A stretch of 55,190 bases of DNA, counting the filler, from a bacterium (GTDB lineage: Bacteria; UBA9089; CG2-30-40-21; SBAY01): the NCBI GenBank assembly GCA_040757115.1. It is 3 parts of 3 records of this genome, joined end to end, with 100 filler letters (N's around TTAATTAATTAA, not from the genome) between each part and the next. Parts side by side here need not be neighbours in the genome. Positions count along the whole stretch, not along the records: positions 18,479 to 36,803 come from JBFLYA010000067.1; 2 more parts are not named here. One strand, given 5' to 3'. The position numbers and the translations under genes are program-made. Numbering within the stretch: position 1 is the stretch's first letter; each line of letters starts with the position of its first letter. The notes under the pieces are model-generated. The model was given only the letters and a program-made list of their open reading frames with translations. It was not told where the DNA came from and did not search any database. This document shows, in pieces, positions 1 to 55,190 of this stretch.

Positions 1-270
1 TGTGGAAAACAACAAATTTCCATAAATTTCTATTAGTTTCTATTAATTTCAATTTTTTTAATAATATCTCCCTATCTCCTTAATCTCCACATCTCCTTTT
101 GTTACACCACCTGAACGCTTACATAAATTCAAATAACCAAAATTCAAAACATTACCCCCATAGTTTGTATTTAGGACTTGAAATTTGGTGTTTATTTGAG
201 ATTTGGTGCTTGGGATTTGGGATTTTTTTACTTATCCACTCTGAGTAAAGTTTTGACTAATAACTGCTAT
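1..270. repeat. Intergenic pile of short-period repeats and MITE ends
   Basis: 10-11-nt repeats (atttccataa/atttctatta) like the interior of 17988-18255; an end CCTGAACGCTTAC at 110-122 of the GTAA-type family; TTTGG(G/T) heptamers at about 180-225. Confidence 0.6.
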
Positions 271-299
271 AATCGTGAACTGGAAACACTATAACTCTC

Positions 300-683
300 T
301 TAATAAGTCGTTTCACTACCCATAACAAAGGCATATTCTTCGACAATCTTCTCACCAAGGACATGTTGAGTTAGTATCTTGATTATTTTTTCTGCATCCA
401 GCTCCACATATTTAACTGGTGATTTTCCTATTAATTCAACCGTAGCCATTGGTTCACGACTGCACAGACCAGCACAACCTGAGGTAGTTACGATAATGTC
501 TTTTACATTTCTTTTTGCAACTTCGTCCATCAAAGAGGTCATTACTTTTCTTGCCCCGGCGGCAATACCACAGGTTCCCATGTGAACTGTTATTTTTGCC
601 CGATAACCACCTTCCCGTAATGTTGCGGTTGTTTGATAATCCTTTTTAATCTTTTTTAAATCCTCTACCCTTAATTTTGGCAT
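300..683 (-). CDS. Thioredoxin-like [2Fe-2S] ferredoxin, HndB/HydD-type hydrogenase subunit
   Basis: VHMGTCGIAAGA and SGCAGLCSREP motifs; follows a NuoE-like gene. Confidence 0.85.
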   Translation of the reverse strand: MPKLRVEDLKKIKKDYQTTATLREGGYRAKITVHMGTCGIAAGARKVMTSLMDEVAKRNVKDIIVTTSGCAGLCSREPMATVELIGKSPVKYVELDAEKIIKILTQHVLGEKIVEEYAFVMGSETTY

Positions 684-748
684 CTTATACCTCCTCGTAA
701 TAGGTCAATGCTCTCCAATAAAATTGAGTATTGATTTTATTCATTATT

Positions 749-1246
749 TTATTTATATTCATTCACAATCTCCATAATCTTAACCGAGTCAACTGCTCCG
801 TAGGTATCTTCATCTACTACTACCACTGGTGCTAAACCACAGGCTCCCAGACAGCGAACACTATCTAACGAATATCTTCCATCTCCGGTCATTTTCCCAA
901 CTCCTACATTTAATTCTTGTTTAACCTTATCTAAAATCTCATCACTTCTTTTTACATAACAGGCTGTTCCCAGGCAGACACGGATTAAATGTCTTCCTCT
1001 GGGCACCATTGTAAAGAATGAATAGAAAGTGACGACACCATAGACCATAGATGAGGAAAGATTTAATCTCTCCGCGATATGGTGTTGGACCTCTTCGGGT
1101 AAAAATCCGGCTACGCCCTGTACCTGTTCTAATACCGGGATAAGAGCACCTGGTTTATCCTTGTATTTAGCAATTATCCCATCAATCTTTGCCCACTGTT
1201 CCTGGGTTATTTCAACCTTTTTTGCACATTGACATTCTTTTTCCAT
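749..1246 (-). CDS. nuoE: NuoE-like [2Fe-2S] subunit (HndA/HydC type) of an NAD(P)-linked hydrogenase
   Basis: VYGVVTFYSFF, VCLGTACYVK, VRCLGACGLAPV motifs. Confidence 0.9.
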   Translation of the reverse strand: MEKECQCAKKVEITQEQWAKIDGIIAKYKDKPGALIPVLEQVQGVAGFLPEEVQHHIAERLNLSSSMVYGVVTFYSFFTMVPRGRHLIRVCLGTACYVKRSDEILDKVKQELNVGVGKMTGDGRYSLDSVRCLGACGLAPVVVVDEDTYGAVDSVKIMEIVNEYK

Positions 1247-1272
1247 AGTTAGATATCTCCTTTCGATTTTTG

Positions 1273-1696
1273 GTAACTATTCAGCCACAGATGGACACGG
1301 ATGAAACACGGAAAATCCGGTGGTGTCTGAAAATAACTCTAATAGTGAAATCTATGCAGATTTGGTGTCCAAAAGGGATTTCCTCCAAAGAGCAAAATGC
1401 AAAACTCGTTTATAGTTTAGGGTTTATAGTTTATAGTTTATAGTGTATAGTGTATAGTTTATAGTGTATAGTCCTTCAACTATAAACTATCAACTATAAA
1501 CTATCAACTATCTACTACATTTCAGCGTTAAAATACTTGAAGCAAAGATATTACTAAATTCCTCCAACTCTTTGAGAAACCCTGCTACTTCCTCTTTGAA
1601 ATTTGATTTGTAATTTTGCATTTTGATATTTATATTTGATATTTGATATTTAATATTTATTTGTTATCTCCCCCAAATCCTATTTTGCAGAACCCT
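1273..1696. repeat. Composite dispersed repeat: GTAACTATTCAGCCACAGAT end, inverted heptamer arrays and a four-helix-bundle mini-gene
   Basis: 1273-1312 matches 22826 and 19483; blocks in 1378-1694 match 52416-52624; TTTATAG/CTATAAA and TTTGATA heptamer tracts. Confidence 0.8.
1508..1621 (-). pseudogene. Internally deleted four-helix-bundle (TIGR02436/IVP-like) gene, 37-aa fusion of N- and C-termini
   Basis: Hand translation MQNYKSNFKEEVAGFLKELEEFSNIFASSILTLKCSR*; the end resembles four-helix-bundle C-termini; sister copy at 52478-52544. Confidence 0.6.
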
Positions 1697-1718
1697 ATAC
1701 ACTATTTTAACCTTTATG

Positions 1719-1915
1719 CTAGTGTGGTGTTGAGTAAGTTTTGCACGGGGTATCATCAGGTTTCGTAACCTGCAAACGGATAATTGGTAACTGGTAATTG
1801 GTAATTGGTTAAATAGCTTCGTCGTGAGCTCAGCCGAACGGTATTTAATTACCAATTACCAATCACCAGTTACCAGAATCAAATTCCGTGCGTTATTTGT
1901 TCACCACGACACTAG
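1719..1915. mobile_element. MITE with CTAG ends (IS630-like target)
   Basis: Imperfect TIRs CTAGTGTGGTGTTGAGTAAGTTTTGCACGG vs CTAGTGTCGTGGTGAACAAATAACGCACGG; interior holds inverted TAATTGG/CCAATTA heptamers. Confidence 0.75.
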
Positions 1916-1931
1916 AAGCAGGATGCTTATG

Positions 1932-2462
1932 TTACTTTAAATCTTCCATAAGGTCTTTCTGGATAAGTTTTAGCACCTCGACATTATTTATTGGGATTTC
2001 ATCCAAATCTGCCTTTATTTTGTCCGTATCCAGAGAATAAGTTAAGTTTTCTTTTTTATGTTGATAAAAAAAGTCTATTTCTGGATTTCCGGCTATGAGC
2101 GTCATTATTGTTTGTTTCATATCGCCGATGGGTTTGCGGTCGATATGACTATGTTTGAAACTCGCGGTAATTTTAGTTCCAATCCCTTTTTTTGATTTTA
2201 TTTCAAATTTGCCGTCACATTCATTCGCCGCCTGAGCAAGCAATGAAAGCCCTAAACCGACCTTTCGTGTTTTTTTAGTCGTAAAAAACGGGTCTGTGGC
2301 TTTTTTAACCGTTTCTTCATCCATTCCAAAACCATCATCGTTCATCTCGATTTTTAGCACATCTTTTTTTAAATTTTCGTCAATCTTTATTTTGACCCTT
2401 TTTGCCCCAGCTCGAATTGAGTTTTCAACTATGTCCAGAATATGTAATGATAAATCTTCCAC
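1932..2462 (-). CDS. Stand-alone HATPase_c ATP-binding protein of hydrogenase clusters
   Basis: LDIVENSIRAGA, DDGFGM, DPFFTTK, GLGL boxes. Confidence 0.85.
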   Translation of the reverse strand: MEDLSLHILDIVENSIRAGAKRVKIKIDENLKKDVLKIEMNDDGFGMDEETVKKATDPFFTTKKTRKVGLGLSLLAQAANECDGKFEIKSKKGIGTKITASFKHSHIDRKPIGDMKQTIMTLIAGNPEIDFFYQHKKENLTYSLDTDKIKADLDEIPINNVEVLKLIQKDLMEDLK

Positions 2463-2477
2463 TTTACTTTTGTGTCT

Positions 2478-3191
2478 CTAAATCTTTAATGTAGTTTTTA
2501 ATAAAGCCTTTTTTATTTCTTTTACCATTGGTTTTTTTAGTGAAAATTGAGTCCATGTTTTACCAATATCCGCTAAAAAATGGGCATCAGAGCCTGTAAT
2601 TACAGGAAATTCTTTTACTGTCAATTTATCCTTTGTTATGTTTGGCGATATTTCGACAGCATCTAATTCTAACCCTTCTGGAATAAAGCCCAATTGCCCA
2701 ATAATTCCAAATCCTTCACGGTCAATATGTGAGGCAATGGCAATGCCATTAAGCGAATGAATTGCCTCAACACATTTTTCAATCGTTAATTTAGTTGCTC
2801 CAATCAAAAGCCTCTGGTTATGCCTTACAATTTCGTCATCTTCATTAACCACTAATTGTAATCCAAAGGCATTCTCGTCATTTACACCTGGTAAGTTTTC
2901 ATAGACAAGTTCTTGTAATTTTAGTAGGTCATCATCATTATCAAAAAGGGCTAATAGATGTACTTCTTCTGATGTTGTAATCTCAATTCCCCCAATAACC
3001 GTTATCTCAAAGGTTTTGCCAATTTTTTTACTAATCAAGACATTTTCGGCTGAATTATGGTCGCAGATACCGATTATATCTAATTTTTTTGACTTTGCCG
3101 TATTTATTATTCGTTTTGGTGTCATATCCAGGTCCCCACAAGGAGAAAGGCAGGTATGGATATGCAAATCTGTATTAAATATTTTAAGCAT
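2478..3191 (-). CDS. PHP-domain phosphoesterase
   Basis: DLHIHTCLSPC, ICDHN, SHIDR, GSDAH. Confidence 0.88.
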   Translation of the reverse strand: MLKIFNTDLHIHTCLSPCGDLDMTPKRIINTAKSKKLDIIGICDHNSAENVLISKKIGKTFEITVIGGIEITTSEEVHLLALFDNDDDLLKLQELVYENLPGVNDENAFGLQLVVNEDDEIVRHNQRLLIGATKLTIEKCVEAIHSLNGIAIASHIDREGFGIIGQLGFIPEGLELDAVEISPNITKDKLTVKEFPVITGSDAHFLADIGKTWTQFSLKKPMVKEIKKALLKTTLKI

Positions 3192-3201
3192 TTTGGGATT
3201 G

Positions 3202-3540
3202 CTAACTGGTAATTGGTAACTGATATAATTTCCCTACTAACTCAAAAGTTGATAATTTACTGACTAAAATAGGAATTTTTTCATGGATTGCCTTTTGTAG
3301 TGTATCTTCGTCTGGCTGACGATTATTAACTAAGATAATCCCTCTAATCTCTTTCAAGGAAGCCACGGCCACGATATTTTGATGTATTTGTAAAGTTACC
3401 CAGATATTTCCTTCCCTGGCATTTGCCATCACATCCGATAACAGGTCAGAGACATAGCCGCCGGTAACTTCCTTGTCTAACATTTCCGGTGCAGATTTAA
3501 CCTCTAAATTTAATTTTTCAACTATTTCCTTTAACTTCAT
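3202..3540 (-). CDS. DRTGG-domain protein
   Basis: GGYVSDLLSDVMA motif; cluster context. Confidence 0.8.
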   Translation of the reverse strand: MKLKEIVEKLNLEVKSAPEMLDKEVTGGYVSDLLSDVMANAREGNIWVTLQIHQNIVAVASLKEIRGIILVNNRQPDEDTLQKAIHEKIPILVSKLSTFELVGKLYQLPITS

Positions 3541-3615
3541 TTTTCACCGTTTATAGAGGTTAGAGGTCAGATTTTAAAGATATTACCTTAATATCTGTTC
3601 TCTGACCTCTGTTTT

Positions 3616-4530
3616 CTACTCTAAATTTATAATAATTTCAATTTGAGTTCCTTGACCTACTTTTGAATTGATGGAGAATTTATCAGCACACTTTTTAATA
3701 TTGACCAGTCCCATACCTGCACCAAAACCCATTTCTCGAATCCAATCTGGTGCGGTAGAGAAGCCGGGTTGCATTGCTTGTTCAACATCAGGTATGCCAG
3801 GTCCAGAGTCTATCACGGAAAGCTTAATCTGCCTGGGTTGAATATTAGCGATAATCTTGCCTTGAGATGTAAAAATAACAATATTCATCTCCGCTTCATA
3901 ACTGGCAATAGCTAACCGACGAATTACCTGCGGACGGATACCTAATCGTGTCAGTGTTTTTTTGAGACGGCTTGATGACTCTCCCGCTCGCTTAAAATCA
4001 TTTCCAACAATATTATATTGTAAAATTATCCTTGATTCATCGGCAATAATATCCTCAAAGAAATGACTTGCTCGAAGTCGCTTAATCTCCTCCTCATAAT
4101 ATTCATGTTCTAATCTTTGCAATAGCCCATGAATAATATCTCCTTTGGTTATAATCCCAACTAATTTACCATTTTCTCTTGCAACTACCGGAAATCTTCC
4201 ATAATTTAATTTCTCGAATTTATTAATGGCGTGGATAAGTGGTTCATCCTCGTATAAAGTTTGTATAGATTGAGTCATTTTTTGTGAAACAGGGATTTCC
4301 ATTTCTCCATCTAATAAACATTTAATAAAATCTTCAAGACTAATAATCCCAACTAATTTACCTTTATCTACAACCGGTGTTCCTGAGATACGGTTATCTC
4401 TCAAAATTTCACGCAAGTCAGCGATTAAATTATTCGGACTAACAGTAATAACCTCTTTTTTCATTACCTCGCCAACTTTTAATTCATAAGCCAGTTCTTG
4501 AATTACACTAATTTTTTCTTTTGCATCCAT
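3616..4530 (-). CDS. CBS pair fused to RsbT-like Ser/Thr kinase (anti-sigma-type ATPase)
   Basis: Two CBS domains then YEAEMN, DSGPGIPDVEQAMQPGFSTA, GFGAGMGL. Confidence 0.85.
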   Translation of the reverse strand: MDAKEKISVIQELAYELKVGEVMKKEVITVSPNNLIADLREILRDNRISGTPVVDKGKLVGIISLEDFIKCLLDGEMEIPVSQKMTQSIQTLYEDEPLIHAINKFEKLNYGRFPVVARENGKLVGIITKGDIIHGLLQRLEHEYYEEEIKRLRASHFFEDIIADESRIILQYNIVGNDFKRAGESSSRLKKTLTRLGIRPQVIRRLAIASYEAEMNIVIFTSQGKIIANIQPRQIKLSVIDSGPGIPDVEQAMQPGFSTAPDWIREMGFGAGMGLVNIKKCADKFSINSKVGQGTQIEIIINLE

Positions 4531-4887
4531 TTATTCTTCTATCTCTGAGCACCCGGGTAATCCTTTTTGATATAATCGACCACAGGACTCATACATCGGT
4601 AAATTAGTGACTAATAATGGGATATTTTTTTCTTTTGCCATGTCAATTGTTTCTGGGGGTGGTTTTTTACCACGCACAAAACAAATTGCCTTTATATCAG
4701 ATATCTCTGCGGTCCGAATTACCTGGGAATTAGTGAGACCTGTGAGAAGTAATGCCCTGGCTTTAGTAAAGGATAAGACATCACTCATTAAATCCGCGCC
4801 ACAAGCCATCTTTACTTCTATTTCTAAACCAGAGGTATCTGTAAGAATTTCAGCCTCTAAAATTTCTTTTAGTTCTCTAAGTTTCAT
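4531..4887 (-). CDS. DRTGG-domain protein
   Basis: ACGADLMSDVL, LLTGLTN, FVRGK. Confidence 0.82.
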   Translation of the reverse strand: MKLRELKEILEAEILTDTSGLEIEVKMACGADLMSDVLSFTKARALLLTGLTNSQVIRTAEISDIKAICFVRGKKPPPETIDMAKEKNIPLLVTNLPMYESCGRLYQKGLPGCSEIEE

Positions 4888-5360
4888 TTATTTTCCCTTT
4901 TTTGCATTTCTTGCCATTTTTCAAGATACTTAATATCTATCGTATCTTTATATCTATCTGTTTTCTTTAATTTAATCAAATCCTCAACACAAGGCACATT
5001 TACCTGAAATCCTGTTTCATCTGTAATTACTTCCTTACGGTTATACATTTCTTCAAATGAAATAGTTTCTCCTTCTTGAATAATCTTTTTTTTAGCCCGA
5101 AACACATCAATAGATACATCATTTTCTAATTTAAACATAAAATATGATTCCATCTCGTCTAATTTTTTAGATGGAAACAGGTCAAACTTCTCTGCTATTT
5201 CAAGGAAATTTTTGGTATTTTCTCTACTTCCATCAATATAAAGGTCGTAATCCATTGTTTGGACAGGTATACCATAGGCAATCATTGCCTGTCGTCCTAT
5301 CAGAAGATACTTAATATGAGCATTATGAATTGCGGCAATAAACTCAACCGGGTCTGTCAT
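4884..5360 (-). CDS. Nucleotidyltransferase-fold protein (DUF6036-like)
   Basis: LLIGRQAM..YG...TMDYDL, DLIKLK..DRYKD..D pattern. Confidence 0.75.
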   Translation of the reverse strand: MTDPVEFIAAIHNAHIKYLLIGRQAMIAYGIPVQTMDYDLYIDGSRENTKNFLEIAEKFDLFPSKKLDEMESYFMFKLENDVSIDVFRAKKKIIQEGETISFEEMYNRKEVITDETGFQVNVPCVEDLIKLKKTDRYKDTIDIKYLEKWQEMQKRENK

Positions 5361-5526
5361 TTTCCACCTTTTTTAATTTGCTAAATTTAATCGCGGCAAG
5401 GGTATGTCTATATCCAATTTGTAATCTCTTTTTAACGCCAAACTTAGAAAGCCAGGTAATTAGATTTTCCATTTCTTTTTCTTCATCCTCCTGTGTTGGT
5501 AGAGGTATCGTATCTTTATCAATCAT
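5344..5526 (-). CDS. Small partner protein of the nucleotidyltransferase (antitoxin-like)
   Basis: Likely start ATG 5526 (MIDKD) just downstream of a sigma70-like promoter; overlaps the NTase start. Confidence 0.55.
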   Translation of the reverse strand: MIDKDTIPLPTQEDEEKEMENLITWLSKFGVKKRLQIGYRHTLAAIKFSKLKKVENDRPG

Positions 5527-5535
5527 CTTAAAAAT

Positions 5536-5612
5536 TATATTATCACAATATCCTGAAAAAGTCAATTTTTATTTTAAAAAATTCTTGACAACAACTTATT
5601 ATTTATGATAAT
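5536..5612. promoter_or_regulatory. Divergent sigma70-like promoters (NTase/hydrogenase operon on -, argG on +)
   Basis: - strand TTGACT-N17-TAATAT; + strand TTGACA-N16-GATAAT. Confidence 0.6.
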
Positions 5613-5652
5613 CTTAATAGTGCTTTATGAAATAAAAAGGGGATGAAGAAAG

Positions 5653-6825
5653 ATGAAAAAAATTGTTTTGGCATATTCTGGTGGGTTAGATACCTCCGTG
5701 ATGATTAAATGGTTAAAAGACAATTATGATGTTTTGGTGATTGCCGTAGCCATAGATTTAGGTCAGGGAGAAGATTTTGATAAATTGCACTCAAAGGCAA
5801 TATCAAGCGGGGCGGATAAGATTTATATTGAGGATGTCAAGGATGAATTTATTAATCAATATATCTTTCCTGCATTAAAGGCAAATGCGATTTATGAAGG
5901 TAAGTATTTATTAGCAACTTCACTTTCTCGACCTTTGATTGCCAGGAAATTAGTTGAGGTTGCCAAAAAGGAGAATGCAGATACTGCCGCACATGGTTGC
6001 ACGGGTAAAGGCAATGACCAGGTTCGGTTTGAGGTGACAATTTCAGCTCTGGCTCCAGAACTAAAAATTTTAGCCCCTGCCAGAATATGGGAATTTAAAA
6101 GTCGTGAGCAAGAGATTGAATATGCGATAAAACACAATATCCCGGTGCAAGTAACCAGGGAGAGCCCGTATAGCATTGATAAAAACCTGTGGGGAGTAAG
6201 TATTGAGTGTGGTCCATTAGAAGACCCCTGGGTAGAACCACCAGAAGATGCTTATCAAATAACTACCGCTCAATCACCAACAGAACCAACTTATTTAGAA
6301 ATAGCGTTTGAAAAAGGAATTCCGGTAAAACTAAATAATGAGGAGTATGCCTCAGTAAAGTTAATCCAGAGATTAAACGAAATAGGTGGGAAATATGCCA
6401 TTGGACGGGTTGATGTAGTTGAGAATAGACTTGTTGGAGTGAAGTCACGAGAGGTTTATGAGGCACCAGCCGCGACTATTTTATTTGAGGCACATAAGGC
6501 ATTAGAATCATTAGTGTTAGATAGAGAAACAATTCATTTTAAAGAAATAATCAGCTTGAAATACGCTGAATTGATATATTATGGATTATGGTATTCGCCA
6601 TTAAAATCTGCATTAGACGGATTTGTCGAAAAGACACAAACTAATGTTACGGGTAAAATCAGAGTAAAACTTTTACCTGGCAAGGCAATCGTGGTTGGTC
6701 GAGCATCCGCATATTCACAATACCGCTATGAATTAGCCACATACAGCCAGGATGATACCTTTGACCATCAAGCCGCTGAAGGATTTATCAAAATCTTTGG
6801 TTTACCGTATAAAGGAATAGGTTAA
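5653..6825 (+). CDS. argG: Argininosuccinate synthase
   Basis: LAYSGGLDTS, HGCTGKGNDQVRFE, SIDKNLWG, KSREVYEAP. Confidence 0.97.
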   Translation: MKKIVLAYSGGLDTSVMIKWLKDNYDVLVIAVAIDLGQGEDFDKLHSKAISSGADKIYIEDVKDEFINQYIFPALKANAIYEGKYLLATSLSRPLIARKLVEVAKKENADTAAHGCTGKGNDQVRFEVTISALAPELKILAPARIWEFKSREQEIEYAIKHNIPVQVTRESPYSIDKNLWGVSIECGPLEDPWVEPPEDAYQITTAQSPTEPTYLEIAFEKGIPVKLNNEEYASVKLIQRLNEIGGKYAIGRVDVVENRLVGVKSREVYEAPAATILFEAHKALESLVLDRETIHFKEIISLKYAELIYYGLWYSPLKSALDGFVEKTQTNVTGKIRVKLLPGKAIVVGRASAYSQYRYELATYSQDDTFDHQAAEGFIKIFGLPYKGIG

Positions 6826-6827
6826 AC

Positions 6828-7100
6828 ATGGAAGAAAAAATAAAATTTGAAGAGGCATTAGTAGAACTGGAAGGGATTGTCCGAAAATTAGAGCAAGGTG
6901 GCTTACCATTAGAGGAATCATTAGCCGCTTTTGAAAAAGGAATGAAACTGTCAAAGACCTGTTTTAAAAAGTTGAATGAGGCACAACGCAAAATCGAAAT
7001 TTTATCTAAAGATAAAGAAATAGGTAAAATTACTTCTAAACCATTTTTATTAGAAGAAATTGAGTCTGATGATAAGAAGGGAGATGAATTTATGAATTAA
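6828..7100 (+). CDS. xseB: Exodeoxyribonuclease VII small subunit
   Basis: FEEALVELEGIVRKLEQGGLPLEESLAAFEKG. Confidence 0.92.
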   Translation: MEEKIKFEEALVELEGIVRKLEQGGLPLEESLAAFEKGMKLSKTCFKKLNEAQRKIEILSKDKEIGKITSKPFLLEEIESDDKKGDEFMN

Positions 7101-7178
7101 ATCCTAAATCACAGGGTCAAGCAAGCATTGACACTTTGAATCCGCCCCATGGGCTGACATTACCCTAAAAATTTACAA

Positions 7179-8030
7179 CCTGTGAAATAGGTCTATCCTT
7201 TTTATTTATGCAGCCTTTTTTAGCTCAAAGAGTATCTGCCTCTTCTTAATCCAATTATCCTGTTCATTGTTTTGGTGCAAGGTAATAACTGAAGCCAAAG
7301 CACTTGACCCTTTTTTACTCCATCTCATACCATTATGTTTTTGCCGATCCGCTACAGCAAGATCATTTGCTTTCTCTCCTCTATTGCTGGATATTCCCAA
7401 CCCAAGTTTTTTCCTGAGCCCATAACAGGGAATATAGCTTCGATTCCTCTCAAAATAACTATACTGGACACTGCCATTAACTGAGATATTTAGGGACGGA
7501 TTATTTTCGTCGTTTTTCCCTGTGATTTCTTTTGGAAATTAGAAATTGGAAATTAGGTCTTCACTTCTTTCCCCAATTTCTAATTTCATATTCATTTTTT
7601 AACCGCAATCTTTCACACTAAAATGAACCGTCTCTAAAATCGCAATTTGTAACGGTGTTGAGTATAATTAAGCAATCAATGGCTACCTGTGATTTAATAT
7701 CCTTTTCTTCAACCACTCTCAAAACGTTAACCGCATGGTCAATCTTTCCTACCCATAAATAACCCCTTACCTTCCTAAGTATCTCATTCCGAATTCCCTT
7801 GTTTTTTAAACCAAGACTTAACTGCATTTCACACTTCTTAACTAAATAATACCAATCAAGAATAATTCTATATGGTATCCAACCAAACATTGATTTTATT
7901 GCTGAATGTAAATCCTTTGCTCCATCCACAAAAAATAATAAACTCCCTTTCCTTAGCAAATCATTATGCAAGAGAAAGTCGATTAATCTCCTTATCGTCT
8001 CAACTATCCCTAATCCGTTAAGTATATACC
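7179..8030 (-). mobile_element. Truncated ISKra4/ISLre2-like (Mutator-like DDE) IS, 3' part, transposase interrupted by a MITE
   Basis: FFVDGA, ILDWYY(H), SSNRGEKANDLAVADRQKHNGMRWS; terminus CCTGTGAAATAGGT (7179-7192) identical to 36161-36174; frame is open up to the IS481 end at 8031. Confidence 0.8.
7462..7664. mobile_element. 203-bp MITE with TA duplication
   Basis: About 40-bp imperfect TIRs; TA at 7460-61 and 7665-66; excision restores ...AIDCLISYFERN... in frame. Confidence 0.85.
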
Positions 8031-8457
8031 TGTTGACTAACGATACGTTAAGGTGTATAATCTTAGCGTATGGAAATAAAGTTACACAAAAAAGCTACTA
8101 CAACTTTAGCAATAAGACAAATTATTAAAGAAAGCCTTCTTTCTGCTTATGCTTTGGCTAAAAAGTATGGCATTAGTCAAACTACGGCTCAAAGATGGAA
8201 AAAGGCTGAAAGCCTTGAAGATAAATCCTCTCGTCCACATAGACTTCGTACCGATTTAACAAAGGAACAAGAAGATTTAATTTGTTTTGAAAGAAAGCAA
8301 TTTAAGAAGACAATTGAAGACATCTTTTTTACTTTAGAACCCGGATTCCGGACAAATTTCTCCAAAAATATAACGTAACATATTGAGGGACATGAAGAAA
8401 TGTTGCCTTTTGCTTATACATAGTGTAGCCCATAAATTTTTTGTAAAAAAAATTTAA

Positions 8458-8594
8458 CAGCAATTCTCGGTGAATTTTTAGAGACTGAATTCACCTATGT
8501 TTAGGAGAGATAGAGAAAAGTATTTTTCGTAAAGATTTTGAGAGGAAAATAAGGAATAATGAGTCTCTATCTAATTTTTCACCGAGAATTTCTG
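8458..8594 (+). mobile_element. 137-bp MITE (CAG...CTG ends) with 8-bp TSD
   Basis: TIR CAG(C/A)AATTCTCGGTGAA; TSD AAATTTAA at 8450-57 and 8595-8602; near-identical inverted copy at 29567-29703. Confidence 0.9.
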
Positions 8595-8669
8595 AAATTT
8601 AAAAAAATTACTTGACAAAAGAGAATTAATGATATATAATGTAGTCCATAACAAACGGGAGGGCTACAT

Positions 8670-10437
8670 ATGTATCTTGATTATAAAACTACAAGATATA
8701 AAGACAAAATATATAAATCCTACTTGATCGTTGAATCCTATCGAGAGAAAGGCGAAGTAAAAAAGAGACCTTTATGGAAAATCGGTAAATTAACTGATAA
8801 TCAAGTTGCCCAAATAAAATTAATTTGTAAGTCACAAACTGATAAAGAGTTTGCCGTAACTGAGCTTAAAAATGTCATCCCTCTACAGAGCAAACCATAT
8901 TTGGAGCTTGCTGTTGTAAATGAACTATGGAATCAAGGGGAACTATCAAGGGTATTTAGAACTAATATTACTAAAGGAGATTTACCAACACCTCTTGTAG
9001 CAAGAGTTCTTACGATCAATAGATGTGTTGATCCTTGTTCTAACTATTCTATTCCCCCAATGGATAAGAAAAACCGCCGTATCTGAAATTCTGGGAATCT
9101 GTCTTGATAAACTTAATGATGACAAGATCTATTATGAACTCGACAAGATAGAAGAAAATAAGAACCATCTTGAAGATCATCTCTTCAGGATGACATATAG
9201 GAAAGACCCGTCAAGTTATACTATAGTCAATTATGATCTCTCTTCTTCCTATTTTGTTGGATTCAAATGCAAACTTTCCGCATTTGGTAGAAGCAAAGAT
9301 GATAAACATGGTAATAAACAAGTTATAGTGGGTTTGCTGGTAAATGATAAAGGATACCCTTTCTCTTGGGATGTTTACCCTGGTAATACGGCTGAAGTGC
9401 ATACCTTAACAGATAAGGTAGACATCTGCCGTAAGCGTTTCAAGATGAAAGATATTACCCTGGTATTTGATCGTGGCATAGTATCCGATGACAACCTGGA
9501 ATACATCACAGATAAAAAGCTAAAATACATATCTTGTCTTGATAAAGATCAGATACAAAATGTTCCTGGAATTGATTTATCTATTTTCAAGGTATTAACT
9601 ACCAAGGATTTATCTGAGAAACAACTCTCTATATTAGGGCTTGACAAATATGACCAGGATTTGTGGTTCAAAGACCTTGGAGAAAAGGAAAATCGTCGAT
9701 ATATACGTGGACTTAACCCAACACTGTTTAAAGAGGAAAGAGAATCTCGGATTGAGAAGCTCAGATGTTTTGAAGAATTTGTCGAGAAAAAGAATGTAGA
9801 GCTTAAATCGGCTAAACGCTCAAGAGGTTATGAAGCCACTAAAAACTGTATCATAAACGAGCTCAAAAGATTAAAGACAAAGAAATATTTTAATGATGAA
9901 CCAGTTCTTGAGGAGATAGAGATTCAACCTATAGATAAAGATGGTAAAAAAGGTAGTCTCATAAAATCATATCAGGTATCAATAGAGAGAAATGAGGTTA
10001 ATATTGATAAGGATGAATTAGTAGAGGGCCTTTGTGTATTTGTTTCTAATCATATTCAAAAGAAAGAGGAAGATGTCATTTTCAGCAGTGAAAGAATAAT
10101 AAAGGCTTATCGGGATAAAACAAAGATTGAGGATGCTTTCAAACATATTAAATCATTCTTAAAGATACGTCCCTTCTTCGTCAATACCGATAAGCACGTC
10201 AGAGCTGTTTATACCGTATCCGTGGTCTCATATTTCATTAATAAGGACTTAGCAGAAAGACGTAAACAGATAGAAGGTATTGACTACCTTAATTCTAAAA
10301 ACCTTTATGAACCCTTTAGAGGTTATGATTGGATTAAGCTCAAAGATACATTGTCTGGTAAAACGAAAGGAGAGGAGGTTTGGTTGAGTGAAGAACAAAA
10401 AAGATTATTGAACAATCTAAATATAAACATTCAATAA
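8670..10437 (+). pseudogene. IS1634 transposase, frameshifted near 9055
   Basis: YLIVESYRE N-terminus; YDLSSSYF, FGRSKD, VFDRG, IEDAFKHIK..LKIRP; frame break at a C5 run (ATTCCCCCAATGG). Confidence 0.85.
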
Positions 10438-10491
10438 GAAAATTATATAGTGTAGCCCATAAATCTAAAGTTATAATCTTATGGGATACAC

Positions 10492-10695
10492 CTAGTGTAG
10501 CGTTCTCTAAATACATATAATAGTTATTAACGAAAATTTCTCATAGAACAGATATAGCAACAGGGTTGATGGTTGATAGTTTATAGTTGATAGTTTCATA
10601 GACTATCAACCATCAACTATCAACAATACTAATGTGAACTTTTGGTTAATACTTACTATAATATTGTTATATCTACTTAGAGAACGCTCTACTAG
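10492..10695. mobile_element. CTAG-bounded MITE with nested inner inverted repeats
   Basis: CTAGTGTAGCGTTCTCTAAATACATATAA vs CTAGTAGAGCGTTCTCTAAGTAGATATAA; inner IR 10520-10660; GTTGATA/CTATCAA heptamers. Confidence 0.75.
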
Positions 10696-11194
10696 TTATA
10701 AATATTTTTCCGGAAGTGGGGTTAGAAGATAAAATACCCAATCTTTATCCAATGAAGATTTACCGTTGTTTAAAAAGGCATAATTTGAATATCGTGCCTG
10801 AAGAGTTTATTAATGCTGAAAGAAAGATTAAGAAGTTTCGCAAATATACTATGGGATACCTTCATATGGATTTACTTTATGCTCCAAAGATTAACAAGGA
10901 AAGAAACTATATTTACACTGCTATTGATAGGGTGGCTAAAATTGCTTTTGTAATGATAGGTAAAAGAAAGAATAAAGAAACAGGGGCTATATTTCTAAAA
11001 CAAGCCTGTCCTTTCTATCCTTACAAGATTAACTATATCCTAACTGACAATGGAGCTGAATTTAGTTATAAAGCATTGCCAAAAGGAAAGAAGACCAAGA
11101 AAACTCACTCTTTTGACAAGATTTGTCAAGAAAACAAAATACAACATCGAACTATCAAATTCAAACATCCGTGGACTAATGGAATGATAGAGAT

Positions 11195-11760
11195 TAGCTA
11201 TTTTCAGACACCACCAGAAAAGGGAGCTTGACGATGATGCCAAGTGTAACCCAGTTCTGTCCTCATATAAGCACAGGAAGTATTTTTGTAGAAAGGACAG
11301 GATCTCTAAATATACCTGCACCTGATATCTTTTCCCACTCTTGGCGAATAGGGTATCATTACCCACAGTATGATCAATGCTTCCTTCTCGGATAAGGGTG
11401 GAAACGATCATTTTCAATACTCCATAAACTAAATGGTTAATGTCCCATTTAGCCCTTTTGAAGAAATTGTAAAAACAACTATGATGTTTTCTTTTGGGTG
11501 CACCTCCTGTCTGAATTATTCGGGTGATAGTCTTTCGACCTGGGGTTAGCAACCAACCAATAATTAGAGTCACAAAGTTCTCGAAACTTTGTTTATTTTT
11601 GAAAGAATTTGTAAAAGTATTCAAAATTTGATAGAAAGTTGTCGATAAATATAATAGGCTCATCTCTTCTCCTCCTTTTAAAGATTTGATTCCTATTATC
11701 TTTAATCGACAGGAGAAGAGATTCTTTTTAATTTCTGCTAAAAAATGACGAAACTCTAGG
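11195..11760 (-). mobile_element. IS701-family fragment (transposase N-terminus from 11663, frameshifted)
   Basis: FENFVTLIIGWLLTPGRKTIT..HHSCFYNFFKRAKW..DT..K.GK; end CTAGAGTTTCGTCA near 11759. Confidence 0.75.
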
Positions 11761-11871
11761 GGGGTAAAAAGTAAGTGTAGAAATTGATAAATGAAGTTAT
11801 ATTTCCCCTTTTAATTTTGATTGTAAAGCTGATCAGAGAAAGTAGAATAAGTAAATTTTAGGAATTTATAA

Positions 11872-13104
11872 ATGTTCTCAATTTTAAAATTAGCGGGAAA
11901 AAATATTTTTCGAAATAAACGAAGGACAACTATTACACTATTAGCTATATTTGTAGGTATAGGTAGCGTCGTAATTAGTAAAGGAATAGTCGCAGGTTTT
12001 CAGAAAGGAATAATTGACTTAGTCACAAGAGTAAAAACAGGACATATTCAGATTCATACTAAAGGATATTTAGATGCTTTACAATTAATGCCATTAAGGT
12101 TGTACATCAAAGAATTAAAGAAGACAGAGAAGATAATAAGAAAACAGAAAGAGGTAGTTCATTATGCTAGAAGAATTAACTTTACAGGAATGCTTTCTAC
12201 TGGAGAAGAATCTACTATGTTTATGGGAATAGGAATAGAACCAAAGAGCGAATTTAAAATATGTAGAGATTTACTATCAGGAATTATAAAAGGGAAGGAG
12301 TTAAAGGGATTTTCTCCTTACTCTGCTTTAATCACTAACCAGTTAGCGAAAGGCTTACAAGTAGATGTGGGTGATACTATTATGCTTATATCACATACAA
12401 TAAATGATACAATGAATGCTGTTGATGTACAAGTTGAAGGAATAGTACAAATTGGCACCCCAGTCTTTTTTAGTGGGAATATGTTGATCACTACATTGGC
12501 AGCTGCTCAGAAACTTCTTGATATGAAAGGTAAAGTAACAGAAATAATAATTGGTATTGATAAGATTGAGAATTTAGAAAATGTTGCAGAGACTCTCCGT
12601 GGTAAGTTTAATACGAAGAGAATGAATTTAGAAGTGCATACTTGGAAAGACATAGTTCCCTACTATAAGGATACTATACAGGCTCAAAATGTGATACTTT
12701 GGATTATAGTTCTGATTTTACTAATTATAATAGGGACAAGTATAATGAATACAATGATGATAGCAGTATTTGAGAGGACACGAGAAATAGGTGTAATGAT
12801 GGCAATAGGAACTGAAAGAATGCAAATTTTTTTACTTTTCCTTTTTGAATCATTATTCACTGGAGTAATTGGGAGTTTCATTGGATGTGTAAGTGGAGCA
12901 TTGTTTGTTTGTTATTTAAATATAATAGGGATTACTATCAATCTTTCTGGGGAATTAAGATCTGTAACTTTTTATCCGTATGTAACAGAGAATAATATTA
13001 CATTTTCCTTCTTATTTGGTATTTTTGTATCAATTATATCAGGAATCTATCCAGCCTATTTAGCCTTACAATTAAAACCTGTTGATGCTTTGAGATATGT
13101 ATAG
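11872..13104 (+). CDS. ABC transporter permease, MacB/FtsX/LolE family
   Basis: KNIFRNKRRT, ERTREIGVMMAIG, YPAYLALQLKPVDALR. Confidence 0.9.
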   Translation: MFSILKLAGKNIFRNKRRTTITLLAIFVGIGSVVISKGIVAGFQKGIIDLVTRVKTGHIQIHTKGYLDALQLMPLRLYIKELKKTEKIIRKQKEVVHYARRINFTGMLSTGEESTMFMGIGIEPKSEFKICRDLLSGIIKGKELKGFSPYSALITNQLAKGLQVDVGDTIMLISHTINDTMNAVDVQVEGIVQIGTPVFFSGNMLITTLAAAQKLLDMKGKVTEIIIGIDKIENLENVAETLRGKFNTKRMNLEVHTWKDIVPYYKDTIQAQNVILWIIVLILLIIIGTSIMNTMMIAVFERTREIGVMMAIGTERMQIFLLFLFESLFTGVIGSFIGCVSGALFVCYLNIIGITINLSGELRSVTFYPYVTENNITFSFLFGIFVSIISGIYPAYLALQLKPVDALRYV

Positions 13105-13164
13105 TATAATATTTGAGTTCTTAGTTAGCGTTATCTATATCTTCATTAAAAAAGAGAGTTAAAA

Positions 13165-15882
13165 ATGGTAAAAAAATACCAATTATTCAAAAAGGGAATT
13201 CTATCCAATAAATACATTCGAGATCTTAATAATATTACTATTAATGACATCTCTTTAGTAGGGAGTAAAGGTGCTAAGTTAGGGGAAATGAAAAAGGCAA
13301 AATTCCCTGTACCACCAGGATTTTGTATTACAGCTGATGCTTATGAATATTATCTCCAATATAATGAAATCCAAGATGAGATTGTTAAAATAGTAAAGGA
13401 TACATTTATATCTTTTTCTTCTCTTAAATCAGAAGCTTATAAGATAAAAAACCTTATTTTATCTGGGCATATACCATTAGAGCTCAGAAATGAAATTATA
13501 TCAGCTTATCACAAATTAAGAGGATATGTATCTATTCGTTCATCTGCTACTTATGAAGATTTATCTATAACTTCCTCTGCTGGGATATATGATACTTATC
13601 TCAATATAATTGGTGAGAATGAAGTACTTAAGAAGGTAGTTGAAGTTTTTGCATCTTTGTGGAGTGAACGAGCTATTTCTTATCGAGAGGCTAAGTTTTC
13701 TAAGAATGAGGTTACTATAGGAATTCCAAAGATGGCAGTTATAATACAACAGATGATTTCAGCACAAGTTTCTGGTATAATTTTCACTTCCAACCCTGTC
13801 GATAAAGATTTGGTGATCGAAGGAAGCTTTGGATTGGGTGAGATAATTGTAAAAGGTAAAGTTACTCCGGATAGATATGTGATTAATAAAAGAACATTGA
13901 AGATAAGCGAAAAAACACTCTCTACTAAGGATGTAATGATAATTCCTGATCAGAGTCCTAATCAAGTATCTATGGGAGTTCTTGAGATCTATGTTCCTCA
14001 AGAGAAAAAAGATAGGCAAATTCTATTAGATCGAGAGATAAAAAAATTAGCAAGGTTGGGTTTAAATATCGAGAGATATTATAGAGTCCCTCAAGATATT
14101 GAATGGGCTTATAATAAAGGTAAGTTTTATATCTTACAAACAAGACCAGTTACTGCTATCCCAGAAAAAGTAACTATATGGAGCAACTTTAATTGGAATG
14201 AGATAATTCCAGGAGTATTATCTCCCTTTACTTGGTCAATGTTAAATGAAGTAATTCAGAATATGATAAAACATATAATGAGAAAATTTGGATTTCCTCC
14301 TGTTGAGTTACCACCTATAATAGAGTTGCTTTATGGTCGGGTATATTGGAATATGAATAATCTATTAGAAGTATTTAAAGACCTATCTTTTTTTGAAGAG
14401 ATTGGGGGAAAAGAAGCAATATTGGCTGTTGGGGAAAAAGTACCTAATTTTAGAATTAAGATAATATTGATGTGTCTGCAGATTTTTAGATTCAATATAT
14501 TCAAACTCTTAAATGTTATTTATAAAATCAGTTGTATTTTCTTTAAGATGCACCGTGATATAGAGAAGGTATACTTCCAAGTTAGAAAGACTTTTGATAA
14601 GTTTGAAAAAGTTGATCTTTCAAAAATCTCTTTAGAAGAATTATTATCCTTTAGAATATTGTATAGTGAAGAAGCAAAGGAAGTAATGCTTGCTAATGTA
14701 CTAGGGGGTGGATTAGTTATATCTTCTTATCAATTACTTGGTAAAATAACTAAGCGATGGCTTGATGATAAGGATGGAATACTCCAAGCAAAATTAATAG
14801 GTGGAATGTTAGATGAGACTGTCAAAATGGATATTGAAATCTGGAAATTAGCACAAAAGGCTTCAACTTCTGAATATATCAATTCTATTTTTAGTGAGAG
14901 AAATGAGGAAGAAATTATTAGTTTATTAAAAGAAAAGGGAGAAGGAAGGGAGTTCTTAATTAAATTAAAAGAATTTCTATCTGAATATGGACATCGATGT
15001 AGTATGGAATATGATTTTATGGTACCCAGATGGATAGAAGAACCAAGGTTTATCTTAAGTATGATAAAGAATTATCTCAAGAATAAAGTAAGTGAAGAGG
15101 GGTTAGTTGTTAATCCTATTAGACACTTGAAAAATAAAGCAATAGAACAGGAAAAAATAATTCTTAAATCTTTAGAAAAGTTATCATCAGGAATCTTTAA
15201 TAAATTATTTCCCATAAAGAGATTCATTTTCAAGAAGGCCATTCAGAACCTTCAAAGAAACCACTCTTTACGGGAGACACCAAAATTTTATGCAATGATG
15301 CTATGGATGGCTGCAAGAATGATGATTTTAGAGGTAGGTAATCGTTTATTTGAAGAAGGAGTTCTTTTAAGTAAAGACGATATTTTCTTCTTGAATATAA
15401 ATGAGACAAGAAAATTAGTAAAAGGGGAATTCAGTAAAAAAAAGGCTCTACAATTAGTAACTGAACGTAGGCAAGAATATGAACATAACCTTAAACTTAA
15501 ACCGCCATCAATTATTAGAAGTGATTCTTTTCTCACTTTTGAAGAAGAGAAGTTGGAATCTTCATCTTATCTGGAAGGAGTAGGTGTATCACCTGGTAAA
15601 GTAACTGGGAAGGCAAGGATAATTTTTGATATAAATAAGTCTTGGAATTTAAGGAAAGGTGAAATATTAGTAGTACCTTATACTGATCCAGCGTGGACAC
15701 CCCTATTTTTGATAGCAGCAGGAGTGATAACAGATATTGGAGGTTTACTTTCTCATGGTGCCATTATTGCTAGAGAATATGGCATCCCTGCTGTGATGGG
15801 TGTAAAAAATGGAACTAAGACGATAGAAGAGGGGAGAACGATCACCGTCGATGGAAATGAAGGAAGGGTTTATCTTTATTAA
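13165..15882 (+). CDS. PEP/pyruvate-binding phosphotransferase with rifampin-phosphotransferase-like architecture
   Basis: VGSKGAKLG, IRSSATYED, QDIEWA, LQTRPVT; C-terminal His swivel TDPAWTPLF..GGLLSHGAIIAREYGIPAV. Confidence 0.85.
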   Translation: MVKKYQLFKKGILSNKYIRDLNNITINDISLVGSKGAKLGEMKKAKFPVPPGFCITADAYEYYLQYNEIQDEIVKIVKDTFISFSSLKSEAYKIKNLILSGHIPLELRNEIISAYHKLRGYVSIRSSATYEDLSITSSAGIYDTYLNIIGENEVLKKVVEVFASLWSERAISYREAKFSKNEVTIGIPKMAVIIQQMISAQVSGIIFTSNPVDKDLVIEGSFGLGEIIVKGKVTPDRYVINKRTLKISEKTLSTKDVMIIPDQSPNQVSMGVLEIYVPQEKKDRQILLDREIKKLARLGLNIERYYRVPQDIEWAYNKGKFYILQTRPVTAIPEKVTIWSNFNWNEIIPGVLSPFTWSMLNEVIQNMIKHIMRKFGFPPVELPPIIELLYGRVYWNMNNLLEVFKDLSFFEEIGGKEAILAVGEKVPNFRIKIILMCLQIFRFNIFKLLNVIYKISCIFFKMHRDIEKVYFQVRKTFDKFEKVDLSKISLEELLSFRILYSEEAKEVMLANVLGGGLVISSYQLLGKITKRWLDDKDGILQAKLIGGMLDETVKMDIEIWKLAQKASTSEYINSIFSERNEEEIISLLKEKGEGREFLIKLKEFLSEYGHRCSMEYDFMVPRWIEEPRFILSMIKNYLKNKVSEEGLVVNPIRHLKNKAIEQEKIILKSLEKLSSGIFNKLFPIKRFIFKKAIQNLQRNHSLRETPKFYAMMLWMAARMMILEVGNRLFEEGVLLSKDDIFFLNINETRKLVKGEFSKKKALQLVTERRQEYEHNLKLKPPSIIRSDSFLTFEEEKLESSSYLEGVGVSPGKVTGKARIIFDINKSWNLRKGEILVVPYTDPAWTPLFLIAAGVITDIGGLLSHGAIIAREYGIPAVMGVKNGTKTIEEGRTITVDGNEGRVYLY

Positions 15883-16138
15883 TTTTGACTTTTATTACGT
15901 CAGAGGAATTAAAAAGGATGTCTTGTAATTACAATAGATTATATCTGACTATTTCAGTTGTACATACGGTTCTAATTCAACTTGTCCTAATGAGTTCAAT
16001 AGGTTAATCAAAAAGTTTGCATACAAAAAAAGTTTCTGGCTTTTCATACAATAAGAGAACTGTTGTTCTTCAAAACATTTTTATCCAAAAGAAATCATAA
16101 GAAAATGTGCAGGAATATACTATCCTATAGGAGTTAAA

Positions 16139-17698
16139 ATGAAAGTAGTATTTGTAAATTCACCAAGGTATGTACATCCTATTATGTATGAGACAAATGA
16201 TTATTTGATGCCTTTAAATTATCCATGTTTAGCAGCAGCTATACGGGATAAAATGGAGGATATTGAAGTAAAAATTATTGACTGTCCACCTATGAGAATA
16301 GGCTGGAAAACTCTAAGAAAAATAATAGAAAAAGAGAAACCTGATGTAGTAGGCTGTGGAGATGTAGTTTTATATGCCCATGAAAGTGTAAAAGTCTTCA
16401 AGATAGCGAAAGAAATTAATCCTCGGTGTATTACTATCGCTGGGGGACATTTTTTTTCCTTCATGGTAGAGAAAGGTCTAAAGGAATATATGGCAGATTA
16501 TATTGTAAGATTCGAAGGTGAAGAAACGATAGTAGAACTCCTTGAATATCTTAGGAATAATAGAGACTTGGAAAAGGTCAAAGGAATTGGTTTTAAAAGA
16601 GAGGGGAAGATTATTATTACCCCTCCAAGACCTCTTATTAAAAATCTTGATGAATTACCTATACCAGCTTTTGATCTTATGGTTATGGAGAAACCTTCTT
16701 CTTTTGGCATGACTTGGTTAAATGCAGGAGTGCTTGAAAAGTCTCGAGGATGTATAGATCACTGTAATTACTGTTCCCTATGGAAAGTAATGGGTCAATA
16801 TTCTATTAAGCAAGATGGGAAGGAAGAAGTGAAACCTTGTTATAGGCAAAAGAGTGTTGAGAGAGCTATTGAAGAAGTAGAAATTCTTTACCACAAATAC
16901 AAAAAGCGATATCTTTTCTGGGTTGATGCTACATGGAATGTTGCTCCTGAATGGACAGATGCTTTTTGTGAAGAGGTACTAAAGAGGAAAATGAAGTTTA
17001 ATTACTGGGCTTTTCTCAGAGCAGATTGTCTACTACAAGATGAAAAACTGGGAATTTTAGAAAAGATGGTCAAAATAGGACTTAAGCATGCTCTTATAGG
17101 TATTGAAAGATCATCAACAGAATCATTACAAACTTTGCAAAAGTCAAGATGTACTTATGAACAGACAAAAGAAGTCTTCGAAGTTCTTAGAAAAAAATAT
17201 CCTCAAGTTATTAGAGTAGGGACATTTATAGCTGGAGTAGAAAATGAGACTAAAGAATCAATCATGGATTTGGCAAATTATGCTCTTGATCTTAAATTGG
17301 ACTACATAGAGCTTTTTACTTTAACTCCTAACCCGGGGACTACCATCTGGAGAGAGTGTGTAAGAAAAGATTGGATTGAAATTAAAGATTATAAACAATG
17401 GGACTGGCGTACACCCATAATGCCATCAGAATATATGTCTAGGGAGGAAATAGCAAATACTATTGAAAAAGCTCTAAGAAAATTCTATCATTTAAAGCAT
17501 CTAATATTTAGACAACTCCTTTCCCCTATCAGTTTACGGAGAAAGACTGCCTTTTGGATCATTTATATCACTATAAAGTTTATGACTCTTCATATTGCAA
17601 ATTTATTAAAAGGTATTTTTGAGGGTAAGAAAGATTTAAAGTCCTCAAAAATACTAAAGGTAGAAAAAGTGATAAAGCCTAAATGGTATGATACATGA
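16139..17698 (+). CDS. Cobalamin-binding radical SAM enzyme (class B methyltransferase/BchE-like)
   Basis: N-terminal B12-binding domain (IAGGHF, VRFEGEET); SRGCIDHCNYC. Confidence 0.88.
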   Translation: MKVVFVNSPRYVHPIMYETNDYLMPLNYPCLAAAIRDKMEDIEVKIIDCPPMRIGWKTLRKIIEKEKPDVVGCGDVVLYAHESVKVFKIAKEINPRCITIAGGHFFSFMVEKGLKEYMADYIVRFEGEETIVELLEYLRNNRDLEKVKGIGFKREGKIIITPPRPLIKNLDELPIPAFDLMVMEKPSSFGMTWLNAGVLEKSRGCIDHCNYCSLWKVMGQYSIKQDGKEEVKPCYRQKSVERAIEEVEILYHKYKKRYLFWVDATWNVAPEWTDAFCEEVLKRKMKFNYWAFLRADCLLQDEKLGILEKMVKIGLKHALIGIERSSTESLQTLQKSRCTYEQTKEVFEVLRKKYPQVIRVGTFIAGVENETKESIMDLANYALDLKLDYIELFTLTPNPGTTIWRECVRKDWIEIKDYKQWDWRTPIMPSEYMSREEIANTIEKALRKFYHLKHLIFRQLLSPISLRRKTAFWIIYITIKFMTLHIANLLKGIFEGKKDLKSSKILKVEKVIKPKWYDT

Positions 17699-17721
17699 AG
17701 AAATCTAAATCCAGTTATAAG

Positions 17722-17987
17722 GACTTCTGCAAAATGGGAAAATAAATAATAGAAGGAAGAAAGAGGTATTTTGAGAATAAAAAAGGGATTTTAAACAAGA
17801 TTTGTGGGAAAGAAGAAGAGGTTTATTAAAAAAGACAATAATTTCCCTATGAGAGGAACAAATCGCTCTTTAAAAATTACTTTTTTAGTTCTTCAGGCAG
17901 CCGTAGATAAGGCAGAATCGTGTGCAAAGATGCGATAACACCTAATTTTCTGTGGTTGTTTTAATAAGAGAGCGGCATCATAATCTA
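17722..17987 (-). mobile_element. Possible IS remnant (element end plus transposase-like C-terminus)
   Basis: End GGACTTCTGCAAAAT resembles the TTCTGCAA ends at 1694 and 52624; - strand tail ...LLLKQPQKIRCYRIFAHDSALSTAA*. Confidence 0.35.
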
Positions 17988-18255
17988 CTAGTGCTCTGTC
18001 GCTACTTAATTGATGGATAAACCCGTTTCAAAAAATAGATATTGAAACAAGTTGATTTGAAATTCATAGAAATATGGTAGAAATTAGTTGAAATTTATAG
18101 AAATTGATGGAAATTGGTAGAAAGATGGTGCAAGAAAACAATAAGTTTCTATTTATTTCTACTAATTTCAATTATATTTCCATAAGTTTTATATTATTAT
18201 TGACAAAGAATGCTTAAGAAAAATATTAATCAAATCATTGGCGACAGAGCACTAG
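17988..18255. mobile_element. MITE sharing TIRs with the adjacent IS630
   Basis: CTAGTGCTCTGTCGC at both ends; interior 10-11-nt inverted repeats. Confidence 0.85.
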
Positions 18256-18378
18256 TGCTCTGTCGCCAATGATTTGATTAAGATTTTGGTCATTCTTGCC
18301 GATAATAATATAAACTCTTGAGGCAAGGAGGAACCAAAATGAAAAAAAGTATATAGTTGAATTAACGGACGAAGAACG
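18252..18378 (+). mobile_element. IS630-family left end and transposase start, cut by gap
   Basis: CTAG end; SD AAGGAGG; ATG 18339 then KYIVELTDEER in a shifted frame after an A7 run. Confidence 0.75.
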
Positions 18379-18478
18379 NNNNNNNNNNNNNNNNNNNNNN
18401 NNNNNNNNNNNNNNNNNNNNNNTTAATTAATTAANNNNNNNNNNNNNNNNNNNNNNNNNNNNNNNNNNNNNNNNNNNN
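18379..18478. other. Assembly gap with all-frame stop linker
   Basis: 44 N + TTAATTAATTAA + 44 N. Confidence 0.97.
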
Positions 18479-18480
18479 CA

Positions 18481-19188
18481 TTCTGGGGATTCAAAAGCCA
18501 TGCTGCCTTCCAACAAACCCAATTCGGAGTTGTTAATATTAACGAACAAACTACTCCTGGCAATACTCCGGATGTTAAGGCCTTCTTTTCAGTTATTAAA
18601 CCAATTACTAATACTCTCAACTTAACTATCAAGACCTTTTTGGCTGATGCTGCCTATGACGCCTGGTATGTCTATCAATATATTGCCAAAGGTGGTGGTG
18701 TTGCCTTTATACCTTTAAATACTCGGGGTCATAAAATCCTTCAACATTCCTTTGGTAAAAACGGTCGTCTTCTTTGCCAGGATAACCGTGAAATGGATAA
18801 TGGTGGAGCCTGGTTTGATAAACAAAAACAGCATCGACGACAAAAATTTATCTGCCCTCTTATTAATCCTAAAACAGGTAAGAGAAAACCTGGTCAAAAA
18901 TGCCGCTGCAACCACCCCAACTGGCAAAAGAAAGGCTGTACTCAATACATCAACCTTGACGATGTTGAAAATGCACGCTTTGCCATTGATAGAGAATCTA
19001 AACTATTTAAACAAACTTACAAACATAGAACTCTGGCAGAAAGAGGGTTTTCCATTCTTAAAGATTATGCTATTGAAAAACCTATCTCTCGTAATCTAAA
19101 CTCTATTGCCAACATCTATACCCTTGCTTATGCTCTAATGAATGCCAAAGTAATCCTTCAGGCAAAAGAAAAAACTTCATCTGTGTAA
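18481..19188 (+). mobile_element. DDE transposase C-terminal part (IS4/IS5/IS1182-like), 5' end in gap
   Basis: FWGFKSH, LADAAYD, FIPLN, YKHRTLAERGFSILK. Confidence 0.8.
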
Positions 19189-19482
19189 ATTTATCTCTCT
19201 TTTCACTTACTATCTTCTTTAGTTCGATACTCTAACTGTGTCTCTATTACATTTATTACATAATTAAATACCCCTTTCTACTTCTCTTCTGCTCCATCTA
19301 TCCATCTTTTATCCATCCTAAGATTTATTCCTTTTTAATACACCTCCCCTTTTGAAACCTAACCTCAATGTTTATAATGTGTTATATATATCTACCTCAC
19401 CTCCTAAACACCCCCAAAATCTACCCTCTTAATATTATAGTCCCTTGATTTTACAGAGGTTAATAGGTCCGACCCTCATCTC

Positions 19483-19710
19483 GTAACTATTTAGCCACAG
19501 ATGGACACAGATGAAACACTGATTTTTTTTGTAACTATTCACCACGAAGAGCACGAAGGTCACGAAGATTGGACAAGACAAATCTTTTTATGCCTTCTTT
19601 CAATCTTTCTACATTGAAATTTATCAACAAGCCAACTTTGATATTTGCTAACTTTATTAGATATTTCATCAAATTTCACTTCGTGCTCTCCCTGCCCTTC
19701 GTGGTTTAAT
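19483..19710. repeat. GTAACTATT-ended repeats with inverted CACGAAG nonamers enclosing a GxxExxY remnant
   Basis: Ends at 19483 and 19531; CACGAAG...CTTCGTG inverted arrays. Confidence 0.75.
19571..19679 (-). pseudogene. Internally deleted GxxExxY gene
   Basis: VKFDEISNKV joined at AAGTT to KLANIKVGLLINFNVERLKEGIKRFVL, the typical GxxExxY N- and C-termini. Confidence 0.75.
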
Positions 19711-19753
19711 CTCTTTTAGTCTATCCTCACCATAACCCTTAATTCTTCTATCT

Positions 19754-22675
19754 TCATCTCTCTCCATGCAAAATAAATGGTGCCCAGTAGAAGGGGTTAG
19801 GGTATTTTTTCTTTATCTCATTGCGGGCGAGTCTTAATGCCTCTCCTCGGGTCTTACCCTGTTTCAGGTGTTGATAAAATAACTCCATATACTCTCCAGT
19901 CTCTTTTGATGCTACCTCCCAGAGGCTTACGAGAACACTCCTTGCTCCTGCGTGTTGAAATGCCCTGGCAAAGTTCACTACTCCCTCACCTTCCATTACC
20001 TTTCCTCTGCCAGTGAGACAGGCTGAGAGAACCACTATGTCCGCATCCAGGCTTAGCCCTAATACCTCGGTTAAGGTCAGAAATCCATCATCTTCTCCCT
20101 TGTTTTCAACTTGTCCAAGGAGTAAGAAGGGTTCTTTTATGCCCTGCACCTTACCTGGTAAATCAGCATGGGTGGCAAAGTGGAGATAACGATAGTTTTT
20201 GAGTGTAGCCTTACGCAGGTTTGTCTCATTGGCATAGATATTTAATAAAACATCAGGGGGTTCTGATTTTACACCAAAAAGTCCTGCAATTGCTCTGACC
20301 TCGTCCTCTGTCTCAGGAAGTGGAATGAAAAACATCCCTTTGCCTTCTTTATCATCCTTACTTGTTTTTCCCCACTCTCGTCTTGTCGCAAGTCCTCGAT
20401 AGGCATATTGGGCCAGATTCTGGGTCAGCAAGGTAGGTTGTGGTTGCCCTTTTTTATAAGCGATGTAACGAGGGTCATTCTTATCATAAATGGGATTCCC
20501 AAGGGCAAATAAGATTTTAGAAGCCTGAGATGGTTTGAGCATACGGTTTAAGGCAAGGATTGATGCTGATTGGCAATATGTTGTCTTATACTTATCACCT
20601 ACATAAAGGCTATCTCGATAATCCTTTCCTGTGCTTATTACCAGTGCCTCAAAGGGAAGTAGTCCTAATATGCCATCAGGGATGATAATAATCTCTTTAT
20701 CGGGTGATATGCCTTTTAATGCATCTTCTAAGAGAAGACAATAGAGGCTTTGACCAAGGAAGGGAGAAAAATCTTCTTGGGTATATGGGCTTTGCAAGGG
20801 CAAGACAAACTCCTCAACCAATGCCTCTATCCCTTCTTTATCTTTGGGAATCTTTATCAGTCTCTCTACCTTTCCTTTACTCACCACAAAGAGATATGTG
20901 GCATCATCGCATATAGCATACTCCAGAAGAATCTCATTCTCCTTTAGAGGTAATTCCTCAACCGGAATAGGTTTTGGGTAATTTAGGCTGGCATAGCGTG
21001 GGTATTCCCTTCTCATATTTGAGATAAGCACATCAAGTTCCTTCTTTAAAGTTTCCTTCCTCTTTACCCATTCCTTAAACACATCCTCACCCTTTGTATA
21101 CATCTGTGTCCATTGCTCTTCTATGGCAGAGAGTCTATTCAGGATGTCTTCCTCTTTGTTTTTTATCTCAGGAGGTAGTTCTGACTTAAAGTATCCTCTA
21201 ACTGATTCGGCGATTGCCTCAAGCAAAACCCTTGCCCTGGTTGATTCAGCAAAGTAAAAGCTCGTGGATAAGAGGTCTTTGCCATAAGGCTTAAACCTTT
21301 CATCTATTGTTTCTCCCGTGATTACCCTTTCTGAGAGGGTAGAGATAAGCCCTTTATATGACCTGATTCTTCCACCATAATAACCTGCCCCAAAGAATCC
21401 TGCTTTCTCTCCTTTGATTCTCGCTCTCATTTCCTCAGAGATGGATACTGCCTGAAGGAATTCAGCTGATGCCTCCTTGAATTTACCCATCCCTTTTAAT
21501 CCCAGACCATTCTGGGTATAAACCTGGATACGATATGGGTCAGCAGTATTCCATTTTGGTGCCATTTCCTTAAGGAGGTTTAATGCCTCATTATGCCTTC
21601 CGGTAGCAATATAAAGCTCAACAAAACCAGATCTTCCTTTTGCCTCACTGAAATACTTTTCAGCCTCTTTATATCTTTTTTGAGATAGGTAAATATCACC
21701 AATATTATTCAGGCTTATGGCGATATCCTGAGGAATATTGAGTTCTTTTCTTATCTTCAATGCCTCCTCAAAGTAGCTTAATGCCTTCTCATACTGACCA
21801 AGGAAGTAGTAAACATAACCGATATTATTCAGGCTTGTGGCGATATCCTGAGGGATATTGAGTTCTCTATATATCTTCAATGCCTCCTCATAGTAGTTCA
21901 ATGCCTTTTCATACTGACCAAGGGAGGAGTAAACAGCACCGATATTATTCAGGCTTGTGGCGATATACTGAGGGATATTGAGTTGTCTTCTTATCTTCAA
22001 TGCCTCTTCATAGTAGTTCAATGCCTTTTCATACTGACCAAGGGAGTCGTAAACAAGACCGATATCATTCAGGCTTATGGCTATATACTGAGGGATATTG
22101 AGTTGTCTTACTATCTTCAATGCCTCCTCATAGTAGTTCAATGCCTTATCATACTGACCAAGGTGGTGGTAAACAAGACCGATATTATTCAGGCTTATGG
22201 CTATATACTGAGGGATATTGAGTTCTCTATATATCTTCAATGCCTCCTCCAAGTAGTTTAATGCCTTTTCATACTGACCAAGGGAGCAATAAACAAAACC
22301 GATATTATTCAGGCTTGTGGCGATAGATTCTGGTGATAGATTGTTTTCTCTTTTTATCTTCAGTGCCTCCTCATAGTAGTTCAATGCCTTCTCATACTGA
22401 CCAAGGGAGTTGTATACATAACCGATATCATTGAGATTTGCCGTAATAACCCGAAGATGATTTAAATCACGACAAATTTTTAATGACCTTTCATAATACG
22501 CCAGTGCTTCCTGATACCTTCCATATTTCTTTGCTTCCTTTCCCTGATTGTAAAGTCTTAGTGCTTTGTAAAGTCTTAGTGCTTCATCTACTGACTGTGA
22601 AAAGGTATTTCCCCAACACCCTATTACAAACAAAGCAATGAATAAAATGAATAAAGTAATTATTTTTCTCTTCAT
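19754..22675 (-). CDS. Exported TPR-CHAT (caspase-like) protease
   Basis: Signal peptide; about 8 40-aa TPRs; CHAT motifs IIPDGILGLLPFEAL, LPETEDEV, LHFATHA, VVLSACLTG, LVSLWEV, PFYWAPF; His/Cys dyad intact. Confidence 0.92.
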   Translation of the reverse strand: MKRKIITLFILFIALFVIGCWGNTFSQSVDEALRLYKALRLYNQGKEAKKYGRYQEALAYYERSLKICRDLNHLRVITANLNDIGYVYNSLGQYEKALNYYEEALKIKRENNLSPESIATSLNNIGFVYCSLGQYEKALNYLEEALKIYRELNIPQYIAISLNNIGLVYHHLGQYDKALNYYEEALKIVRQLNIPQYIAISLNDIGLVYDSLGQYEKALNYYEEALKIRRQLNIPQYIATSLNNIGAVYSSLGQYEKALNYYEEALKIYRELNIPQDIATSLNNIGYVYYFLGQYEKALSYFEEALKIRKELNIPQDIAISLNNIGDIYLSQKRYKEAEKYFSEAKGRSGFVELYIATGRHNEALNLLKEMAPKWNTADPYRIQVYTQNGLGLKGMGKFKEASAEFLQAVSISEEMRARIKGEKAGFFGAGYYGGRIRSYKGLISTLSERVITGETIDERFKPYGKDLLSTSFYFAESTRARVLLEAIAESVRGYFKSELPPEIKNKEEDILNRLSAIEEQWTQMYTKGEDVFKEWVKRKETLKKELDVLISNMRREYPRYASLNYPKPIPVEELPLKENEILLEYAICDDATYLFVVSKGKVERLIKIPKDKEGIEALVEEFVLPLQSPYTQEDFSPFLGQSLYCLLLEDALKGISPDKEIIIIPDGILGLLPFEALVISTGKDYRDSLYVGDKYKTTYCQSASILALNRMLKPSQASKILFALGNPIYDKNDPRYIAYKKGQPQPTLLTQNLAQYAYRGLATRREWGKTSKDDKEGKGMFFIPLPETEDEVRAIAGLFGVKSEPPDVLLNIYANETNLRKATLKNYRYLHFATHADLPGKVQGIKEPFLLLGQVENKGEDDGFLTLTEVLGLSLDADIVVLSACLTGRGKVMEGEGVVNFARAFQHAGARSVLVSLWEVASKETGEYMELFYQHLKQGKTRGEALRLARNEIKKKYPNPFYWAPFILHGER
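21700..22435 (-). repeat. 120-bp near-identical tandem DNA repeats encoding TPRs
   Basis: Period 120 visible at 21781/21901/22021/22141/22261. Confidence 0.92.
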
Positions 22676-22765
22676 TTTTTTATAACCTCCTTATAAAAGT
22701 AGCCATTTCCAGAGTGGAAAAGTTTCCACCTGTGCGGTTAGATTAACCTTCCTCACATCTTTTAA

Positions 22766-23096
22766 AACCACGAACGACCCACAAGTGGGTACCCCGGAAG
22801 GGGATGAAGAATTATAAACCAAATCGTAACTATTCAGCCACAGATGGACACGGATGAAACACGGAAAAATCGGTGAGGCGTGTTCGGTATCCGTGTCTGT
22901 AATCAGGCTGAAGGCTGAAGGGCTTTTCTTCTTCTAACTTCCACCTTCCTTAATCCCCCGCCAGCGGGGGACATCTATCTCTACCCTCTGCTTTCTCGCC
23001 CCTTGCATCTTGTCTTCTACTATCTGCTATTTATCCGTGTTAATCTGTGGCTGAATAATTACATTTTCTTCGTGGTCTTCGTGCCCTTCGTGGTTT
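22766..23096. repeat. Nested hairpin repeats (inner element 22826-23062 with GTAA...TTAC ends)
   Basis: GTAACTATTCAGCCACAGAT vs ATCTGTGGCTGAATAATTAC; outer AACCACGAA / TTCGTGGTT. Confidence 0.75.
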
Positions 23097-23112
23097 ATCT
23101 TAATCGCATTAG

Positions 23113-23171
23113 TGACCATCCTATTGGTTAAATATAGCAAGATTATAACCATTATAATGGTTATTTGTCAA
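23113..23171 (-). promoter_or_regulatory. sigma70-like promoter for the CHAT gene overlapped by palindromic operators
   Basis: TTGACA(23171-66)-N18-TATAAT(23147-42); perfect palindrome ATAACCATTATAATGGTTAT at 23145-64; second site TGACCA-N6-TGGTTA at 23113-30. Confidence 0.65.
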
Positions 23172-23213
23172 GTTAAATCGCAACCACCAGTAGCTATTTT
23201 CATTTTTTTTCAC

Positions 23214-24008
23214 TCATCTATGCTTAAATTGATACATTCCGAATACCAGACCTGGTAATTTATCTGTTACCTGGTCATTATGAATTAAGTGCGAAACGAG
23301 TTTTTCTGTCAAATCTCTTTTGTAAGTCAGTTCTCTTTCTGCATTCAGTCTGGCAGTTAATTCTTCCAGTCCCTCCTGTCTCCACCTTGAAGCTACCAGG
23401 TATATCTTCTCTGTCCCGGGTATATCGTCTAAGGAAAACCAATTAGCGTCATTGGGAATTCGTAGTGGTCCTGGTGGTATAGGATTAGGTGTTGGGATAT
23501 CTTTACCTGGAAAGAGTTGTTTTAAGACTCCAGAGCTATTTAATTGAAAGATATAGAGATAACAATAGTCAGATGCATAAGTTGTCAGGTAATAAGGGTC
23601 ATTGCTGGTTAGGATTAGGGTATCAGATGGAGTTTTAGCGGTAACAAATCTCTTTTGAGCAGGCAGGTAATGGAATTTGGAGTCAACCTTAAGTTCATCC
23701 ATTAACAGGGAGTAGAGATTCTTTAGTGAGGCATCCTCGGGATTTGTCTTAAGCCTTTGGTTAAGTTTTGTTATGGCTGTATCGTAGTCTCCAGATACAA
23801 TCATTTTATATATTTGTTCAGTGGAAACAGATGTGGTTTTCAGCCATTGTTTATTGACTGGTTTTGGTAATTTAAGGCTGGCTTTCTTAAGCCAATATCC
23901 TCCAGAGACTATGAGCAAAACAGCGATTGCTATTGGCAAGACGACTTTCATCATCAGCCTTTTTATTTTATCCCAGAATATCATTTGCTGTAATGGAGTT
24001 CCAAACAT
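23214..24008 (-). CDS. Membrane-anchored protein with TPR-like helix and DUF4384-like domain
   Basis: TM VVLPIAIAVLLIVSGGYWL; CYLYIFQLNSSG..QLFP..NPI....RIP....F.LDDIPGTEKIYLVAS. Confidence 0.75.
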   Translation of the reverse strand: MFGTPLQQMIFWDKIKRLMMKVVLPIAIAVLLIVSGGYWLKKASLKLPKPVNKQWLKTTSVSTEQIYKMIVSGDYDTAITKLNQRLKTNPEDASLKNLYSLLMDELKVDSKFHYLPAQKRFVTAKTPSDTLILTSNDPYYLTTYASDYCYLYIFQLNSSGVLKQLFPGKDIPTPNPIPPGPLRIPNDANWFSLDDIPGTEKIYLVASRWRQEGLEELTARLNAERELTYKRDLTEKLVSHLIHNDQVTDKLPGLVFGMYQFKHR

Positions 24009-24012
24009 AATA

Positions 24013-24714
24013 GTATCTCCTGATTGTAACTGTTCACCGCAGAGACACAGAGACGCAGAGAAGAAAATTAAAATTTATGGACGATACGCTTAATCCCATC
24101 CTTGATTTTCATCAGTGCAAGCTTTTGAGAACAGATTAATGTAACACTTTTAGCCATCTGAAGTGGAATCATGGTAATCAGTTATCGGTAATCGGTTATC
24201 GGTGACCGATTACCTGATTACCGACCACCGATTACCCGATTACCTTATGGTCACCATGTCCTATGTATTACCATGATGTCCTCAATAATCTTTTCTGTTA
24301 TCTGATTTATTTCCATATCTTCTCTGTTCCTCTGCGTCTCTGCGGTGAATTACTATCTGTATCTCCTGATTGTAACTGTTCACCGCAGAGACACAGAGAC
24401 GCAGAGAAGAAAATTAAAATTTATGGACGATACGCTTAATCCCATCCTTGATTTTCATCAGTGCAAGCTTTTGAGAACAGATTAATGTAACACTTTTAGC
24501 CATCTGAAGTGGAATCATGGTAATCAGTTATCGGTAATCGGTTATCGGTGACCGATTACCTGATTACCGACCACCGATTACCCGATTACCTTATGGTCAC
24601 CATGTCCTATGTATTACCATGATGTCCTCAATAATCTTTTCTGTTATCTGATTTATTTCCATATCTTCTCTGTTCCTCTGCGTCTCTGCGGTGAATTACT
24701 ATCGGAACGGTTAC
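24013..24714. repeat. Exact tandem duplication (period 346) of a GxxExxY-derived mini-element
   Basis: 24013-24357 = 24359-24703; each copy carries MEINQITEKII...IHRT (ATG 24316 / 24662, - strand) and KDGIKRIVHKF*; terminal GGAACGGTTAC at 24704-14. Confidence 0.9.
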
Positions 24715-25439
24715 AAAAATAGTTTCTTAAATGCATCTTCTGTTTCAGCTCGTTGATAAAAGTGGTCGTCAGTAATTTTCAGTTCTGCTGAGCTAAAGAT
24801 ATCTACCCAGGTATTGACAATGTTTTTAAATTCCTTTCTTCCTGAGGCATTAACATAAAGACAATAAACCTCTGTATCTATGGGAAACCTTAAATCATCG
24901 GCATCCTGAAGTCTTGGTGGCCAGGGATACTGAATCATATCAGAAAAGATGATGATTGTATTACGATAATTACCTTCTTCTCTGTTTAAGAAGTGGGCGG
25001 TATGATATAAGGCACCTAAGATATCCGTTCCTTTATAAACCTCCTGGCGCCTGGTTAATTCTTGCACAGCTTTACTTATCCTTGTCTTTTCTTGTATTGC
25101 CTGCAAGGTAGCTTCATTAAAGGTCTTTAGGGGAATCCTTACATCATCAATATCAAAGCCATGCTCATCAATCCCAATCACGCAGAACTTATCACCAGGC
25201 TGAATCTGGTTTACTATCCGTCTAACCCAGGGGACGACCTCTGGCCAAAACATAGTGATTTGCCCTTGTGAGCTGTGCAAGGCAAAAGAATCTGTCTCAT
25301 CTACTAAGACAATCACAAATCGGGGTTTTTCTGGTTGTTCCAATCCACCACATCCTGCTAATAACAGAAGAGGAATGCAGATACCTAATGTTGTTTTAAC
25401 TATGGGCAGAAAACGATGGATTTGTGAAAAAGTCTTCAT
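24711..25439 (-). CDS. Lipoprotein with vWA-like domain
   Basis: Lipobox LAGC; IVLVDETDS (MIDAS-like), GTDILGAL, IIIFSDM; stop codon supplied by the repeat end. Confidence 0.7.
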   Translation of the reverse strand: MKTFSQIHRFLPIVKTTLGICIPLLLLAGCGGLEQPEKPRFVIVLVDETDSFALHSSQGQITMFWPEVVPWVRRIVNQIQPGDKFCVIGIDEHGFDIDDVRIPLKTFNEATLQAIQEKTRISKAVQELTRRQEVYKGTDILGALYHTAHFLNREEGNYRNTIIIFSDMIQYPWPPRLQDADDLRFPIDTEVYCLYVNASGRKEFKNIVNTWVDIFSSAELKITDDHFYQRAETEDAFKKLFL

Positions 25440-25458
25440 TGGTGACTACCTCCTTTTT

Positions 25459-27129
25459 TTACCTTTTGCCCCAGTTCCATGGTAATAATAAAGATAGATA
25501 TTTGAGATTGTATTTCCATAGTAAACCTTTAAGTGTCTTCCTATGGTGGTTTACAGTCTCCTTTACCTTCCTGGTCCTATCTTCAACCGCCTTATATGGA
25601 GCCGTTGCTATCGCTGGGGTATATTGGTTAAATTTTTCTCTTAGTTCCTTCAGAGTTTTACTGAGATTTTCCAGGTCAGTTTCTATCCCTAGAAGTTTAT
25701 TAGACCGGACATTATTAGTGATTCTGTGGGATGTATCCAGGATATTTTCTGCACTTTCTTTTATCTTTCTATCCGAAGCCTTTGTCTCTTCTAATAAGCT
25801 CTCCAAATCCCTTCTTTGGTGATGAGGGATAACTGAAGACGGTGTTTGGACTCCGAGCAATATATTACTTATCTCCTGAGCGATGTTCTTTAAATCAATA
25901 TGTAAGGGTGAAGAATCTAACTTCAGCAAATCCGTTTCAGCATCTACAAGTTTAGGTCCAAAGTCATTTTTAAATCTATTTACTGTATCTTCCCATGTTT
26001 TTAGGGAAACAAACTGCACAACCTCTGGCAAAAATCGCTCAATCTCTTTATTCTGGTCATCTATCTCTTTATTAGCTTTTTTCACCGTCTTTTTTACCTG
26101 CTTCAATGAGCGCCAGTCATTAGCTTCTTCTATTCCCTTATCTATGTTATCTATCCTTGCGTCCCATTGTTTTATCTTGTTTTCAAATTGTCCTATTTTC
26201 TGTATCGGTTCATCAAAACTCTGAATTTTTTTCCCTAATATTTCGTTAGATGTTATCTCCGTCTTTAGTTCGTTAGTATCTTTCTTCAATTTTTCAACCT
26301 TCTTTTCTAACTCATTAGTCTCATTCTTTAAGTCGGTTACCGCCTGGGGCACTTTCTCCCTCTGATGAATAATAACAGGTTTAGGAGATACACATACCCA
26401 CCAAACGCCTATACCCCAGACTGAAACCATTAATCCGCCAAACCAATACAGACCAACTTTGACCATTGGCTCTATGAATTGTCCGAAACCAAATGTGCCA
26501 GCAAGAATCTCACCGATAGGGACAAAGAGACCAATAATCCCTGCTAACCATGGGCCATATTTAGATATTATTATATCCACCTGTGTAGGTGAGATTGGTA
26601 TTTCGCCAGCATTCAATAGATATGCCCGCCAAATAGCAAGCCCTGCTTCACAAACAATTGATAAGGCAATCAGGATGAAGAGACAAATCTTTGCAAGTTT
26701 GGTCCAGAAGGTTTCGGCTCTGATAGCTTTAAATATTACCCCAAAGACTGTCTGAGTAATTGCCCAGAGAAAGCCCATTATTAAAGGGAAGACAGAGTAA
26801 GTTCCTACCCAGGGGAGGGGAATTCGTCTTCCACCACCAGGAAAGACCATTTCTAAAACCTGTGCCAATATAAGCACATTCAAGGCAATAAGAAATGGCC
26901 AGAGTAAGGCACAGAGAAATCCTACAACCGAGGCACCTTGTGGTAAATGGTGGAATAACTCGCCTGCTTTTCTCCACCAGCGGCTTCGATTGTCACATCC
27001 CCATTGACAACTATCCCGATTAAAGGGGAAGTACTTATTAAATAACCAGAAAAACCGTTGAATCAAACCGAGCACGATAATTACTATAAAGGGTAGCGAA
27101 ACCCAGATTTTAAAATCAGAAATCTCCAT
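25459..27129 (-). CDS. Hypothetical multi-pass membrane protein with long C-terminal coiled coil
   Basis: About 6 hydrophobic segments in the first 250 aa, then heptad-rich K/E helices; strong SD AGGAGG. Confidence 0.75.
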   Translation of the reverse strand: MEISDFKIWVSLPFIVIIVLGLIQRFFWLFNKYFPFNRDSCQWGCDNRSRWWRKAGELFHHLPQGASVVGFLCALLWPFLIALNVLILAQVLEMVFPGGGRRIPLPWVGTYSVFPLIMGFLWAITQTVFGVIFKAIRAETFWTKLAKICLFILIALSIVCEAGLAIWRAYLLNAGEIPISPTQVDIIISKYGPWLAGIIGLFVPIGEILAGTFGFGQFIEPMVKVGLYWFGGLMVSVWGIGVWWVCVSPKPVIIHQREKVPQAVTDLKNETNELEKKVEKLKKDTNELKTEITSNEILGKKIQSFDEPIQKIGQFENKIKQWDARIDNIDKGIEEANDWRSLKQVKKTVKKANKEIDDQNKEIERFLPEVVQFVSLKTWEDTVNRFKNDFGPKLVDAETDLLKLDSSPLHIDLKNIAQEISNILLGVQTPSSVIPHHQRRDLESLLEETKASDRKIKESAENILDTSHRITNNVRSNKLLGIETDLENLSKTLKELREKFNQYTPAIATAPYKAVEDRTRKVKETVNHHRKTLKGLLWKYNLKYLSLLLPWNWGKR

Positions 27130-27152
27130 CGTCTTTTAACCTCCTATTTTAG

Positions 27153-27181
27153 TTATCGCATCAAATTATATTTTTTCTCAC
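27153..27181 (-). promoter_or_regulatory. Putative cognate promoter of the island sigma factor (copy 2)
   Basis: GTGAGAAAAAAT-N11-CGATAA, same spacing as 29473-29501. Confidence 0.65.
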
Positions 27182-27182
27182 C

Positions 27183-28307
27183 TCAATCTATGTGTTGGAA
27201 TCTAAATTCTTTATAAAAATCTACCATCTTTTGAATGGTTTCCTTTCTTTTTTCCACAGGTAATACCTTTAACTTCTCTGAAAACAAATTGTTAGATGAG
27301 CGACTGGAGGCAAGAAAATAAAGCTTTTCTTCTCCTGTTTTCTCATCCAGATAATAGCAGGTATCCTCTGATGGAATCCAGTAAGATACACCTTCCTTAA
27401 GTGGATTTGTTTCCCTACTATATTTAACATTAGGGAATAAAATATCGAACTTACCCGAAGAGTCAATCTGGTATATATAGAGATAACATTTAGTATCAGG
27501 TTTAATCTTAAACTGATAGTTATCTTTAGAGCTAAGAGAGAGATTTGAATTACTGTCTTCTTCTATAAGGTTTAGATATTGATGTTGTGGATTGTAATAA
27601 TGGAATTCCATTTCCTGAAAACTAAAGGGTTTTTTACTCACATTGTTTCCTAATACCCGATATCCAATTATAGCTAAAGCCATTATAGCCATCAAGATTA
27701 GCAGATATTTTCTGCCTGGCTTTTTATCAGGAGAACCATCGGGGATTCCCTTCAAAAGTGATTCTATTGCCTCCTTTACTGTAGATACAGGTATAGCCTC
27801 TATCTGGCTTGTCATTATCCTTTCTCTTAGATTGCTATCTATCTCTGCATCATTTTCCTTAGGATAGAATATCTTATCACCCTTCTTTAAGATGCCAAGA
27901 GTAGATTGGAGTTTTTCGTTTATTCCGTTTACCCTTTTTACTACGGCGTCGGCAGTTGAGTCTGAAATTACCCCTGTGGCAGAGATGGAGAATGGTAAAG
28001 GGTTGCCTTTCTTTCGACAAATTTCTTCCGCAAACTTAAGTGAGAATGCTAACCCTGCACTTTCGCCAAATGCCTTAGAAGGAGCTAAATCCTTAAATTC
28101 GTATGAAACAGCTTGTTTTTTGTTCTCTATCAATATTCTTCTATCTCTGAGGATATGATAAACCGAGATAGTCCCCTTCTTAGCTGAAGCTTCTATTTGT
28201 AAGTTATCTTGATTAATCACAAAAACCTCTATTGGTTTATCTGAAAAATAAGACCCCATTAACAACTCACTTATTGTGTTATCCTCAAATAGAGCAAATA
28301 CACCCAT
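27183..28307 (-). CDS. Lon (S16) protease domain - TM helix - DUF4384-like domain
   Basis: FGESAGLA (Ser83), ISATG, VKRVNGINEK (Lys132), IFYPKEN, IPVSTVKEAI; TM YLLILMAIMALAIIGY; CYLYIYQIDSSG..ILFPN..NPL..YWIP..YYLDEKTGEEKLYFLAS. Confidence 0.8.
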   Translation of the reverse strand: MGVFALFEDNTISELLMGSYFSDKPIEVFVINQDNLQIEASAKKGTISVYHILRDRRILIENKKQAVSYEFKDLAPSKAFGESAGLAFSLKFAEEICRKKGNPLPFSISATGVISDSTADAVVKRVNGINEKLQSTLGILKKGDKIFYPKENDAEIDSNLRERIMTSQIEAIPVSTVKEAIESLLKGIPDGSPDKKPGRKYLLILMAIMALAIIGYRVLGNNVSKKPFSFQEMEFHYYNPQHQYLNLIEEDSNSNLSLSSKDNYQFKIKPDTKCYLYIYQIDSSGKFDILFPNVKYSRETNPLKEGVSYWIPSEDTCYYLDEKTGEEKLYFLASSRSSNNLFSEKLKVLPVEKRKETIQKMVDFYKEFRFQHID

Positions 28308-28317
28308 TTATTATACC

Positions 28318-28698
28318 TCAATCTTTAGGTTTGACGAAGAGCTTTTTAAGGTCAATATCTCTTATCTTTTTAACCTTCTGCGCTACCCTTCCTGAAACAA
28401 TTTTCCCTTCAAGGAAGACCTCTCCTTTATCATTTGTAACTATTATACTTCTTCCCTCAATCTGGTTCTGATAAGGTTCGCTAACCTCCACAGTAATGAG
28501 TCCGTTTTCTGGCTCATCGATATTCTCTCTGAGTGCCAATCTATATTTCTTTCCTTCTGTATAAATGCTCATCATTCCCTGGAACTCTGTCGATGCCATT
28601 TTGGGCAAGGCTATGTCCCAGACTATAGCCTCTCTTTCTTGTTGCTTCCATTGTCCCCATAAAGTTAAAGCTTCATTTAAGGTTACCTCTCTTTTCAT
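28318..28698 (-). CDS. Hypothetical protein, candidate anti-sigma / protease substrate
   Basis: SD GGAGGTGG; lies between sigma and Lon-like genes; short helical N-terminus, LPKMAST linker, beta-rich C-terminus. Confidence 0.65.
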   Translation of the reverse strand: MKREVTLNEALTLWGQWKQQEREAIVWDIALPKMASTEFQGMMSIYTEGKKYRLALRENIDEPENGLITVEVSEPYQNQIEGRSIIVTNDKGEVFLEGKIVSGRVAQKVKKIRDIDLKKLFVKPKD

Positions 28699-28745
28699 TT
28701 TACCACCTCCGTTGGATAATTAGATAATATGTTCGGAACACGAAT

Positions 28746-29465
28746 CTAAAGGACATCTATCATTGACCACCCTTTCTTCTCCATACACTTCTTCAATATC
28801 TGCTTAGCTTTTTTTTCTTTCCTCTGAGTAGTAGGTATAGACATACCTAATGTTTCAGCTACCTCTTTTAGTGTTTTCCCTTCTACATATCTTTGTTCGA
28901 TTATTTTCTTCTCTATTAAAGGGAGTTGTTCAATACATGAATTTAAAGCTCTGACAATTTCTTTCTCTTCTAATTTCTGACCAGGGCGTTTATTTCCAGT
29001 AGGGATTATATCTGAAATCTCAACCTCCTCTCCGTTCTTTGTAAAAATGGGAGTATCAAGTGATATGAAGACCAAATGCCAGGATTCTATTTCCTTTACT
29101 TCTTTTTCAGAAATACATAGTTTTTCAGCCATCTCTTTTCTAGTCGGCTCCCTACCAAGTGCTTGAGCAAACTCTTCCTTTATTCGTTTATATTCACTCA
29201 GTTTTTTTCTCTTTTCTGGAGGAAGATAATCCGACTTTCTCAAAAAATCTCTGATAGCTCCGTTAACACGATAGAAAGCATAGGTAGTAAATTTAGCACC
29301 TTTTTCAGGATTAAATGCCCTCGCTGCTTCTACCAAACCTAAGAGGGCTTCCTGAATAAGGTCATCTCTCTCCACTTTTACTCCACAGTTAACTAATTTT
29401 GGATATACCGCATTAACTTTGGAGATTGCCCAGTGATAGTACTTTTCTATTTTTATCTCTTCCAT
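28746..29465 (-). CDS. RNA polymerase sigma factor, FliA/WhiG (sigma28-like) family
   Basis: DDLIQEALLGLVEAARAFNPEKGAKFTTYAFYRVNGAIRDFLRK; LGREPT; region 4 KTLKEVAETLGMS. Confidence 0.9.
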   Translation of the reverse strand: MEEIKIEKYYHWAISKVNAVYPKLVNCGVKVERDDLIQEALLGLVEAARAFNPEKGAKFTTYAFYRVNGAIRDFLRKSDYLPPEKRKKLSEYKRIKEEFAQALGREPTRKEMAEKLCISEKEVKEIESWHLVFISLDTPIFTKNGEEVEISDIIPTGNKRPGQKLEEKEIVRALNSCIEQLPLIEKKIIEQRYVEGKTLKEVAETLGMSIPTTQRKEKKAKQILKKCMEKKGWSMIDVL

Positions 29466-29472
29466 AATTTTA

Positions 29473-29501
29473 TTATCGTTTAGATTTTAATTTTTTCTCA
29501 C
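29473..29501 (-). promoter_or_regulatory. Putative autoregulatory promoter of the sigma gene (copy 1)
   Basis: GTGAGAAAAAAT-N11-CGATAA ending 7 nt before the ATG; no SD visible. Confidence 0.65.
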
Positions 29502-29520
29502 ACAAAATCTGCTCTTAATC

Positions 29521-29549
29521 ATTATACTAAAAAATCTCATTCTTGGCAA
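29521..29549 (-). promoter_or_regulatory. sigma70-like promoter for the sigma operon
   Basis: TTGCCA-N17-TATAAT. Confidence 0.65.
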
Positions 29550-29566
29550 CATTAAAGTTTGTTTTT

Positions 29567-29703
29567 CAGAAATTCTCGGTGAAAAATTAGATAGAGACTC
29601 ATTATTCTTTATTTTCCTCTCAAAATATTTACGAAAAATATTTTTCTCTATCTCTCCTCAACATAGGTGAATTCAGTCTCTAAAAATTCACCGAGAATTG
29701 CTG
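29567..29703 (-). mobile_element. 137-bp MITE, second copy, no TSD
   Basis: Reverse complement of 8458-8594 with a few substitutions. Confidence 0.9.
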
Positions 29704-29720
29704 CATAAAAGGAAAAAAAC

Positions 29721-29749
29721 TTGACCAGCCATCTAAATTATGCTATAAT
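29721..29749 (+). promoter_or_regulatory. sigma70-like promoter of asmA operon
   Basis: TTGACC-N17-TATAAT with TG extension. Confidence 0.65.
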
Positions 29750-29824
29750 ACTTATCGCAATTATTAAATTACATTAACTCACTTCCAAAAATTCTAAAGT
29801 GGTTGTTAATGATAACAAGAGGTT

Positions 29825-31891
29825 ATGAAAAAGAAATCGTTAATCTTTATCAGTATATTTATTCTAATTTTAGTTCTTGGGGCTATTATCCTTCCGTTTA
29901 TTACTATTTCCTCACCTCAACTAACCAAATTTATTTCAAACCAGTTAGAGAAAAATTTAGCACGAAAGGTCGAAATAGGCAGATTGAAAATTGGTATTTT
30001 GACCGGCATTGAATTACACGATGTAGTTGTCTTTAACAAATCAGGATTTAAGAGTAAAGCGTTGATAGAAAACAAGAGACTTATTTTGAAATATAGGTTT
30101 TTCCCTTTGCTAAAAAGACAATTAATAGTTACTAATCTTTTATTTATTGAACCAACGATTTTTATCGAGCGAAATAAATCTAATAGATGGAATTTTACAG
30201 ATTTGTTGAAAAAGAATACTTATAAAAGAGAGAAAGAAGCGGGTAACTTTTCTTTTCAAATAGATAAGATAAGGGTAAAAAAAGGAAGCATATATTTTTT
30301 AGATGAGGGAATTTCACCAAAATTGAAAACATCTATTGAAAAGATTGATATTCAAATAGATGGATTAAATAAAAGAGACGGGATAATTGGATTTAGAGTA
30401 AGAGCCGGGGAAATTGGTGGGAGGAGAATTAATCTTAAACTCGGAGGCGGGGTTGAGGTTGACCTGGATTCAGGAGTAATAGAAATAGTTACAGCGACAT
30501 TTACATTAGCCGATTTAAAAGCCGAACTCGAAGGAGGACTAAAAGATGAATTAATCAACATAACCCTGAAAACTAATGAGTTCTCTATAGCTAATATAAT
30601 TAGATTAATTCCATTTCCTGACATTGAAAAACTAAAACTCGCTGGTAAAAGTAAAATAAATGTATCTTTAAATAGCAGGCTAAATGAAAATTTACAGGTT
30701 TTAGGTCGGGTGATATTAAAAAATGGTAAAGTAGAATATGAGGGGGTAAGGAACGGTATTAAAGATATTAACTTAGACCTGCAATTTACTGAAGACGATA
30801 TGAACTTACTATCCCTGACCGGCCAATTCGGTGAGTCTAATTTTAATATGCAGGGAGAACTCCAAAATTTCAAAAATCCTAAGATAAATTTTATGGTTCG
30901 CTCACAACAACTTATTTTAGATGAAATAATAGAGGGTTATGGTGAATTTATTGAAGCATTCCCAAATCTGAAATTTGACCAACAATATAAATTAGATGTG
31001 AAAGGGGAAATTAATGTAGATGAATGGTCTTTTAAGAAAATTATAGGTAAGGAATTTTATACTGATTTTAAATGGGTTAGGAATATCCTGATGATTAAGG
31101 CATTAAAAAGTAAGGTTTCTGATGGAGTGGTAGAGGCTTCTGGAACGATAGATTTAGGTAGTAAATTGCCAGGATATTCTGTCTTTGCTAATGCAAAACA
31201 AATCGAAATTGCCAACATCATATCAAGTTTTTCTGAGACAAATAACAGGTTTGTTTGTGGTAAGTTGAGTTCAGAGATAAATATTAAAGGAGCGGGATTT
31301 AAACTAAATGAATTAAAAGAAAATTTAGAAGGTTCTGGAAGTGTAGAATTAAAAGATGCAAAGATAAAAGGATTAAAGATATTAGATAGATTAGCGGCTT
31401 TCCTTACTTTAGGCGTGATTCGTAACCTGACTCAATGTCATATATTAACGACATTTAAGATAGAAGATGGAATAATATCAAGTGATGACTTTGAATTGAG
31501 AAGTCATTTAATTAAACTGTTAGGCAGTGGTAAAATATCCCTTGACTTAGATATGGACTTTAATATGACCGCGACATTCCCCGGACGATTAGGAAAACAA
31601 ATCTCTAAATTAGGAAAAATAATTCCATTCCTGGGTGATAAAAAAGACAGGATGGGTGTTCGGTTTAGAATTAAAGGTAATTTTAAAGAGCCTGAATTTG
31701 CCAGGACAGAAGAAATAAAACAAAAGATTGAATTAGAAACTAAAGAAGAAAAGGAAAAAATTAAGGAAAAAATACAGCAACAGGTTGAAAAAGAAAAGGA
31801 AGAGATTAAAGAAATAATAGAAGAAAAACAGGAAAAGATTAAAGAAAAAGCAAAGGAAGAGGTTAACAAATTGTTCAAAAAATTATTTTAG
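29825..31891 (+). CDS. AsmA-family protein
   Basis: N-terminal TM, LARKVEIGRL, IERNKSNRWNFTDL, repeated beta-groove pattern, AsmA-like C-terminus. Confidence 0.8.
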   Translation: MKKKSLIFISIFILILVLGAIILPFITISSPQLTKFISNQLEKNLARKVEIGRLKIGILTGIELHDVVVFNKSGFKSKALIENKRLILKYRFFPLLKRQLIVTNLLFIEPTIFIERNKSNRWNFTDLLKKNTYKREKEAGNFSFQIDKIRVKKGSIYFLDEGISPKLKTSIEKIDIQIDGLNKRDGIIGFRVRAGEIGGRRINLKLGGGVEVDLDSGVIEIVTATFTLADLKAELEGGLKDELINITLKTNEFSIANIIRLIPFPDIEKLKLAGKSKINVSLNSRLNENLQVLGRVILKNGKVEYEGVRNGIKDINLDLQFTEDDMNLLSLTGQFGESNFNMQGELQNFKNPKINFMVRSQQLILDEIIEGYGEFIEAFPNLKFDQQYKLDVKGEINVDEWSFKKIIGKEFYTDFKWVRNILMIKALKSKVSDGVVEASGTIDLGSKLPGYSVFANAKQIEIANIISSFSETNNRFVCGKLSSEINIKGAGFKLNELKENLEGSGSVELKDAKIKGLKILDRLAAFLTLGVIRNLTQCHILTTFKIEDGIISSDDFELRSHLIKLLGSGKISLDLDMDFNMTATFPGRLGKQISKLGKIIPFLGDKKDRMGVRFRIKGNFKEPEFARTEEIKQKIELETKEEKEKIKEKIQQQVEKEKEEIKEIIEEKQEKIKEKAKEEVNKLFKKLF

Positions 31892-31899
31892 AGGTAAAA

Positions 31900-33045
31900 A
31901 TGATGAAGATTGCTTTAGATGCAACCTATGCCGGACAATCATCTTCACAAAAAGGTGGGATTTATCAATATATCTTTCATCTTGTTCAAGCATTGAGTGA
32001 AGTGGATAAAGAAAATAAGTATTTATTGTTTTTTAGCTTTTTTAGAAATAAGCATCGTCAGACAACTGATGAATTCTACTCTTTGTTTAAAAAAGCAGGT
32101 TACGGCAGGAAAGATTGTCGGATTCCTTCTCTTATCTGGAAAAGACTCCAATTCCCAATCGAACTATTTACAGGCAAAATTGACCTTTTCCATGGGCTTT
32201 TTGATTATGTTCCGAGAATGCTTTCTGGAAAGTCTATTGTCACTATTCATGACTTAGCCTATTTACGCAGACCTGAGTTTTTAGGAAGTAAAAGGGTGAA
32301 GTGGAAATATAAAGAAACACCTTTAGCCGTCAGGCGAGCAGATGCTATCATTACTGTTTCTAATTTTAGTAAAAATGACCTTATTAAATTACTTGGTATT
32401 CCTGAAGAGAAAATTTGGGTAACACCACATGGCGTCTCCCCTGATTTTACTCCGATACAAGACAAAGAAATATTAGAGAGAATTAAAATAAAATATAGAA
32501 TTAAGGAAAATTATATTTTGTTTGTCGGGGTACTTCAGCCAAATAAAAATATTGTTAAGTTATTAGAAGCATTTTCCTTATTAAAAAATTCTTGCAAATT
32601 AGAACATCAATTGGTTATTGCCGGTGAAAAAGGATGGCTTTATGAGGATATTTTTAAGAAATACAATGAATTAAAGTTAGGAGATACGGTTATTTTTACA
32701 GGATATGTTCCTGATGGTGACCTTCCTGCGTTATATAGTGGCGCAGACCTTTTTATTCTGCCATCCCAATTAGAAGGTTTTGGCATACCTGTTTTAGAGG
32801 CAATGGCTTGTGGGACACCAGTAGTTACCTCCAATACTTGTGCTTTGCCTGAAACAGCCGGGGATGCGGCTATTTTAGTTAAACCCGATTCTGTCCATGA
32901 AATTGCCGGGGGAATATATCAGGTGCTGTCTGATAATAATTTACAAGCAAGTTTGCGACAAAAAGGATTTGCTCACGCTAAGAAATTTACCTGGGAAAAT
33001 ACGGCAAAAATGACGCTGGAGGTTTATAGAAAGGGGATTCTATGA
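31900..33045 (+). CDS. Glycosyltransferase family 4
   Basis: VTIHDL, EGFGIPVLEAMACGTPVV. Confidence 0.9.
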   Translation: MMKIALDATYAGQSSSQKGGIYQYIFHLVQALSEVDKENKYLLFFSFFRNKHRQTTDEFYSLFKKAGYGRKDCRIPSLIWKRLQFPIELFTGKIDLFHGLFDYVPRMLSGKSIVTIHDLAYLRRPEFLGSKRVKWKYKETPLAVRRADAIITVSNFSKNDLIKLLGIPEEKIWVTPHGVSPDFTPIQDKEILERIKIKYRIKENYILFVGVLQPNKNIVKLLEAFSLLKNSCKLEHQLVIAGEKGWLYEDIFKKYNELKLGDTVIFTGYVPDGDLPALYSGADLFILPSQLEGFGIPVLEAMACGTPVVTSNTCALPETAGDAAILVKPDSVHEIAGGIYQVLSDNNLQASLRQKGFAHAKKFTWENTAKMTLEVYRKGIL

Positions 33046-34142
33046 AAATAGCTATTATTGGCACAAGAGGAATACCTGCTCGCTATGGTGGGTTCGAAAC
33101 CTGCGTTCAGGAATTGAGTATGCGATTGGTGGAGAAAGGACACGAGGTAATAGTCTATTGTCGAAATAGCAACTCACCAGACCGACCTAAAGAATTTAAA
33201 GGGGTAAAACTCATTCACCTCCCTTCGGTTAGAACCAAAATAGCCGATACCTTTTCACATACCTTTTTTTCTATGATTCATGTTTTGTTTGGGCGGATTG
33301 ATGTTATCCTTGTTTTTAATGCGGCTAATAGCCCGTTATGCCTCATTCCAAAGTTATTTGGAAAGAAGATAGCCATCAATGTTGATGGACTTGAATGGAA
33401 AAGAAGGAAATGGGGCAAGACAGCTCAAACCTATTATCAATTTGCCGAATATCTGGCGACAAAGATATGTCACCAGATTATAGCAGATTCAAAGGCTATC
33501 CAGCAATATTACCTGAAACGGTATAACACAACCTCTACCTTCATTCCCTATGGGGCGGACATTGAAACTTCTTCAAATCCCAACATTCTTAAGGAGTATA
33601 ATTTAGACAGGGATAATTACTTTTTTGTGGTCACCCGATTGGAGCCAGAAAATAACCCGGATTTAACCATTCAAGCCTTTGAGCAGGTAAAAACAGATAA
33701 AAAACTGGTTATAGTTGGTGGGACAGGTTATAAAAGTCGGTTTGTTCAAGAACTAAGAAAGACAAAAGACAAAAGAATAATCTTTATGCCGCCTGTGTAT
33801 GAAAAAGACCACATCAAAGAATTATTCTGTAATTGCTATGCCTATGTTCATGGGAATGAAGTTGGTGGGACAAACCCTGCTTTATTAAGTGCTTTAGGTT
33901 ATGGGAATTGTGTTTTGGCTTTAAATGTGCCCTTTAATGAAGAGGTAGTGGGTGAAGCCGCTATTTTATATGATAGGTCAACCGAGGATTTAAGCCCAAA
34001 AATGCAATATCTTGTCGATAACCCTGATGTCGTCGCCGACTATAGAAAGAGAGCAGTAAATAGAATAAAGAAGGCAGAATATACCTGGGAGAGAGTAACT
34101 GATGGTTATGAAGAACTTCTCGTAAGCCTTACAGAGTCTTAG
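33042..34142 (+). CDS. Glycosyltransferase family 4 (DUF1972-type)
   Basis: GTRGIPARYGGFET, NVDGLEWKR, RLEPENN, GNEVGGTNPALL. Confidence 0.9.
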   Translation: MKIAIIGTRGIPARYGGFETCVQELSMRLVEKGHEVIVYCRNSNSPDRPKEFKGVKLIHLPSVRTKIADTFSHTFFSMIHVLFGRIDVILVFNAANSPLCLIPKLFGKKIAINVDGLEWKRRKWGKTAQTYYQFAEYLATKICHQIIADSKAIQQYYLKRYNTTSTFIPYGADIETSSNPNILKEYNLDRDNYFFVVTRLEPENNPDLTIQAFEQVKTDKKLVIVGGTGYKSRFVQELRKTKDKRIIFMPPVYEKDHIKELFCNCYAYVHGNEVGGTNPALLSALGYGNCVLALNVPFNEEVVGEAAILYDRSTEDLSPKMQYLVDNPDVVADYRKRAVNRIKKAEYTWERVTDGYEELLVSLTES

Positions 34143-34216
34143 GTTTCACGCAAAGGACGCAAATGTAATTTTTTCCCTTATTTCCCTTTGCGTTCTTTGC
34201 GTGCTTTGCGTGAAAC
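34143..34216. terminator. CGCAAAG nonamer hairpin between convergent genes
   Basis: GTTTCACGCAAAG ... CTTTGCGTGAAAC. Confidence 0.55.
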
Positions 34217-34244
34217 TTCCTTTCTCCCTGTGAGGTTGAAAATT

Positions 34245-35225
34245 TTACTTTGTCATCTTCACCAGGTCATTCCGTTTAAATCCAGTGCCAGTGGTAATTA
34301 TTGCTACAGAATATTTTTCCTTTACTTCTATGACTTCAATCGTCCCCATTTTTTGTCCTTCTTCTCTACCAAGAGATAAACCGGTAACCGGGTCAATTAA
34401 TTCTTCTCCTATGGTCCAAACCTCCATTTTATCTCCAGTTTTAATCCCAACATCTATTCCACCATTGATAATGAGCCTTTCATCTTTTACCGTAACAATT
34501 CTTCCTTCCCATGGTTTAGCCTTTAATTGTCCCTCAATAAAACCTACCATATCTTCAATTGCTTGACGGGTAGCTTTACCTAAGGGGGTTTTATGAAAAT
34601 CAACTCCACCAATGGTTACATCACCTACCTTTACTCCACCGGCAACTATAACCGTATTTGCCTTTTGTTCAGTTCGATGTGATTCAATAATTTCACCCGT
34701 CGAGGCATCAAACATCCTGATATCAACGGCTACCTGGGCGGTGATTACGCCACCGCCACCAAGTGTAATACCCTTAACAAAGACTCCAACGCCTTTGATT
34801 GATTCAAACTGTGTAAATTCTGTAACTGCACCCTTAATTAAAATTTGAGCTCCAAGTATTTCACCAAATTTAGCCGCAGTTTCTGGTTTGATTCTATCCG
34901 CTTTTCCTAAATCCTGTTCTTTTAGCATATCTTGAAATGCCTTATTGTCCCGTTCCAGGACAATAGATTTACCCGTGTTATGGAGTGCGGTAATGAGCAT
35001 CTCTGACATCCCACTTCCAATTTTGGCTTCTACTCCAGGTGCTTTAACCTCAAAATCAAGCACCGCAACTCGTTTCTTCGGACCAAAATAAGATGTTGTT
35101 GAAGTCTCCTCATTACCTTTGGAACTCTTTTCCTTCTTTGCTCCTTCTATCATTTTAAAAGAGAGGATGATACTCAAGGAAACCATCACTCCAACATTAG
35201 CCCATTTTAAAAAAATTTTATTCAT
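34245..35225 (-). CDS. CsgG/HfaB-family protein with FlgT-like C-terminal domain
   Basis: KKRVAVLDF, GMSEMLITAL, VLER, KGAVTEF, VDIRMFDASTGEI. Confidence 0.82.
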   Translation of the reverse strand: MNKIFLKWANVGVMVSLSIILSFKMIEGAKKEKSSKGNEETSTTSYFGPKKRVAVLDFEVKAPGVEAKIGSGMSEMLITALHNTGKSIVLERDNKAFQDMLKEQDLGKADRIKPETAAKFGEILGAQILIKGAVTEFTQFESIKGVGVFVKGITLGGGGVITAQVAVDIRMFDASTGEIIESHRTEQKANTVIVAGGVKVGDVTIGGVDFHKTPLGKATRQAIEDMVGFIEGQLKAKPWEGRIVTVKDERLIINGGIDVGIKTGDKMEVWTIGEELIDPVTGLSLGREEGQKMGTIEVIEVKEKYSVAIITTGTGFKRNDLVKMTK

Positions 35226-35242
35226 CGTAATTTTTCCTCCTG

Positions 35243-36100
35243 TTACTGAATTATTTGTGTTCCAATTCCCTCATCTGTAAATAATTCTAAAAGAATCGAA
35301 TGAGGGATTCGACCATCAATTATGTGTGCTTTATCAACCTTTTTTGAAGTGATTGTCTTTTTACAGGCATTAATCTTCGGGAGCATTCCTTCAGCAATAC
35401 ACCCATCCTTTATCAATCCCTCAATTTCTTCCAGTTTTAAAGTTGAGATAAGGGAACTGGCATCTTTTATATCCTTAAAAATACCTTTGATATCCGTCAG
35501 GATAATTAATTTTTGAGCAGATAAGGTAATAGCTATTTCTGCGGCGGCTATATCAGCATTGATATTATATCGTTTTCCATCTTTTCCTATGCCAATAGGA
35601 GCAATAACCGGTATAAATCCATTTTCATCAAGGGTTTGGATTATTTTTGAGTTAATATTAGTTACCTGTCCAGTTAAACTTCCATTTGTCGTTTGCATTG
35701 CCTCAATCAAATCGCCATCCACACCAGTCAATCCAATTGCTGGAGAGCCATGATGATTAATCAAGGAGACAATTTCTGCATTTATTCGTCCACCTAAAAC
35801 CATCTCAACAATTTCCATTGTCTCTGAATCAGTATGTCGAAGTCCGTTGATAAATTCTATTTTCTTACCCATTTTTTTCATCACCTGGTCTATTTGTGGA
35901 CCTCCGCCATGGACAATAACTGGTTTAATACCAATATATCTTAATAAAACTATATCCTGGGCAAAACTATGTTTTAATTTTTCATCAACCATAGATTTTC
36001 CCCCATATTTGATGACGATTATCTTCCCAGAAAATGCCTTGATGTAAGGTAATGCTTCGACTAAAACATTAGCCCGAGTAATTAATGAATTCATTTTCAA
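35243..36100 (-). CDS. argB: Acetylglutamate kinase
   Basis: EALPYI, IKYGG, VHGGGPQI, YNINAD, GMLPK, LELFTDEGIGT. Confidence 0.96.
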   Translation of the reverse strand: MKMNSLITRANVLVEALPYIKAFSGKIIVIKYGGKSMVDEKLKHSFAQDIVLLRYIGIKPVIVHGGGPQIDQVMKKMGKKIEFINGLRHTDSETMEIVEMVLGGRINAEIVSLINHHGSPAIGLTGVDGDLIEAMQTTNGSLTGQVTNINSKIIQTLDENGFIPVIAPIGIGKDGKRYNINADIAAAEIAITLSAQKLIILTDIKGIFKDIKDASSLISTLKLEEIEGLIKDGCIAEGMLPKINACKKTITSKKVDKAHIIDGRIPHSILLELFTDEGIGTQIIQ

Positions 36101-36160
36101 TCTCCTCTCACTATTTTATGTTACACTATTTAGTCTCGAAAGTCAACTGAAATTTTTCGA

Positions 36161-36451
36161 CCTGTGAAATAGGTTTTAAAGGAAAATGGAAAAACCTCCG
36201 ATAATATATATATCCAGTAAAAACAAAGACTGGCTATGTAAAAAAGAGGGGGTTAGGTAAAATGAGAAACAAAATGAAGATTTTGGTATCGATCGAGGAT
36301 GAATTTGGCAATGAAGAGATACAGCCTGTAACAATTGAGGCAGATGTACCTGATTACAAGGAATTTGAGAATTTCAGGCAAGGCTTTGATGTGTATGAAA
36401 GAGCAGTTTTGAGAGCTCAAAAAGAAGCTACAGAAGAGGCTACAGAGAGAT
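36161..36451 (+). mobile_element. Left end and first ORF codons of the same ISKra4/ISLre2-like IS, interrupted at 36452
   Basis: Terminus identical to 7179-7192; ORF from 36262 with FRQGFDVYERAVL. Confidence 0.65.
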
Positions 36452-36803
36452 GTGTGCTTTGAAGTATGGGATACCCGAGTGGTTGGGAAAACCACCTATG
36501 CAAGCCTAATCCTTGTATAGAAGTTTGTAATTATGTAGATAAAGGAACAATCTGTATCTACAGAAAGATAGGGTATCATCGTGAGGTGATATGATGGAGT
36601 GACGAATTACAAATGACCTACTGGGGTGTATGACTATGGCGTATTAACTCGTGCCAACTGCCCTTTCTCAGCGAAACACTGGCAATGTCCTTGTCGGAGA
36701 TGAATAAATAGGTTAGGTTAAAGCATCTCTGGGTAATGCGTTTGAACATACATCACGGAAGGAAAATGGGTAATCCATATGACCAAAGGAGGACTCACAT
36801 CTT
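36452..36803 (+). ncRNA. Probable group II intron 5' part (domain I), cut by gap
   Basis: Starts GTGTG where the IS ORF loses coherence; higher GC with GAAA/GTGA/GTAA-loop hairpins; ATCTCT at 36725-30 complements the exon end AGAGAT. Confidence 0.5.
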
Positions 36804-36903
36804 NNNNNNNNNNNNNNNNNNNNNNNNNNNNNNNNNNNNNNNNNNNNTTAATTAATTAANNNNNNNNNNNNNNNNNNNNNNNNNNNNNNNNNNNNNNNNN
36901 NNN
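36804..36903. other. Assembly gap with all-frame stop linker
   Basis: 44 N + TTAATTAATTAA + 44 N. Confidence 0.97.
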
Positions 36904-39900
36904 GCAAAGGTTCGACTTACATCTGCAGATACCTATACCTACTGGTTTGATGTAATCGATGGGTTAGGGATAAGTTATTCCACAGATAGATATGAATTTA
37001 AGGTTAGTCCAGCACAACTGCATCACTTAAATATCACTCCCAACAATGCTATTTTAGTAATAAATAGTGAGGTAGAGTTTGAAGTTATGGGGTATGATAC
37101 GTTTGGGAATCAGATAGCAGTAGATGGTGGAGAGTGGATGTTGGACAAAGATATTGGAACATTAACTCATACTTTTGGGTCAAAAACTACATTTATTGCG
37201 GGCGATAAAAAGGGAACGGGTAGCATTGGCTATTTACTTGCCCCTGATTACTCTGCCTTTGCCAGGATCGAGGTTGTTGAAAAAGGTCCGGTATATATCA
37301 AAGGTGGTGAGGTAAGTGGTCGATGGACGAAAGGTGGTAGTCCGTATGTCATTGTAGATAGTGTTTATGTGCCCAGTGGTAAGACATTAATAATCGAGCC
37401 AGGCGTAGTAGTCAAATTCCATTATTACATTGCTCAATGGAATGACGAGTTTTTAGACTGGCTAATTCCACCAGAGATAATCAGGCGAAATTTAACCGTG
37501 TATGGTAATTTGATAGCAGAAGGCACCGCACAGGAGCCGATTATATTTACCCCTATCTCAGACGAAGGAACATCTACACCAGAAGGAGGTGGGACATCTA
37601 CACCCTGTTTTGGTGATTGGGATAAACTCATATTTGAGCAAGGCTCTACTGGCAGACTTAAATATTGCCAGATAAAATATGCCGGTTATGCGGATTGGTG
37701 GTATAATGATATTATAAAGATAGAGCCAGCAGTGCTCATTAAATCCAGAGATGTTCAACTCTTTAATTGCAAAGTCACGAATGAAGATGGTATGGCACGA
37801 AAAAGTAGTCAACAATATGGGATAGGGATATTAATTGATGGGGTAATAGGTAATGATGATGAGATAGTTTTTCAGACCGAGGTAGTAAGATGTTGGGGGA
37901 GTATAGTTGTTAAGAATAGTCGCGGTGTAGAGGTAAATAATAATATAATTCGAGATGATGGTAATTTTGGGATACAGATATGTAACAGCTCTTTGATTAA
38001 GTTTTTAACAAATACGGTTACTACCTGTAGAGATGCGGCTTTTAGCCAGGATATATCCTCATCTGAAATAGAATATCATGGCAATAAAGCCTACAATGAA
38101 TTTAATTTAATCTGGTTAAGTGGTGAGATGCCAGAGGATAAAGAGATAGTATTAAAGAAGGCAGAGTTAAGTTATGGATTCAATTCTCTTAGTGTTCCTG
38201 TTGGTTCAACATTAAGGATAGAGCCAGGGGCTAAATTTGTTTTAGGTAGATTTGGGCATATAGAAGAGGAGATGAGGGATATAGGCAGGATGCAGATTGA
38301 GGGTCGGTTGATAGCCGAAGGGACACCGGAGGAAGAGATAGTTTTTGATAAAGGTAAATTTGGTAATTGGAATTACATTCAATTTAATGGACCATCTGCT
38401 TCAGGAAGCAGTTTAAGGTATTGTAAGATAATAGGTGGCGGCAGACGACCCAGCTCTATGACTGTAGGAGAAGGTAGCACCGTAGTAGGTAACTTATGGC
38501 TGATAAATGCAACACCGAAGATAGAATATTGTCAGATAATGGATTCAAAGTGGTATGATCAGGGTGGTGATGTGACTGTTGGTGGCTGGTGGGATTGTGG
38601 TATTCGATTACAGAATTTACCCCCGGGTTATGTTCTGGCTAATAATACTATCTCTAATTGTACTAAAGGGGTAGCCACATACAATTGCCCTTACCCACCA
38701 CTTATTGCCTCTAATACCTTGACTAATAATACCTATGTTTTCTATCAAGACCCAAATACATTGGCGGAGTATCACGGGAATGTATTTGAGGATAATGAGA
38801 ATTCAGTTATATTAACTGGCCGGGCTCCACGGGTGTATAACCCGGGGCCATTTGAACAGTGGGTTTTTACTGGTTGTGAGATTACCGTGCCGGAAATAGT
38901 CTGGAAACTTGCAGAATTGCCGTATGCCATAGATAATTTTATACGGGTAACAAAGGATTCAAGATTGATGATAGAACCAGGGGTAATAGTTAAACTCAAT
39001 GGTGCAACGATTGAAGTTCAGGGAAGTATGACTGCCCGGGGAACCGATGGGGCAAAAATAGTCTTTACCGGACTTAAGGATGATAATATTCCCCCGGGTG
39101 TTGGTGGTCGAATAAATTTCTTAGAAGATAGTGAGAGTGAATTAAAGTATTGTGTGATTGAATATGGTGATGGGCCTCAAACGACTGGTTTTGAAGCCGC
39201 GGTGCGAATTATTAAAGCCAGAAAGGTAGAAATAGGCAATTCCGTTATTAGCCATTGTAAATACGATGGGATACGGATGGAGAATACCTCAGTAATTATC
39301 TCTACGACTACTGTTTCTTATAATGGTTGGAATGGGATAATCTGTGAAAATTCCTCAGCAGTAATTCAAAATGGGACAATCAGTCATAACGGTAGTAGTC
39401 CTAAAGACCATTTTGGGATAATATGCAGGAAGAACTCTAAGGCGATTATTTCGAATAATGTGTTAAGTGATAATTTTGGATGTCCTCTGGGACAGGATAT
39501 AAATACATTTCCTGAATATAGAGATAATAAGATATTTGGGAATAAATATGATGCGGTTGGGATTATAGGTAAAGGTAATGAGATGAAGATTAGTGGCACC
39601 TGGACGAATTTCATAGGCACTCAAACCACATATTTCCTTTTTATGAGTGATATGAACATAATACTTCAAAGCGGGGTAACATTAGAGATAGAGCCTGGGG
39701 TAGAAATCAAGATGTACCCAATAGTAGAGTCGGGGTGGAATATGGGGGCTATTTATGTTCGAGGGAAACTAATTGCCAGTGGAACGAAAGACAGACCGAT
39801 TGTTTTTACCTCTTTCTATGATGGGAATAATGAAAAAATCTGGCATTGGAATGGGATAGTATTTGAGAATGGGGTGGGGACAATGACTTACTGCACCGTA

Positions 39901-42824
39901 AAGTTTGGAAGGATAGGGATAATTGGAAATGTCTCGCCGAGTATCCGGAATTGTTATATCTCAAAAGGAGACAGCTGTGGAATGTATTTAAAGGAACAGG
40001 CTAATCCTGTTATTGAAAATAGTATTATTACGGATAACCCGGTTGGATTAAAACTCGACAATGCCTCAGCAACTATATCTACCTGCACCATCTCTTATAA
40101 TTCAGAGCATGGAATAGTCTGTAATAATTCATCTCCCGTGATTCAAAATGGGACGATAAGTTATAATGGCACTTCATCACAAGAGTATCATGGGATAAAG
40201 TGTGAAAAATATTCTAATCCATATATCCTGGGAAATAATATAAGTTATAATGGTGGTTGTCCTGTGCTCCAGGATTTAAACTCATTCCCCAGGTATAGGG
40301 ATAATAAGATATTTGGGAATAAATATGATGCGGTTGGGATTATAGGTAAAGGTAATGAGATGAAGATTAGTGGCACCTGGACGAATTTCATAGGCACTCA
40401 AACCACATATTTCCTTTTTATGAGTGNNNNNNNNNNNNNNNNNNNNNNNNNNNNNNNNNNNNNNNNNNNNNNNNNNNNNNNNNNNNNNNNNNNNNNNNNN
40501 NNNNNNNNNNNNNNNNNNNNNNNNNNGTAGAAATCAAGATGTACCCAATAGTAGAGTCGGGGTGGAATATGGGGGCTATTTATGTTCGAGGGAAACTAAT
40601 TGCCAGTGGAACGAAAGACAGACCGATTGTTTTTACCTCTTTCTATGATGGGAGTAATGAAAAAATCTGGCATTGGAATGGGATAGTATTTGAGAATGGG
40701 GCGGGGACAATGACTTACTGCACCGTAAAGTTTGGAGGGATAGGGATGATTGGAAATGCCTCGCCGAGTATCCGAAATTGTTATATTTCAGATGTAAATG
40801 GGGTGGGGATAGTTTTTATGAAAGATAGCTATGGTAGTCCTATTATTCAGGATAATATTATCACCAATAATTCAAAGGGAATTGAGATTATATTCCCTTA
40901 TAGTGGTGTTCCGAGAATCAAGCGTAATTTCATCTATAATAATCGGGAATGGGGATTGAGGCTCGATAGTTATTATGAGGCACCAAAGGGAACGCTGTCG
41001 GTAACAGATAATTGGTGGGGACATCCAACAGGACCTTACCATTCCCAATATAATCCGCAAGGTAAAGGGGATAAAATACAGGGAGCAAAGGTTATGTTTG
41101 ACCCGTGGATAGGGAAAGACTTTGTTATTACTCCGAGTAGTGGGACTGTAGGTAGTTTAGTTAGTATCGGTGGGCGAGGATTAGAGGCATCAATAGGTAT
41201 ATGGATATTATTTGGCAATAGTGGGACTATCTCCTGGATGACTACTAATGCGGAGGGTTCATTTACGGCTAATTGGACGGTACCTGTTGAGAAGGCGGGA
41301 AAGAAGGAGATAGCCCTCTTATATCCTGAATTAGGTAAAGGGATGATAGGTAAGATGTTATTAACCTATTTTGATATTTTAGCTGAAGAGATAGCCTATT
41401 TAAAGATTACGCCTGGATCGATGACTATAGGGTGTGGAGGTAGTTATGATTTTGAGGCACAGGGATATGATAAATGGGGAAATCCGTTAGCCAATTTAAA
41501 TTATGCATGGCAAATATCATCTGATTTAGGTACTATTTCACCAACATCAGGTTACTGGACAATATTTAAAGCAGGAACGAGAGCAGTTACAGGTACAATT
41601 ACTGCTACATCAGGGTCAATTACAGGAAATGCTCTTATTACCTTATCTGCTACTCCACCACAATATCCGATGAGCGGGACAATAGTATTTTTAAGTGGAG
41701 AGGTTGATAAAGGAGAGATATGGCTAATGAAGGCAGATGGAAGTCAACTTCAGAAGGTAAATATACAGCAGATAAAAGCACCATATTATCCAAAACTATC
41801 AAAGGATGCAAAATCTCTAATTTATGGGGTAGGAGGGTCTGAATGGGCAGGAACTTTATACTTAAAGGATTTGATGAGTGGGAATGAAATAGTCTTACAA
41901 CCATACGAAGTAATAATTGCTAAAGGTTGGGATTGGAATACTAAAGGGGATAGAATTTATTATCATTATTATGGTCCTTCCCAGTATAACGGTTCCGATA
42001 ATTGTGTCAACTATTGGATATCTCCAGATGGGATAAAAAAGGGAAGGTTATTAGAAGATGGGACGAACAGAAGTCTACCTGCGGTAAATCCCGATGAGAA
42101 TTTATTACTGCTTAGAGGGTGGAGACAGATTAGACTTTTTGATTTAATAACAGATACAAAGATATATAATGAGCGGATGCTATTAGATGGAGTTAAGAAA
42201 GAAACTGAAGCACGATTTTCACCAAATGGTAAACGGATTGGATATATTGATGAGGCAGAAAGTAATCTTTGGTTGATAAGTATTGATGGAAAGATAAATC
42301 GGAAAATAACGAATAATGGTAGTGTTACTTATTTTTCATTCTCACCCGATGGGACAAGATTAATTTATTCAAGAAATGGTGACTTATGGACGATAAATAT
42401 AGATGGGACAGGAGAGCAAAATATTACCAATACACCTGATATACAGGAGCGGCAGGTAGATTGGGTAGCAGGGATAGCACCTGTTTTTAGCCAGGAAATG
42501 CCTAAACCAGCACCAATATTAATTAAGGAGATAAATGGTTATCCAGCGGATTTAACTGGTGCCTATGTTTATCCCAATCCAACTGATGGGAGTAAATTAG
42601 TCTTTGCTGGCTTAACACAAAATGTCAGGATACGGGTATTTACGGTAGCAGGGGAGGAGGTGTTTGAAATAGATATTGTCGAACCCAATATTCCCGAGCC
42701 AGGTAAATGGCGATGGAACTGTCGAGGTTCACAAGGACAAAGACTTGCCTCAGGGATATACATATACCTGATTACTAATGAGTTGGGACAGAAAAAAGTA
42801 GGGAAATTGGGGATTGTAAGGTAG
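36904..42824 (+). CDS. Giant exported protein (5'-partial, spans the N gap): beta-helix repeats, Ig-like domains, TolB-like propeller, FlgD/T9SS-like C-terminal domain
   Basis: Frame open from 36904; IEPG..L.A.GT....I.FT repeats; NWWGHPTGP; FSPNG/FSPDG; VYPNP...LASGIYIY...GKLGIVR; ORFs 37087 and 40539 rejoin through the internal duplication. Confidence 0.8.
39521..40787 (+). repeat. About 440-bp near-identical intragenic duplication
   Basis: 39521-39960 recurs at 40299-40426 plus 40527-40787. Confidence 0.85.
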
Positions 42825-42829
42825 GATAA

Positions 42830-43045
42830 AATTCGGATTGCGGATTTGGGATTTTGGATTTAAATTCTGAATCCCGAACCTCGATTTTTGGTGGTGTCTT
42901 AATCTCTGGTGTTTCGTGAATTTTTTATGATTTCTTTTGCCTTTAATCTTTGCGTTCTTTGCGGTTGATTTCTTTGTGTTCTTTGCGATTAAAAAAGGAT
43001 AAATCGCAAAGGGCACAAAGTAGTAACGCAAAGGACACAAAGGGA
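42830..43045. repeat. Heptamer and nonamer inverted repeat cluster
   Basis: GGATTT(G/T) tract; CTTTGCGTT / CGCAAAG arrays as at 34143. Confidence 0.65.
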
Positions 43046-43253
43046 AGAAAATAGGTAAAACATTTTTTATCAACTCAACTTCAAAGGATAAGTTGCAAAA
43101 AAATCATCAGGCTTTTGAGTCTAATTTTGCCATCTTTGAACAAAATAAACAGATTGATAAGGATAAAGAGAGCTTTAGATAGCCTCAATAGTAGCATAAA
43201 ATTTACGAAAGTTCAGATAAATAAAAAAAAATAAAATTATGGTGATAAAATTC

Positions 43254-43282
43254 TTGACAAATAATTGTGGATATGATATTAT
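43254..43282 (+). promoter_or_regulatory. sigma70-like promoter of pil operon
   Basis: TTGACA-N17-TATTAT. Confidence 0.6.
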
Positions 43283-43355
43283 TTATTCCTAATCATAAAA
43301 TAAAATCGTTTGACAGAAAAACAAGTAATAACCAGCAGGGAGGAAATTTAAGATA

Positions 43356-44459
43356 ATGTTGTGGGGAAGAGAAAAAGTACCAGTAGGATTAGATATTAGT
43401 CATGATTGTATCAAGGTGGTTAAACTCAGAAGAACCGATAGTAAAATAATCCTGGATGCAATTGGTATGACCAAAATCTCTCCAGAACCATTAGATGAAG
43501 ATGCCTTAGGGGCTAAACAGGAATTATCGGTTAAAGCTATTAAAAATTTACTCGTAACTCATAAAATCGATACTAAAAAAGTGCGAAGTTCTGTTTCGGG
43601 GAATTCAGTGGTAGTTAGATATATCAAACTTCCTTATATGAGTGAAACAGAATTGAAAGATGTTATCAAATTTGAGGCGGAAGAACATATTCCTTTTGAT
43701 ATTGAACATGTAATTATAGATTTCCAGATAATTAAAGAAACCGTAGAAAAAGACGAACGAATGATATTAGTCTTATTAGTTGCGGCTAAAGAAGAGTTAA
43801 TTTATGACCATATGGAGATATTACATCGAGCCGGATTAGAAACTGTTCATATCAATGTAGATACCTTTGCCACTGAAGACGCTCTGACTTACGGGGTAGG
43901 AGAAGAAGATGTTATTGCCTTAGTTGATATAGGTGCCCGTATGACTAATATCAATGTGGTTGAAAATAAAATCTCCTGCTTTAATCGGGATGTCCTGGTT
44001 GGCGGTAACGACTTTACAGAGGGTATTAGAAGAGAATTAGGAGTAAGTTTTCAAGAAGCGGAAAAGATAAAGGAAGAAGAAGGAATAATCCTTTTACCAG
44101 AAGAAATTACCACGGCTGTTACTCCTGCTGTAAGTGGGAGTGATAAAGCCGCACAAATATCTTATGCGATTGAATCTGTCGGGGCAAGATTATTAGATGA
44201 ATTAGAGCGTTCTTTTGCGTATTATTATACTCAATTACCTGTTTATCGTAAAAATATCGACCGAGTAATTATAAGCGGTGGAAGTGCAAAACTTGCTAAT
44301 CTTGATAATTTCCTCTCAAATGGATTAGGAATGTCTGTGGTGATAGGAGACCCTTTTGCGAAAATATCTATCCCTCCAAAGTTCGATCAAACATATATCA
44401 AGAAAGTATCTCCCGCATTCGCGGTCTCATTAGGGTTGGCGATGAAAGGAGTAATGTGA
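43356..44459 (+). CDS. pilM: Type IV pilus assembly protein PilM
   Basis: VGLDIS, EAEEHIPF, LVDIGA, GGNDFT, SGGSA. Confidence 0.92.
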   Translation: MLWGREKVPVGLDISHDCIKVVKLRRTDSKIILDAIGMTKISPEPLDEDALGAKQELSVKAIKNLLVTHKIDTKKVRSSVSGNSVVVRYIKLPYMSETELKDVIKFEAEEHIPFDIEHVIIDFQIIKETVEKDERMILVLLVAAKEELIYDHMEILHRAGLETVHINVDTFATEDALTYGVGEEDVIALVDIGARMTNINVVENKISCFNRDVLVGGNDFTEGIRRELGVSFQEAEKIKEEEGIILLPEEITTAVTPAVSGSDKAAQISYAIESVGARLLDELERSFAYYYTQLPVYRKNIDRVIISGGSAKLANLDNFLSNGLGMSVVIGDPFAKISIPPKFDQTYIKKVSPAFAVSLGLAMKGVM

Positions 44460-44463
44460 ACCG

Positions 44464-45003
44464 ATGACAGAAATTAATTTGATGCCACCGGTAGTGGTAG
44501 AAAAGAAAAAAGGACAATGGCGAAATGTATTTATTGGATTAATACTTAGTCTCATAGTCGTATCATTAGGTCTCTGGTATGCAGGACTTGTAATCAAGGT
44601 AAAACAAAAGGAGGCAAAATTAGAAAAGATTACACAGCAAATTGCTGAATTACAACCACATCTGATAGAAATAAGACGATTAGAGGCTGAAATTATTGAA
44701 AAAAAGAAACGAGTAGATGTAATTGTCCAATTAGATAAAGGTAGATTTGTTTGGGCTAAATTGTTAGACGAAATGGTTATGTGTCTTCCATCAGGACTCT
44801 GGTTGGGAGGATTTGTAAATACCACAGGCAATGAATTAAATTTGAACGGACAGGCTTTTGATAACTTCTCTATCGCAAGATTTATGAGTAATTTAATAAA
44901 TTCACAGATTTTTACAAATATAACATTAGGAAACATTGAAAGTTCAGCTATTAGAGAATATCCGATTAAAACTTTTTCTATCAAATGTAATTTTAGAGGA
45001 TAA
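44464..45003 (+). CDS. pilN: Type IV pilus assembly protein PilN
   Basis: INLMP motif, TM, coiled coil, PSGLWL. Confidence 0.88.
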   Translation: MTEINLMPPVVVEKKKGQWRNVFIGLILSLIVVSLGLWYAGLVIKVKQKEAKLEKITQQIAELQPHLIEIRRLEAEIIEKKKRVDVIVQLDKGRFVWAKLLDEMVMCLPSGLWLGGFVNTTGNELNLNGQAFDNFSIARFMSNLINSQIFTNITLGNIESSAIREYPIKTFSIKCNFRG

Positions 45004-45005
45004 CA

Positions 45006-45560
45006 ATGAAACTTGATATACAAATTTTAAAACCTATTCTTCTATCTTTAATATTATTGTGTGGACTTGCTTACCTATTCTTTACCTATATGTATAAGCC
45101 TATATGTAATAAAGACTTAGAATTAGACCAGAAAATACTGGCAAAAGAAACGGAATTAAGAGAAACCCTGAAAATAGTAGAGAATTTAGATGCAAAAAGG
45201 GCAGAATTTGAAAAGGTAAAATCAGAGCTCGAATATGTCATTAATCGATTACCGACTAAAGAAGAAATACCCCAATTATTAGAGACAATAACTAAAATGG
45301 CAATAAAATCAAATATTAATTTGATTTCTTTTAGACCAGAATCTATGGTAACTAAAGAAGTCTATAATGAAATTCCGGTAGGACTACATATCAAAGGAAC
45401 ATATCATGATATAGGGTTGTTTTTAACTAATATTGGAAATTTTGAGAGAATTATTACTCCATCTAGTATTAAGATGAATGCGGTAATTGCAACGGAAAAA
45501 GATCCATCTACCACCACAGCAGATATGCGTATTACTGCCTTTGTCTATAAAGAACATTAA
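45006..45560 (+). CDS. pilO: Type IV pilus assembly protein PilO
   Basis: LPTKEEIPQLL, GTYHDIGLFL. Confidence 0.9.
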   Translation: MKLDIQILKPILLSLILLCGLAYLFFTYMYKPICNKDLELDQKILAKETELRETLKIVENLDAKRAEFEKVKSELEYVINRLPTKEEIPQLLETITKMAIKSNINLISFRPESMVTKEVYNEIPVGLHIKGTYHDIGLFLTNIGNFERIITPSSIKMNAVIATEKDPSTTTADMRITAFVYKEH

Positions 45561-45602
45561 AAATGGAATATCTAATTTCTACCAGAAATCATAGGGAAAA
45601 TA

Positions 45603-46151
45603 ATGAAAATGAAGCGTAAATTTTTTATCTTAAGTTTAATCTGTGGGCTAAGTCTAATTATCGGTTGTGCGAAGAAAGAGGAAAAAAAGGTAGTTGTTCT
45701 ACCTCCACAAATTCCGATAGCAAAACCAGAGATGTATATTCCAGAAAAATATGAATACAAATCCGCTCTAACACGGGACCCATTTGTTCCTTTAATTGTT
45801 AGTGAAGTAAAACCTGTGGCTGGAGATAAAGGTTTAAAGTTATCAGAAATAAATATCCTTAATTTAGAATTGTCGGGTATCATCTGGGATAAAAAAGAAA
45901 TAATGGCTCTTTTTCACGATGGAAATCATTTTGGATATATCCTTAAAAAGGGGAATTTGTATGCGGATAACTATAGACCAATTGCAGGTATTTGGGGTAA
46001 ATTTATAAAAAATAGAGAGGTCTTTTTACAACAGGGAAAAACAGAAGTTAACTTTTTTATAGGGAAACCTAAAATAACAAAGATAAAAGGAGCCGCAATA
46101 GGAGCTCAACAAGAAATGGAAGAAATTCCATCAGAAGAAACTAAACTTTAA
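45603..46151 (+). CDS. pilP: PilP-like lipoprotein
   Basis: Lipobox IIGC, RDPFVP, LELSGIIW; position in operon. Confidence 0.7.
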   Translation: MKMKRKFFILSLICGLSLIIGCAKKEEKKVVVLPPQIPIAKPEMYIPEKYEYKSALTRDPFVPLIVSEVKPVAGDKGLKLSEINILNLELSGIIWDKKEIMALFHDGNHFGYILKKGNLYADNYRPIAGIWGKFIKNREVFLQQGKTEVNFFIGKPKITKIKGAAIGAQQEMEEIPSEETKL

Positions 46152-46169
46152 AAAAAGGAGTGATTAAAA

Positions 46170-48242
46170 TTGAAAAAATTAACCCAATTATATTTAATTT
46201 TTACCTTAATTATCCTTCCTGCATTAGCGATGGCAGCGATGAGTTTGATGGATATTAAAGTAAGTGAAGAGGATGCGAAAATAAGGATAAATATTATCAC
46301 GGATAAACCGATGGTAAAATATAATTCCTTTACTGCGGATAAACCCCCGGCGATTGTTATTGAACTTGATAATACTCAATGTGCAGAAAAAGAATTAATC
46401 ATTGGCCGTAATGGTATCAACCGAATTAATTGTATCCCACAAGAAGGTCCTAAGACAAAGATAGTAATTAGCATTATTAAAGTCTTTCCCTACGAGATTC
46501 AACAAGTAAAAAATAGGCTTGAAGTGATAATTGATAATCCCTATCATAGTTATCAACTCAATAAGATAGATGTAAAAGAGGATGAGTCCAAAATAAATCT
46601 ATTAATTTCATCAAGCGCTACACCTCAATATAAATATTTTGACCTGGCTAATCCCACACGGATTATTGTTGATTTCCTTAATGCCACGAATAAAATAGGG
46701 GAAATTAAAACAACCAGTAAGTTTATTAAGAGTATCACTCCAGGTCAAAGGCAAACAGAGCCAGTAAAGGTAGCCAGGGTTATGGTTGAATTAACAGAAT
46801 TTATGCCATATCAAGTTGTTAGTGATGAAAATCAGGTAACGCTTGAATTGACTAAATACCCGCTGGAGGAGGTAAAGAAAATTACTCCTGTTTCTACAAA
46901 AGAGACTCCAAAAGAAATATTACCAGAAATTAAAATGACACCCCCAATAGCAAAGAAATTACCCACAAAGGAAATAAAAGAAAAGGAAAAACCTGCATTA
47001 CCGGAAATTAAAGAGGTAAAAAAACCTGTGGAATCTAAACCTGTTCTACCTAAAACAAAACCCGAAGAAGAAAGAAAAGAAGAGATGTTATCTTTAGATT
47101 TTAAAGACGCTGATATACTTGATGTTTTGAGAATTATTGCTCATAAAGTCGGAATGAATGTTTTACCAGGAAAAGAGGTAAAGGGGGTTGTTACGGTTAA
47201 ATTAGAGAATGTTTCATGGCGCAAGGCGTTAGATTTGATTTTAAGAAACTTAGGTTATGCATATATTATTGATGATAATATCATTCGTGTTGATATACCA
47301 ACATTACTCTTAGGAGAAACTACAACACGAATATTTAAACTTAATTATGCGAAAGCATCAGACATGGCAGGAATAGTTATGAATATGATGACGACCCTAT
47401 CCACTCAGCAGGCAAAACAAATGGGTGGGGCAGCACCTATGCTGGGAACAGTTATCCAGGATGCAAGAACGAATGCCCTCATTGTGACCGATATCCCTTA
47501 TAATGTAAATCAGGTGGCGGGAATAATTGAAAAGTTAGACACCATTACACCTCAGGTGATGATTGAAGCCAAAATTGTCGAGGTAACATTAGATACGAAA
47601 AATATGTTTGGATTTATGTGGTCAATAGAAGATAAAAGACACAATTTTGCTGTTGGGAGTTATCAGACTGAAGGTTGGGCAATGGGTGATAGGGGTGAAT
47701 TTTTATATTCTAAACTTACCTCTGGACATAATATAGAAGCTCTTATTAATGGTTTGGTGATTGAAGGAAAGGCAAATGTCCTCTCTACTCCTAAAATATT
47801 AGCCTTAGATAATGAAAAGGCAGAAATAATTGTAGGAGAAGATATCCCTTATCAACAGACGCAAGAAAGTGAACAAGGAAAAATTTTAACCAGTGTTAGT
47901 TTTCGCGAGGTAGGCATAAAGTTAGCCGTTACCCCGCACATTAATCCGGATAATTATATCCTTTTAGATGTAAAACCAGAGGTTAGCTCTTTGAAAGAAT
48001 GGGCTTATCAAATGCCAGTAATATCTACAAAAGAGGCTACTTCCAAATTGGTTGTGAAAGACGGAGATACAGTTGTTATTGGTGGAATTATTGATGACCA
48101 GGGCACAGAAAAACTTAATAAAGTTCCATTCTTTGGTGACCTGCCATTTGTTGGTTCTTTATTCCGCAAAAAACTGACCGAAAATCGAAAGATAGAACTT
48201 CTCATATTTATTACTCCAACGATAATAAAACCCACCATCTGA
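46170..48242 (+). CDS. pilQ: Type IV pilus secretin with AMIN domains
   Basis: SLDFKDADI, QVMIEAKIVE, KVPFFGDLPFVGSLFR, ELLIFITP. Confidence 0.92.
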   Translation: MKKLTQLYLIFTLIILPALAMAAMSLMDIKVSEEDAKIRINIITDKPMVKYNSFTADKPPAIVIELDNTQCAEKELIIGRNGINRINCIPQEGPKTKIVISIIKVFPYEIQQVKNRLEVIIDNPYHSYQLNKIDVKEDESKINLLISSSATPQYKYFDLANPTRIIVDFLNATNKIGEIKTTSKFIKSITPGQRQTEPVKVARVMVELTEFMPYQVVSDENQVTLELTKYPLEEVKKITPVSTKETPKEILPEIKMTPPIAKKLPTKEIKEKEKPALPEIKEVKKPVESKPVLPKTKPEEERKEEMLSLDFKDADILDVLRIIAHKVGMNVLPGKEVKGVVTVKLENVSWRKALDLILRNLGYAYIIDDNIIRVDIPTLLLGETTTRIFKLNYAKASDMAGIVMNMMTTLSTQQAKQMGGAAPMLGTVIQDARTNALIVTDIPYNVNQVAGIIEKLDTITPQVMIEAKIVEVTLDTKNMFGFMWSIEDKRHNFAVGSYQTEGWAMGDRGEFLYSKLTSGHNIEALINGLVIEGKANVLSTPKILALDNEKAEIIVGEDIPYQQTQESEQGKILTSVSFREVGIKLAVTPHINPDNYILLDVKPEVSSLKEWAYQMPVISTKEATSKLVVKDGDTVVIGGIIDDQGTEKLNKVPFFGDLPFVGSLFRKKLTENRKIELLIFITPTIIKPTI

Positions 48243-48248
48243 TTTTTT

Positions 48249-48520
48249 GTAACCGTTCACCGCAAGATGCCACAGAGACGCAGAGAAAAAATTAAAAACT
48301 ATTTACCATAAGCTTCATTCCATCTCTGATTTTCATCAGAGCAAGCTTTTTGAGGACTGACATCTCATGATTGATTAACAATTTGGTTTTGATGTCCTAT
48401 GTATTGCAATGATTGCCTCAATAATCTTTTCTATTATCTGATTTATTTCCATGTCTTCTCCGTTCCTCTGCGTCTCTGCGGTAAATTACCACCTGAACGG
48501 TTACTGCGGTGAACGGTTAC
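48249..48520. repeat. GxxExxY-derived mini-element between convergent pilQ and hflX
   Basis: GTAACCGTTCAC...TGAACGGTTAC ends; - strand MEINQIIEKIIEAIIAIHRT (ATG 48452) and RDGMKLMVNSF* (stop 48292). Confidence 0.85.
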
Positions 48521-49601
48521 CTACATTCTTTTCTATCCTCATTCTCAAAAGAGTTTGAACGAGTTGGTCTATGTTTTCTCCTGATAGGGCACAGAGAGCA
48601 ACACTATACGGCGTTTTATTTAACCATTTTGAAATTTGATTTGCATCATCGAGTTTATCAATTTTATTAAAAACAGTCACCACTGGTGTTGAGAGAACAT
48701 CTAACTGTTTTAACACCGTTTGAACACTATCCATTTGTAATTCTAAGTAAGGGCTACTGACATCAACAATATGTAAAAGTATATCTGCCTCTTGAACCTC
48801 TTCTAATGTCGCACGGAATGAAGAAACTAAATGATGGGGTAAATTCTGGATAAAACCAACCGTATCAATAAGAAGTAATGCCTGGTGTTTATTGAGGGTA
48901 AATTTAGAAATTTTGGTATCCAGAGTCGTAAATAATCTATCTTCAACCGTAACATCTGTTTTGGTTAATGTTTTAAGTAAGGTTGATTTGCCGGCATTGG
49001 TATATCCGACAAGAGCGGCGATAGGGAATTTCTGGCGTGCCTTTCGTTGTTCCTTGCGGACTTTTGCGACCTTTTGAATATCTTTGTTAAGGTGGCTGAT
49101 TCTTCTTTTAATTCGGCGTCGGTCATATTCCAATTCGGTTTCACCAGGTCCTCTTGTGCCAATTCCACCCCCTAATCTTGACATCAAAACCCCTAATCCT
49201 ATTAATCTTGGGAAAAGATAATTCAACTGGGCTAATTCTACCTGAAGTTTCGCCTCTGAGGTGTGTGCCCGCTGGGCAAATATATCCAGAATTAATTCCG
49301 TGCGGTCAATGACTCTAACTTCGATTGCCTTTTCTATGTTTCTTACCTGGCTTCCAGTTAAATCATTATCAAAAATAACCAATTCTGCTTGACTTTGCTC
49401 AACCAGTTGTTTTAACTCATCAATCTTGCCTTTTCCAATATAAGTAGATACATCTGGTGAGGTTCTACTTTGAGTAATAGCATCACAGACAATTGCCCCT
49501 GCACTTTTAGCCAATGCGGCTAATTCTTCAAAGGAATAATTAAACTCTCCGTCTTTTATGCCGGCTATCTTCACACCAACTAAAATCGCCTTTTCGCTAA
49601 T
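48501..49601 (-). CDS. hflX: GTPase HflX (probable ATT start at 49601)
   Basis: DRTELILDIFAQRA, GGGIGTRGPGET, VGYTNAGKS, DTVGFI, NKID; conserved EKAILVGV lies upstream of the GTG at 49574. Confidence 0.95.
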   Translation of the reverse strand: MSEKAILVGVKIAGIKDGEFNYSFEELAALAKSAGAIVCDAITQSRTSPDVSTYIGKGKIDELKQLVEQSQAELVIFDNDLTGSQVRNIEKAIEVRVIDRTELILDIFAQRAHTSEAKLQVELAQLNYLFPRLIGLGVLMSRLGGGIGTRGPGETELEYDRRRIKRRISHLNKDIQKVAKVRKEQRKARQKFPIAALVGYTNAGKSTLLKTLTKTDVTVEDRLFTTLDTKISKFTLNKHQALLLIDTVGFIQNLPHHLVSSFRATLEEVQEADILLHIVDVSSPYLELQMDSVQTVLKQLDVLSTPVVTVFNKIDKLDDANQISKWLNKTPYSVALCALSGENIDQLVQTLLRMRIEKNVGNRSPQ

Positions 49602-49616
49602 CTAAACTCCACCTCC

Positions 49617-49890
49617 AGAAAAGTAGAGAGTAGAAAGTAGAAAGTAGAAAGTAAAGAAAACATCACTCCTCACGCTTATCTCCTTATCTCCCACTTTCTA
49701 TCTCCTACCACTATTTTTGTATCCACCCTGTGGACATGGCCGTTCTCCTGAAAATAGGAAGTAGAGAGTAGAAAGTAGAGAGTAGAAAGTAAAGAAAACA
49801 TCACTCTTCACGCCTATCTCCTTACCTCCCACCTTCTATCTCCTACCACTATTTTCATCCTCCTTGTGCCCACTCCCTGTGGGCATGGGC
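49617..49890. repeat. Two tandem copies (about 130 bp) of a TAGAAAG-heptamer repeat
   Basis: 49620-49715 matches 49760-49855; third copy inverted at about 54953-55050. Confidence 0.85.
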
Positions 49891-49947
49891 GTTTCTCCCT
49901 GAACCTGCCAACCATTGCCTGTTGTTTCATTTCAGATGGCTAAATAG

Positions 49948-51888
49948 TTACGGTAATTTAACCACATCATTTATGCCAATGAATTTTAAGGTCATCGGGG
50001 TAATTATTAGTGCCTTTGAGATTTCAGGTTCGACTGCGACTACCTTAATTTTCCCTATTGACTCAGGTTTTTTTATCCGCTGAGTAAATGGGTCTAATTC
50101 ACCTTCTCTTTTCCAGACCTCAAGTATCTGGTCAGGTTTTAACCCGTGTATTTTACCAAGATTGATAATCACTTTATCATCAGCAAGCCTCATTATCACT
50201 CCTTGAGTAGGGATAGTATTTATAACCTTTTCAGCTAAAAATGTCAATGCCTTAATTAATTTATCCTTTCCTCTCACCGGGAGTTGAGTTTTTAATATCT
50301 TTTTCACGGTTTTAAGGTCAATCAATTCAGCATTAATATCAATCCTTTGTTCAGTTTCATTTATTTTTAGTGCCAGGGCAAATTCAGCCTTTAACTTTCG
50401 CCCCACATCTATAATCTCCTTTTCATCATTAAGAATAAGTCCTCCTTCTGTTAAGGTTATATGTGGAAATTGGTTCAGGATACTGCGTAAGATTTTAAGT
50501 GTAATTTCTTCCATCTCGAAGTGAATTGGATTTGATGGATAGGCACAAACAACTAAGTCTATTTCTGATACAGGAATCTGGTCTATTTTTTCCTTTTTAA
50601 CTAATGAGGTTTCATCCTCAAAGTATAGTCTTTCAAGCCTATCTTTTGCCTCTAAGTTAGTTGGGGTTAATTCAACCACTTTTATTAATTCGTCAATGGC
50701 TAATTGTTTCCTGCCAATAAGTTCATAGAGTTTAGCCAGAGCGAGGCGGGTGTTCGGATTCTGAGGGTCAAGGAGGATAGATTTTTTAAATTCAAAAGTG
50801 GCTAAAGTCAAGAATCCTTCCTGGAGATAATTTTCCGCACTAATGAGATGCTTTTCACTATCTTTTTTGCGTAAAGGTGAATCTACCGGTAGCCGATTAA
50901 ATTCTAAAATAATCTGCTCTTCTCTAAATAATGCAACCTCATCGTTTGTGTCAAGAGATAGTGTTGTTTCAAATTCATTCAAGGCATCATCAAACATCCC
51001 TGATTTCTCATAGATAACTCCTAATGTATAATGAGCAAGGGAATTAGCGGGTGTGAGTTCGATCAACTTTTTAAATATCGGTAGGGCATTTTTATATTCA
51101 CCAATTGTTAGATACAACAATCCATATTTAGTCAGGGCAACAGGATTCGTCGGATTTAGCTCTACTGCCTTTTTATATTCTGAAATCGCTTTATTAAATA
51201 AACCTTTTTGAAAATACAGCTCACCTAATTTAAGATAGGATGTTTCATTTCTGGGATTAGTCTTTTTTGCCAGATTAAAATAATAAATGGCATTTTTATC
51301 ATCCTCAAAATCTTTAAGATAGATAGACCCCAGTTTGAGGTAAGCCTGAAAGTAGGTTGGGTCAATTTTTGTCGTCTGAAGATATTCTTCGATGCTGTTT
51401 TTTATCTTATTATTCTTATATAAAACATTCGCTAAGTAGAAATGTGCCTCAGGATTAACAGGGTCCAATCGAATTGCTTTTTCAAGATTTATTTTTGCAC
51501 GGGATAATAAATTCTGAAGTTCATAGCATCGAGCTAAATTAATATATGCCTCAACATAATTTTCATCCAGGCTAATAGCCTTTTTATATGAGGCAGTAGC
51601 ATCTTTAAACAGTCTTTTGGCTTGATATGCCTTACCGAGATTAAGGTAGGCAGACTTGTAGTAAGGATTAAGTTTTAAGGCAGATTTATATTCGAGGATG
51701 GCTTCTGAATACTGGTGGTTGTATAAATATTCATTTCCCCTGATATAATGGTCTTGTGCATCCAGGGCCGCTGAAGGTTGGACTGAACCTACTATAATTC
51801 CCACAATGAATATCAGGTTTTTTAAAATAGAATTATTGGGGAACCGTCTTGAATTATTCTTTTTTAACCTTATCTGATTTTTCCTCAT
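49948..51888 (-). CDS. Exported TPR protein with FlgT-like C-terminal domain
   Basis: Signal-like segment, about 10 TPRs, VIINLGKIHGLK. Confidence 0.82.
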   Translation of the reverse strand: MRKNQIRLKKNNSRRFPNNSILKNLIFIVGIIVGSVQPSAALDAQDHYIRGNEYLYNHQYSEAILEYKSALKLNPYYKSAYLNLGKAYQAKRLFKDATASYKKAISLDENYVEAYINLARCYELQNLLSRAKINLEKAIRLDPVNPEAHFYLANVLYKNNKIKNSIEEYLQTTKIDPTYFQAYLKLGSIYLKDFEDDKNAIYYFNLAKKTNPRNETSYLKLGELYFQKGLFNKAISEYKKAVELNPTNPVALTKYGLLYLTIGEYKNALPIFKKLIELTPANSLAHYTLGVIYEKSGMFDDALNEFETTLSLDTNDEVALFREEQIILEFNRLPVDSPLRKKDSEKHLISAENYLQEGFLTLATFEFKKSILLDPQNPNTRLALAKLYELIGRKQLAIDELIKVVELTPTNLEAKDRLERLYFEDETSLVKKEKIDQIPVSEIDLVVCAYPSNPIHFEMEEITLKILRSILNQFPHITLTEGGLILNDEKEIIDVGRKLKAEFALALKINETEQRIDINAELIDLKTVKKILKTQLPVRGKDKLIKALTFLAEKVINTIPTQGVIMRLADDKVIINLGKIHGLKPDQILEVWKREGELDPFTQRIKKPESIGKIKVVAVEPEISKALIITPMTLKFIGINDVVKLP

Positions 51889-52327
51889 TCTTTGATTCTA
51901 ATTTTTCCACGATATTATCAATTCTTTTATTTATGTTAGCGATTTCATTCTGGAGACGACTTAATCGCTCACTAACCCTATCTTCAATCTGGTCTTGCCA
52001 TTTCTTGGCTTTGAACTCTAACCAGTTCATTAAATCCTCTTCACGACCTTTTTCTTTATCTTCTAATCGCCGCAAAATATCAATTAACAAATTTTGTCTT
52101 TCTTCTTCTTTACTTGTCAATGTGGCTAATTTAGTTGTGATTTCTTCTTTTAAATTTTCTTTCTCCCTCGTTAAACTCGTAATCGTTTGGATATCCTGGT
52201 CTCGTAGAGCTCTATATTCTCTGGATTCCCGATGATGTCGTTTCGCATCGATAAAAAACAGGATAAAAAACATAATGATGGCTATACAACCGATTGCTGA
52301 GAATATAACCTGTAAAATTTGGACCAT
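51854..52327 (-). CDS. Hypothetical single-TM coiled-coil protein
   Basis: SD AAGGAG, N-terminal TM, charged heptads. Confidence 0.7.
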   Translation of the reverse strand: MVQILQVIFSAIGCIAIIMFFILFFIDAKRHHRESREYRALRDQDIQTITSLTREKENLKEEITTKLATLTSKEEERQNLLIDILRRLEDKEKGREEDLMNWLEFKAKKWQDQIEDRVSERLSRLQNEIANINKRIDNIVEKLESKNEEKSDKVKKE

Positions 52328-52351
52328 AAATTCTCCTTTCTATTGGTAATT

Positions 52352-52626
52352 TAGAGTTCTGCAACGCCAGGAAACTGTAGTTTTTAAGGGGGTATTTAAA
52401 ACCTCTATTTTTATCAATTTCCTCCAAAAAGCAAAATGCAAAAAGCAAATATAAAAATTACATATCAAAATGTAAAATTATCTCTTTCCTTTCAGCGTTA
52501 AAGTACTTGAAGTCCTTTTTGAAATTTGATTTGTAATTTTGCATTTTGATATTTATATTTGATATTTACTATTTGATATTTAATATTTATTTGTTGTCTC
52601 CCCCAAATCCTATTTTGCAGAACCAT
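52352..52626. repeat. Dispersed repeat with GTTCTGCAA/TTGCAGAAC ends and a four-helix-bundle remnant (52478-52544, -)
   Basis: Matches 1378-1694; flanked on both sides by TATTGGTAATT; MQNYKSNFKKDFK joined out of frame to SSTLTLKGKR*. Confidence 0.8.
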
Positions 52627-52679
52627 ATTGGTAATTAGTTACCAATTAACCAATTACTTACTTATAATTTCCTGAAGCC

Positions 52680-52889
52680 CTATTTTCCACAACTTTTACA
52701 ACTTGGAGCAGTGCAGGTGCCACAACTTGACCCTGCCGTAGATGATGTTCCTCGTACCCCAAATAATGAGATTAATTTTTTTACCTCATCAGATTCACAA
52801 TTGGCACATTTAATTATCTCATTATGAGTTCTTATTAAAACCTCAAATTTATTCCCACAATTTATACATTGATATTCATATATCGGCAT
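52680..52889 (-). CDS. FmdB-family zinc-ribbon protein
   Basis: MPIYEYQCINCG..FE...CANCES; Cys-rich tail. Confidence 0.88.
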   Translation of the reverse strand: MPIYEYQCINCGNKFEVLIRTHNEIIKCANCESDEVKKLISLFGVRGTSSTAGSSCGTCTAPSCKSCGK

Positions 52890-52906
52890 AGATTTTAGTA
52901 ATTTAA

Positions 52907-52978
52907 AGCATACCACAAAGATTAAAAAATGTCAAGAAAATTTTTTGGTTGACAAAAGTAATTAAGTTGTGATACAAT
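52907..52978. promoter_or_regulatory. Divergent sigma70-like promoters (fmdB-like on -, degP on +)
   Basis: - TTGACA-N17-TATGCT; + TTGACA-N18-TACAAT. Confidence 0.6.
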
Positions 52979-53192
52979 TGGTTATCTAAACTGAAACAAC
53001 AGGCAATGGTTGTCAGATTCAAGTTTTAGGATTCAAGGGACAAAAGAGAAAATAATATCCCGTGCTCCCTGGGTGTCATGTTGACTAAGTTTTAGACCTG
53101 ATAAAAGTAGGTTTCCCAACCAGCGAACTGATAATTGGTAACTAATTACCATTCACCAATTACCAGTTACCAAGTTTAAGGAGATAATTAAA

Positions 53193-54665
53193 ATGAAGAA
53201 AAAGATTATTTATGTCATAGGGCTAATATTAAGCCTTTTTATTGGTGGTGTAGTGGGGGCAAGGGTAGCTACACATCACGCCATATTCCCACAAAAAACT
53301 GTTTTCGTTGCCCAAACTGCGGTAAGTCAGGGAGGGCTTATTGACTTAGAGAATGCCTTTGTTAAAGTCGCCGAAGAGGTAAAACCAGCCGTGGTGAACA
53401 TTAGTATCGAAAAAAAGATAAAAGAAAGAGGAATCTTCCCCGGCTTCAGAAATGAATTTAGTGACCCATTTTTTGATAACTTCTTTAAGGATTTCTTTAA
53501 GGAGTTTGAGCCGAGAGAATACACCCAGCAGAGTTTAGGCTCAGGTGTAATTGTTGATTCAAGAGGGTATATCTTGACCAATAATCATGTGGTTAAAGGG
53601 GCAGATGAGATTCAAATCACCCTGCTTGATGGACGAAAATTTAAAGGCAAGATAGTTGGTTCTGACCCCAAAACAGACCTGGCTTTAATAAAGGTAGAGG
53701 TAAAGGATAACCTTCCTTGTGCCCAATTGGGTGATTCGGATGAAATAAAAATAGGTAATTGGGCAATTGCCATTGGCAATCCATTTGGATTAGACCATAC
53801 GATGACCGTTGGTGTAATCAGTGCTAAAGGCCGCTCAATTGGTGTAGCGGAATATGAAGACCTGATTCAAACCGATGCCTCAATTAATCCGGGTAATAGT
53901 GGCGGACCTTTAGTCAATATTCGCGGGGAAGTAATTGGTATCAATACGGCTATTGTTGCGGGAGGTCAGGGAATTGGCTTTGCTATCCCAATTAATATGG
54001 CAAAAAAAATCATCGGTGATTTGATTGAACATGGTAAGGTAATAAGAGCCTGGTTGGGGGTTTATATTCAAGAAATTACTCCAGAATTAGCGGAAAAATT
54101 CAAAAAAGCCCAGCCCAAAAAAGGGGTTTTAATCGCAACAATTATGCCCAATAGTCCCGCAGAAAAAGCTGGGTTAAAAATGGGTGATATTATTTTAACT
54201 GTCGAAGGAAAAGAAATTTCCACGCCACAAGAGCTTCAAAAAGAAATATTGAAAAGAAAAACTGGAGATACTGTTAAACTTGAGGTATTAAGGGACGGTA
54301 ATATTCTTAGTTTTGAGGTCAAATTGGCACAACTAAAGGAAGAAGATGTTGTTGAAAAAGATGATAATATTTCTTCCTGGCGAGGAATGACGGTTCAAAC
54401 CCTTACACCAGAGTTATCTCAACATCTTGGACTGCCTTCAACAGAAAAAGGTGTTTTAATCTCAGAAATAGCACCAGGAAGCGTAGCCCAGAAAATACGA
54501 TTGCAAGGAAAAGACATAATTAAAGAAATAAATCATCAGCCAATTGAAAATTTAGCAGATTTTAATAAAATAGTTAAACAAATATCCAGAACAAGTGATG
54601 CAATGTTGGTGATTAAACGAGCACAACTAACCTTCTTTGTCGTCTTACCAGGAGAAAAAGAGTAA
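53193..54665 (+). CDS. degP: Do/DegQ (HtrA) serine endoprotease with two PDZ domains
   Basis: LGSGVI, TNNHVV, DLAL, QTDASINPGNSGGPL, two PDZ domains. Confidence 0.93.
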   Translation: MKKKIIYVIGLILSLFIGGVVGARVATHHAIFPQKTVFVAQTAVSQGGLIDLENAFVKVAEEVKPAVVNISIEKKIKERGIFPGFRNEFSDPFFDNFFKDFFKEFEPREYTQQSLGSGVIVDSRGYILTNNHVVKGADEIQITLLDGRKFKGKIVGSDPKTDLALIKVEVKDNLPCAQLGDSDEIKIGNWAIAIGNPFGLDHTMTVGVISAKGRSIGVAEYEDLIQTDASINPGNSGGPLVNIRGEVIGINTAIVAGGQGIGFAIPINMAKKIIGDLIEHGKVIRAWLGVYIQEITPELAEKFKKAQPKKGVLIATIMPNSPAEKAGLKMGDIILTVEGKEISTPQELQKEILKRKTGDTVKLEVLRDGNILSFEVKLAQLKEEDVVEKDDNISSWRGMTVQTLTPELSQHLGLPSTEKGVLISEIAPGSVAQKIRLQGKDIIKEINHQPIENLADFNKIVKQISRTSDAMLVIKRAQLTFFVVLPGEKE

Positions 54666-54668
54666 TTC

Positions 54669-54725
54669 ATGGCTGACATTTCTATATTTCTTGCCTTTGG
54701 AACCGGTATGTTATCATTTCTGTAA
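54669..54725 (+). pseudogene. Truncated CcdA-like (cytochrome c biogenesis) gene start
   Basis: MADISIFLAFGTGMLSFL* stops at the repeat end where SPC would be expected. Confidence 0.6.
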
Positions 54726-55050
54726 CCGTTCACCGCAGAGACACAGAGACGCAGAGAAGAAAATTAAAATTTATGGACGATACGCTTAACATCCCTGATT
54801 TTCATCAGTGCAAGCTCTTGAGTACAACAACATTAAACTTGCCCTGATGAAAATCAGGGATGGATTAACAAATCTGGCTTACCTGCTTGCCGAATGTTCA
54901 GCAGGAGAATAGCACGCTGATGACGCGGATGTTGCGGATATTCGCGGATAGAAAATAGAAGGTGGGAAGTAACGAGATAAGCGTGAGGAGTGATGTTTTC
55001 TTTACTTTCTACTCTCTACTCTCTACTTCCTATTTTCAGGAGAACGGTCA
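54722..55050. repeat. Composite repeat: GxxExxY mini-element end, CTGATTTTCATCAG hairpin, GCGGAT nonamers, TAGAAAG unit
   Basis: 54722-54790 nearly identical to 24026-24094; inverted CCTGATTTTCATCAG(T/G)GCAAG at 54794-54860. Confidence 0.8.
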
Positions 55051-55190
55051 TGAGTCTGCGACTCACAAAGTCTTACGGTAAAATGTCAAGTAAAAAATTA
55101 AGTTTTTTTAAAAATATTTTTCCTGACTTATATCCCTAAAAAGGCACAAAAATAGTATGTTCGGATACAAGTGAATTTTTTAAATATCCA

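What the first reader, a model, noticed from the sequence alone, without database searches (positions are those of the whole stretch)
19754..29549. Candidate new CRISPR-independent protease-to-sigma signalling/conflict system
Seen: seven co-oriented genes with no assembly gap between them, bounded by mobile DNA on both sides. In order: FliA-like sigma, 126-aa unknown, Lon protease-TM-DUF4384-like, multi-TM coiled coil, vWA-like lipoprotein, TM-DUF4384-like, exported TPR-CHAT. Known: CalpL-CalpT-CalpS (SAVED-Lon, anti-sigma, ECF sigma) and Csx29-Csx30-CASP-sigma (TPR-CHAT) release a sigma by proteolysis, but both are triggered by type III CRISPR in the cytoplasm. Inference: here both protease classes occur with a group-3 sigma, no cas genes are in the window, and the sensory parts face outside. 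This suggests envelope sensing that activates a membrane-tethered Lon, which cuts an anti-sigma and switches on membrane effectors.
Basis: partly seen in the sequence, partly recalled or inferred. Interest (0 to 1): 0.92.

Follow-up and report, generated by a model that had tools for sequence, protein, structure and literature searches.

The report
Membrane Lon protease sigma-factor switch
An uncultured bacterium carries a rare gene set in which a membrane receptor with an inward-facing Lon-type protease, a small partner protein and a private sigma factor probably turn an outside signal into gene expression, here joined to an exported caspase-like protease.

Summary
The seven co-oriented genes are real, with no N between them. 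The key doubt is settled: residues 1-190 of the 374-aa protein are a complete, ATPase-less Lon (S16) protease domain. The model has pLDDT 94.8 and matches E. coli Lon at Z 20.0; Ser83 and Lys132 are conserved.

The core is three genes: a FliA-like sigma, the 126-aa protein and Lon-TM-DUF4384. This trio recurs in all nine other loci I could inspect, across at least three lineages, but is rare (0/24, 6/401 and 2/168 genomes).

In 42 of 50 relatives the small protein carries a zinc anti-sigma motif. An Ala-Ala-Ala linker recalls the CalpT cleavage site. The window's copy lacks the zinc motif and departs from the triplet at two of three positions.

A promoter-like motif (TGAnAAA-N15-CGATAA) precedes the sigma gene and the 556-aa membrane gene. 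Related motifs precede sigma and divergent envelope operons in four other loci.

The exported TPR-CHAT link rests on one truncated relative locus. The three genes between are not conserved. MITEs lie at both edges and inside the cluster. A defence role is unsupported.

This scan's earlier notes report the trio on other DNA. I found no paper describing it. Verdict: a new variant of protease-released sigma signalling (CalpL/T/S-like).

The parts
29521..29549 (-). sigma-70-type promoter-like site (TTGCCA-17-TATAAT) upstream of the sigma gene
   Evidence: 11 of 12 consensus positions. Such sites are not enriched in the region (26 found, 31.5 expected), so this is a consensus match only.
29473..29500 (-). 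promoter-like motif TGAGAAA-N15-CGATAA, ending 7 nt before the sigma start codon; candidate autoregulatory promoter giving a near-leaderless mRNA
   Evidence: Related motifs lie upstream of the sigma genes of L004, L013, L014 and L015.
28746..29465 (-). sigma factor, 239 aa, with regions 2, 3 and 4; FliA-like (group 3 type)
   Evidence: Orthologues lie next to Lon-like genes in 7 of 9 other loci; the other two are cut by contig ends.
28318..28698 (-). 126-aa soluble partner: short form of a ZAS-type anti-sigma-like family, with an N-terminal helix, an LPKMAS linker and a C-terminal beta-rich domain
   Evidence: Predicted binding to sigma has weak support.
27738..28307 (-). cytoplasmic ATPase-less Lon (S16) protease domain, residues 1-190, Ser83/Lys132
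27648..27710 (-). single transmembrane segment, residues about 200-220
   Evidence: hydropathy scan. The equivalent segment is present in 6 of 6 homologues examined.
27183..27647 (-). extracytoplasmic region with DUF4384 (residues 262-336)
   Evidence: It is paralogous to the ectodomain of the 264-aa protein.
27153..27180 (-). second copy of the motif TGAGAAA-N15-CGATAA, 24 nt before the start codon of the 556-aa gene and followed by AGGAGG
   Evidence: (D4).
25459..27129 (-). 556-aa protein with six hydrophobic segments and a 300-aa coiled coil; candidate sigma-dependent output
   Evidence: No family assigned. The PADLOC ZorA and LmuB hits cover only the coiled coil.
24711..25439 (-). 242-aa lipoprotein (LLAGC lipobox), weakly vWA-like
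   Evidence: VWA_2, E 1.7e-3, below cutoff.
24013..24704 (.). two tandem copies of a 346-nt MITE-like element with 32-nt inverted repeats, between the 242-aa and 264-aa genes
   Evidence: D2, I4-I7; 117 matches in G001.
23214..24008 (-). 264-aa single-pass membrane protein with an outward DUF4384 and no protease domain
22717..23100 (.). MITE-like element between the 264-aa gene and the TPR-CHAT gene
   Evidence: I3, D3, D5; 115 matches in G001.
23142..23171 (-). sigma-70-type promoter-like site (TTGACA-18-TATAAT) upstream of the TPR-CHAT gene
   Evidence: 12 of 12 consensus positions. A consensus match only.
19754..22675 (-). exported TPR-CHAT lipoprotein, 973 aa, with His832/His836 and Cys886 present
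   Evidence: It is collinear with the TPR protein of L002 up to residue 485.

Best explanation
The core is a three-gene transmembrane switch. A single-pass membrane protein carries a DUF4384 domain outside the cell and an ATPase-less Lon-type Ser-Lys protease inside. A small soluble partner is proposed to hold a private FliA-like sigma factor and to dock on the protease. An outside event acting on the DUF4384 domain is proposed to switch the protease on, perhaps by bringing receptors together. The protease would then cut the partner in its conserved alanine-rich linker and free the sigma. The sigma would transcribe from TGAnAAA-N15-CGATAA promoters in front of its own operon and in front of the 556-aa membrane/coiled-coil gene, which is followed by the 242-aa lipoprotein gene.

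In this lineage an exported TPR-CHAT lipoprotein and a protease-less DUF4384 paralogue probably form the outside input branch. The CHAT protease may bind or cut DUF4384 ectodomains, with the paralogue acting as competitor or co-receptor.

Shown here: the fold, the conserved catalytic residues, the gene linkage and the shared motifs. Inferred: activation, cleavage, sigma release, the regulon, and any CHAT-DUF4384 contact.
For: Lon domain.
- AlphaFold model of residues 1-200 with a 150-row alignment: pLDDT 94.8.
- Foldseek best hits are all Lon proteolytic domains, best 3wu3_B at E 6.9e-10, TM 0.64/0.70.
- VIA-align gives Z 20.0, rmsd 3.4 over 183 residues, to 1rr9_E.
- phmmer hits A. fulgidus Lon at E 0.002, with Lys132 aligned to the Lon lysine.
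- S83, T111, G112 and K132 are at least 90% conserved in 150 rows.
- The domain starts at residue 1, so no AAA+ module is present.

Family.
- 301 representative clusters at E<=1e-3.
- Of 110 scanned (110 of the 150 listed), 51 carry DUF4384, 9 reach Lon_C and 5 carry PD40.

Linkage.
- A sigma orthologue lies within about 1.5 kb in 7 of 9 other loci; the other two are cut by contig ends.
- A small-protein homologue is present in 9 of 9.
- One transmembrane segment follows the Lon domain in 6 of 6 homologues examined.

Small protein.
- 42 of 50 family members carry HxxxCxxC.
- The three columns aligned to window M34-A35-S36 are Ala in 48/49, 49/49 and 46/49 members.
- CalpL cuts CalpT inside LAAA (passages of 10.1101/2024.05.08.593097).
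- Complex prediction of sigma with the small protein: weak support. Median score 0.42 (runs 0.00, 0.42, 0.45); best of 3 controls 0.00. The mark was reached by 58 of 80 solved complexes and 2 of 110 mismatched pairs. At 0.60 or under it was reached by only 7 of the 80 and by both mismatches that passed. The runs agree in at least 3% of contacts, and the partner's pLDDT is at least 57. My own alignments were used, so these counts hold only roughly.

Promoter-like motif.
- Two exact sites in the window, before sigma and before the 556-aa gene.
- The same pattern occurs three times in L004 against 0.01 expected, 0 of 200 shuffles. The sites lie before sigma, before a divergent operon (TM/coiled-coil, SBP-vWA, TelA), and before a TM zinc-ribbon gene.
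- L013, L014 and L015 each have a pair TGAAAA-N13/14-TTCGATAA, one before sigma and one before a divergent operon that begins, in L014 and L015, with a lipoprotein gene.

CHAT link.
- In L002 an exported TPR gene directly follows the Lon-DUF4384 gene. It is collinear with the window's TPR-CHAT up to residue 485.
- One group of Csx30 C-terminal domains is DUF4384, and Csx30 is the substrate of the TPR-CHAT Csx29 (passage of 10.1101/2022.08.17.504292).
Against: - The window's small protein is the short form. It lacks the zinc segment (8 of 50 lack it) and has Met and Ser where the family has Ala at two of the three linker positions. Anti-sigma function and cleavage may therefore differ here.
- The complex prediction is weak, and one of three runs scored 0.00.
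- The strict motif was defined from the two window sites and widened after seeing the site upstream of sigma in L004. Only the other two L004 sites are independent matches to that pattern; the L013-15 sites were found with a looser one. That looser pattern is not enriched in the window as a whole (4 sites, 4.2 expected).
- The output genes of different loci share no detectable sequence similarity.
- The 556-, 242- and 264-aa genes are missing from L002.
- TPR-CHAT adjacency is seen in one other locus only, and its CHAT domain lies beyond the contig end.
- MITEs split the 242/264 and 264/CHAT gene junctions.
- Membrane topology comes from hydropathy and charge only.
- There are no expression data.
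Confidence: 0.55

Rival explanations
1. The region holds two or three unrelated units that happen to lie side by side: the sigma/partner/Lon trio, a pair of envelope genes, and an independent pair made of the TM-DUF4384 protein and the exported TPR-CHAT. The CHAT protease has nothing to do with the Lon receptor.
For: - The three middle genes are absent from L002 and not found in the other eight loci.
- MITEs and gaps of 702 and 538 nt separate the last two genes.
- The TPR-CHAT gene has its own perfect sigma-70-type consensus site.
- In 7 of 9 other loci no TPR or CHAT match lies near the trio.
- Earlier scan notes describe exported TPR-CHAT with DUF4384 membrane proteins as a module of its own, with other output domains (unchecked).
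Against: - In L002 the TPR gene directly follows the Lon-DUF4384 gene, 104 nt downstream and on the same strand.
- The window's two DUF4384 ectodomains are paralogues, 30% identical at E 1e-11.
- The motif ties the 556-aa gene to the sigma gene.
Confidence: 0.25
2. It is an anti-phage or other conflict system. Envelope damage or phage attachment triggers the proteases, and the sigma turns on membrane-disrupting effectors, as in abortive infection.
For: - The distribution is patchy: 0/24, 6/401 and 2/168 genomes.
- The cluster is absent from the nearest genome G001.
- Its G+C is 0.35-0.43, against 0.31-0.33 in the immediate flanks.
- CalpL/T/S and Craspase are CRISPR-linked immune modules.
- DdvA/DdvS controls a defence island (abstract of PMC11506125).
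- The 556-aa protein's multi-TM plus long coiled coil recalls ZorA by architecture. The PADLOC ZorA hit (E 1.6e-4) covers the coiled coil only.
Against: - PADLOC gives no hit to a defence system component beyond generic TPR, coiled-coil and sigma-like matches.
- The neighbours are housekeeping and envelope genes.
- The motif-linked outputs in L004 and L013-15 are envelope, lipoprotein and TelA-type genes, not nucleases or NADases.
- No cas genes were seen among the ORFs scanned.
Confidence: 0.12
3. The locus is a decaying remnant. The partner has lost its anti-sigma segment and its cleavage motif, and MITEs have broken the operon, so the sigma is either constitutively free or silent.
For: - The window's partner lacks the HxxxCxxC segment and departs from the Ala triplet at two of three positions.
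- Three MITE copies lie inside the cluster.
Against: - All seven ORFs are intact.
- The short form is shared by 7 sequences of 123-130 aa. Five of them are 61-71% identical to the window's copy; the seventh, P0202 (125 aa), is far more distant at 29%. The form is therefore conserved and not a fresh deletion.
- Ser83, Lys132 and the CHAT His and Cys are present.
- The MITEs lie between genes, not within them.
Confidence: 0.08

Closest known systems
CalpL-CalpT-CalpS (type III CRISPR SAVED-Lon protease, anti-sigma, ECF-like sigma)
   Same: - An ATPase-less Lon-type protease fused to a sensor domain.
- A soluble two-part partner encoded beside a private sigma.
- An alanine-rich linker in the partner. 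CalpT is cut in LAAA; here the linker is an Ala triplet in 46-49 of 49 relatives.
- The proposed logic is the same: the sensor activates the protease, the partner is cut, and the sigma is freed.
   Different: - The sensor is an extracytoplasmic DUF4384 behind a membrane span, not a cytoplasmic cA4-binding SAVED domain.
- The partner is ZAS-type in most relatives, or a short form here. It is not MazF-like plus DUF2080, with no Pfam or PDB-profile match.
- The sigma has region 3 and is FliA-like, not ECF-like.
- No CRISPR context was seen.
Craspase: Cas7-11, Csx29 (TPR-CHAT), Csx30, Csx31, RpoE
   Same: - A TPR-CHAT protease encoded beside a sigma factor.
- DUF4384 occurs as one class of C-terminal domain of Csx30, the CHAT substrate (passage).
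   Different: - Here the TPR-CHAT has a signal or lipoprotein leader and should act outside the cytoplasm.
- There is no Cas7-11.
- DUF4384 sits on a Lon receptor and on a small membrane protein, not on a Csx30-like anti-sigma.
- Figures S13-S14 of that paper, which show the Csx30 C-terminal groups, are supplementary and I could not see them.
DdvA-DdvS of Myxococcus xanthus
   Same: A periplasmic TPR-CHAT module coupled to control of a sigma factor across the inner membrane (abstract and section 8 of PMC11506125).
   Different: - In DdvA the TPR-CHAT is fused to the transmembrane ZAS anti-sigma, and release is thought to need RseP.
- Here the TPR-CHAT is a separate lipoprotein, the anti-sigma-like protein is soluble, and the cytoplasmic protease is a Lon domain on the receptor.
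- DdvS is an ECF sigma.
RseA / DegS / RseP regulated proteolysis of an anti-sigma (recalled general knowledge; no call)
   Same: An outside signal leads to proteolysis and release of a sigma factor that controls envelope genes.
   Different: There the membrane anti-sigma itself is cut in sequence by a periplasmic and then an intramembrane protease. Here the receptor would be the protease and the anti-sigma-like protein is soluble.
Canonical LonA/LonB and BrxL Lon-like domains
   Same: The same proteolytic fold and Ser-Lys dyad. BrxL, 8emh_K, scores Z 17.6.
   Different: There is no AAA+ unfoldase module. The domain is N-terminal and tethered to a membrane span.

Membership tests
Lon (S16) proteolytic domain superfamily | Lon protease fold | tested here: met
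   Model pLDDT 94.8. Foldseek E 6.9e-10, probability 1.00. VIA Z 20.0 over 183 residues.
Lon (S16) proteolytic domain superfamily | Ser-Lys catalytic dyad | tested here: met
   G-E-S83-A-G and E-K132-L. S83 and K132 are at least 90% conserved in 150 rows. K132 aligns to the Lon lysine column. The numbering of the E. coli residues is recalled.
ATP-dependent LonA/LonB | AAA+ ATPase module before the protease domain | tested here: not met
   The Lon domain starts at residue 1, and no AAA family appears in Pfam or NCBIfam.
CalpL-CalpT-CalpS | SAVED sensor fused to the Lon domain | tested here: not met
   Pfam finds only DUF4384 after a membrane span.
CalpL-CalpT-CalpS | Partner made of a MazF-like domain plus DUF2080 | tested here: not met
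   No Pfam family at E<=0.1 apart from a chance phage-baseplate hit. The family profile against PDB gives no CalpT, and its best rows are at E 0.86-0.88. Sequence methods only, so a remote fold likeness was not tested.
CalpL-CalpT-CalpS | ECF-like sigma | tested here: not met
   Region 3 is present (E 2.1e-14). The best solved relative is FliA.
CalpL-CalpT-CalpS | Type III CRISPR neighbourhood | tested here: not met
   No cas family among the 21 window ORFs scanned. Smaller ORFs were not scanned.
FliA / sigma-28 | Score above the TIGR02479 cutoff | tested here: not met
   134.4 bits against a cutoff of 189.6.
ZAS anti-sigma factors | HxxxCxxC zinc motif | tested here: not met
   Absent from the window's 126-aa protein, but present in 42 of 50 family members. 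The profile hit to RsiW is not significant (E 0.88).
ZAS anti-sigma factors | Binds its sigma | tested here: inconclusive
   Weak support: score 0.42, best control 0.00.
TPR-CHAT proteases (Csx29, separase, DdvA type) | TPR array followed by a CHAT domain with the His-Cys dyad | tested here: met
   CHAT E 8e-57 and TPR_12 E 1.1e-83. HFATHA at 832 and LSAC with Cys886. Naming these motifs as the dyad is recalled.
Craspase | Association with Cas7-11 and cytoplasmic location | tested here: not met
   There is an N-terminal hydrophobic leader with VIGC. No cas genes were seen.
DdvA-type anti-sigma | TPR-CHAT fused to a transmembrane ZAS anti-sigma | tested here: not met
   TPR-CHAT is a separate gene product with only a leader peptide.
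von Willebrand A domain | Pfam VWA match above cutoff | tested here: inconclusive
   VWA_2 at E 1.7e-3, 19.4 bits against a cutoff of 27.
Known anti-phage defence systems (PADLOC 2.0) | Match to a system component | tested here: not met
   Only generic TPR, coiled-coil and sigma-like matches.

The most novel reading that the evidence does not exclude
A two-protease relay crosses the inner membrane. An exported TPR-CHAT lipoprotein senses or generates an envelope signal and acts on the DUF4384 ectodomain of a receptor whose cytoplasmic part is a Lon protease. That protease cuts a soluble anti-sigma-like adaptor. The freed sigma amplifies its own operon and switches on a ZorA-like membrane/coiled-coil effector with a vWA-like lipoprotein. 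This would join the logic of Craspase (CHAT acting on a DUF4384-bearing anti-sigma) and of CalpL/T/S (Lon cutting an anti-sigma) in one CRISPR-independent, outward-facing pathway. It would also give DUF4384 a function as the receiver domain for CHAT/caspase proteases.
Probability: 0.2. Interest if true: 0.85.

Novelty: new variant of a known kind. Interest (0 to 1): 0.6.

Why it matters
Known ways of freeing a sigma factor by proteolysis use either a membrane anti-sigma cut by DegS/RseP-type proteases or, inside the cell, the CRISPR-linked CalpL and Craspase. Here the receptor itself would be the protease: a single-pass membrane protein with an outside sensor and an inside Lon domain. Its soluble partner and sigma are private to it, and it has a recognisable private promoter.

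The family is sizeable (301 representative clusters) and uses interchangeable outside domains (DUF4384, PD40 propellers, Ig-like). It could therefore be a general but overlooked one-component route from envelope to transcription.

This window adds three things. It pairs the module with an exported caspase-like protease. It carries a naturally shortened partner. It also supplies a testable promoter motif, which makes the pathway easy to rebuild with reporters.

Tried and rejected
- First structure model of the whole 374-aa protein with 3 sequences: pLDDT 37.4, unusable. It was replaced by the N-domain with 150 sequences.
- Word-based homologue search for the 374-aa protein found only 2 relatives. 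Scans of genome contigs with close patterns found none. A wider alignment found 2 loci. The metagenome scan found 1.
- The window's own assembly is not held. The nearest genome G001 has only a weak DUF4384 match.
- An empty-site test was not possible. G001's contig with the 95%-identical AsmA orthologue ends 188 nt upstream of that gene. The radical-SAM flank has only 33%-identical relatives in G001.
- ESM Atlas: the 126-aa protein's nearest clusters are unnamed hypothetical proteins. Nothing usable came back for the 556-aa protein.
- The CHAT domain found no PDB sequence match at E<=0.01.
- No BLASTP similarity links the window's 556- and 242-aa proteins to the output genes of L004 or L017. 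A shared 'TM coiled-coil plus vWA' regulon is therefore a theme, not homology.
- Rfam found no RNA family in 17500-30500.
- Sequencing runs: no RNA holder is listed. The only full holder (X1, DNA) may be the source of this DNA.
- The palindrome reported at 18373-18484 (I1) is an artefact of two N runs.
- Literature: six searches of the held library found no paper describing a Lon-TM-DUF4384 protein or a membrane Lon/anti-sigma/sigma trio. Subscription journals and supplements are not covered.
- CalpL structures were not among the 50 entries shown by VIA-align. This excludes nothing.

Full report
**Observation.**

The region holds seven intact minus-strand ORFs with no N between them.
- The first four genes are tightly packed, with gaps of 47, 10 and 53 nt, and a 19-nt gap leads to the fifth gene.
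- The last two junctions are 702 and 538 nt long. They are filled by MITE-like repeats: two tandem 346-nt copies at 24013-24704 and one element at about 22717-23100.
- These repeat families have 117 and 115 matches in the nearest held genome, G001.
- A third family, on the right flank at about 29567-29705, has 20 matches in G001.

The flanking genes are a B12/radical-SAM enzyme, AsmA and glycosyltransferases. The wider window is ordinary chromosome: argininosuccinate synthase, a PEP-utilising enzyme, FtsX, a DDE transposase, a pilus secretin and DegP. Those repeats also lie inside the cluster and are ubiquitous in this lineage.

**The Lon question.**

Pfam and NCBIfam see only DUF4384 in the 374-aa protein. 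A phmmer search of residues 1-200 against PDB sequences hit the A. fulgidus Lon protease domain at E 0.002, with Lys132 aligned to the Lon lysine.

A full HMMER search of 1.84 billion representatives found 301 clusters at E<=1e-3.
- Nearly all carry the domain at the N-terminus of proteins 230-830 aa long.
- In a 150-row alignment, S83, T111, G112 and K132 are at least 90% conserved.

With that alignment the domain modelled at pLDDT 94.8.
- The best Foldseek matches listed were almost all Lon proteolytic domains, plus one RadA protease domain (5lkq_B). The best was 3wu3_B at E 6.9e-10.
- VIA-align gave Z 20.0, rmsd 3.4 over 183 residues, to E. coli Lon 1rr9_E.

The domain begins at residue 1, so there is no AAA+ module. 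Of 110 members scanned (110 of the 150 listed, because of a size limit), 51 carry DUF4384, 9 reach Pfam Lon_C and 5 carry PD40 propellers. A few carry Ig-like domains. One hydrophobic segment follows the Lon domain in the window protein and in 6 of 6 homologues examined.

**The conserved core.**

I obtained nine other loci: L002 from a metagenome, L003 and L018 from Latescibacterota-type genomes, and L004 and L013-L017 from a deltaproteobacterial-type phylum.
- A sigma orthologue with regions 2, 3 and 4 lies within about 1.5 kb of the Lon-like gene in 7 of the 9. The other two are cut by contig ends.
- A homologue of the 126-aa protein is present in all nine.
- Gene order varies. In L003 and L018 the sigma gene lies on the other side of the Lon gene from the small gene, and in L003 the small gene is on the opposite strand, yet the three stay together.

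The module is rare: 0 of 24, 6 of 401 and 2 of 168 genomes in three phylum-level samples.

**The small protein.**

A profile search gave 48 proteins, and 50 were analysed after adding the L003 and L004 copies. None has a Pfam family or a name other than 'hypothetical'. The family has four parts:
- an N-terminal helix;
- an insert of about 55 aa with HxxxCxxC in 42 of 50 members;
- a linker whose three central columns are Ala in 48/49, 49/49 and 46/49 members;
- a beta-rich C-terminal domain of about 85 aa.

CalpL cuts CalpT inside LAAA and keeps hold of its C-terminal fragment (passages). By analogy, the Ala triplet is the likely cleavage site and the C-terminal domain the likely docking part.

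The window's copy belongs to a short clade of 7 sequences, 123-130 aa. Five of them are 61-71% identical to it, while the seventh, P0202, is far more distant (29%). This clade lacks the zinc insert. The window's copy is also alone among the six close ones (the window's and the five at 61-71% identity) in reading M-A-S instead of A-A-A.

Complex prediction of sigma with the small protein gave weak support.
- The median score was 0.42 (runs 0.00, 0.42, 0.45), and the best of 3 controls was 0.00.
- The mark was reached by 58 of 80 solved complexes and 2 of 110 mismatches. At 0.60 or under it was reached by only 7 of the 80 and by both passing mismatches.
- Contact agreement was at least 3%, and the partner's pLDDT was at least 57. 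My own alignments were used.

**A private promoter.**

A 37-nt similarity noticed in the repeat scan (D4) places the same motif, GTGAGAAAAAAT-N11-CGATAA, in two places. One copy ends 7 nt before the sigma start codon. The other ends 24 nt before the 556-aa gene, followed by AGGAGG.

I relaxed the motif to TGAnAAA-N14-16-CGATAA after seeing the L004 sigma upstream region. In that form it occurs three times in L004, against 0.01 expected and 0 of 200 shuffles. The sites lie:
- before sigma;
- before a divergent operon encoding a small TM protein, a coiled-coil protein, an SBP-vWA protein and TelA;
- before a TM zinc-ribbon gene.

L013, L014 and L015 each have a pair of TGAAAA-N13/14-TTCGATAA sites in the divergent intergenic region. 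One faces sigma. The other faces an operon that begins, in L014 and L015, with a lipoprotein gene. No such site was seen upstream of sigma in the GC-rich L003, and L018 is cut.

The motif resembles the sigma-28 type -10 element (recalled), which fits the sigma's nearest solved relative being FliA. This supports autoregulation and an envelope-protein regulon. The caveat is that the pattern was partly defined on the data, and the loose version is not enriched in the window as a whole.

**The outside branch.**

The TPR-CHAT protein has a hydrophobic leader with VIGC. It has a strong CHAT match and the HFATHA / LSAC motifs.

In L002, the closest locus (Lon domain 61% identical), an exported TPR protein directly follows the Lon-DUF4384 gene. 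It is collinear with the window's protein through the TPR array and the pre-CHAT linker up to residue 485, where the contig ends.

The window's 264-aa protein carries a DUF4384 ectodomain paralogous to that of the Lon receptor, 30% identical at E 1e-11.

[quoted passage not shown] Csx30 is the substrate of the TPR-CHAT Csx29. DdvA shows that a periplasmic TPR-CHAT can be wired to a sigma. A CHAT-DUF4384 contact is therefore plausible but untested, and here it rests on one other locus.

**What it is not shown to be.**

PADLOC gives no defence-system hit. No cas genes were seen among the ORFs scanned. The middle three genes are not conserved. A conflict role remains a minority reading, supported only by patchy distribution, absence from G001 and a somewhat higher G+C than the immediate flanks.

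**Comparison and novelty.**

The module works like CalpL/T/S but fails its defining features: no SAVED, no MazF-DUF2080 partner, no ECF-like sigma and no CRISPR context. It is likewise not a Craspase or a DdvA-type system.

Six literature searches found no description. DUF4384 appears in only 7 held papers.

This scan's earlier AI notes report the membrane-Lon/anti-sigma/sigma trio on other DNA: 23 findings in at least 21 genomes hold the search words. They also report exported TPR-CHAT paired with DUF4384 membrane proteins. Those notes are leads, not evidence.

My own calls confirm the trio independently on nine loci. They add the DUF4384/TPR-CHAT combination, the short partner and the promoter motif. 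I rate the finding a new variant of a known kind, with interest 0.6.

Noticed in passing
window 24013-24704; 22717-23100; 29567-29705; 19481-19708: At least three MITE-like repeat families are present. They have 117, 115 and 20 matches in the nearest genome G001, at up to 98% identity. They probably explain why that assembly has 770 contigs and why its AsmA contig ends 188 nt upstream of the gene.
   Followed up: partly
window 21569-22445: Six tandem 120-nt units, up to 89% identical at the DNA level, lie inside the TPR-CHAT gene. They encode near-identical 40-residue TPR pairs and may allow repeat-number variation.
   Followed up: no
window 18379-18422, 18435-18478, 36804-36847, 36860-36903, 40427-40526: These are runs of N (276 in all). 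The 62-nt 'palindrome' at 18373-18484 reported by the repeat finder is an artefact of the first two runs.
   Followed up: yes
window 9025-10437 and 18640-19188: A DDE transposase gene (E 1.4e-7) and a weak DDE remnant (E 0.005) lie left of the cluster.
   Followed up: no
window 37087-42824 and 43356-48242: Two very large right-handed beta-helix proteins (1147 and 761 aa) lie next to a type IV pilus gene set ending in a PilQ-type secretin.
   Followed up: no
L004 55-6206 (minus strand): The motif-bearing divergent operon of the deltaproteobacterial locus encodes a small TM protein, a coiled-coil protein, a solute-binding/vWA fusion and TelA. A second motif follows, then a TM zinc-ribbon protein and a Fic/DOC protein.
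   Followed up: partly
L017 2866-4350: Near another Lon-DUF4384 gene lies a 494-aa MotA/ExbB-family protein with a long coiled-coil tail. Its architecture resembles the window's 556-aa protein and ZorA, but no sequence similarity was detectable beyond the coiled coil (E 0.007).
   Followed up: partly
L003 1-4422 and 4756-7170: In the Latescibacterota locus the Lon receptor's ectodomain (PD40 plus Ig-like) uses the same domain types as the huge neighbouring 1474-aa protein. This hints that receptor and neighbour share a ligand or bind each other.
   Followed up: no

What the first reader, a model, noticed from the sequence alone, without database searches (positions are those of the whole stretch)
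27183..28307. ATPase-less Lon domain wired as a single-pass receptor protease
Seen: GESAG (S83), SATG, V.GI.EK (K132), P.EN and PV.TV.EA follow the order of the Lon P-domain motifs. There is no AAA+ module and no signal peptide; one TM near aa 200-220 is followed by basic-before-TM topology and a DUF4384-like C-domain. Inference: a cytoplasmic protease activated by clustering of the external domain, analogous to oligomerisation-driven CalpL.
Basis: partly seen in the sequence, partly recalled or inferred. Interest (0 to 1): 0.82.

Follow-up and report, generated by a model that had tools for sequence, protein, structure and literature searches.

The report
Membrane receptor with Lon-type protease
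A membrane protein with an ATPase-less Lon-type protease inside the cell and a sensor-like domain outside sits in a conserved gene trio with a sigma factor and a small docking partner, which suggests an undescribed way of turning an outside signal into gene regulation by cutting a protein.

Summary
Pfam Lon_C does not match. A family profile (8dvh 1.4e-10) and a pLDDT-92 model (E. coli Lon P-domain Z 19.8) show a complete Lon proteolytic domain starting at residue 1. S83 and K132 are kept in 147 and 146 of 150 relatives.

In 12 of 13 related loci a homologue of the 126-aa upstream gene directly precedes the Lon gene, and a sigma-factor gene lies nearby wherever the contig reaches. A complex model docks the small protein on the Lon domain (0.77 against best control 0.29). 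Its beta-domain's top fold match is CalpT10, tied at Z 6.4.

Most likely this is a transmembrane, CRISPR-independent counterpart of CalpL-CalpT-CalpS. Cleavage, sigma binding and activation by clustering are inferred.

The scan noted this kind of trio before on other DNA. Five literature searches found no description.

The parts
27183..28307 (-). Receptor-Lon protein, 374 aa: cytoplasmic Lon-type protease domain, one TM helix, DUF4384 Ig-like domain
   Evidence: AF2 mean pLDDT 92.2
27738..28307 (-). Lon P-domain fold, aa 1-190. S83 is codon 28059-28061, T111 is codon 27975-27977, K132 is codon 27912-27914.
   Evidence: Profile against PDB: 8dvh 1.4e-10, 1z0b 2.7e-9. Foldseek: 3wu3_B 1.7e-9, TMt 0.70. 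VIA-align: 1rr9_A Z 19.8, rmsd 2.6, 173 aligned. Conservation; codons checked.
27648..27707 (-). Single transmembrane helix, aa 201-220 (YLLILMAIMALAIIGYRVLG)
   Evidence: (helix 199-220)
27186..27632 (-). C-terminal beta-sandwich, aa 226-374, holding Pfam DUF4384 (aa 262-336 = 27300-27524); probably periplasmic
   Evidence: E 4.9e-14. One search gives generic Ig-like matches: RhoGDI Z 9.2, filamin Z 8.7. Topology.
28318..28698 (-). Small partner, 126 aa: N-terminal helix, disordered linker with the conserved motif WDIALPKMASTE (aa 27-38 = 28585-28620), then a beta-domain (aa 43-126). It ends 10 nt before the Lon gene starts.
   Evidence: Synteny in 12 of 13 loci. Alignment A6. Model. Predicted docking on the Lon domain, ipSAE 0.77 against best control 0.29. 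Top fold match CalpT10 8b0u_C, Z 6.4, tied.
28746..29465 (-). Sigma-70 family factor, 239 aa, with regions 2, 3 and 4 (FliA/SigF-like, not a typical ECF)
   Evidence: TIGR02937 105 bits against cut-off 42.9; best FliA_WhiG 134 bits, below its cut-off. Homologues lie near the Lon gene in 10 of the 10 loci that reach far enough.
23214..24008 (-). Protease-less paralogue of the sensor half: TM, helical linker and DUF4384, 264 aa
   Evidence: Pfam DUF4384 3.3e-8. 27% identity over aa 27-263 to residues 323-559 of the long-form receptor-Lon of L008, E 3e-21. 33% identity to the window's own DUF4384 domain.
19754..22675 (-). TPR-CHAT caspase-like protease, 973 aa, with a lipoprotein-type signal sequence (MKRK...FVIGC) and HA/SAC motifs at 836/884
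   Evidence: Pfam CHAT 8e-57 plus TPRs. N-terminus and motifs read. TPR-CHAT genes directly follow the Lon gene in L003, L004 and L008.
24711..25439 (-). Weak vWA-like lipoprotein, 242 aa (LLLAGC lipobox); membership of the module is uncertain
   Evidence: Pfam VWA_2 E 0.0017, below cut-off. N-terminus read. No homologue in the 13 related loci.
25459..27129 (-). Polytopic membrane protein with a long coiled-coil tail, 556 aa; membership of the module is uncertain
   Evidence: Only coiled-coil-type weak hits. No homologue in the 13 related loci.

Best explanation
The gene encodes a single-pass membrane 'receptor protease'. Its N-terminal 190 residues form a complete Lon-type Ser-Lys protease domain without any ATPase, placed in the cytoplasm. 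Its C-terminal DUF4384 beta-sandwich lies outside the membrane.

It works as one unit with the two genes before it. One is a sigma-70 family factor. The other is a small soluble partner whose beta-domain docks on the N-terminal sheet of the Lon domain.

Proposed mechanism, inferred by analogy with CalpL-CalpT-CalpS: an event at the outer face changes the state of the receptor, probably its oligomeric state. That event may involve the exported TPR-CHAT protease and the protease-less DUF4384 paralogue of the same cluster. The Lon domain then cuts the docked partner in its conserved disordered linker ([P/R]-K-A-A-A just before the beta-domain). The N-terminal piece carries an H-x3-C-x2-C anti-sigma-like motif in the long-form relatives. 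It is then lost, and the sigma factor is freed to redirect transcription.

Shown here: domain identity, conservation of the catalytic residues, family-level topology bias, conserved synteny, and a predicted docking that passes its controls.

Inferred: catalysis, the cleavage site, sigma binding by the partner, the nature of the signal, and the activation mode.
For: Lon domain:
- The profile of 150 relatives hits Lon P-domains: 8dvh 1.4e-10, 1z0b 2.7e-9. The family GxSAG Ser aligns to GPSAG and the family Lys aligns to the Lon Lys motif.
- The AF2 model has pLDDT 92.2.
- Foldseek gives 3wu3_B 1.7e-9. VIA-align gives 1rr9_A Z 19.8, rmsd 2.6, 173 aligned.
- S83, K132 and T111 are kept in 147, 146 and 148 of 150 sequences.

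Topology:
- 119 of 150 relatives have one TM after the domain and none before. K+R is higher on the N-side in 98 of those 119, equal in 13 and lower in 8.
- Alternative C-terminal modules in relatives are PD40 propellers and Ig-like domains.
- Neighbouring DUF4384 and TPR-CHAT proteins begin with signal-type sequences (read by eye).

Module:
- The small-partner homologue lies directly upstream in 12 of 13 loci. The 13th locus is cut inside the Lon gene.
- A sigma homologue lies upstream on the same strand in 8 loci and nearby on the other strand in 2. In the other 3 the contig ends first.
- The loci include Cytophagia MAGs.

Docking:
- ipSAE is 0.77 against a best control of 0.29. That mark was reached by 58 of 80 solved complexes and 2 of 110 mismatched pairs. 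The runs agree in at least 95% of contacts and partner pLDDT is at least 75.

CalpT likeness:
- The best of 48,161 chains for the partner is CalpT10 in the CalpL/T10 complex: 8b0u_C, Z 6.4, rmsd 3.2, 71 of 76 residues. The alignment starts at model residue 37, right after the motif.

Motifs:
- [PR]KAAx occurs in 29 of 30 partner homologues. It lies in a linker with pLDDT below 50.
- HxxxCxxC occurs in 20 of 22 long forms.

Precedent:
- CalpT is cut by CalpL to expose an ...LAA degron, and it docks away from the active site (passages of 10.1101/2024.05.08.593097).
Against: - Pfam Lon_C does not match this protein even at E<=1. Only 11 of 119 relatives match at E<=0.001.
- The window's own TM flanks are charge-balanced, 3 against 3.
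- The window's partner is a short form. It lacks the HxxxCxxC insert (0 of 6 short forms). It is the one homologue of 30 with PKMAS instead of [PR]KAAx.
- Pfam zf-HC2 is not detected in 8 long forms, so 'anti-sigma' rests on a motif recalled from knowledge of ZAS proteins.
- The confident predicted interface covers Lon 18-23, 29-31, 33-36, 39-40, 65-66, 68, 70 and 99, and partner 41-42, 44, 57-61, 66-67, 69, 82, 98-99, 101-102, 104 and 106-108. It contains neither S83/K132 nor the linker motif.
- The complex pass may reflect the model's memory of the solved CalpL-CalpT10 complex.
- The CalpT10 fold match is tied with Cu/Zn-SOD-like sandwiches at Z 6.4. That is below the level of about 8 that stands out from chance. 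Foldseek found nothing at E<=0.001.
- Context was seen in only 13 loci (12 distinct; L001 and L006 are the same sequence). They were picked by two peptide patterns out of a family of at least 301 cluster representatives.
- Sigma-partner binding, catalysis and expression were not tested.
Confidence: 0.5

Rival explanations
1. Signalling without cleavage. The Lon-like domain is mainly a membrane docking platform that sequesters the small partner, and with it the sigma factor. An outside signal releases the partner by conformational change (partner switching). The Ser-Lys pair serves another role or housekeeping turnover.
For: The predicted interface is a beta-sheet docking site that does not include S83/K132. 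Lon-fold domains without protease function exist among the top structural neighbours: RadA Z 15.8, ComM Z 15.8, BrxL C-terminal domain Z 16.6.
Against: Ser, Lys and Thr at the catalytic positions are kept in 147, 146 and 148 of 150 relatives. That is hard to explain without catalysis. A conserved Ala-rich motif lies in a disordered linker next to the docking domain, as in the cleaved CalpT.
Confidence: 0.15
2. The receptor is primarily a substrate of the exported TPR-CHAT protease. The caspase-like enzyme cuts the periplasmic DUF4384 part as a site-1-like step. DUF4384 is then a protease-recognition domain rather than a ligand sensor. Shedding activates the cytoplasmic Lon domain or exposes it to further degradation. 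This can also be the upstream half of the best explanation rather than a true rival.
For: TPR-CHAT genes with signal-type N-termini follow the Lon gene in L003, L004 and L008, and one lies in the window cluster. DUF4384 is described as often fused to protease domains, and it forms the C-terminal domain of some Csx30 substrates of the TPR-CHAT protease Csx29 (passage of 10.1101/2022.08.17.504292). A periplasmic TPR-CHAT is proposed to act as site-1 protease in DdvA (passages of PMC11506125). Earlier scan notes report sigma, DUF4384 anti-sigma and caspase operons (unchecked).
Against: TPR-CHAT is adjacent in only 3 of 13 loci (L003 and L004 are near-identical), so it is not part of the conserved core. 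No cleavage motif was identified. Relatives with PD40 or Ig-like ectodomains cannot use DUF4384.
Confidence: 0.2
3. Self-processing protease. The Lon domain cuts its own linker, as the Ser-Lys Lon-like VP4 proteases of birnaviruses cut their polyprotein. This releases the protease-partner-sigma complex from the membrane.
For: Birnavirus VP4 Ser-Lys proteases are structural neighbours: 2gef_B Z 8.9, 4izj_A Z 8.7. The juxtamembrane linker at 190-200 is the only low-confidence part of the model: the 191-200 block has mean pLDDT 57, and residues 195-197 are below 50.
Against: The linker is not conserved in the family alignment. It carries no motif like the partner's [PR]KAAx.
Confidence: 0.08
4. 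Reverse topology. The Lon-like domain is exported and acts in the periplasm, and DUF4384 is cytoplasmic, as it must be in Csx30.
For: The window protein's own TM flanks are charge-balanced. DUF4384 occurs in cytoplasmic Csx30 proteins.
Against: There is no N-terminal signal sequence, and the protein starts directly with the Lon fold. Across the family the N-side has more K+R in 98 of 119 sequences, against 8 with less. The conserved partners, sigma and the small protein, have no export signals. Companion DUF4384 proteins carry signal-type N-termini.
Confidence: 0.05

Closest known systems
CalpL-CalpT-CalpS (type III CRISPR SAVED-Lon protease, its anti-sigma substrate, ECF-like sigma)
   Same: Both have an ATPase-less Lon-type Ser-Lys protease fused to a sensor domain. 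Both have an adjacent small partner that docks on the protease through a small beta-domain. The top fold match of the window's partner is CalpT10 (8b0u_C, Z 6.4, tied). Both have an Ala-rich site just before that domain and an adjacent sigma factor. CalpL is a structural neighbour of the Lon domain (7qda_A, Z 10.6, 129 aligned). For CalpL, cleavage in trans within oligomers is documented (passages read).
   Different: The sensor is a TM helix plus a periplasmic DUF4384 domain rather than a cytoplasmic cA4-binding SAVED domain. None of the 34 window ORFs scanned carries a Cas family. The Lon domain is much closer to canonical Lon (Z 19.8) than to CalpL, and CalpL was not found by the sequence profile at E<=1, so the architecture probably arose separately. 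The sigma factor has regions 2, 3 and 4 rather than being ECF-like. The partner's N-terminal part is a helix, with a ZAS-like motif in long forms, rather than the MazF-like domain reported for CalpT.
Craspase module: Cas7-11 with Csx29 (TPR-CHAT), Csx30, Csx31, RpoE (type III-E CRISPR)
   Same: It combines the same parts list: a TPR-CHAT protease, a sigma factor, small partner proteins and, in some Csx30 variants, a DUF4384 C-terminal domain (passage read).
   Different: There the TPR-CHAT is cytoplasmic and RNA-activated, and there is no Lon protease. Here the TPR-CHAT carries a signal/lipoprotein-type N-terminus and is not part of the conserved core, being adjacent in 3 of 13 loci. The supplementary figures on Csx30 CTD groups were not available to me.
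DdvA-DdvS of Myxococcus xanthus (transmembrane ZAS anti-sigma with periplasmic TPR-CHAT)
   Same: Both use a periplasmic TPR-CHAT in a sigma-controlling transmembrane pathway, with a zinc-motif anti-sigma element on the cytoplasmic side (passages read).
   Different: In DdvA the anti-sigma itself spans the membrane, and release is proposed to need RseP. Here the membrane-spanning protein carries its own cytoplasmic protease, and the anti-sigma-like partner is soluble.
RseA / DegS / RseP / ClpXP regulated proteolysis (sigmaE)
   Same: Both would turn an envelope signal into sigma release by proteolysis. A possible Ala-Ala C-terminal degron after cleavage is inferred from the [PR]KAAA motif. The VAA and LAA degrons are described in the passage read.
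   Different: That cascade has three separate proteases and a membrane anti-sigma. Here one receptor would combine sensing, membrane passage and cytoplasmic cleavage.
Canonical Lon (LonA/LonB), MtaLonC, and the Lon-like domains of BrxL, RadA and ComM
   Same: They share the P-domain fold: Z 15.5-19.8 across the neighbours named here, with LonA/LonB domains at 15.5-19.8, MtaLonC at 15.9, and BrxL, RadA and ComM at 15.8-16.6. The Lon proteases share the Ser-Lys-Thr set.
   Different: There is no AAA+ or AAA-like module. The domain starts at residue 1 and is tethered by a C-terminal TM helix. By general knowledge, LonB is anchored through its ATPase domain.

Membership tests
Lon proteolytic domain (MEROPS S16 / Pfam Lon_C PF05362) | P-domain fold | tested here: met
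   VIA-align 1rr9_A Z 19.8, rmsd 2.6, 173 aligned over model 2-188. Foldseek 3wu3_B E 1.7e-9, TMt 0.70. Model pLDDT 92.2.
Lon proteolytic domain (MEROPS S16 / Pfam Lon_C PF05362) | Catalytic Ser and Lys at the homologous positions, conserved | tested here: met
   In the profile alignment to 8dvh, the family GeSAG aligns to GPSAG and the family IneK aligns to the Lon Lys motif. The S83 column has S in 147 of 150 and the K132 column has K in 146 of 150.
Lon proteolytic domain (MEROPS S16 / Pfam Lon_C PF05362) | Match to the Pfam Lon_C model at its gathering score | tested here: not met
   No Lon_C hit for the window protein even at E<=1. 11 of 119 relatives match at E<=0.001, best 1.1e-6. Homology is visible only by family profile and structure.
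Lon proteolytic domain (MEROPS S16 / Pfam Lon_C PF05362) | Ser-Lys within hydrogen-bond range in the structure; peptidase activity | not testable with these tools
Activity needs an assay.
ATP-dependent Lon (LonA / LonB / LonC) | AAA+ (or degenerate AAA-like) module before the P-domain | tested here: not met
   The P-domain starts at residue 1-2. There is no AAA family in Pfam. Relatives share the same N-terminus.
CalpL (SAVED-Lon) | C-terminal SAVED cyclic-oligoadenylate sensor | tested here: not met
   The C-terminal part is a TM helix plus DUF4384. Its fold matches are generic Ig-like sandwiches.
CalpL (SAVED-Lon) | Operon partners: a docking anti-sigma substrate and a sigma factor | tested here: inconclusive
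   Synteny with a small partner (12 of 13 loci) and a sigma factor (10 of 10 assessable) is met. Docking is supported. Homology of the partner to CalpT rests on a tied fold match, Z 6.4, with no sequence match.
CalpL (SAVED-Lon) | Association with a type III CRISPR-Cas locus | tested here: not met
   None of the 34 ORFs of the window scanned against Pfam carries a Cas family.
DUF4384 (PF14326) | Match above the Pfam gathering score | tested here: met
   52.6 bits against cut-off 27, E 4.9e-14, aa 262-336. 52 of 119 relatives also match.
Zinc-binding anti-sigma (ZAS, Pfam zf-HC2), for the 126-aa partner | H-x3-C-x2-C motif / zf-HC2 model match | tested here: not met
   The window's partner and the 5 other short forms lack the motif (0 of 6). 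20 of 22 long forms have it. Pfam zf-HC2 is not detected in 8 long forms at E<=1. The motif definition is recalled, not taken from a call.
Sigma-70 family, for the upstream gene | Regions 2, 3 and 4 | tested here: met
   Sigma70_r2 1.1e-13, r3 2.1e-14, r4 1.7e-11. TIGR02937 105 bits against cut-off 42.9.

The most novel reading that the evidence does not exclude
A two-tier protease relay across the inner membrane. An exported TPR-CHAT caspase-like lipoprotein and a set of DUF4384 ectodomains, one on the receptor and one on a protease-less paralogue, form a periplasmic sensing layer, for instance for an envelope attack or phage entry. Their action drives oligomerisation of the receptor. The cytoplasmic, ATP-independent Lon domains then cut the docked CalpT-like partner in trans at [P/R]KAA|A. 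This exposes an Ala-Ala degron and frees a dedicated sigma factor. It would be a CRISPR-independent, transmembrane ancestor or cousin of both the CalpL and the Craspase signalling arms, carried on an accessory island.
Probability: 0.2. Interest if true: 0.9.

Novelty: new variant of a known kind. Interest (0 to 1): 0.74.

Why it matters
Known routes from the envelope to a sigma factor use a membrane anti-sigma cut by separate site-1 and site-2 proteases. Known ATPase-less Lon-type signalling proteases (CalpL) sense a cytoplasmic nucleotide.

A receptor that carries its own cytoplasmic Lon-type protease and a soluble, docked partner would be a third, simpler design for transmembrane signalling by proteolysis. 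It would also show that the CalpL-CalpT-CalpS logic is not tied to CRISPR.

The family is sizeable, with 301 cluster representatives at 50% identity. It is annotated only as 'DUF4384 domain-containing' or 'hypothetical'. It has no model in Pfam, NCBIfam or PADLOC that reaches it.

The conserved [P/R]KAAA linker gives a directly testable cleavage site. The co-located exported TPR-CHAT gives a testable link between DUF4384 and caspase-like proteases.

Tried and rejected
- Library scans on the finding's protein. Pfam shows only DUF4384 and no Lon_C at E<=1. NCBIfam shows nothing. PADLOC shows nothing. NCBIfam on three relatives gives only far-sub-threshold LonB/Lon hits.
- Single-sequence phmmer against PDB gave only marginal LonB hits, E 0.0045, so a family profile was needed.
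- The word-index homologue search found just 3 proteins.
- The family is absent from the nearest held genome G001 with the 200-aa query. It is absent from 0 of 24 genomes of its phylum at E<=1e-8, of which 17 are at least 90% complete and at most 5% contaminated. This shows no match with these queries, not proof of absence.
The 11-row alignment gave 2 genome loci and 11 metagenome loci, a small sample biased to the DUF4384 subgroup.
- The small partner has no Pfam family at E<=1 beyond noise. It has no PDB sequence match (best E = 1) and no Foldseek match at E<=0.001.
- The DUF4384 domain gives only generic Ig-like fold matches at Z<=9.2.
- Rfam found no RNA family in the window.
- The promoter/terminator scan found fewer sites than shuffles (23 against 29.5, and 6 against 8.0), so operon boundaries stay open.
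- The S83-K132 distance could not be measured because no coordinates are available.
- Literature: searches and a term look-up in the ECF reclassification preprint (0 occurrences of Lon, CHAT, DUF4384 or S16) found no description of a membrane receptor with a Lon-type protease domain linked to a sigma factor. The library lacks most subscription journals, and supplements were closed.
- Considered and rejected: a CRISPR-linked CalpL (no SAVED domain, no cas genes); reverse topology; a degenerate, inactive Lon-like domain (the catalytic residues are conserved).
Full report
**1. The observation**

The minus-strand ORF 27183-28307 encodes 374 aa. The only hydrophobic segment is about 201-220. Pfam finds DUF4384 at 262-336 (E 4.9e-14, 52.6 bits against a cut-off of 27) and no AAA+ family.

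There is no hit even at E<=1, nothing in NCBIfam and nothing in PADLOC. Single-sequence phmmer against PDB gives only a marginal hit to the Archaeoglobus fulgidus LonB protease domain (1z0b, E 0.0045). In that alignment the window's VNGINEK falls on VGGVTQK.

**2. Is the N-terminal part a Lon domain?**

Exhaustive phmmer with residues 1-200 against 1.84 billion cluster representatives finds 301 proteins at E<=1e-3, 131 at E<=1e-10 and 9 at E<=1e-30. The domain is almost always at the N-terminus, and protein lengths in the best 150 listed run from 133 to 832 aa.

A profile of the best 150 (A2) hits Lon protease domains in PDB. The top hits are Bacillus subtilis LonBA 8dvh (1.4e-10) and A. fulgidus LonB 1z0b (2.7e-9), followed by many LonA entries. 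The family's GeSAG aligns on GPSAG and its IneK on the Lon lysine motif.

In A2 the S83 column holds Ser in 147 of 150 sequences (2 gaps, 1 Arg). The K132 column holds Lys in 146 of 150, and the T111 column holds Thr in 148 of 150.

AlphaFold2 with A2 gives mean pLDDT 92.2. The only segment below 50 is 195-197.

Structure searches agree:
- Foldseek gives the E. coli Lon proteolytic domain 3wu3_B at E 1.7e-9 and TMt 0.70, with 204 matches at E<=0.001.
- VIA-align against 48,161 chains puts 1rr9_A first (Z 19.8, rmsd 2.6, 173 residues, model 2-188).
- Next come other Lon domains, BrxL (Z 16.6), RadA and ComM (Z 15.8), CalpL 7qda_A (Z 10.6, 129 aligned) and birnavirus VP4 (Z 8.9).
- The ESM Atlas look-up agrees (TM 0.71-0.80 by query to Lon clusters).

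So the domain is a complete Lon P-domain that begins at residue 1, and the catalytic residues are under selection. I could not measure the S83-K132 distance because coordinates are not exposed. Juxtaposition is inferred from homology.

**3. Architecture and topology**

Of 119 relatives scanned against Pfam, 52 carry DUF4384, 11 reach Lon_C at E<=0.001 and 5 carry PD40 propeller repeats. A few carry Ig-like domains of the HYDIN/ASH/PKD type.

Of the 150 relatives, 119 have exactly one hydrophobic segment after the Lon domain and none before it. In those 119, K+R in the 15 residues before the segment averages 3.6, against 1.6 after it. The N-side has more in 98, the two sides are equal in 13, and the N-side has fewer in 8. 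The window's own protein is balanced at 3 against 3.

Residues 226-374 form a beta-sandwich with only generic Ig-like neighbours (RhoGDI Z 9.2, filamin Z 8.7).

Companion proteins point the same way:
- An ORF before the module in L011 and one after it in L002 carry DUF4384 behind signal-type N-termini.
- The window's TPR-CHAT and vWA-like proteins begin with lipoprotein-type sequences (...FVIGC...LLAGC).

These signal sequences were read by eye; no predictor was available. Together the evidence favours a protease inside and DUF4384 outside.

**4. Surroundings**

On the same strand the window has, in order:
- a sigma-70 family gene (28746-29465), with regions 2, 3 and 4 and TIGR02937 above its cut-off;
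- a 126-aa gene (28318-28698) that ends 10 nt before the Lon gene;
- the Lon gene;
- a 556-aa polytopic and coiled-coil protein;
- a weak vWA-like lipoprotein;
- a 264-aa TM-linker-DUF4384 protein;
- a 973-aa TPR-CHAT protein (CHAT E 8e-57).

The 264-aa protein is a protease-less paralogue of the sensor half. It is 27% identical over its residues 27-263 to residues 323-559 of the long-form receptor-Lon in L008, E 3e-21.

**5. Related loci**

Two loci from species genomes (Cytophagia MAGs) and eleven from metagenomes encode relatives. tblastn with the window's proteins and ORF reading give the following.
- A homologue of the 126-aa protein lies directly upstream on the same strand in 12 of 13 loci. 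The 13th, L009, begins inside the Lon gene.
- A sigma homologue lies upstream on the same strand in 8 loci (L001, L002, L004, L005, L007, L008, L010, L013). It lies nearby on the other strand in 2 (L009, L011). In the other 3 (L003, L006, L012) the contig ends first.
- L001 and L006 are the same sequence, and L003 and L004 are near-identical, so the independent count is lower.
- TPR-CHAT genes follow the Lon gene in L003, L004 and L008.
- The 556-aa and vWA-like proteins have no homologue in any of the loci.

The conserved core is therefore sigma, small partner and receptor-Lon. TPR-CHAT and extra DUF4384 proteins are frequent accessories.

The sigma subfamily shares two invariant cysteines and a C-terminal C-[LM]-E-x-K-G-W tail.

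**6. The small partner**

Its family has 30 members at E<=1e-3. All are unnamed and none has a precomputed Pfam domain.

Long forms of 160 aa or more carry H-x3-C-x2-C in 20 of 22 cases. I recall that pattern as the ZAS anti-sigma signature, and Pfam zf-HC2 does not detect it in the 8 long forms scanned. The six short forms, the window's among them, lack the insert.

All but the window's protein carry [PR]-K-A-A-x (29 of 30). The window has P-K-M-A-S.

In the AlphaFold2 model (mean pLDDT 73.1) residues 1-6 and 11-40, which include the motif, are below pLDDT 50. The beta-domain at 43-126 is confident at about 87-92.

Foldseek finds nothing at E<=0.001. The Foldseek-independent VIA-align search ranks CalpT10 of the CalpL/T10 complex first (8b0u_C, Z 6.4, rmsd 3.2, 71 of its 76 residues, model 37-126). 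It is tied with Cu/Zn-SOD-like sandwiches at Z 6.4, which is below the level that stands clear of chance.

**7. Docking**

I predicted the complex of Lon residues 1-195 with the partner, each supplied as an alignment. The model supports binding but does not show it.
- The score is 0.77 against a best control of 0.29. That mark was reached by 58 of 80 solved complexes and 2 of 110 mismatched pairs.
- The runs agree in at least 95% of contacts, and partner pLDDT is at least 75.
- The counts hold only roughly, because my own alignments were used.
- The pass may reflect the model's memory of the solved CalpL-CalpT10 complex.

The confident interface joins the partner's beta-domain (41-42, 44, 57-61, 66-67, 69, 82, 98-99, 101-102, 104, 106-108) to the N-terminal sheet of the Lon domain (18-23, 29-31, 33-36, 39-40, 65-66, 68, 70, 99). 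Neither S83/K132 nor the linker motif is in it.

Passages of 10.1101/2024.05.08.593097 report three things. CalpT docks away from the CalpL active site. It is cut in trans by a neighbouring subunit in a filament. Cleavage exposes an ...LAA degron needed for sigma release.

**8. Best reading**

This is a transmembrane counterpart of CalpL-CalpT-CalpS. The receptor's cytoplasmic Lon domain holds the partner by its beta-domain. On an outside signal it cuts the partner's linker, which leads to release of the sigma factor.

Catalysis, the cut site, partner-sigma binding and the activation mode are inferred. The window's partner deviates in two ways: it has no ZAS-like insert and it has PKMAS in place of the conserved motif. 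This weakens the inference for this particular copy.

The rivals are docking without cleavage, a CHAT-first cascade, self-processing and reverse topology. Each is listed with its test.

**9. Comparison and novelty**

The protein is not a CalpL. It has no SAVED domain, none of the 34 ORFs scanned carries a Cas family, and its P-domain is much nearer to canonical Lon. It is not LonA, LonB or LonC, because it has no ATPase module.

The parts list also echoes two other systems. One is the type III-E Craspase module (TPR-CHAT Csx29, sigma, and Csx30 with a DUF4384 C-terminal domain in some variants; passage, supplements not seen). The other is DdvA-DdvS with its periplasmic TPR-CHAT.

Five full-text searches and one look-up in the ECF reclassification preprint found no description of such a receptor protease.

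The scan's own earlier notes describe the same kind of trio in other genomes with other ectodomains. They are unchecked AI notes that agree with my reading, which I had reached independently and recorded.

**10. Genomic setting**

The nearest held genome, G001, matches window 29780-34000 at 95% identity. It has no long match to 16000-29780, only short multi-copy repeats. It has no Lon-domain homologue with this query, and neither do the 24 genomes of its phylum. The module therefore lies on an accessory stretch studded with dispersed repeats.

Noticed in passing
window 24013-24703: A 346-bp unit occurs twice in perfect tandem (345 identical bases, 24013-24357 and 24359-24703) in the gap between the vWA-like gene and the 264-aa gene. 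Partial copies lie at 48247-48500 and 54721-54868. By eye its ends look like inverted repeats, so it may be a MITE-like element. It could also be an assembly duplication.
   Followed up: partly
window 16000-29780: The nearest held genome, G001, matches 29780-34000 at 95% identity. It has no long match to 16000-29780, only short repeats (window 19248-19727, 22717-23065, 24026-24732, 29543-29716) present on dozens of its contigs, often at contig ends. The whole cluster, with the radical-SAM/B12 gene at 16139-17698, looks like an accessory island bounded and interrupted by dispersed repeats.
   Followed up: partly
window 28746-29465 and the sigma genes of L001-L013: The sigma subfamily linked to the module has two invariant cysteines (C177 and C227 in the window protein) and a conserved C-terminal tail C-[LM]-E-x-K-G-W beyond region 4. 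This could be a contact or redox/zinc site shared with the partner.
   Followed up: no
window 25459-27129: A 556-aa protein has a polytopic N-terminal half and a long coiled-coil tail. It has only weak coiled-coil-type hits (ZorA tail 1.6e-4, LmuB, JetC in PADLOC). It is wedged between the Lon gene and the vWA-like lipoprotein gene and is absent from all 13 related loci.
   Followed up: no
L002 7493-8536 and L011 26-988: Exported proteins with signal-type N-termini and a DUF4384 domain flank the module in two distant loci. This suggests that free periplasmic DUF4384 proteins are recurrent companions.
   Followed up: partly
window 9025-10437 and 10716-11231: Two transposase/integrase-type ORFs (DDE_Tnp_1 1.4e-7; rve 1.6e-9) lie upstream of the island.
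   Followed up: no
window 37087-42824: Two very large right-handed beta-helix proteins (1147 and 761 aa, the second with PD40 repeats) lie directly before a PilM-PilN-PilO-secretin cluster at 43356-48242.
   Followed up: no
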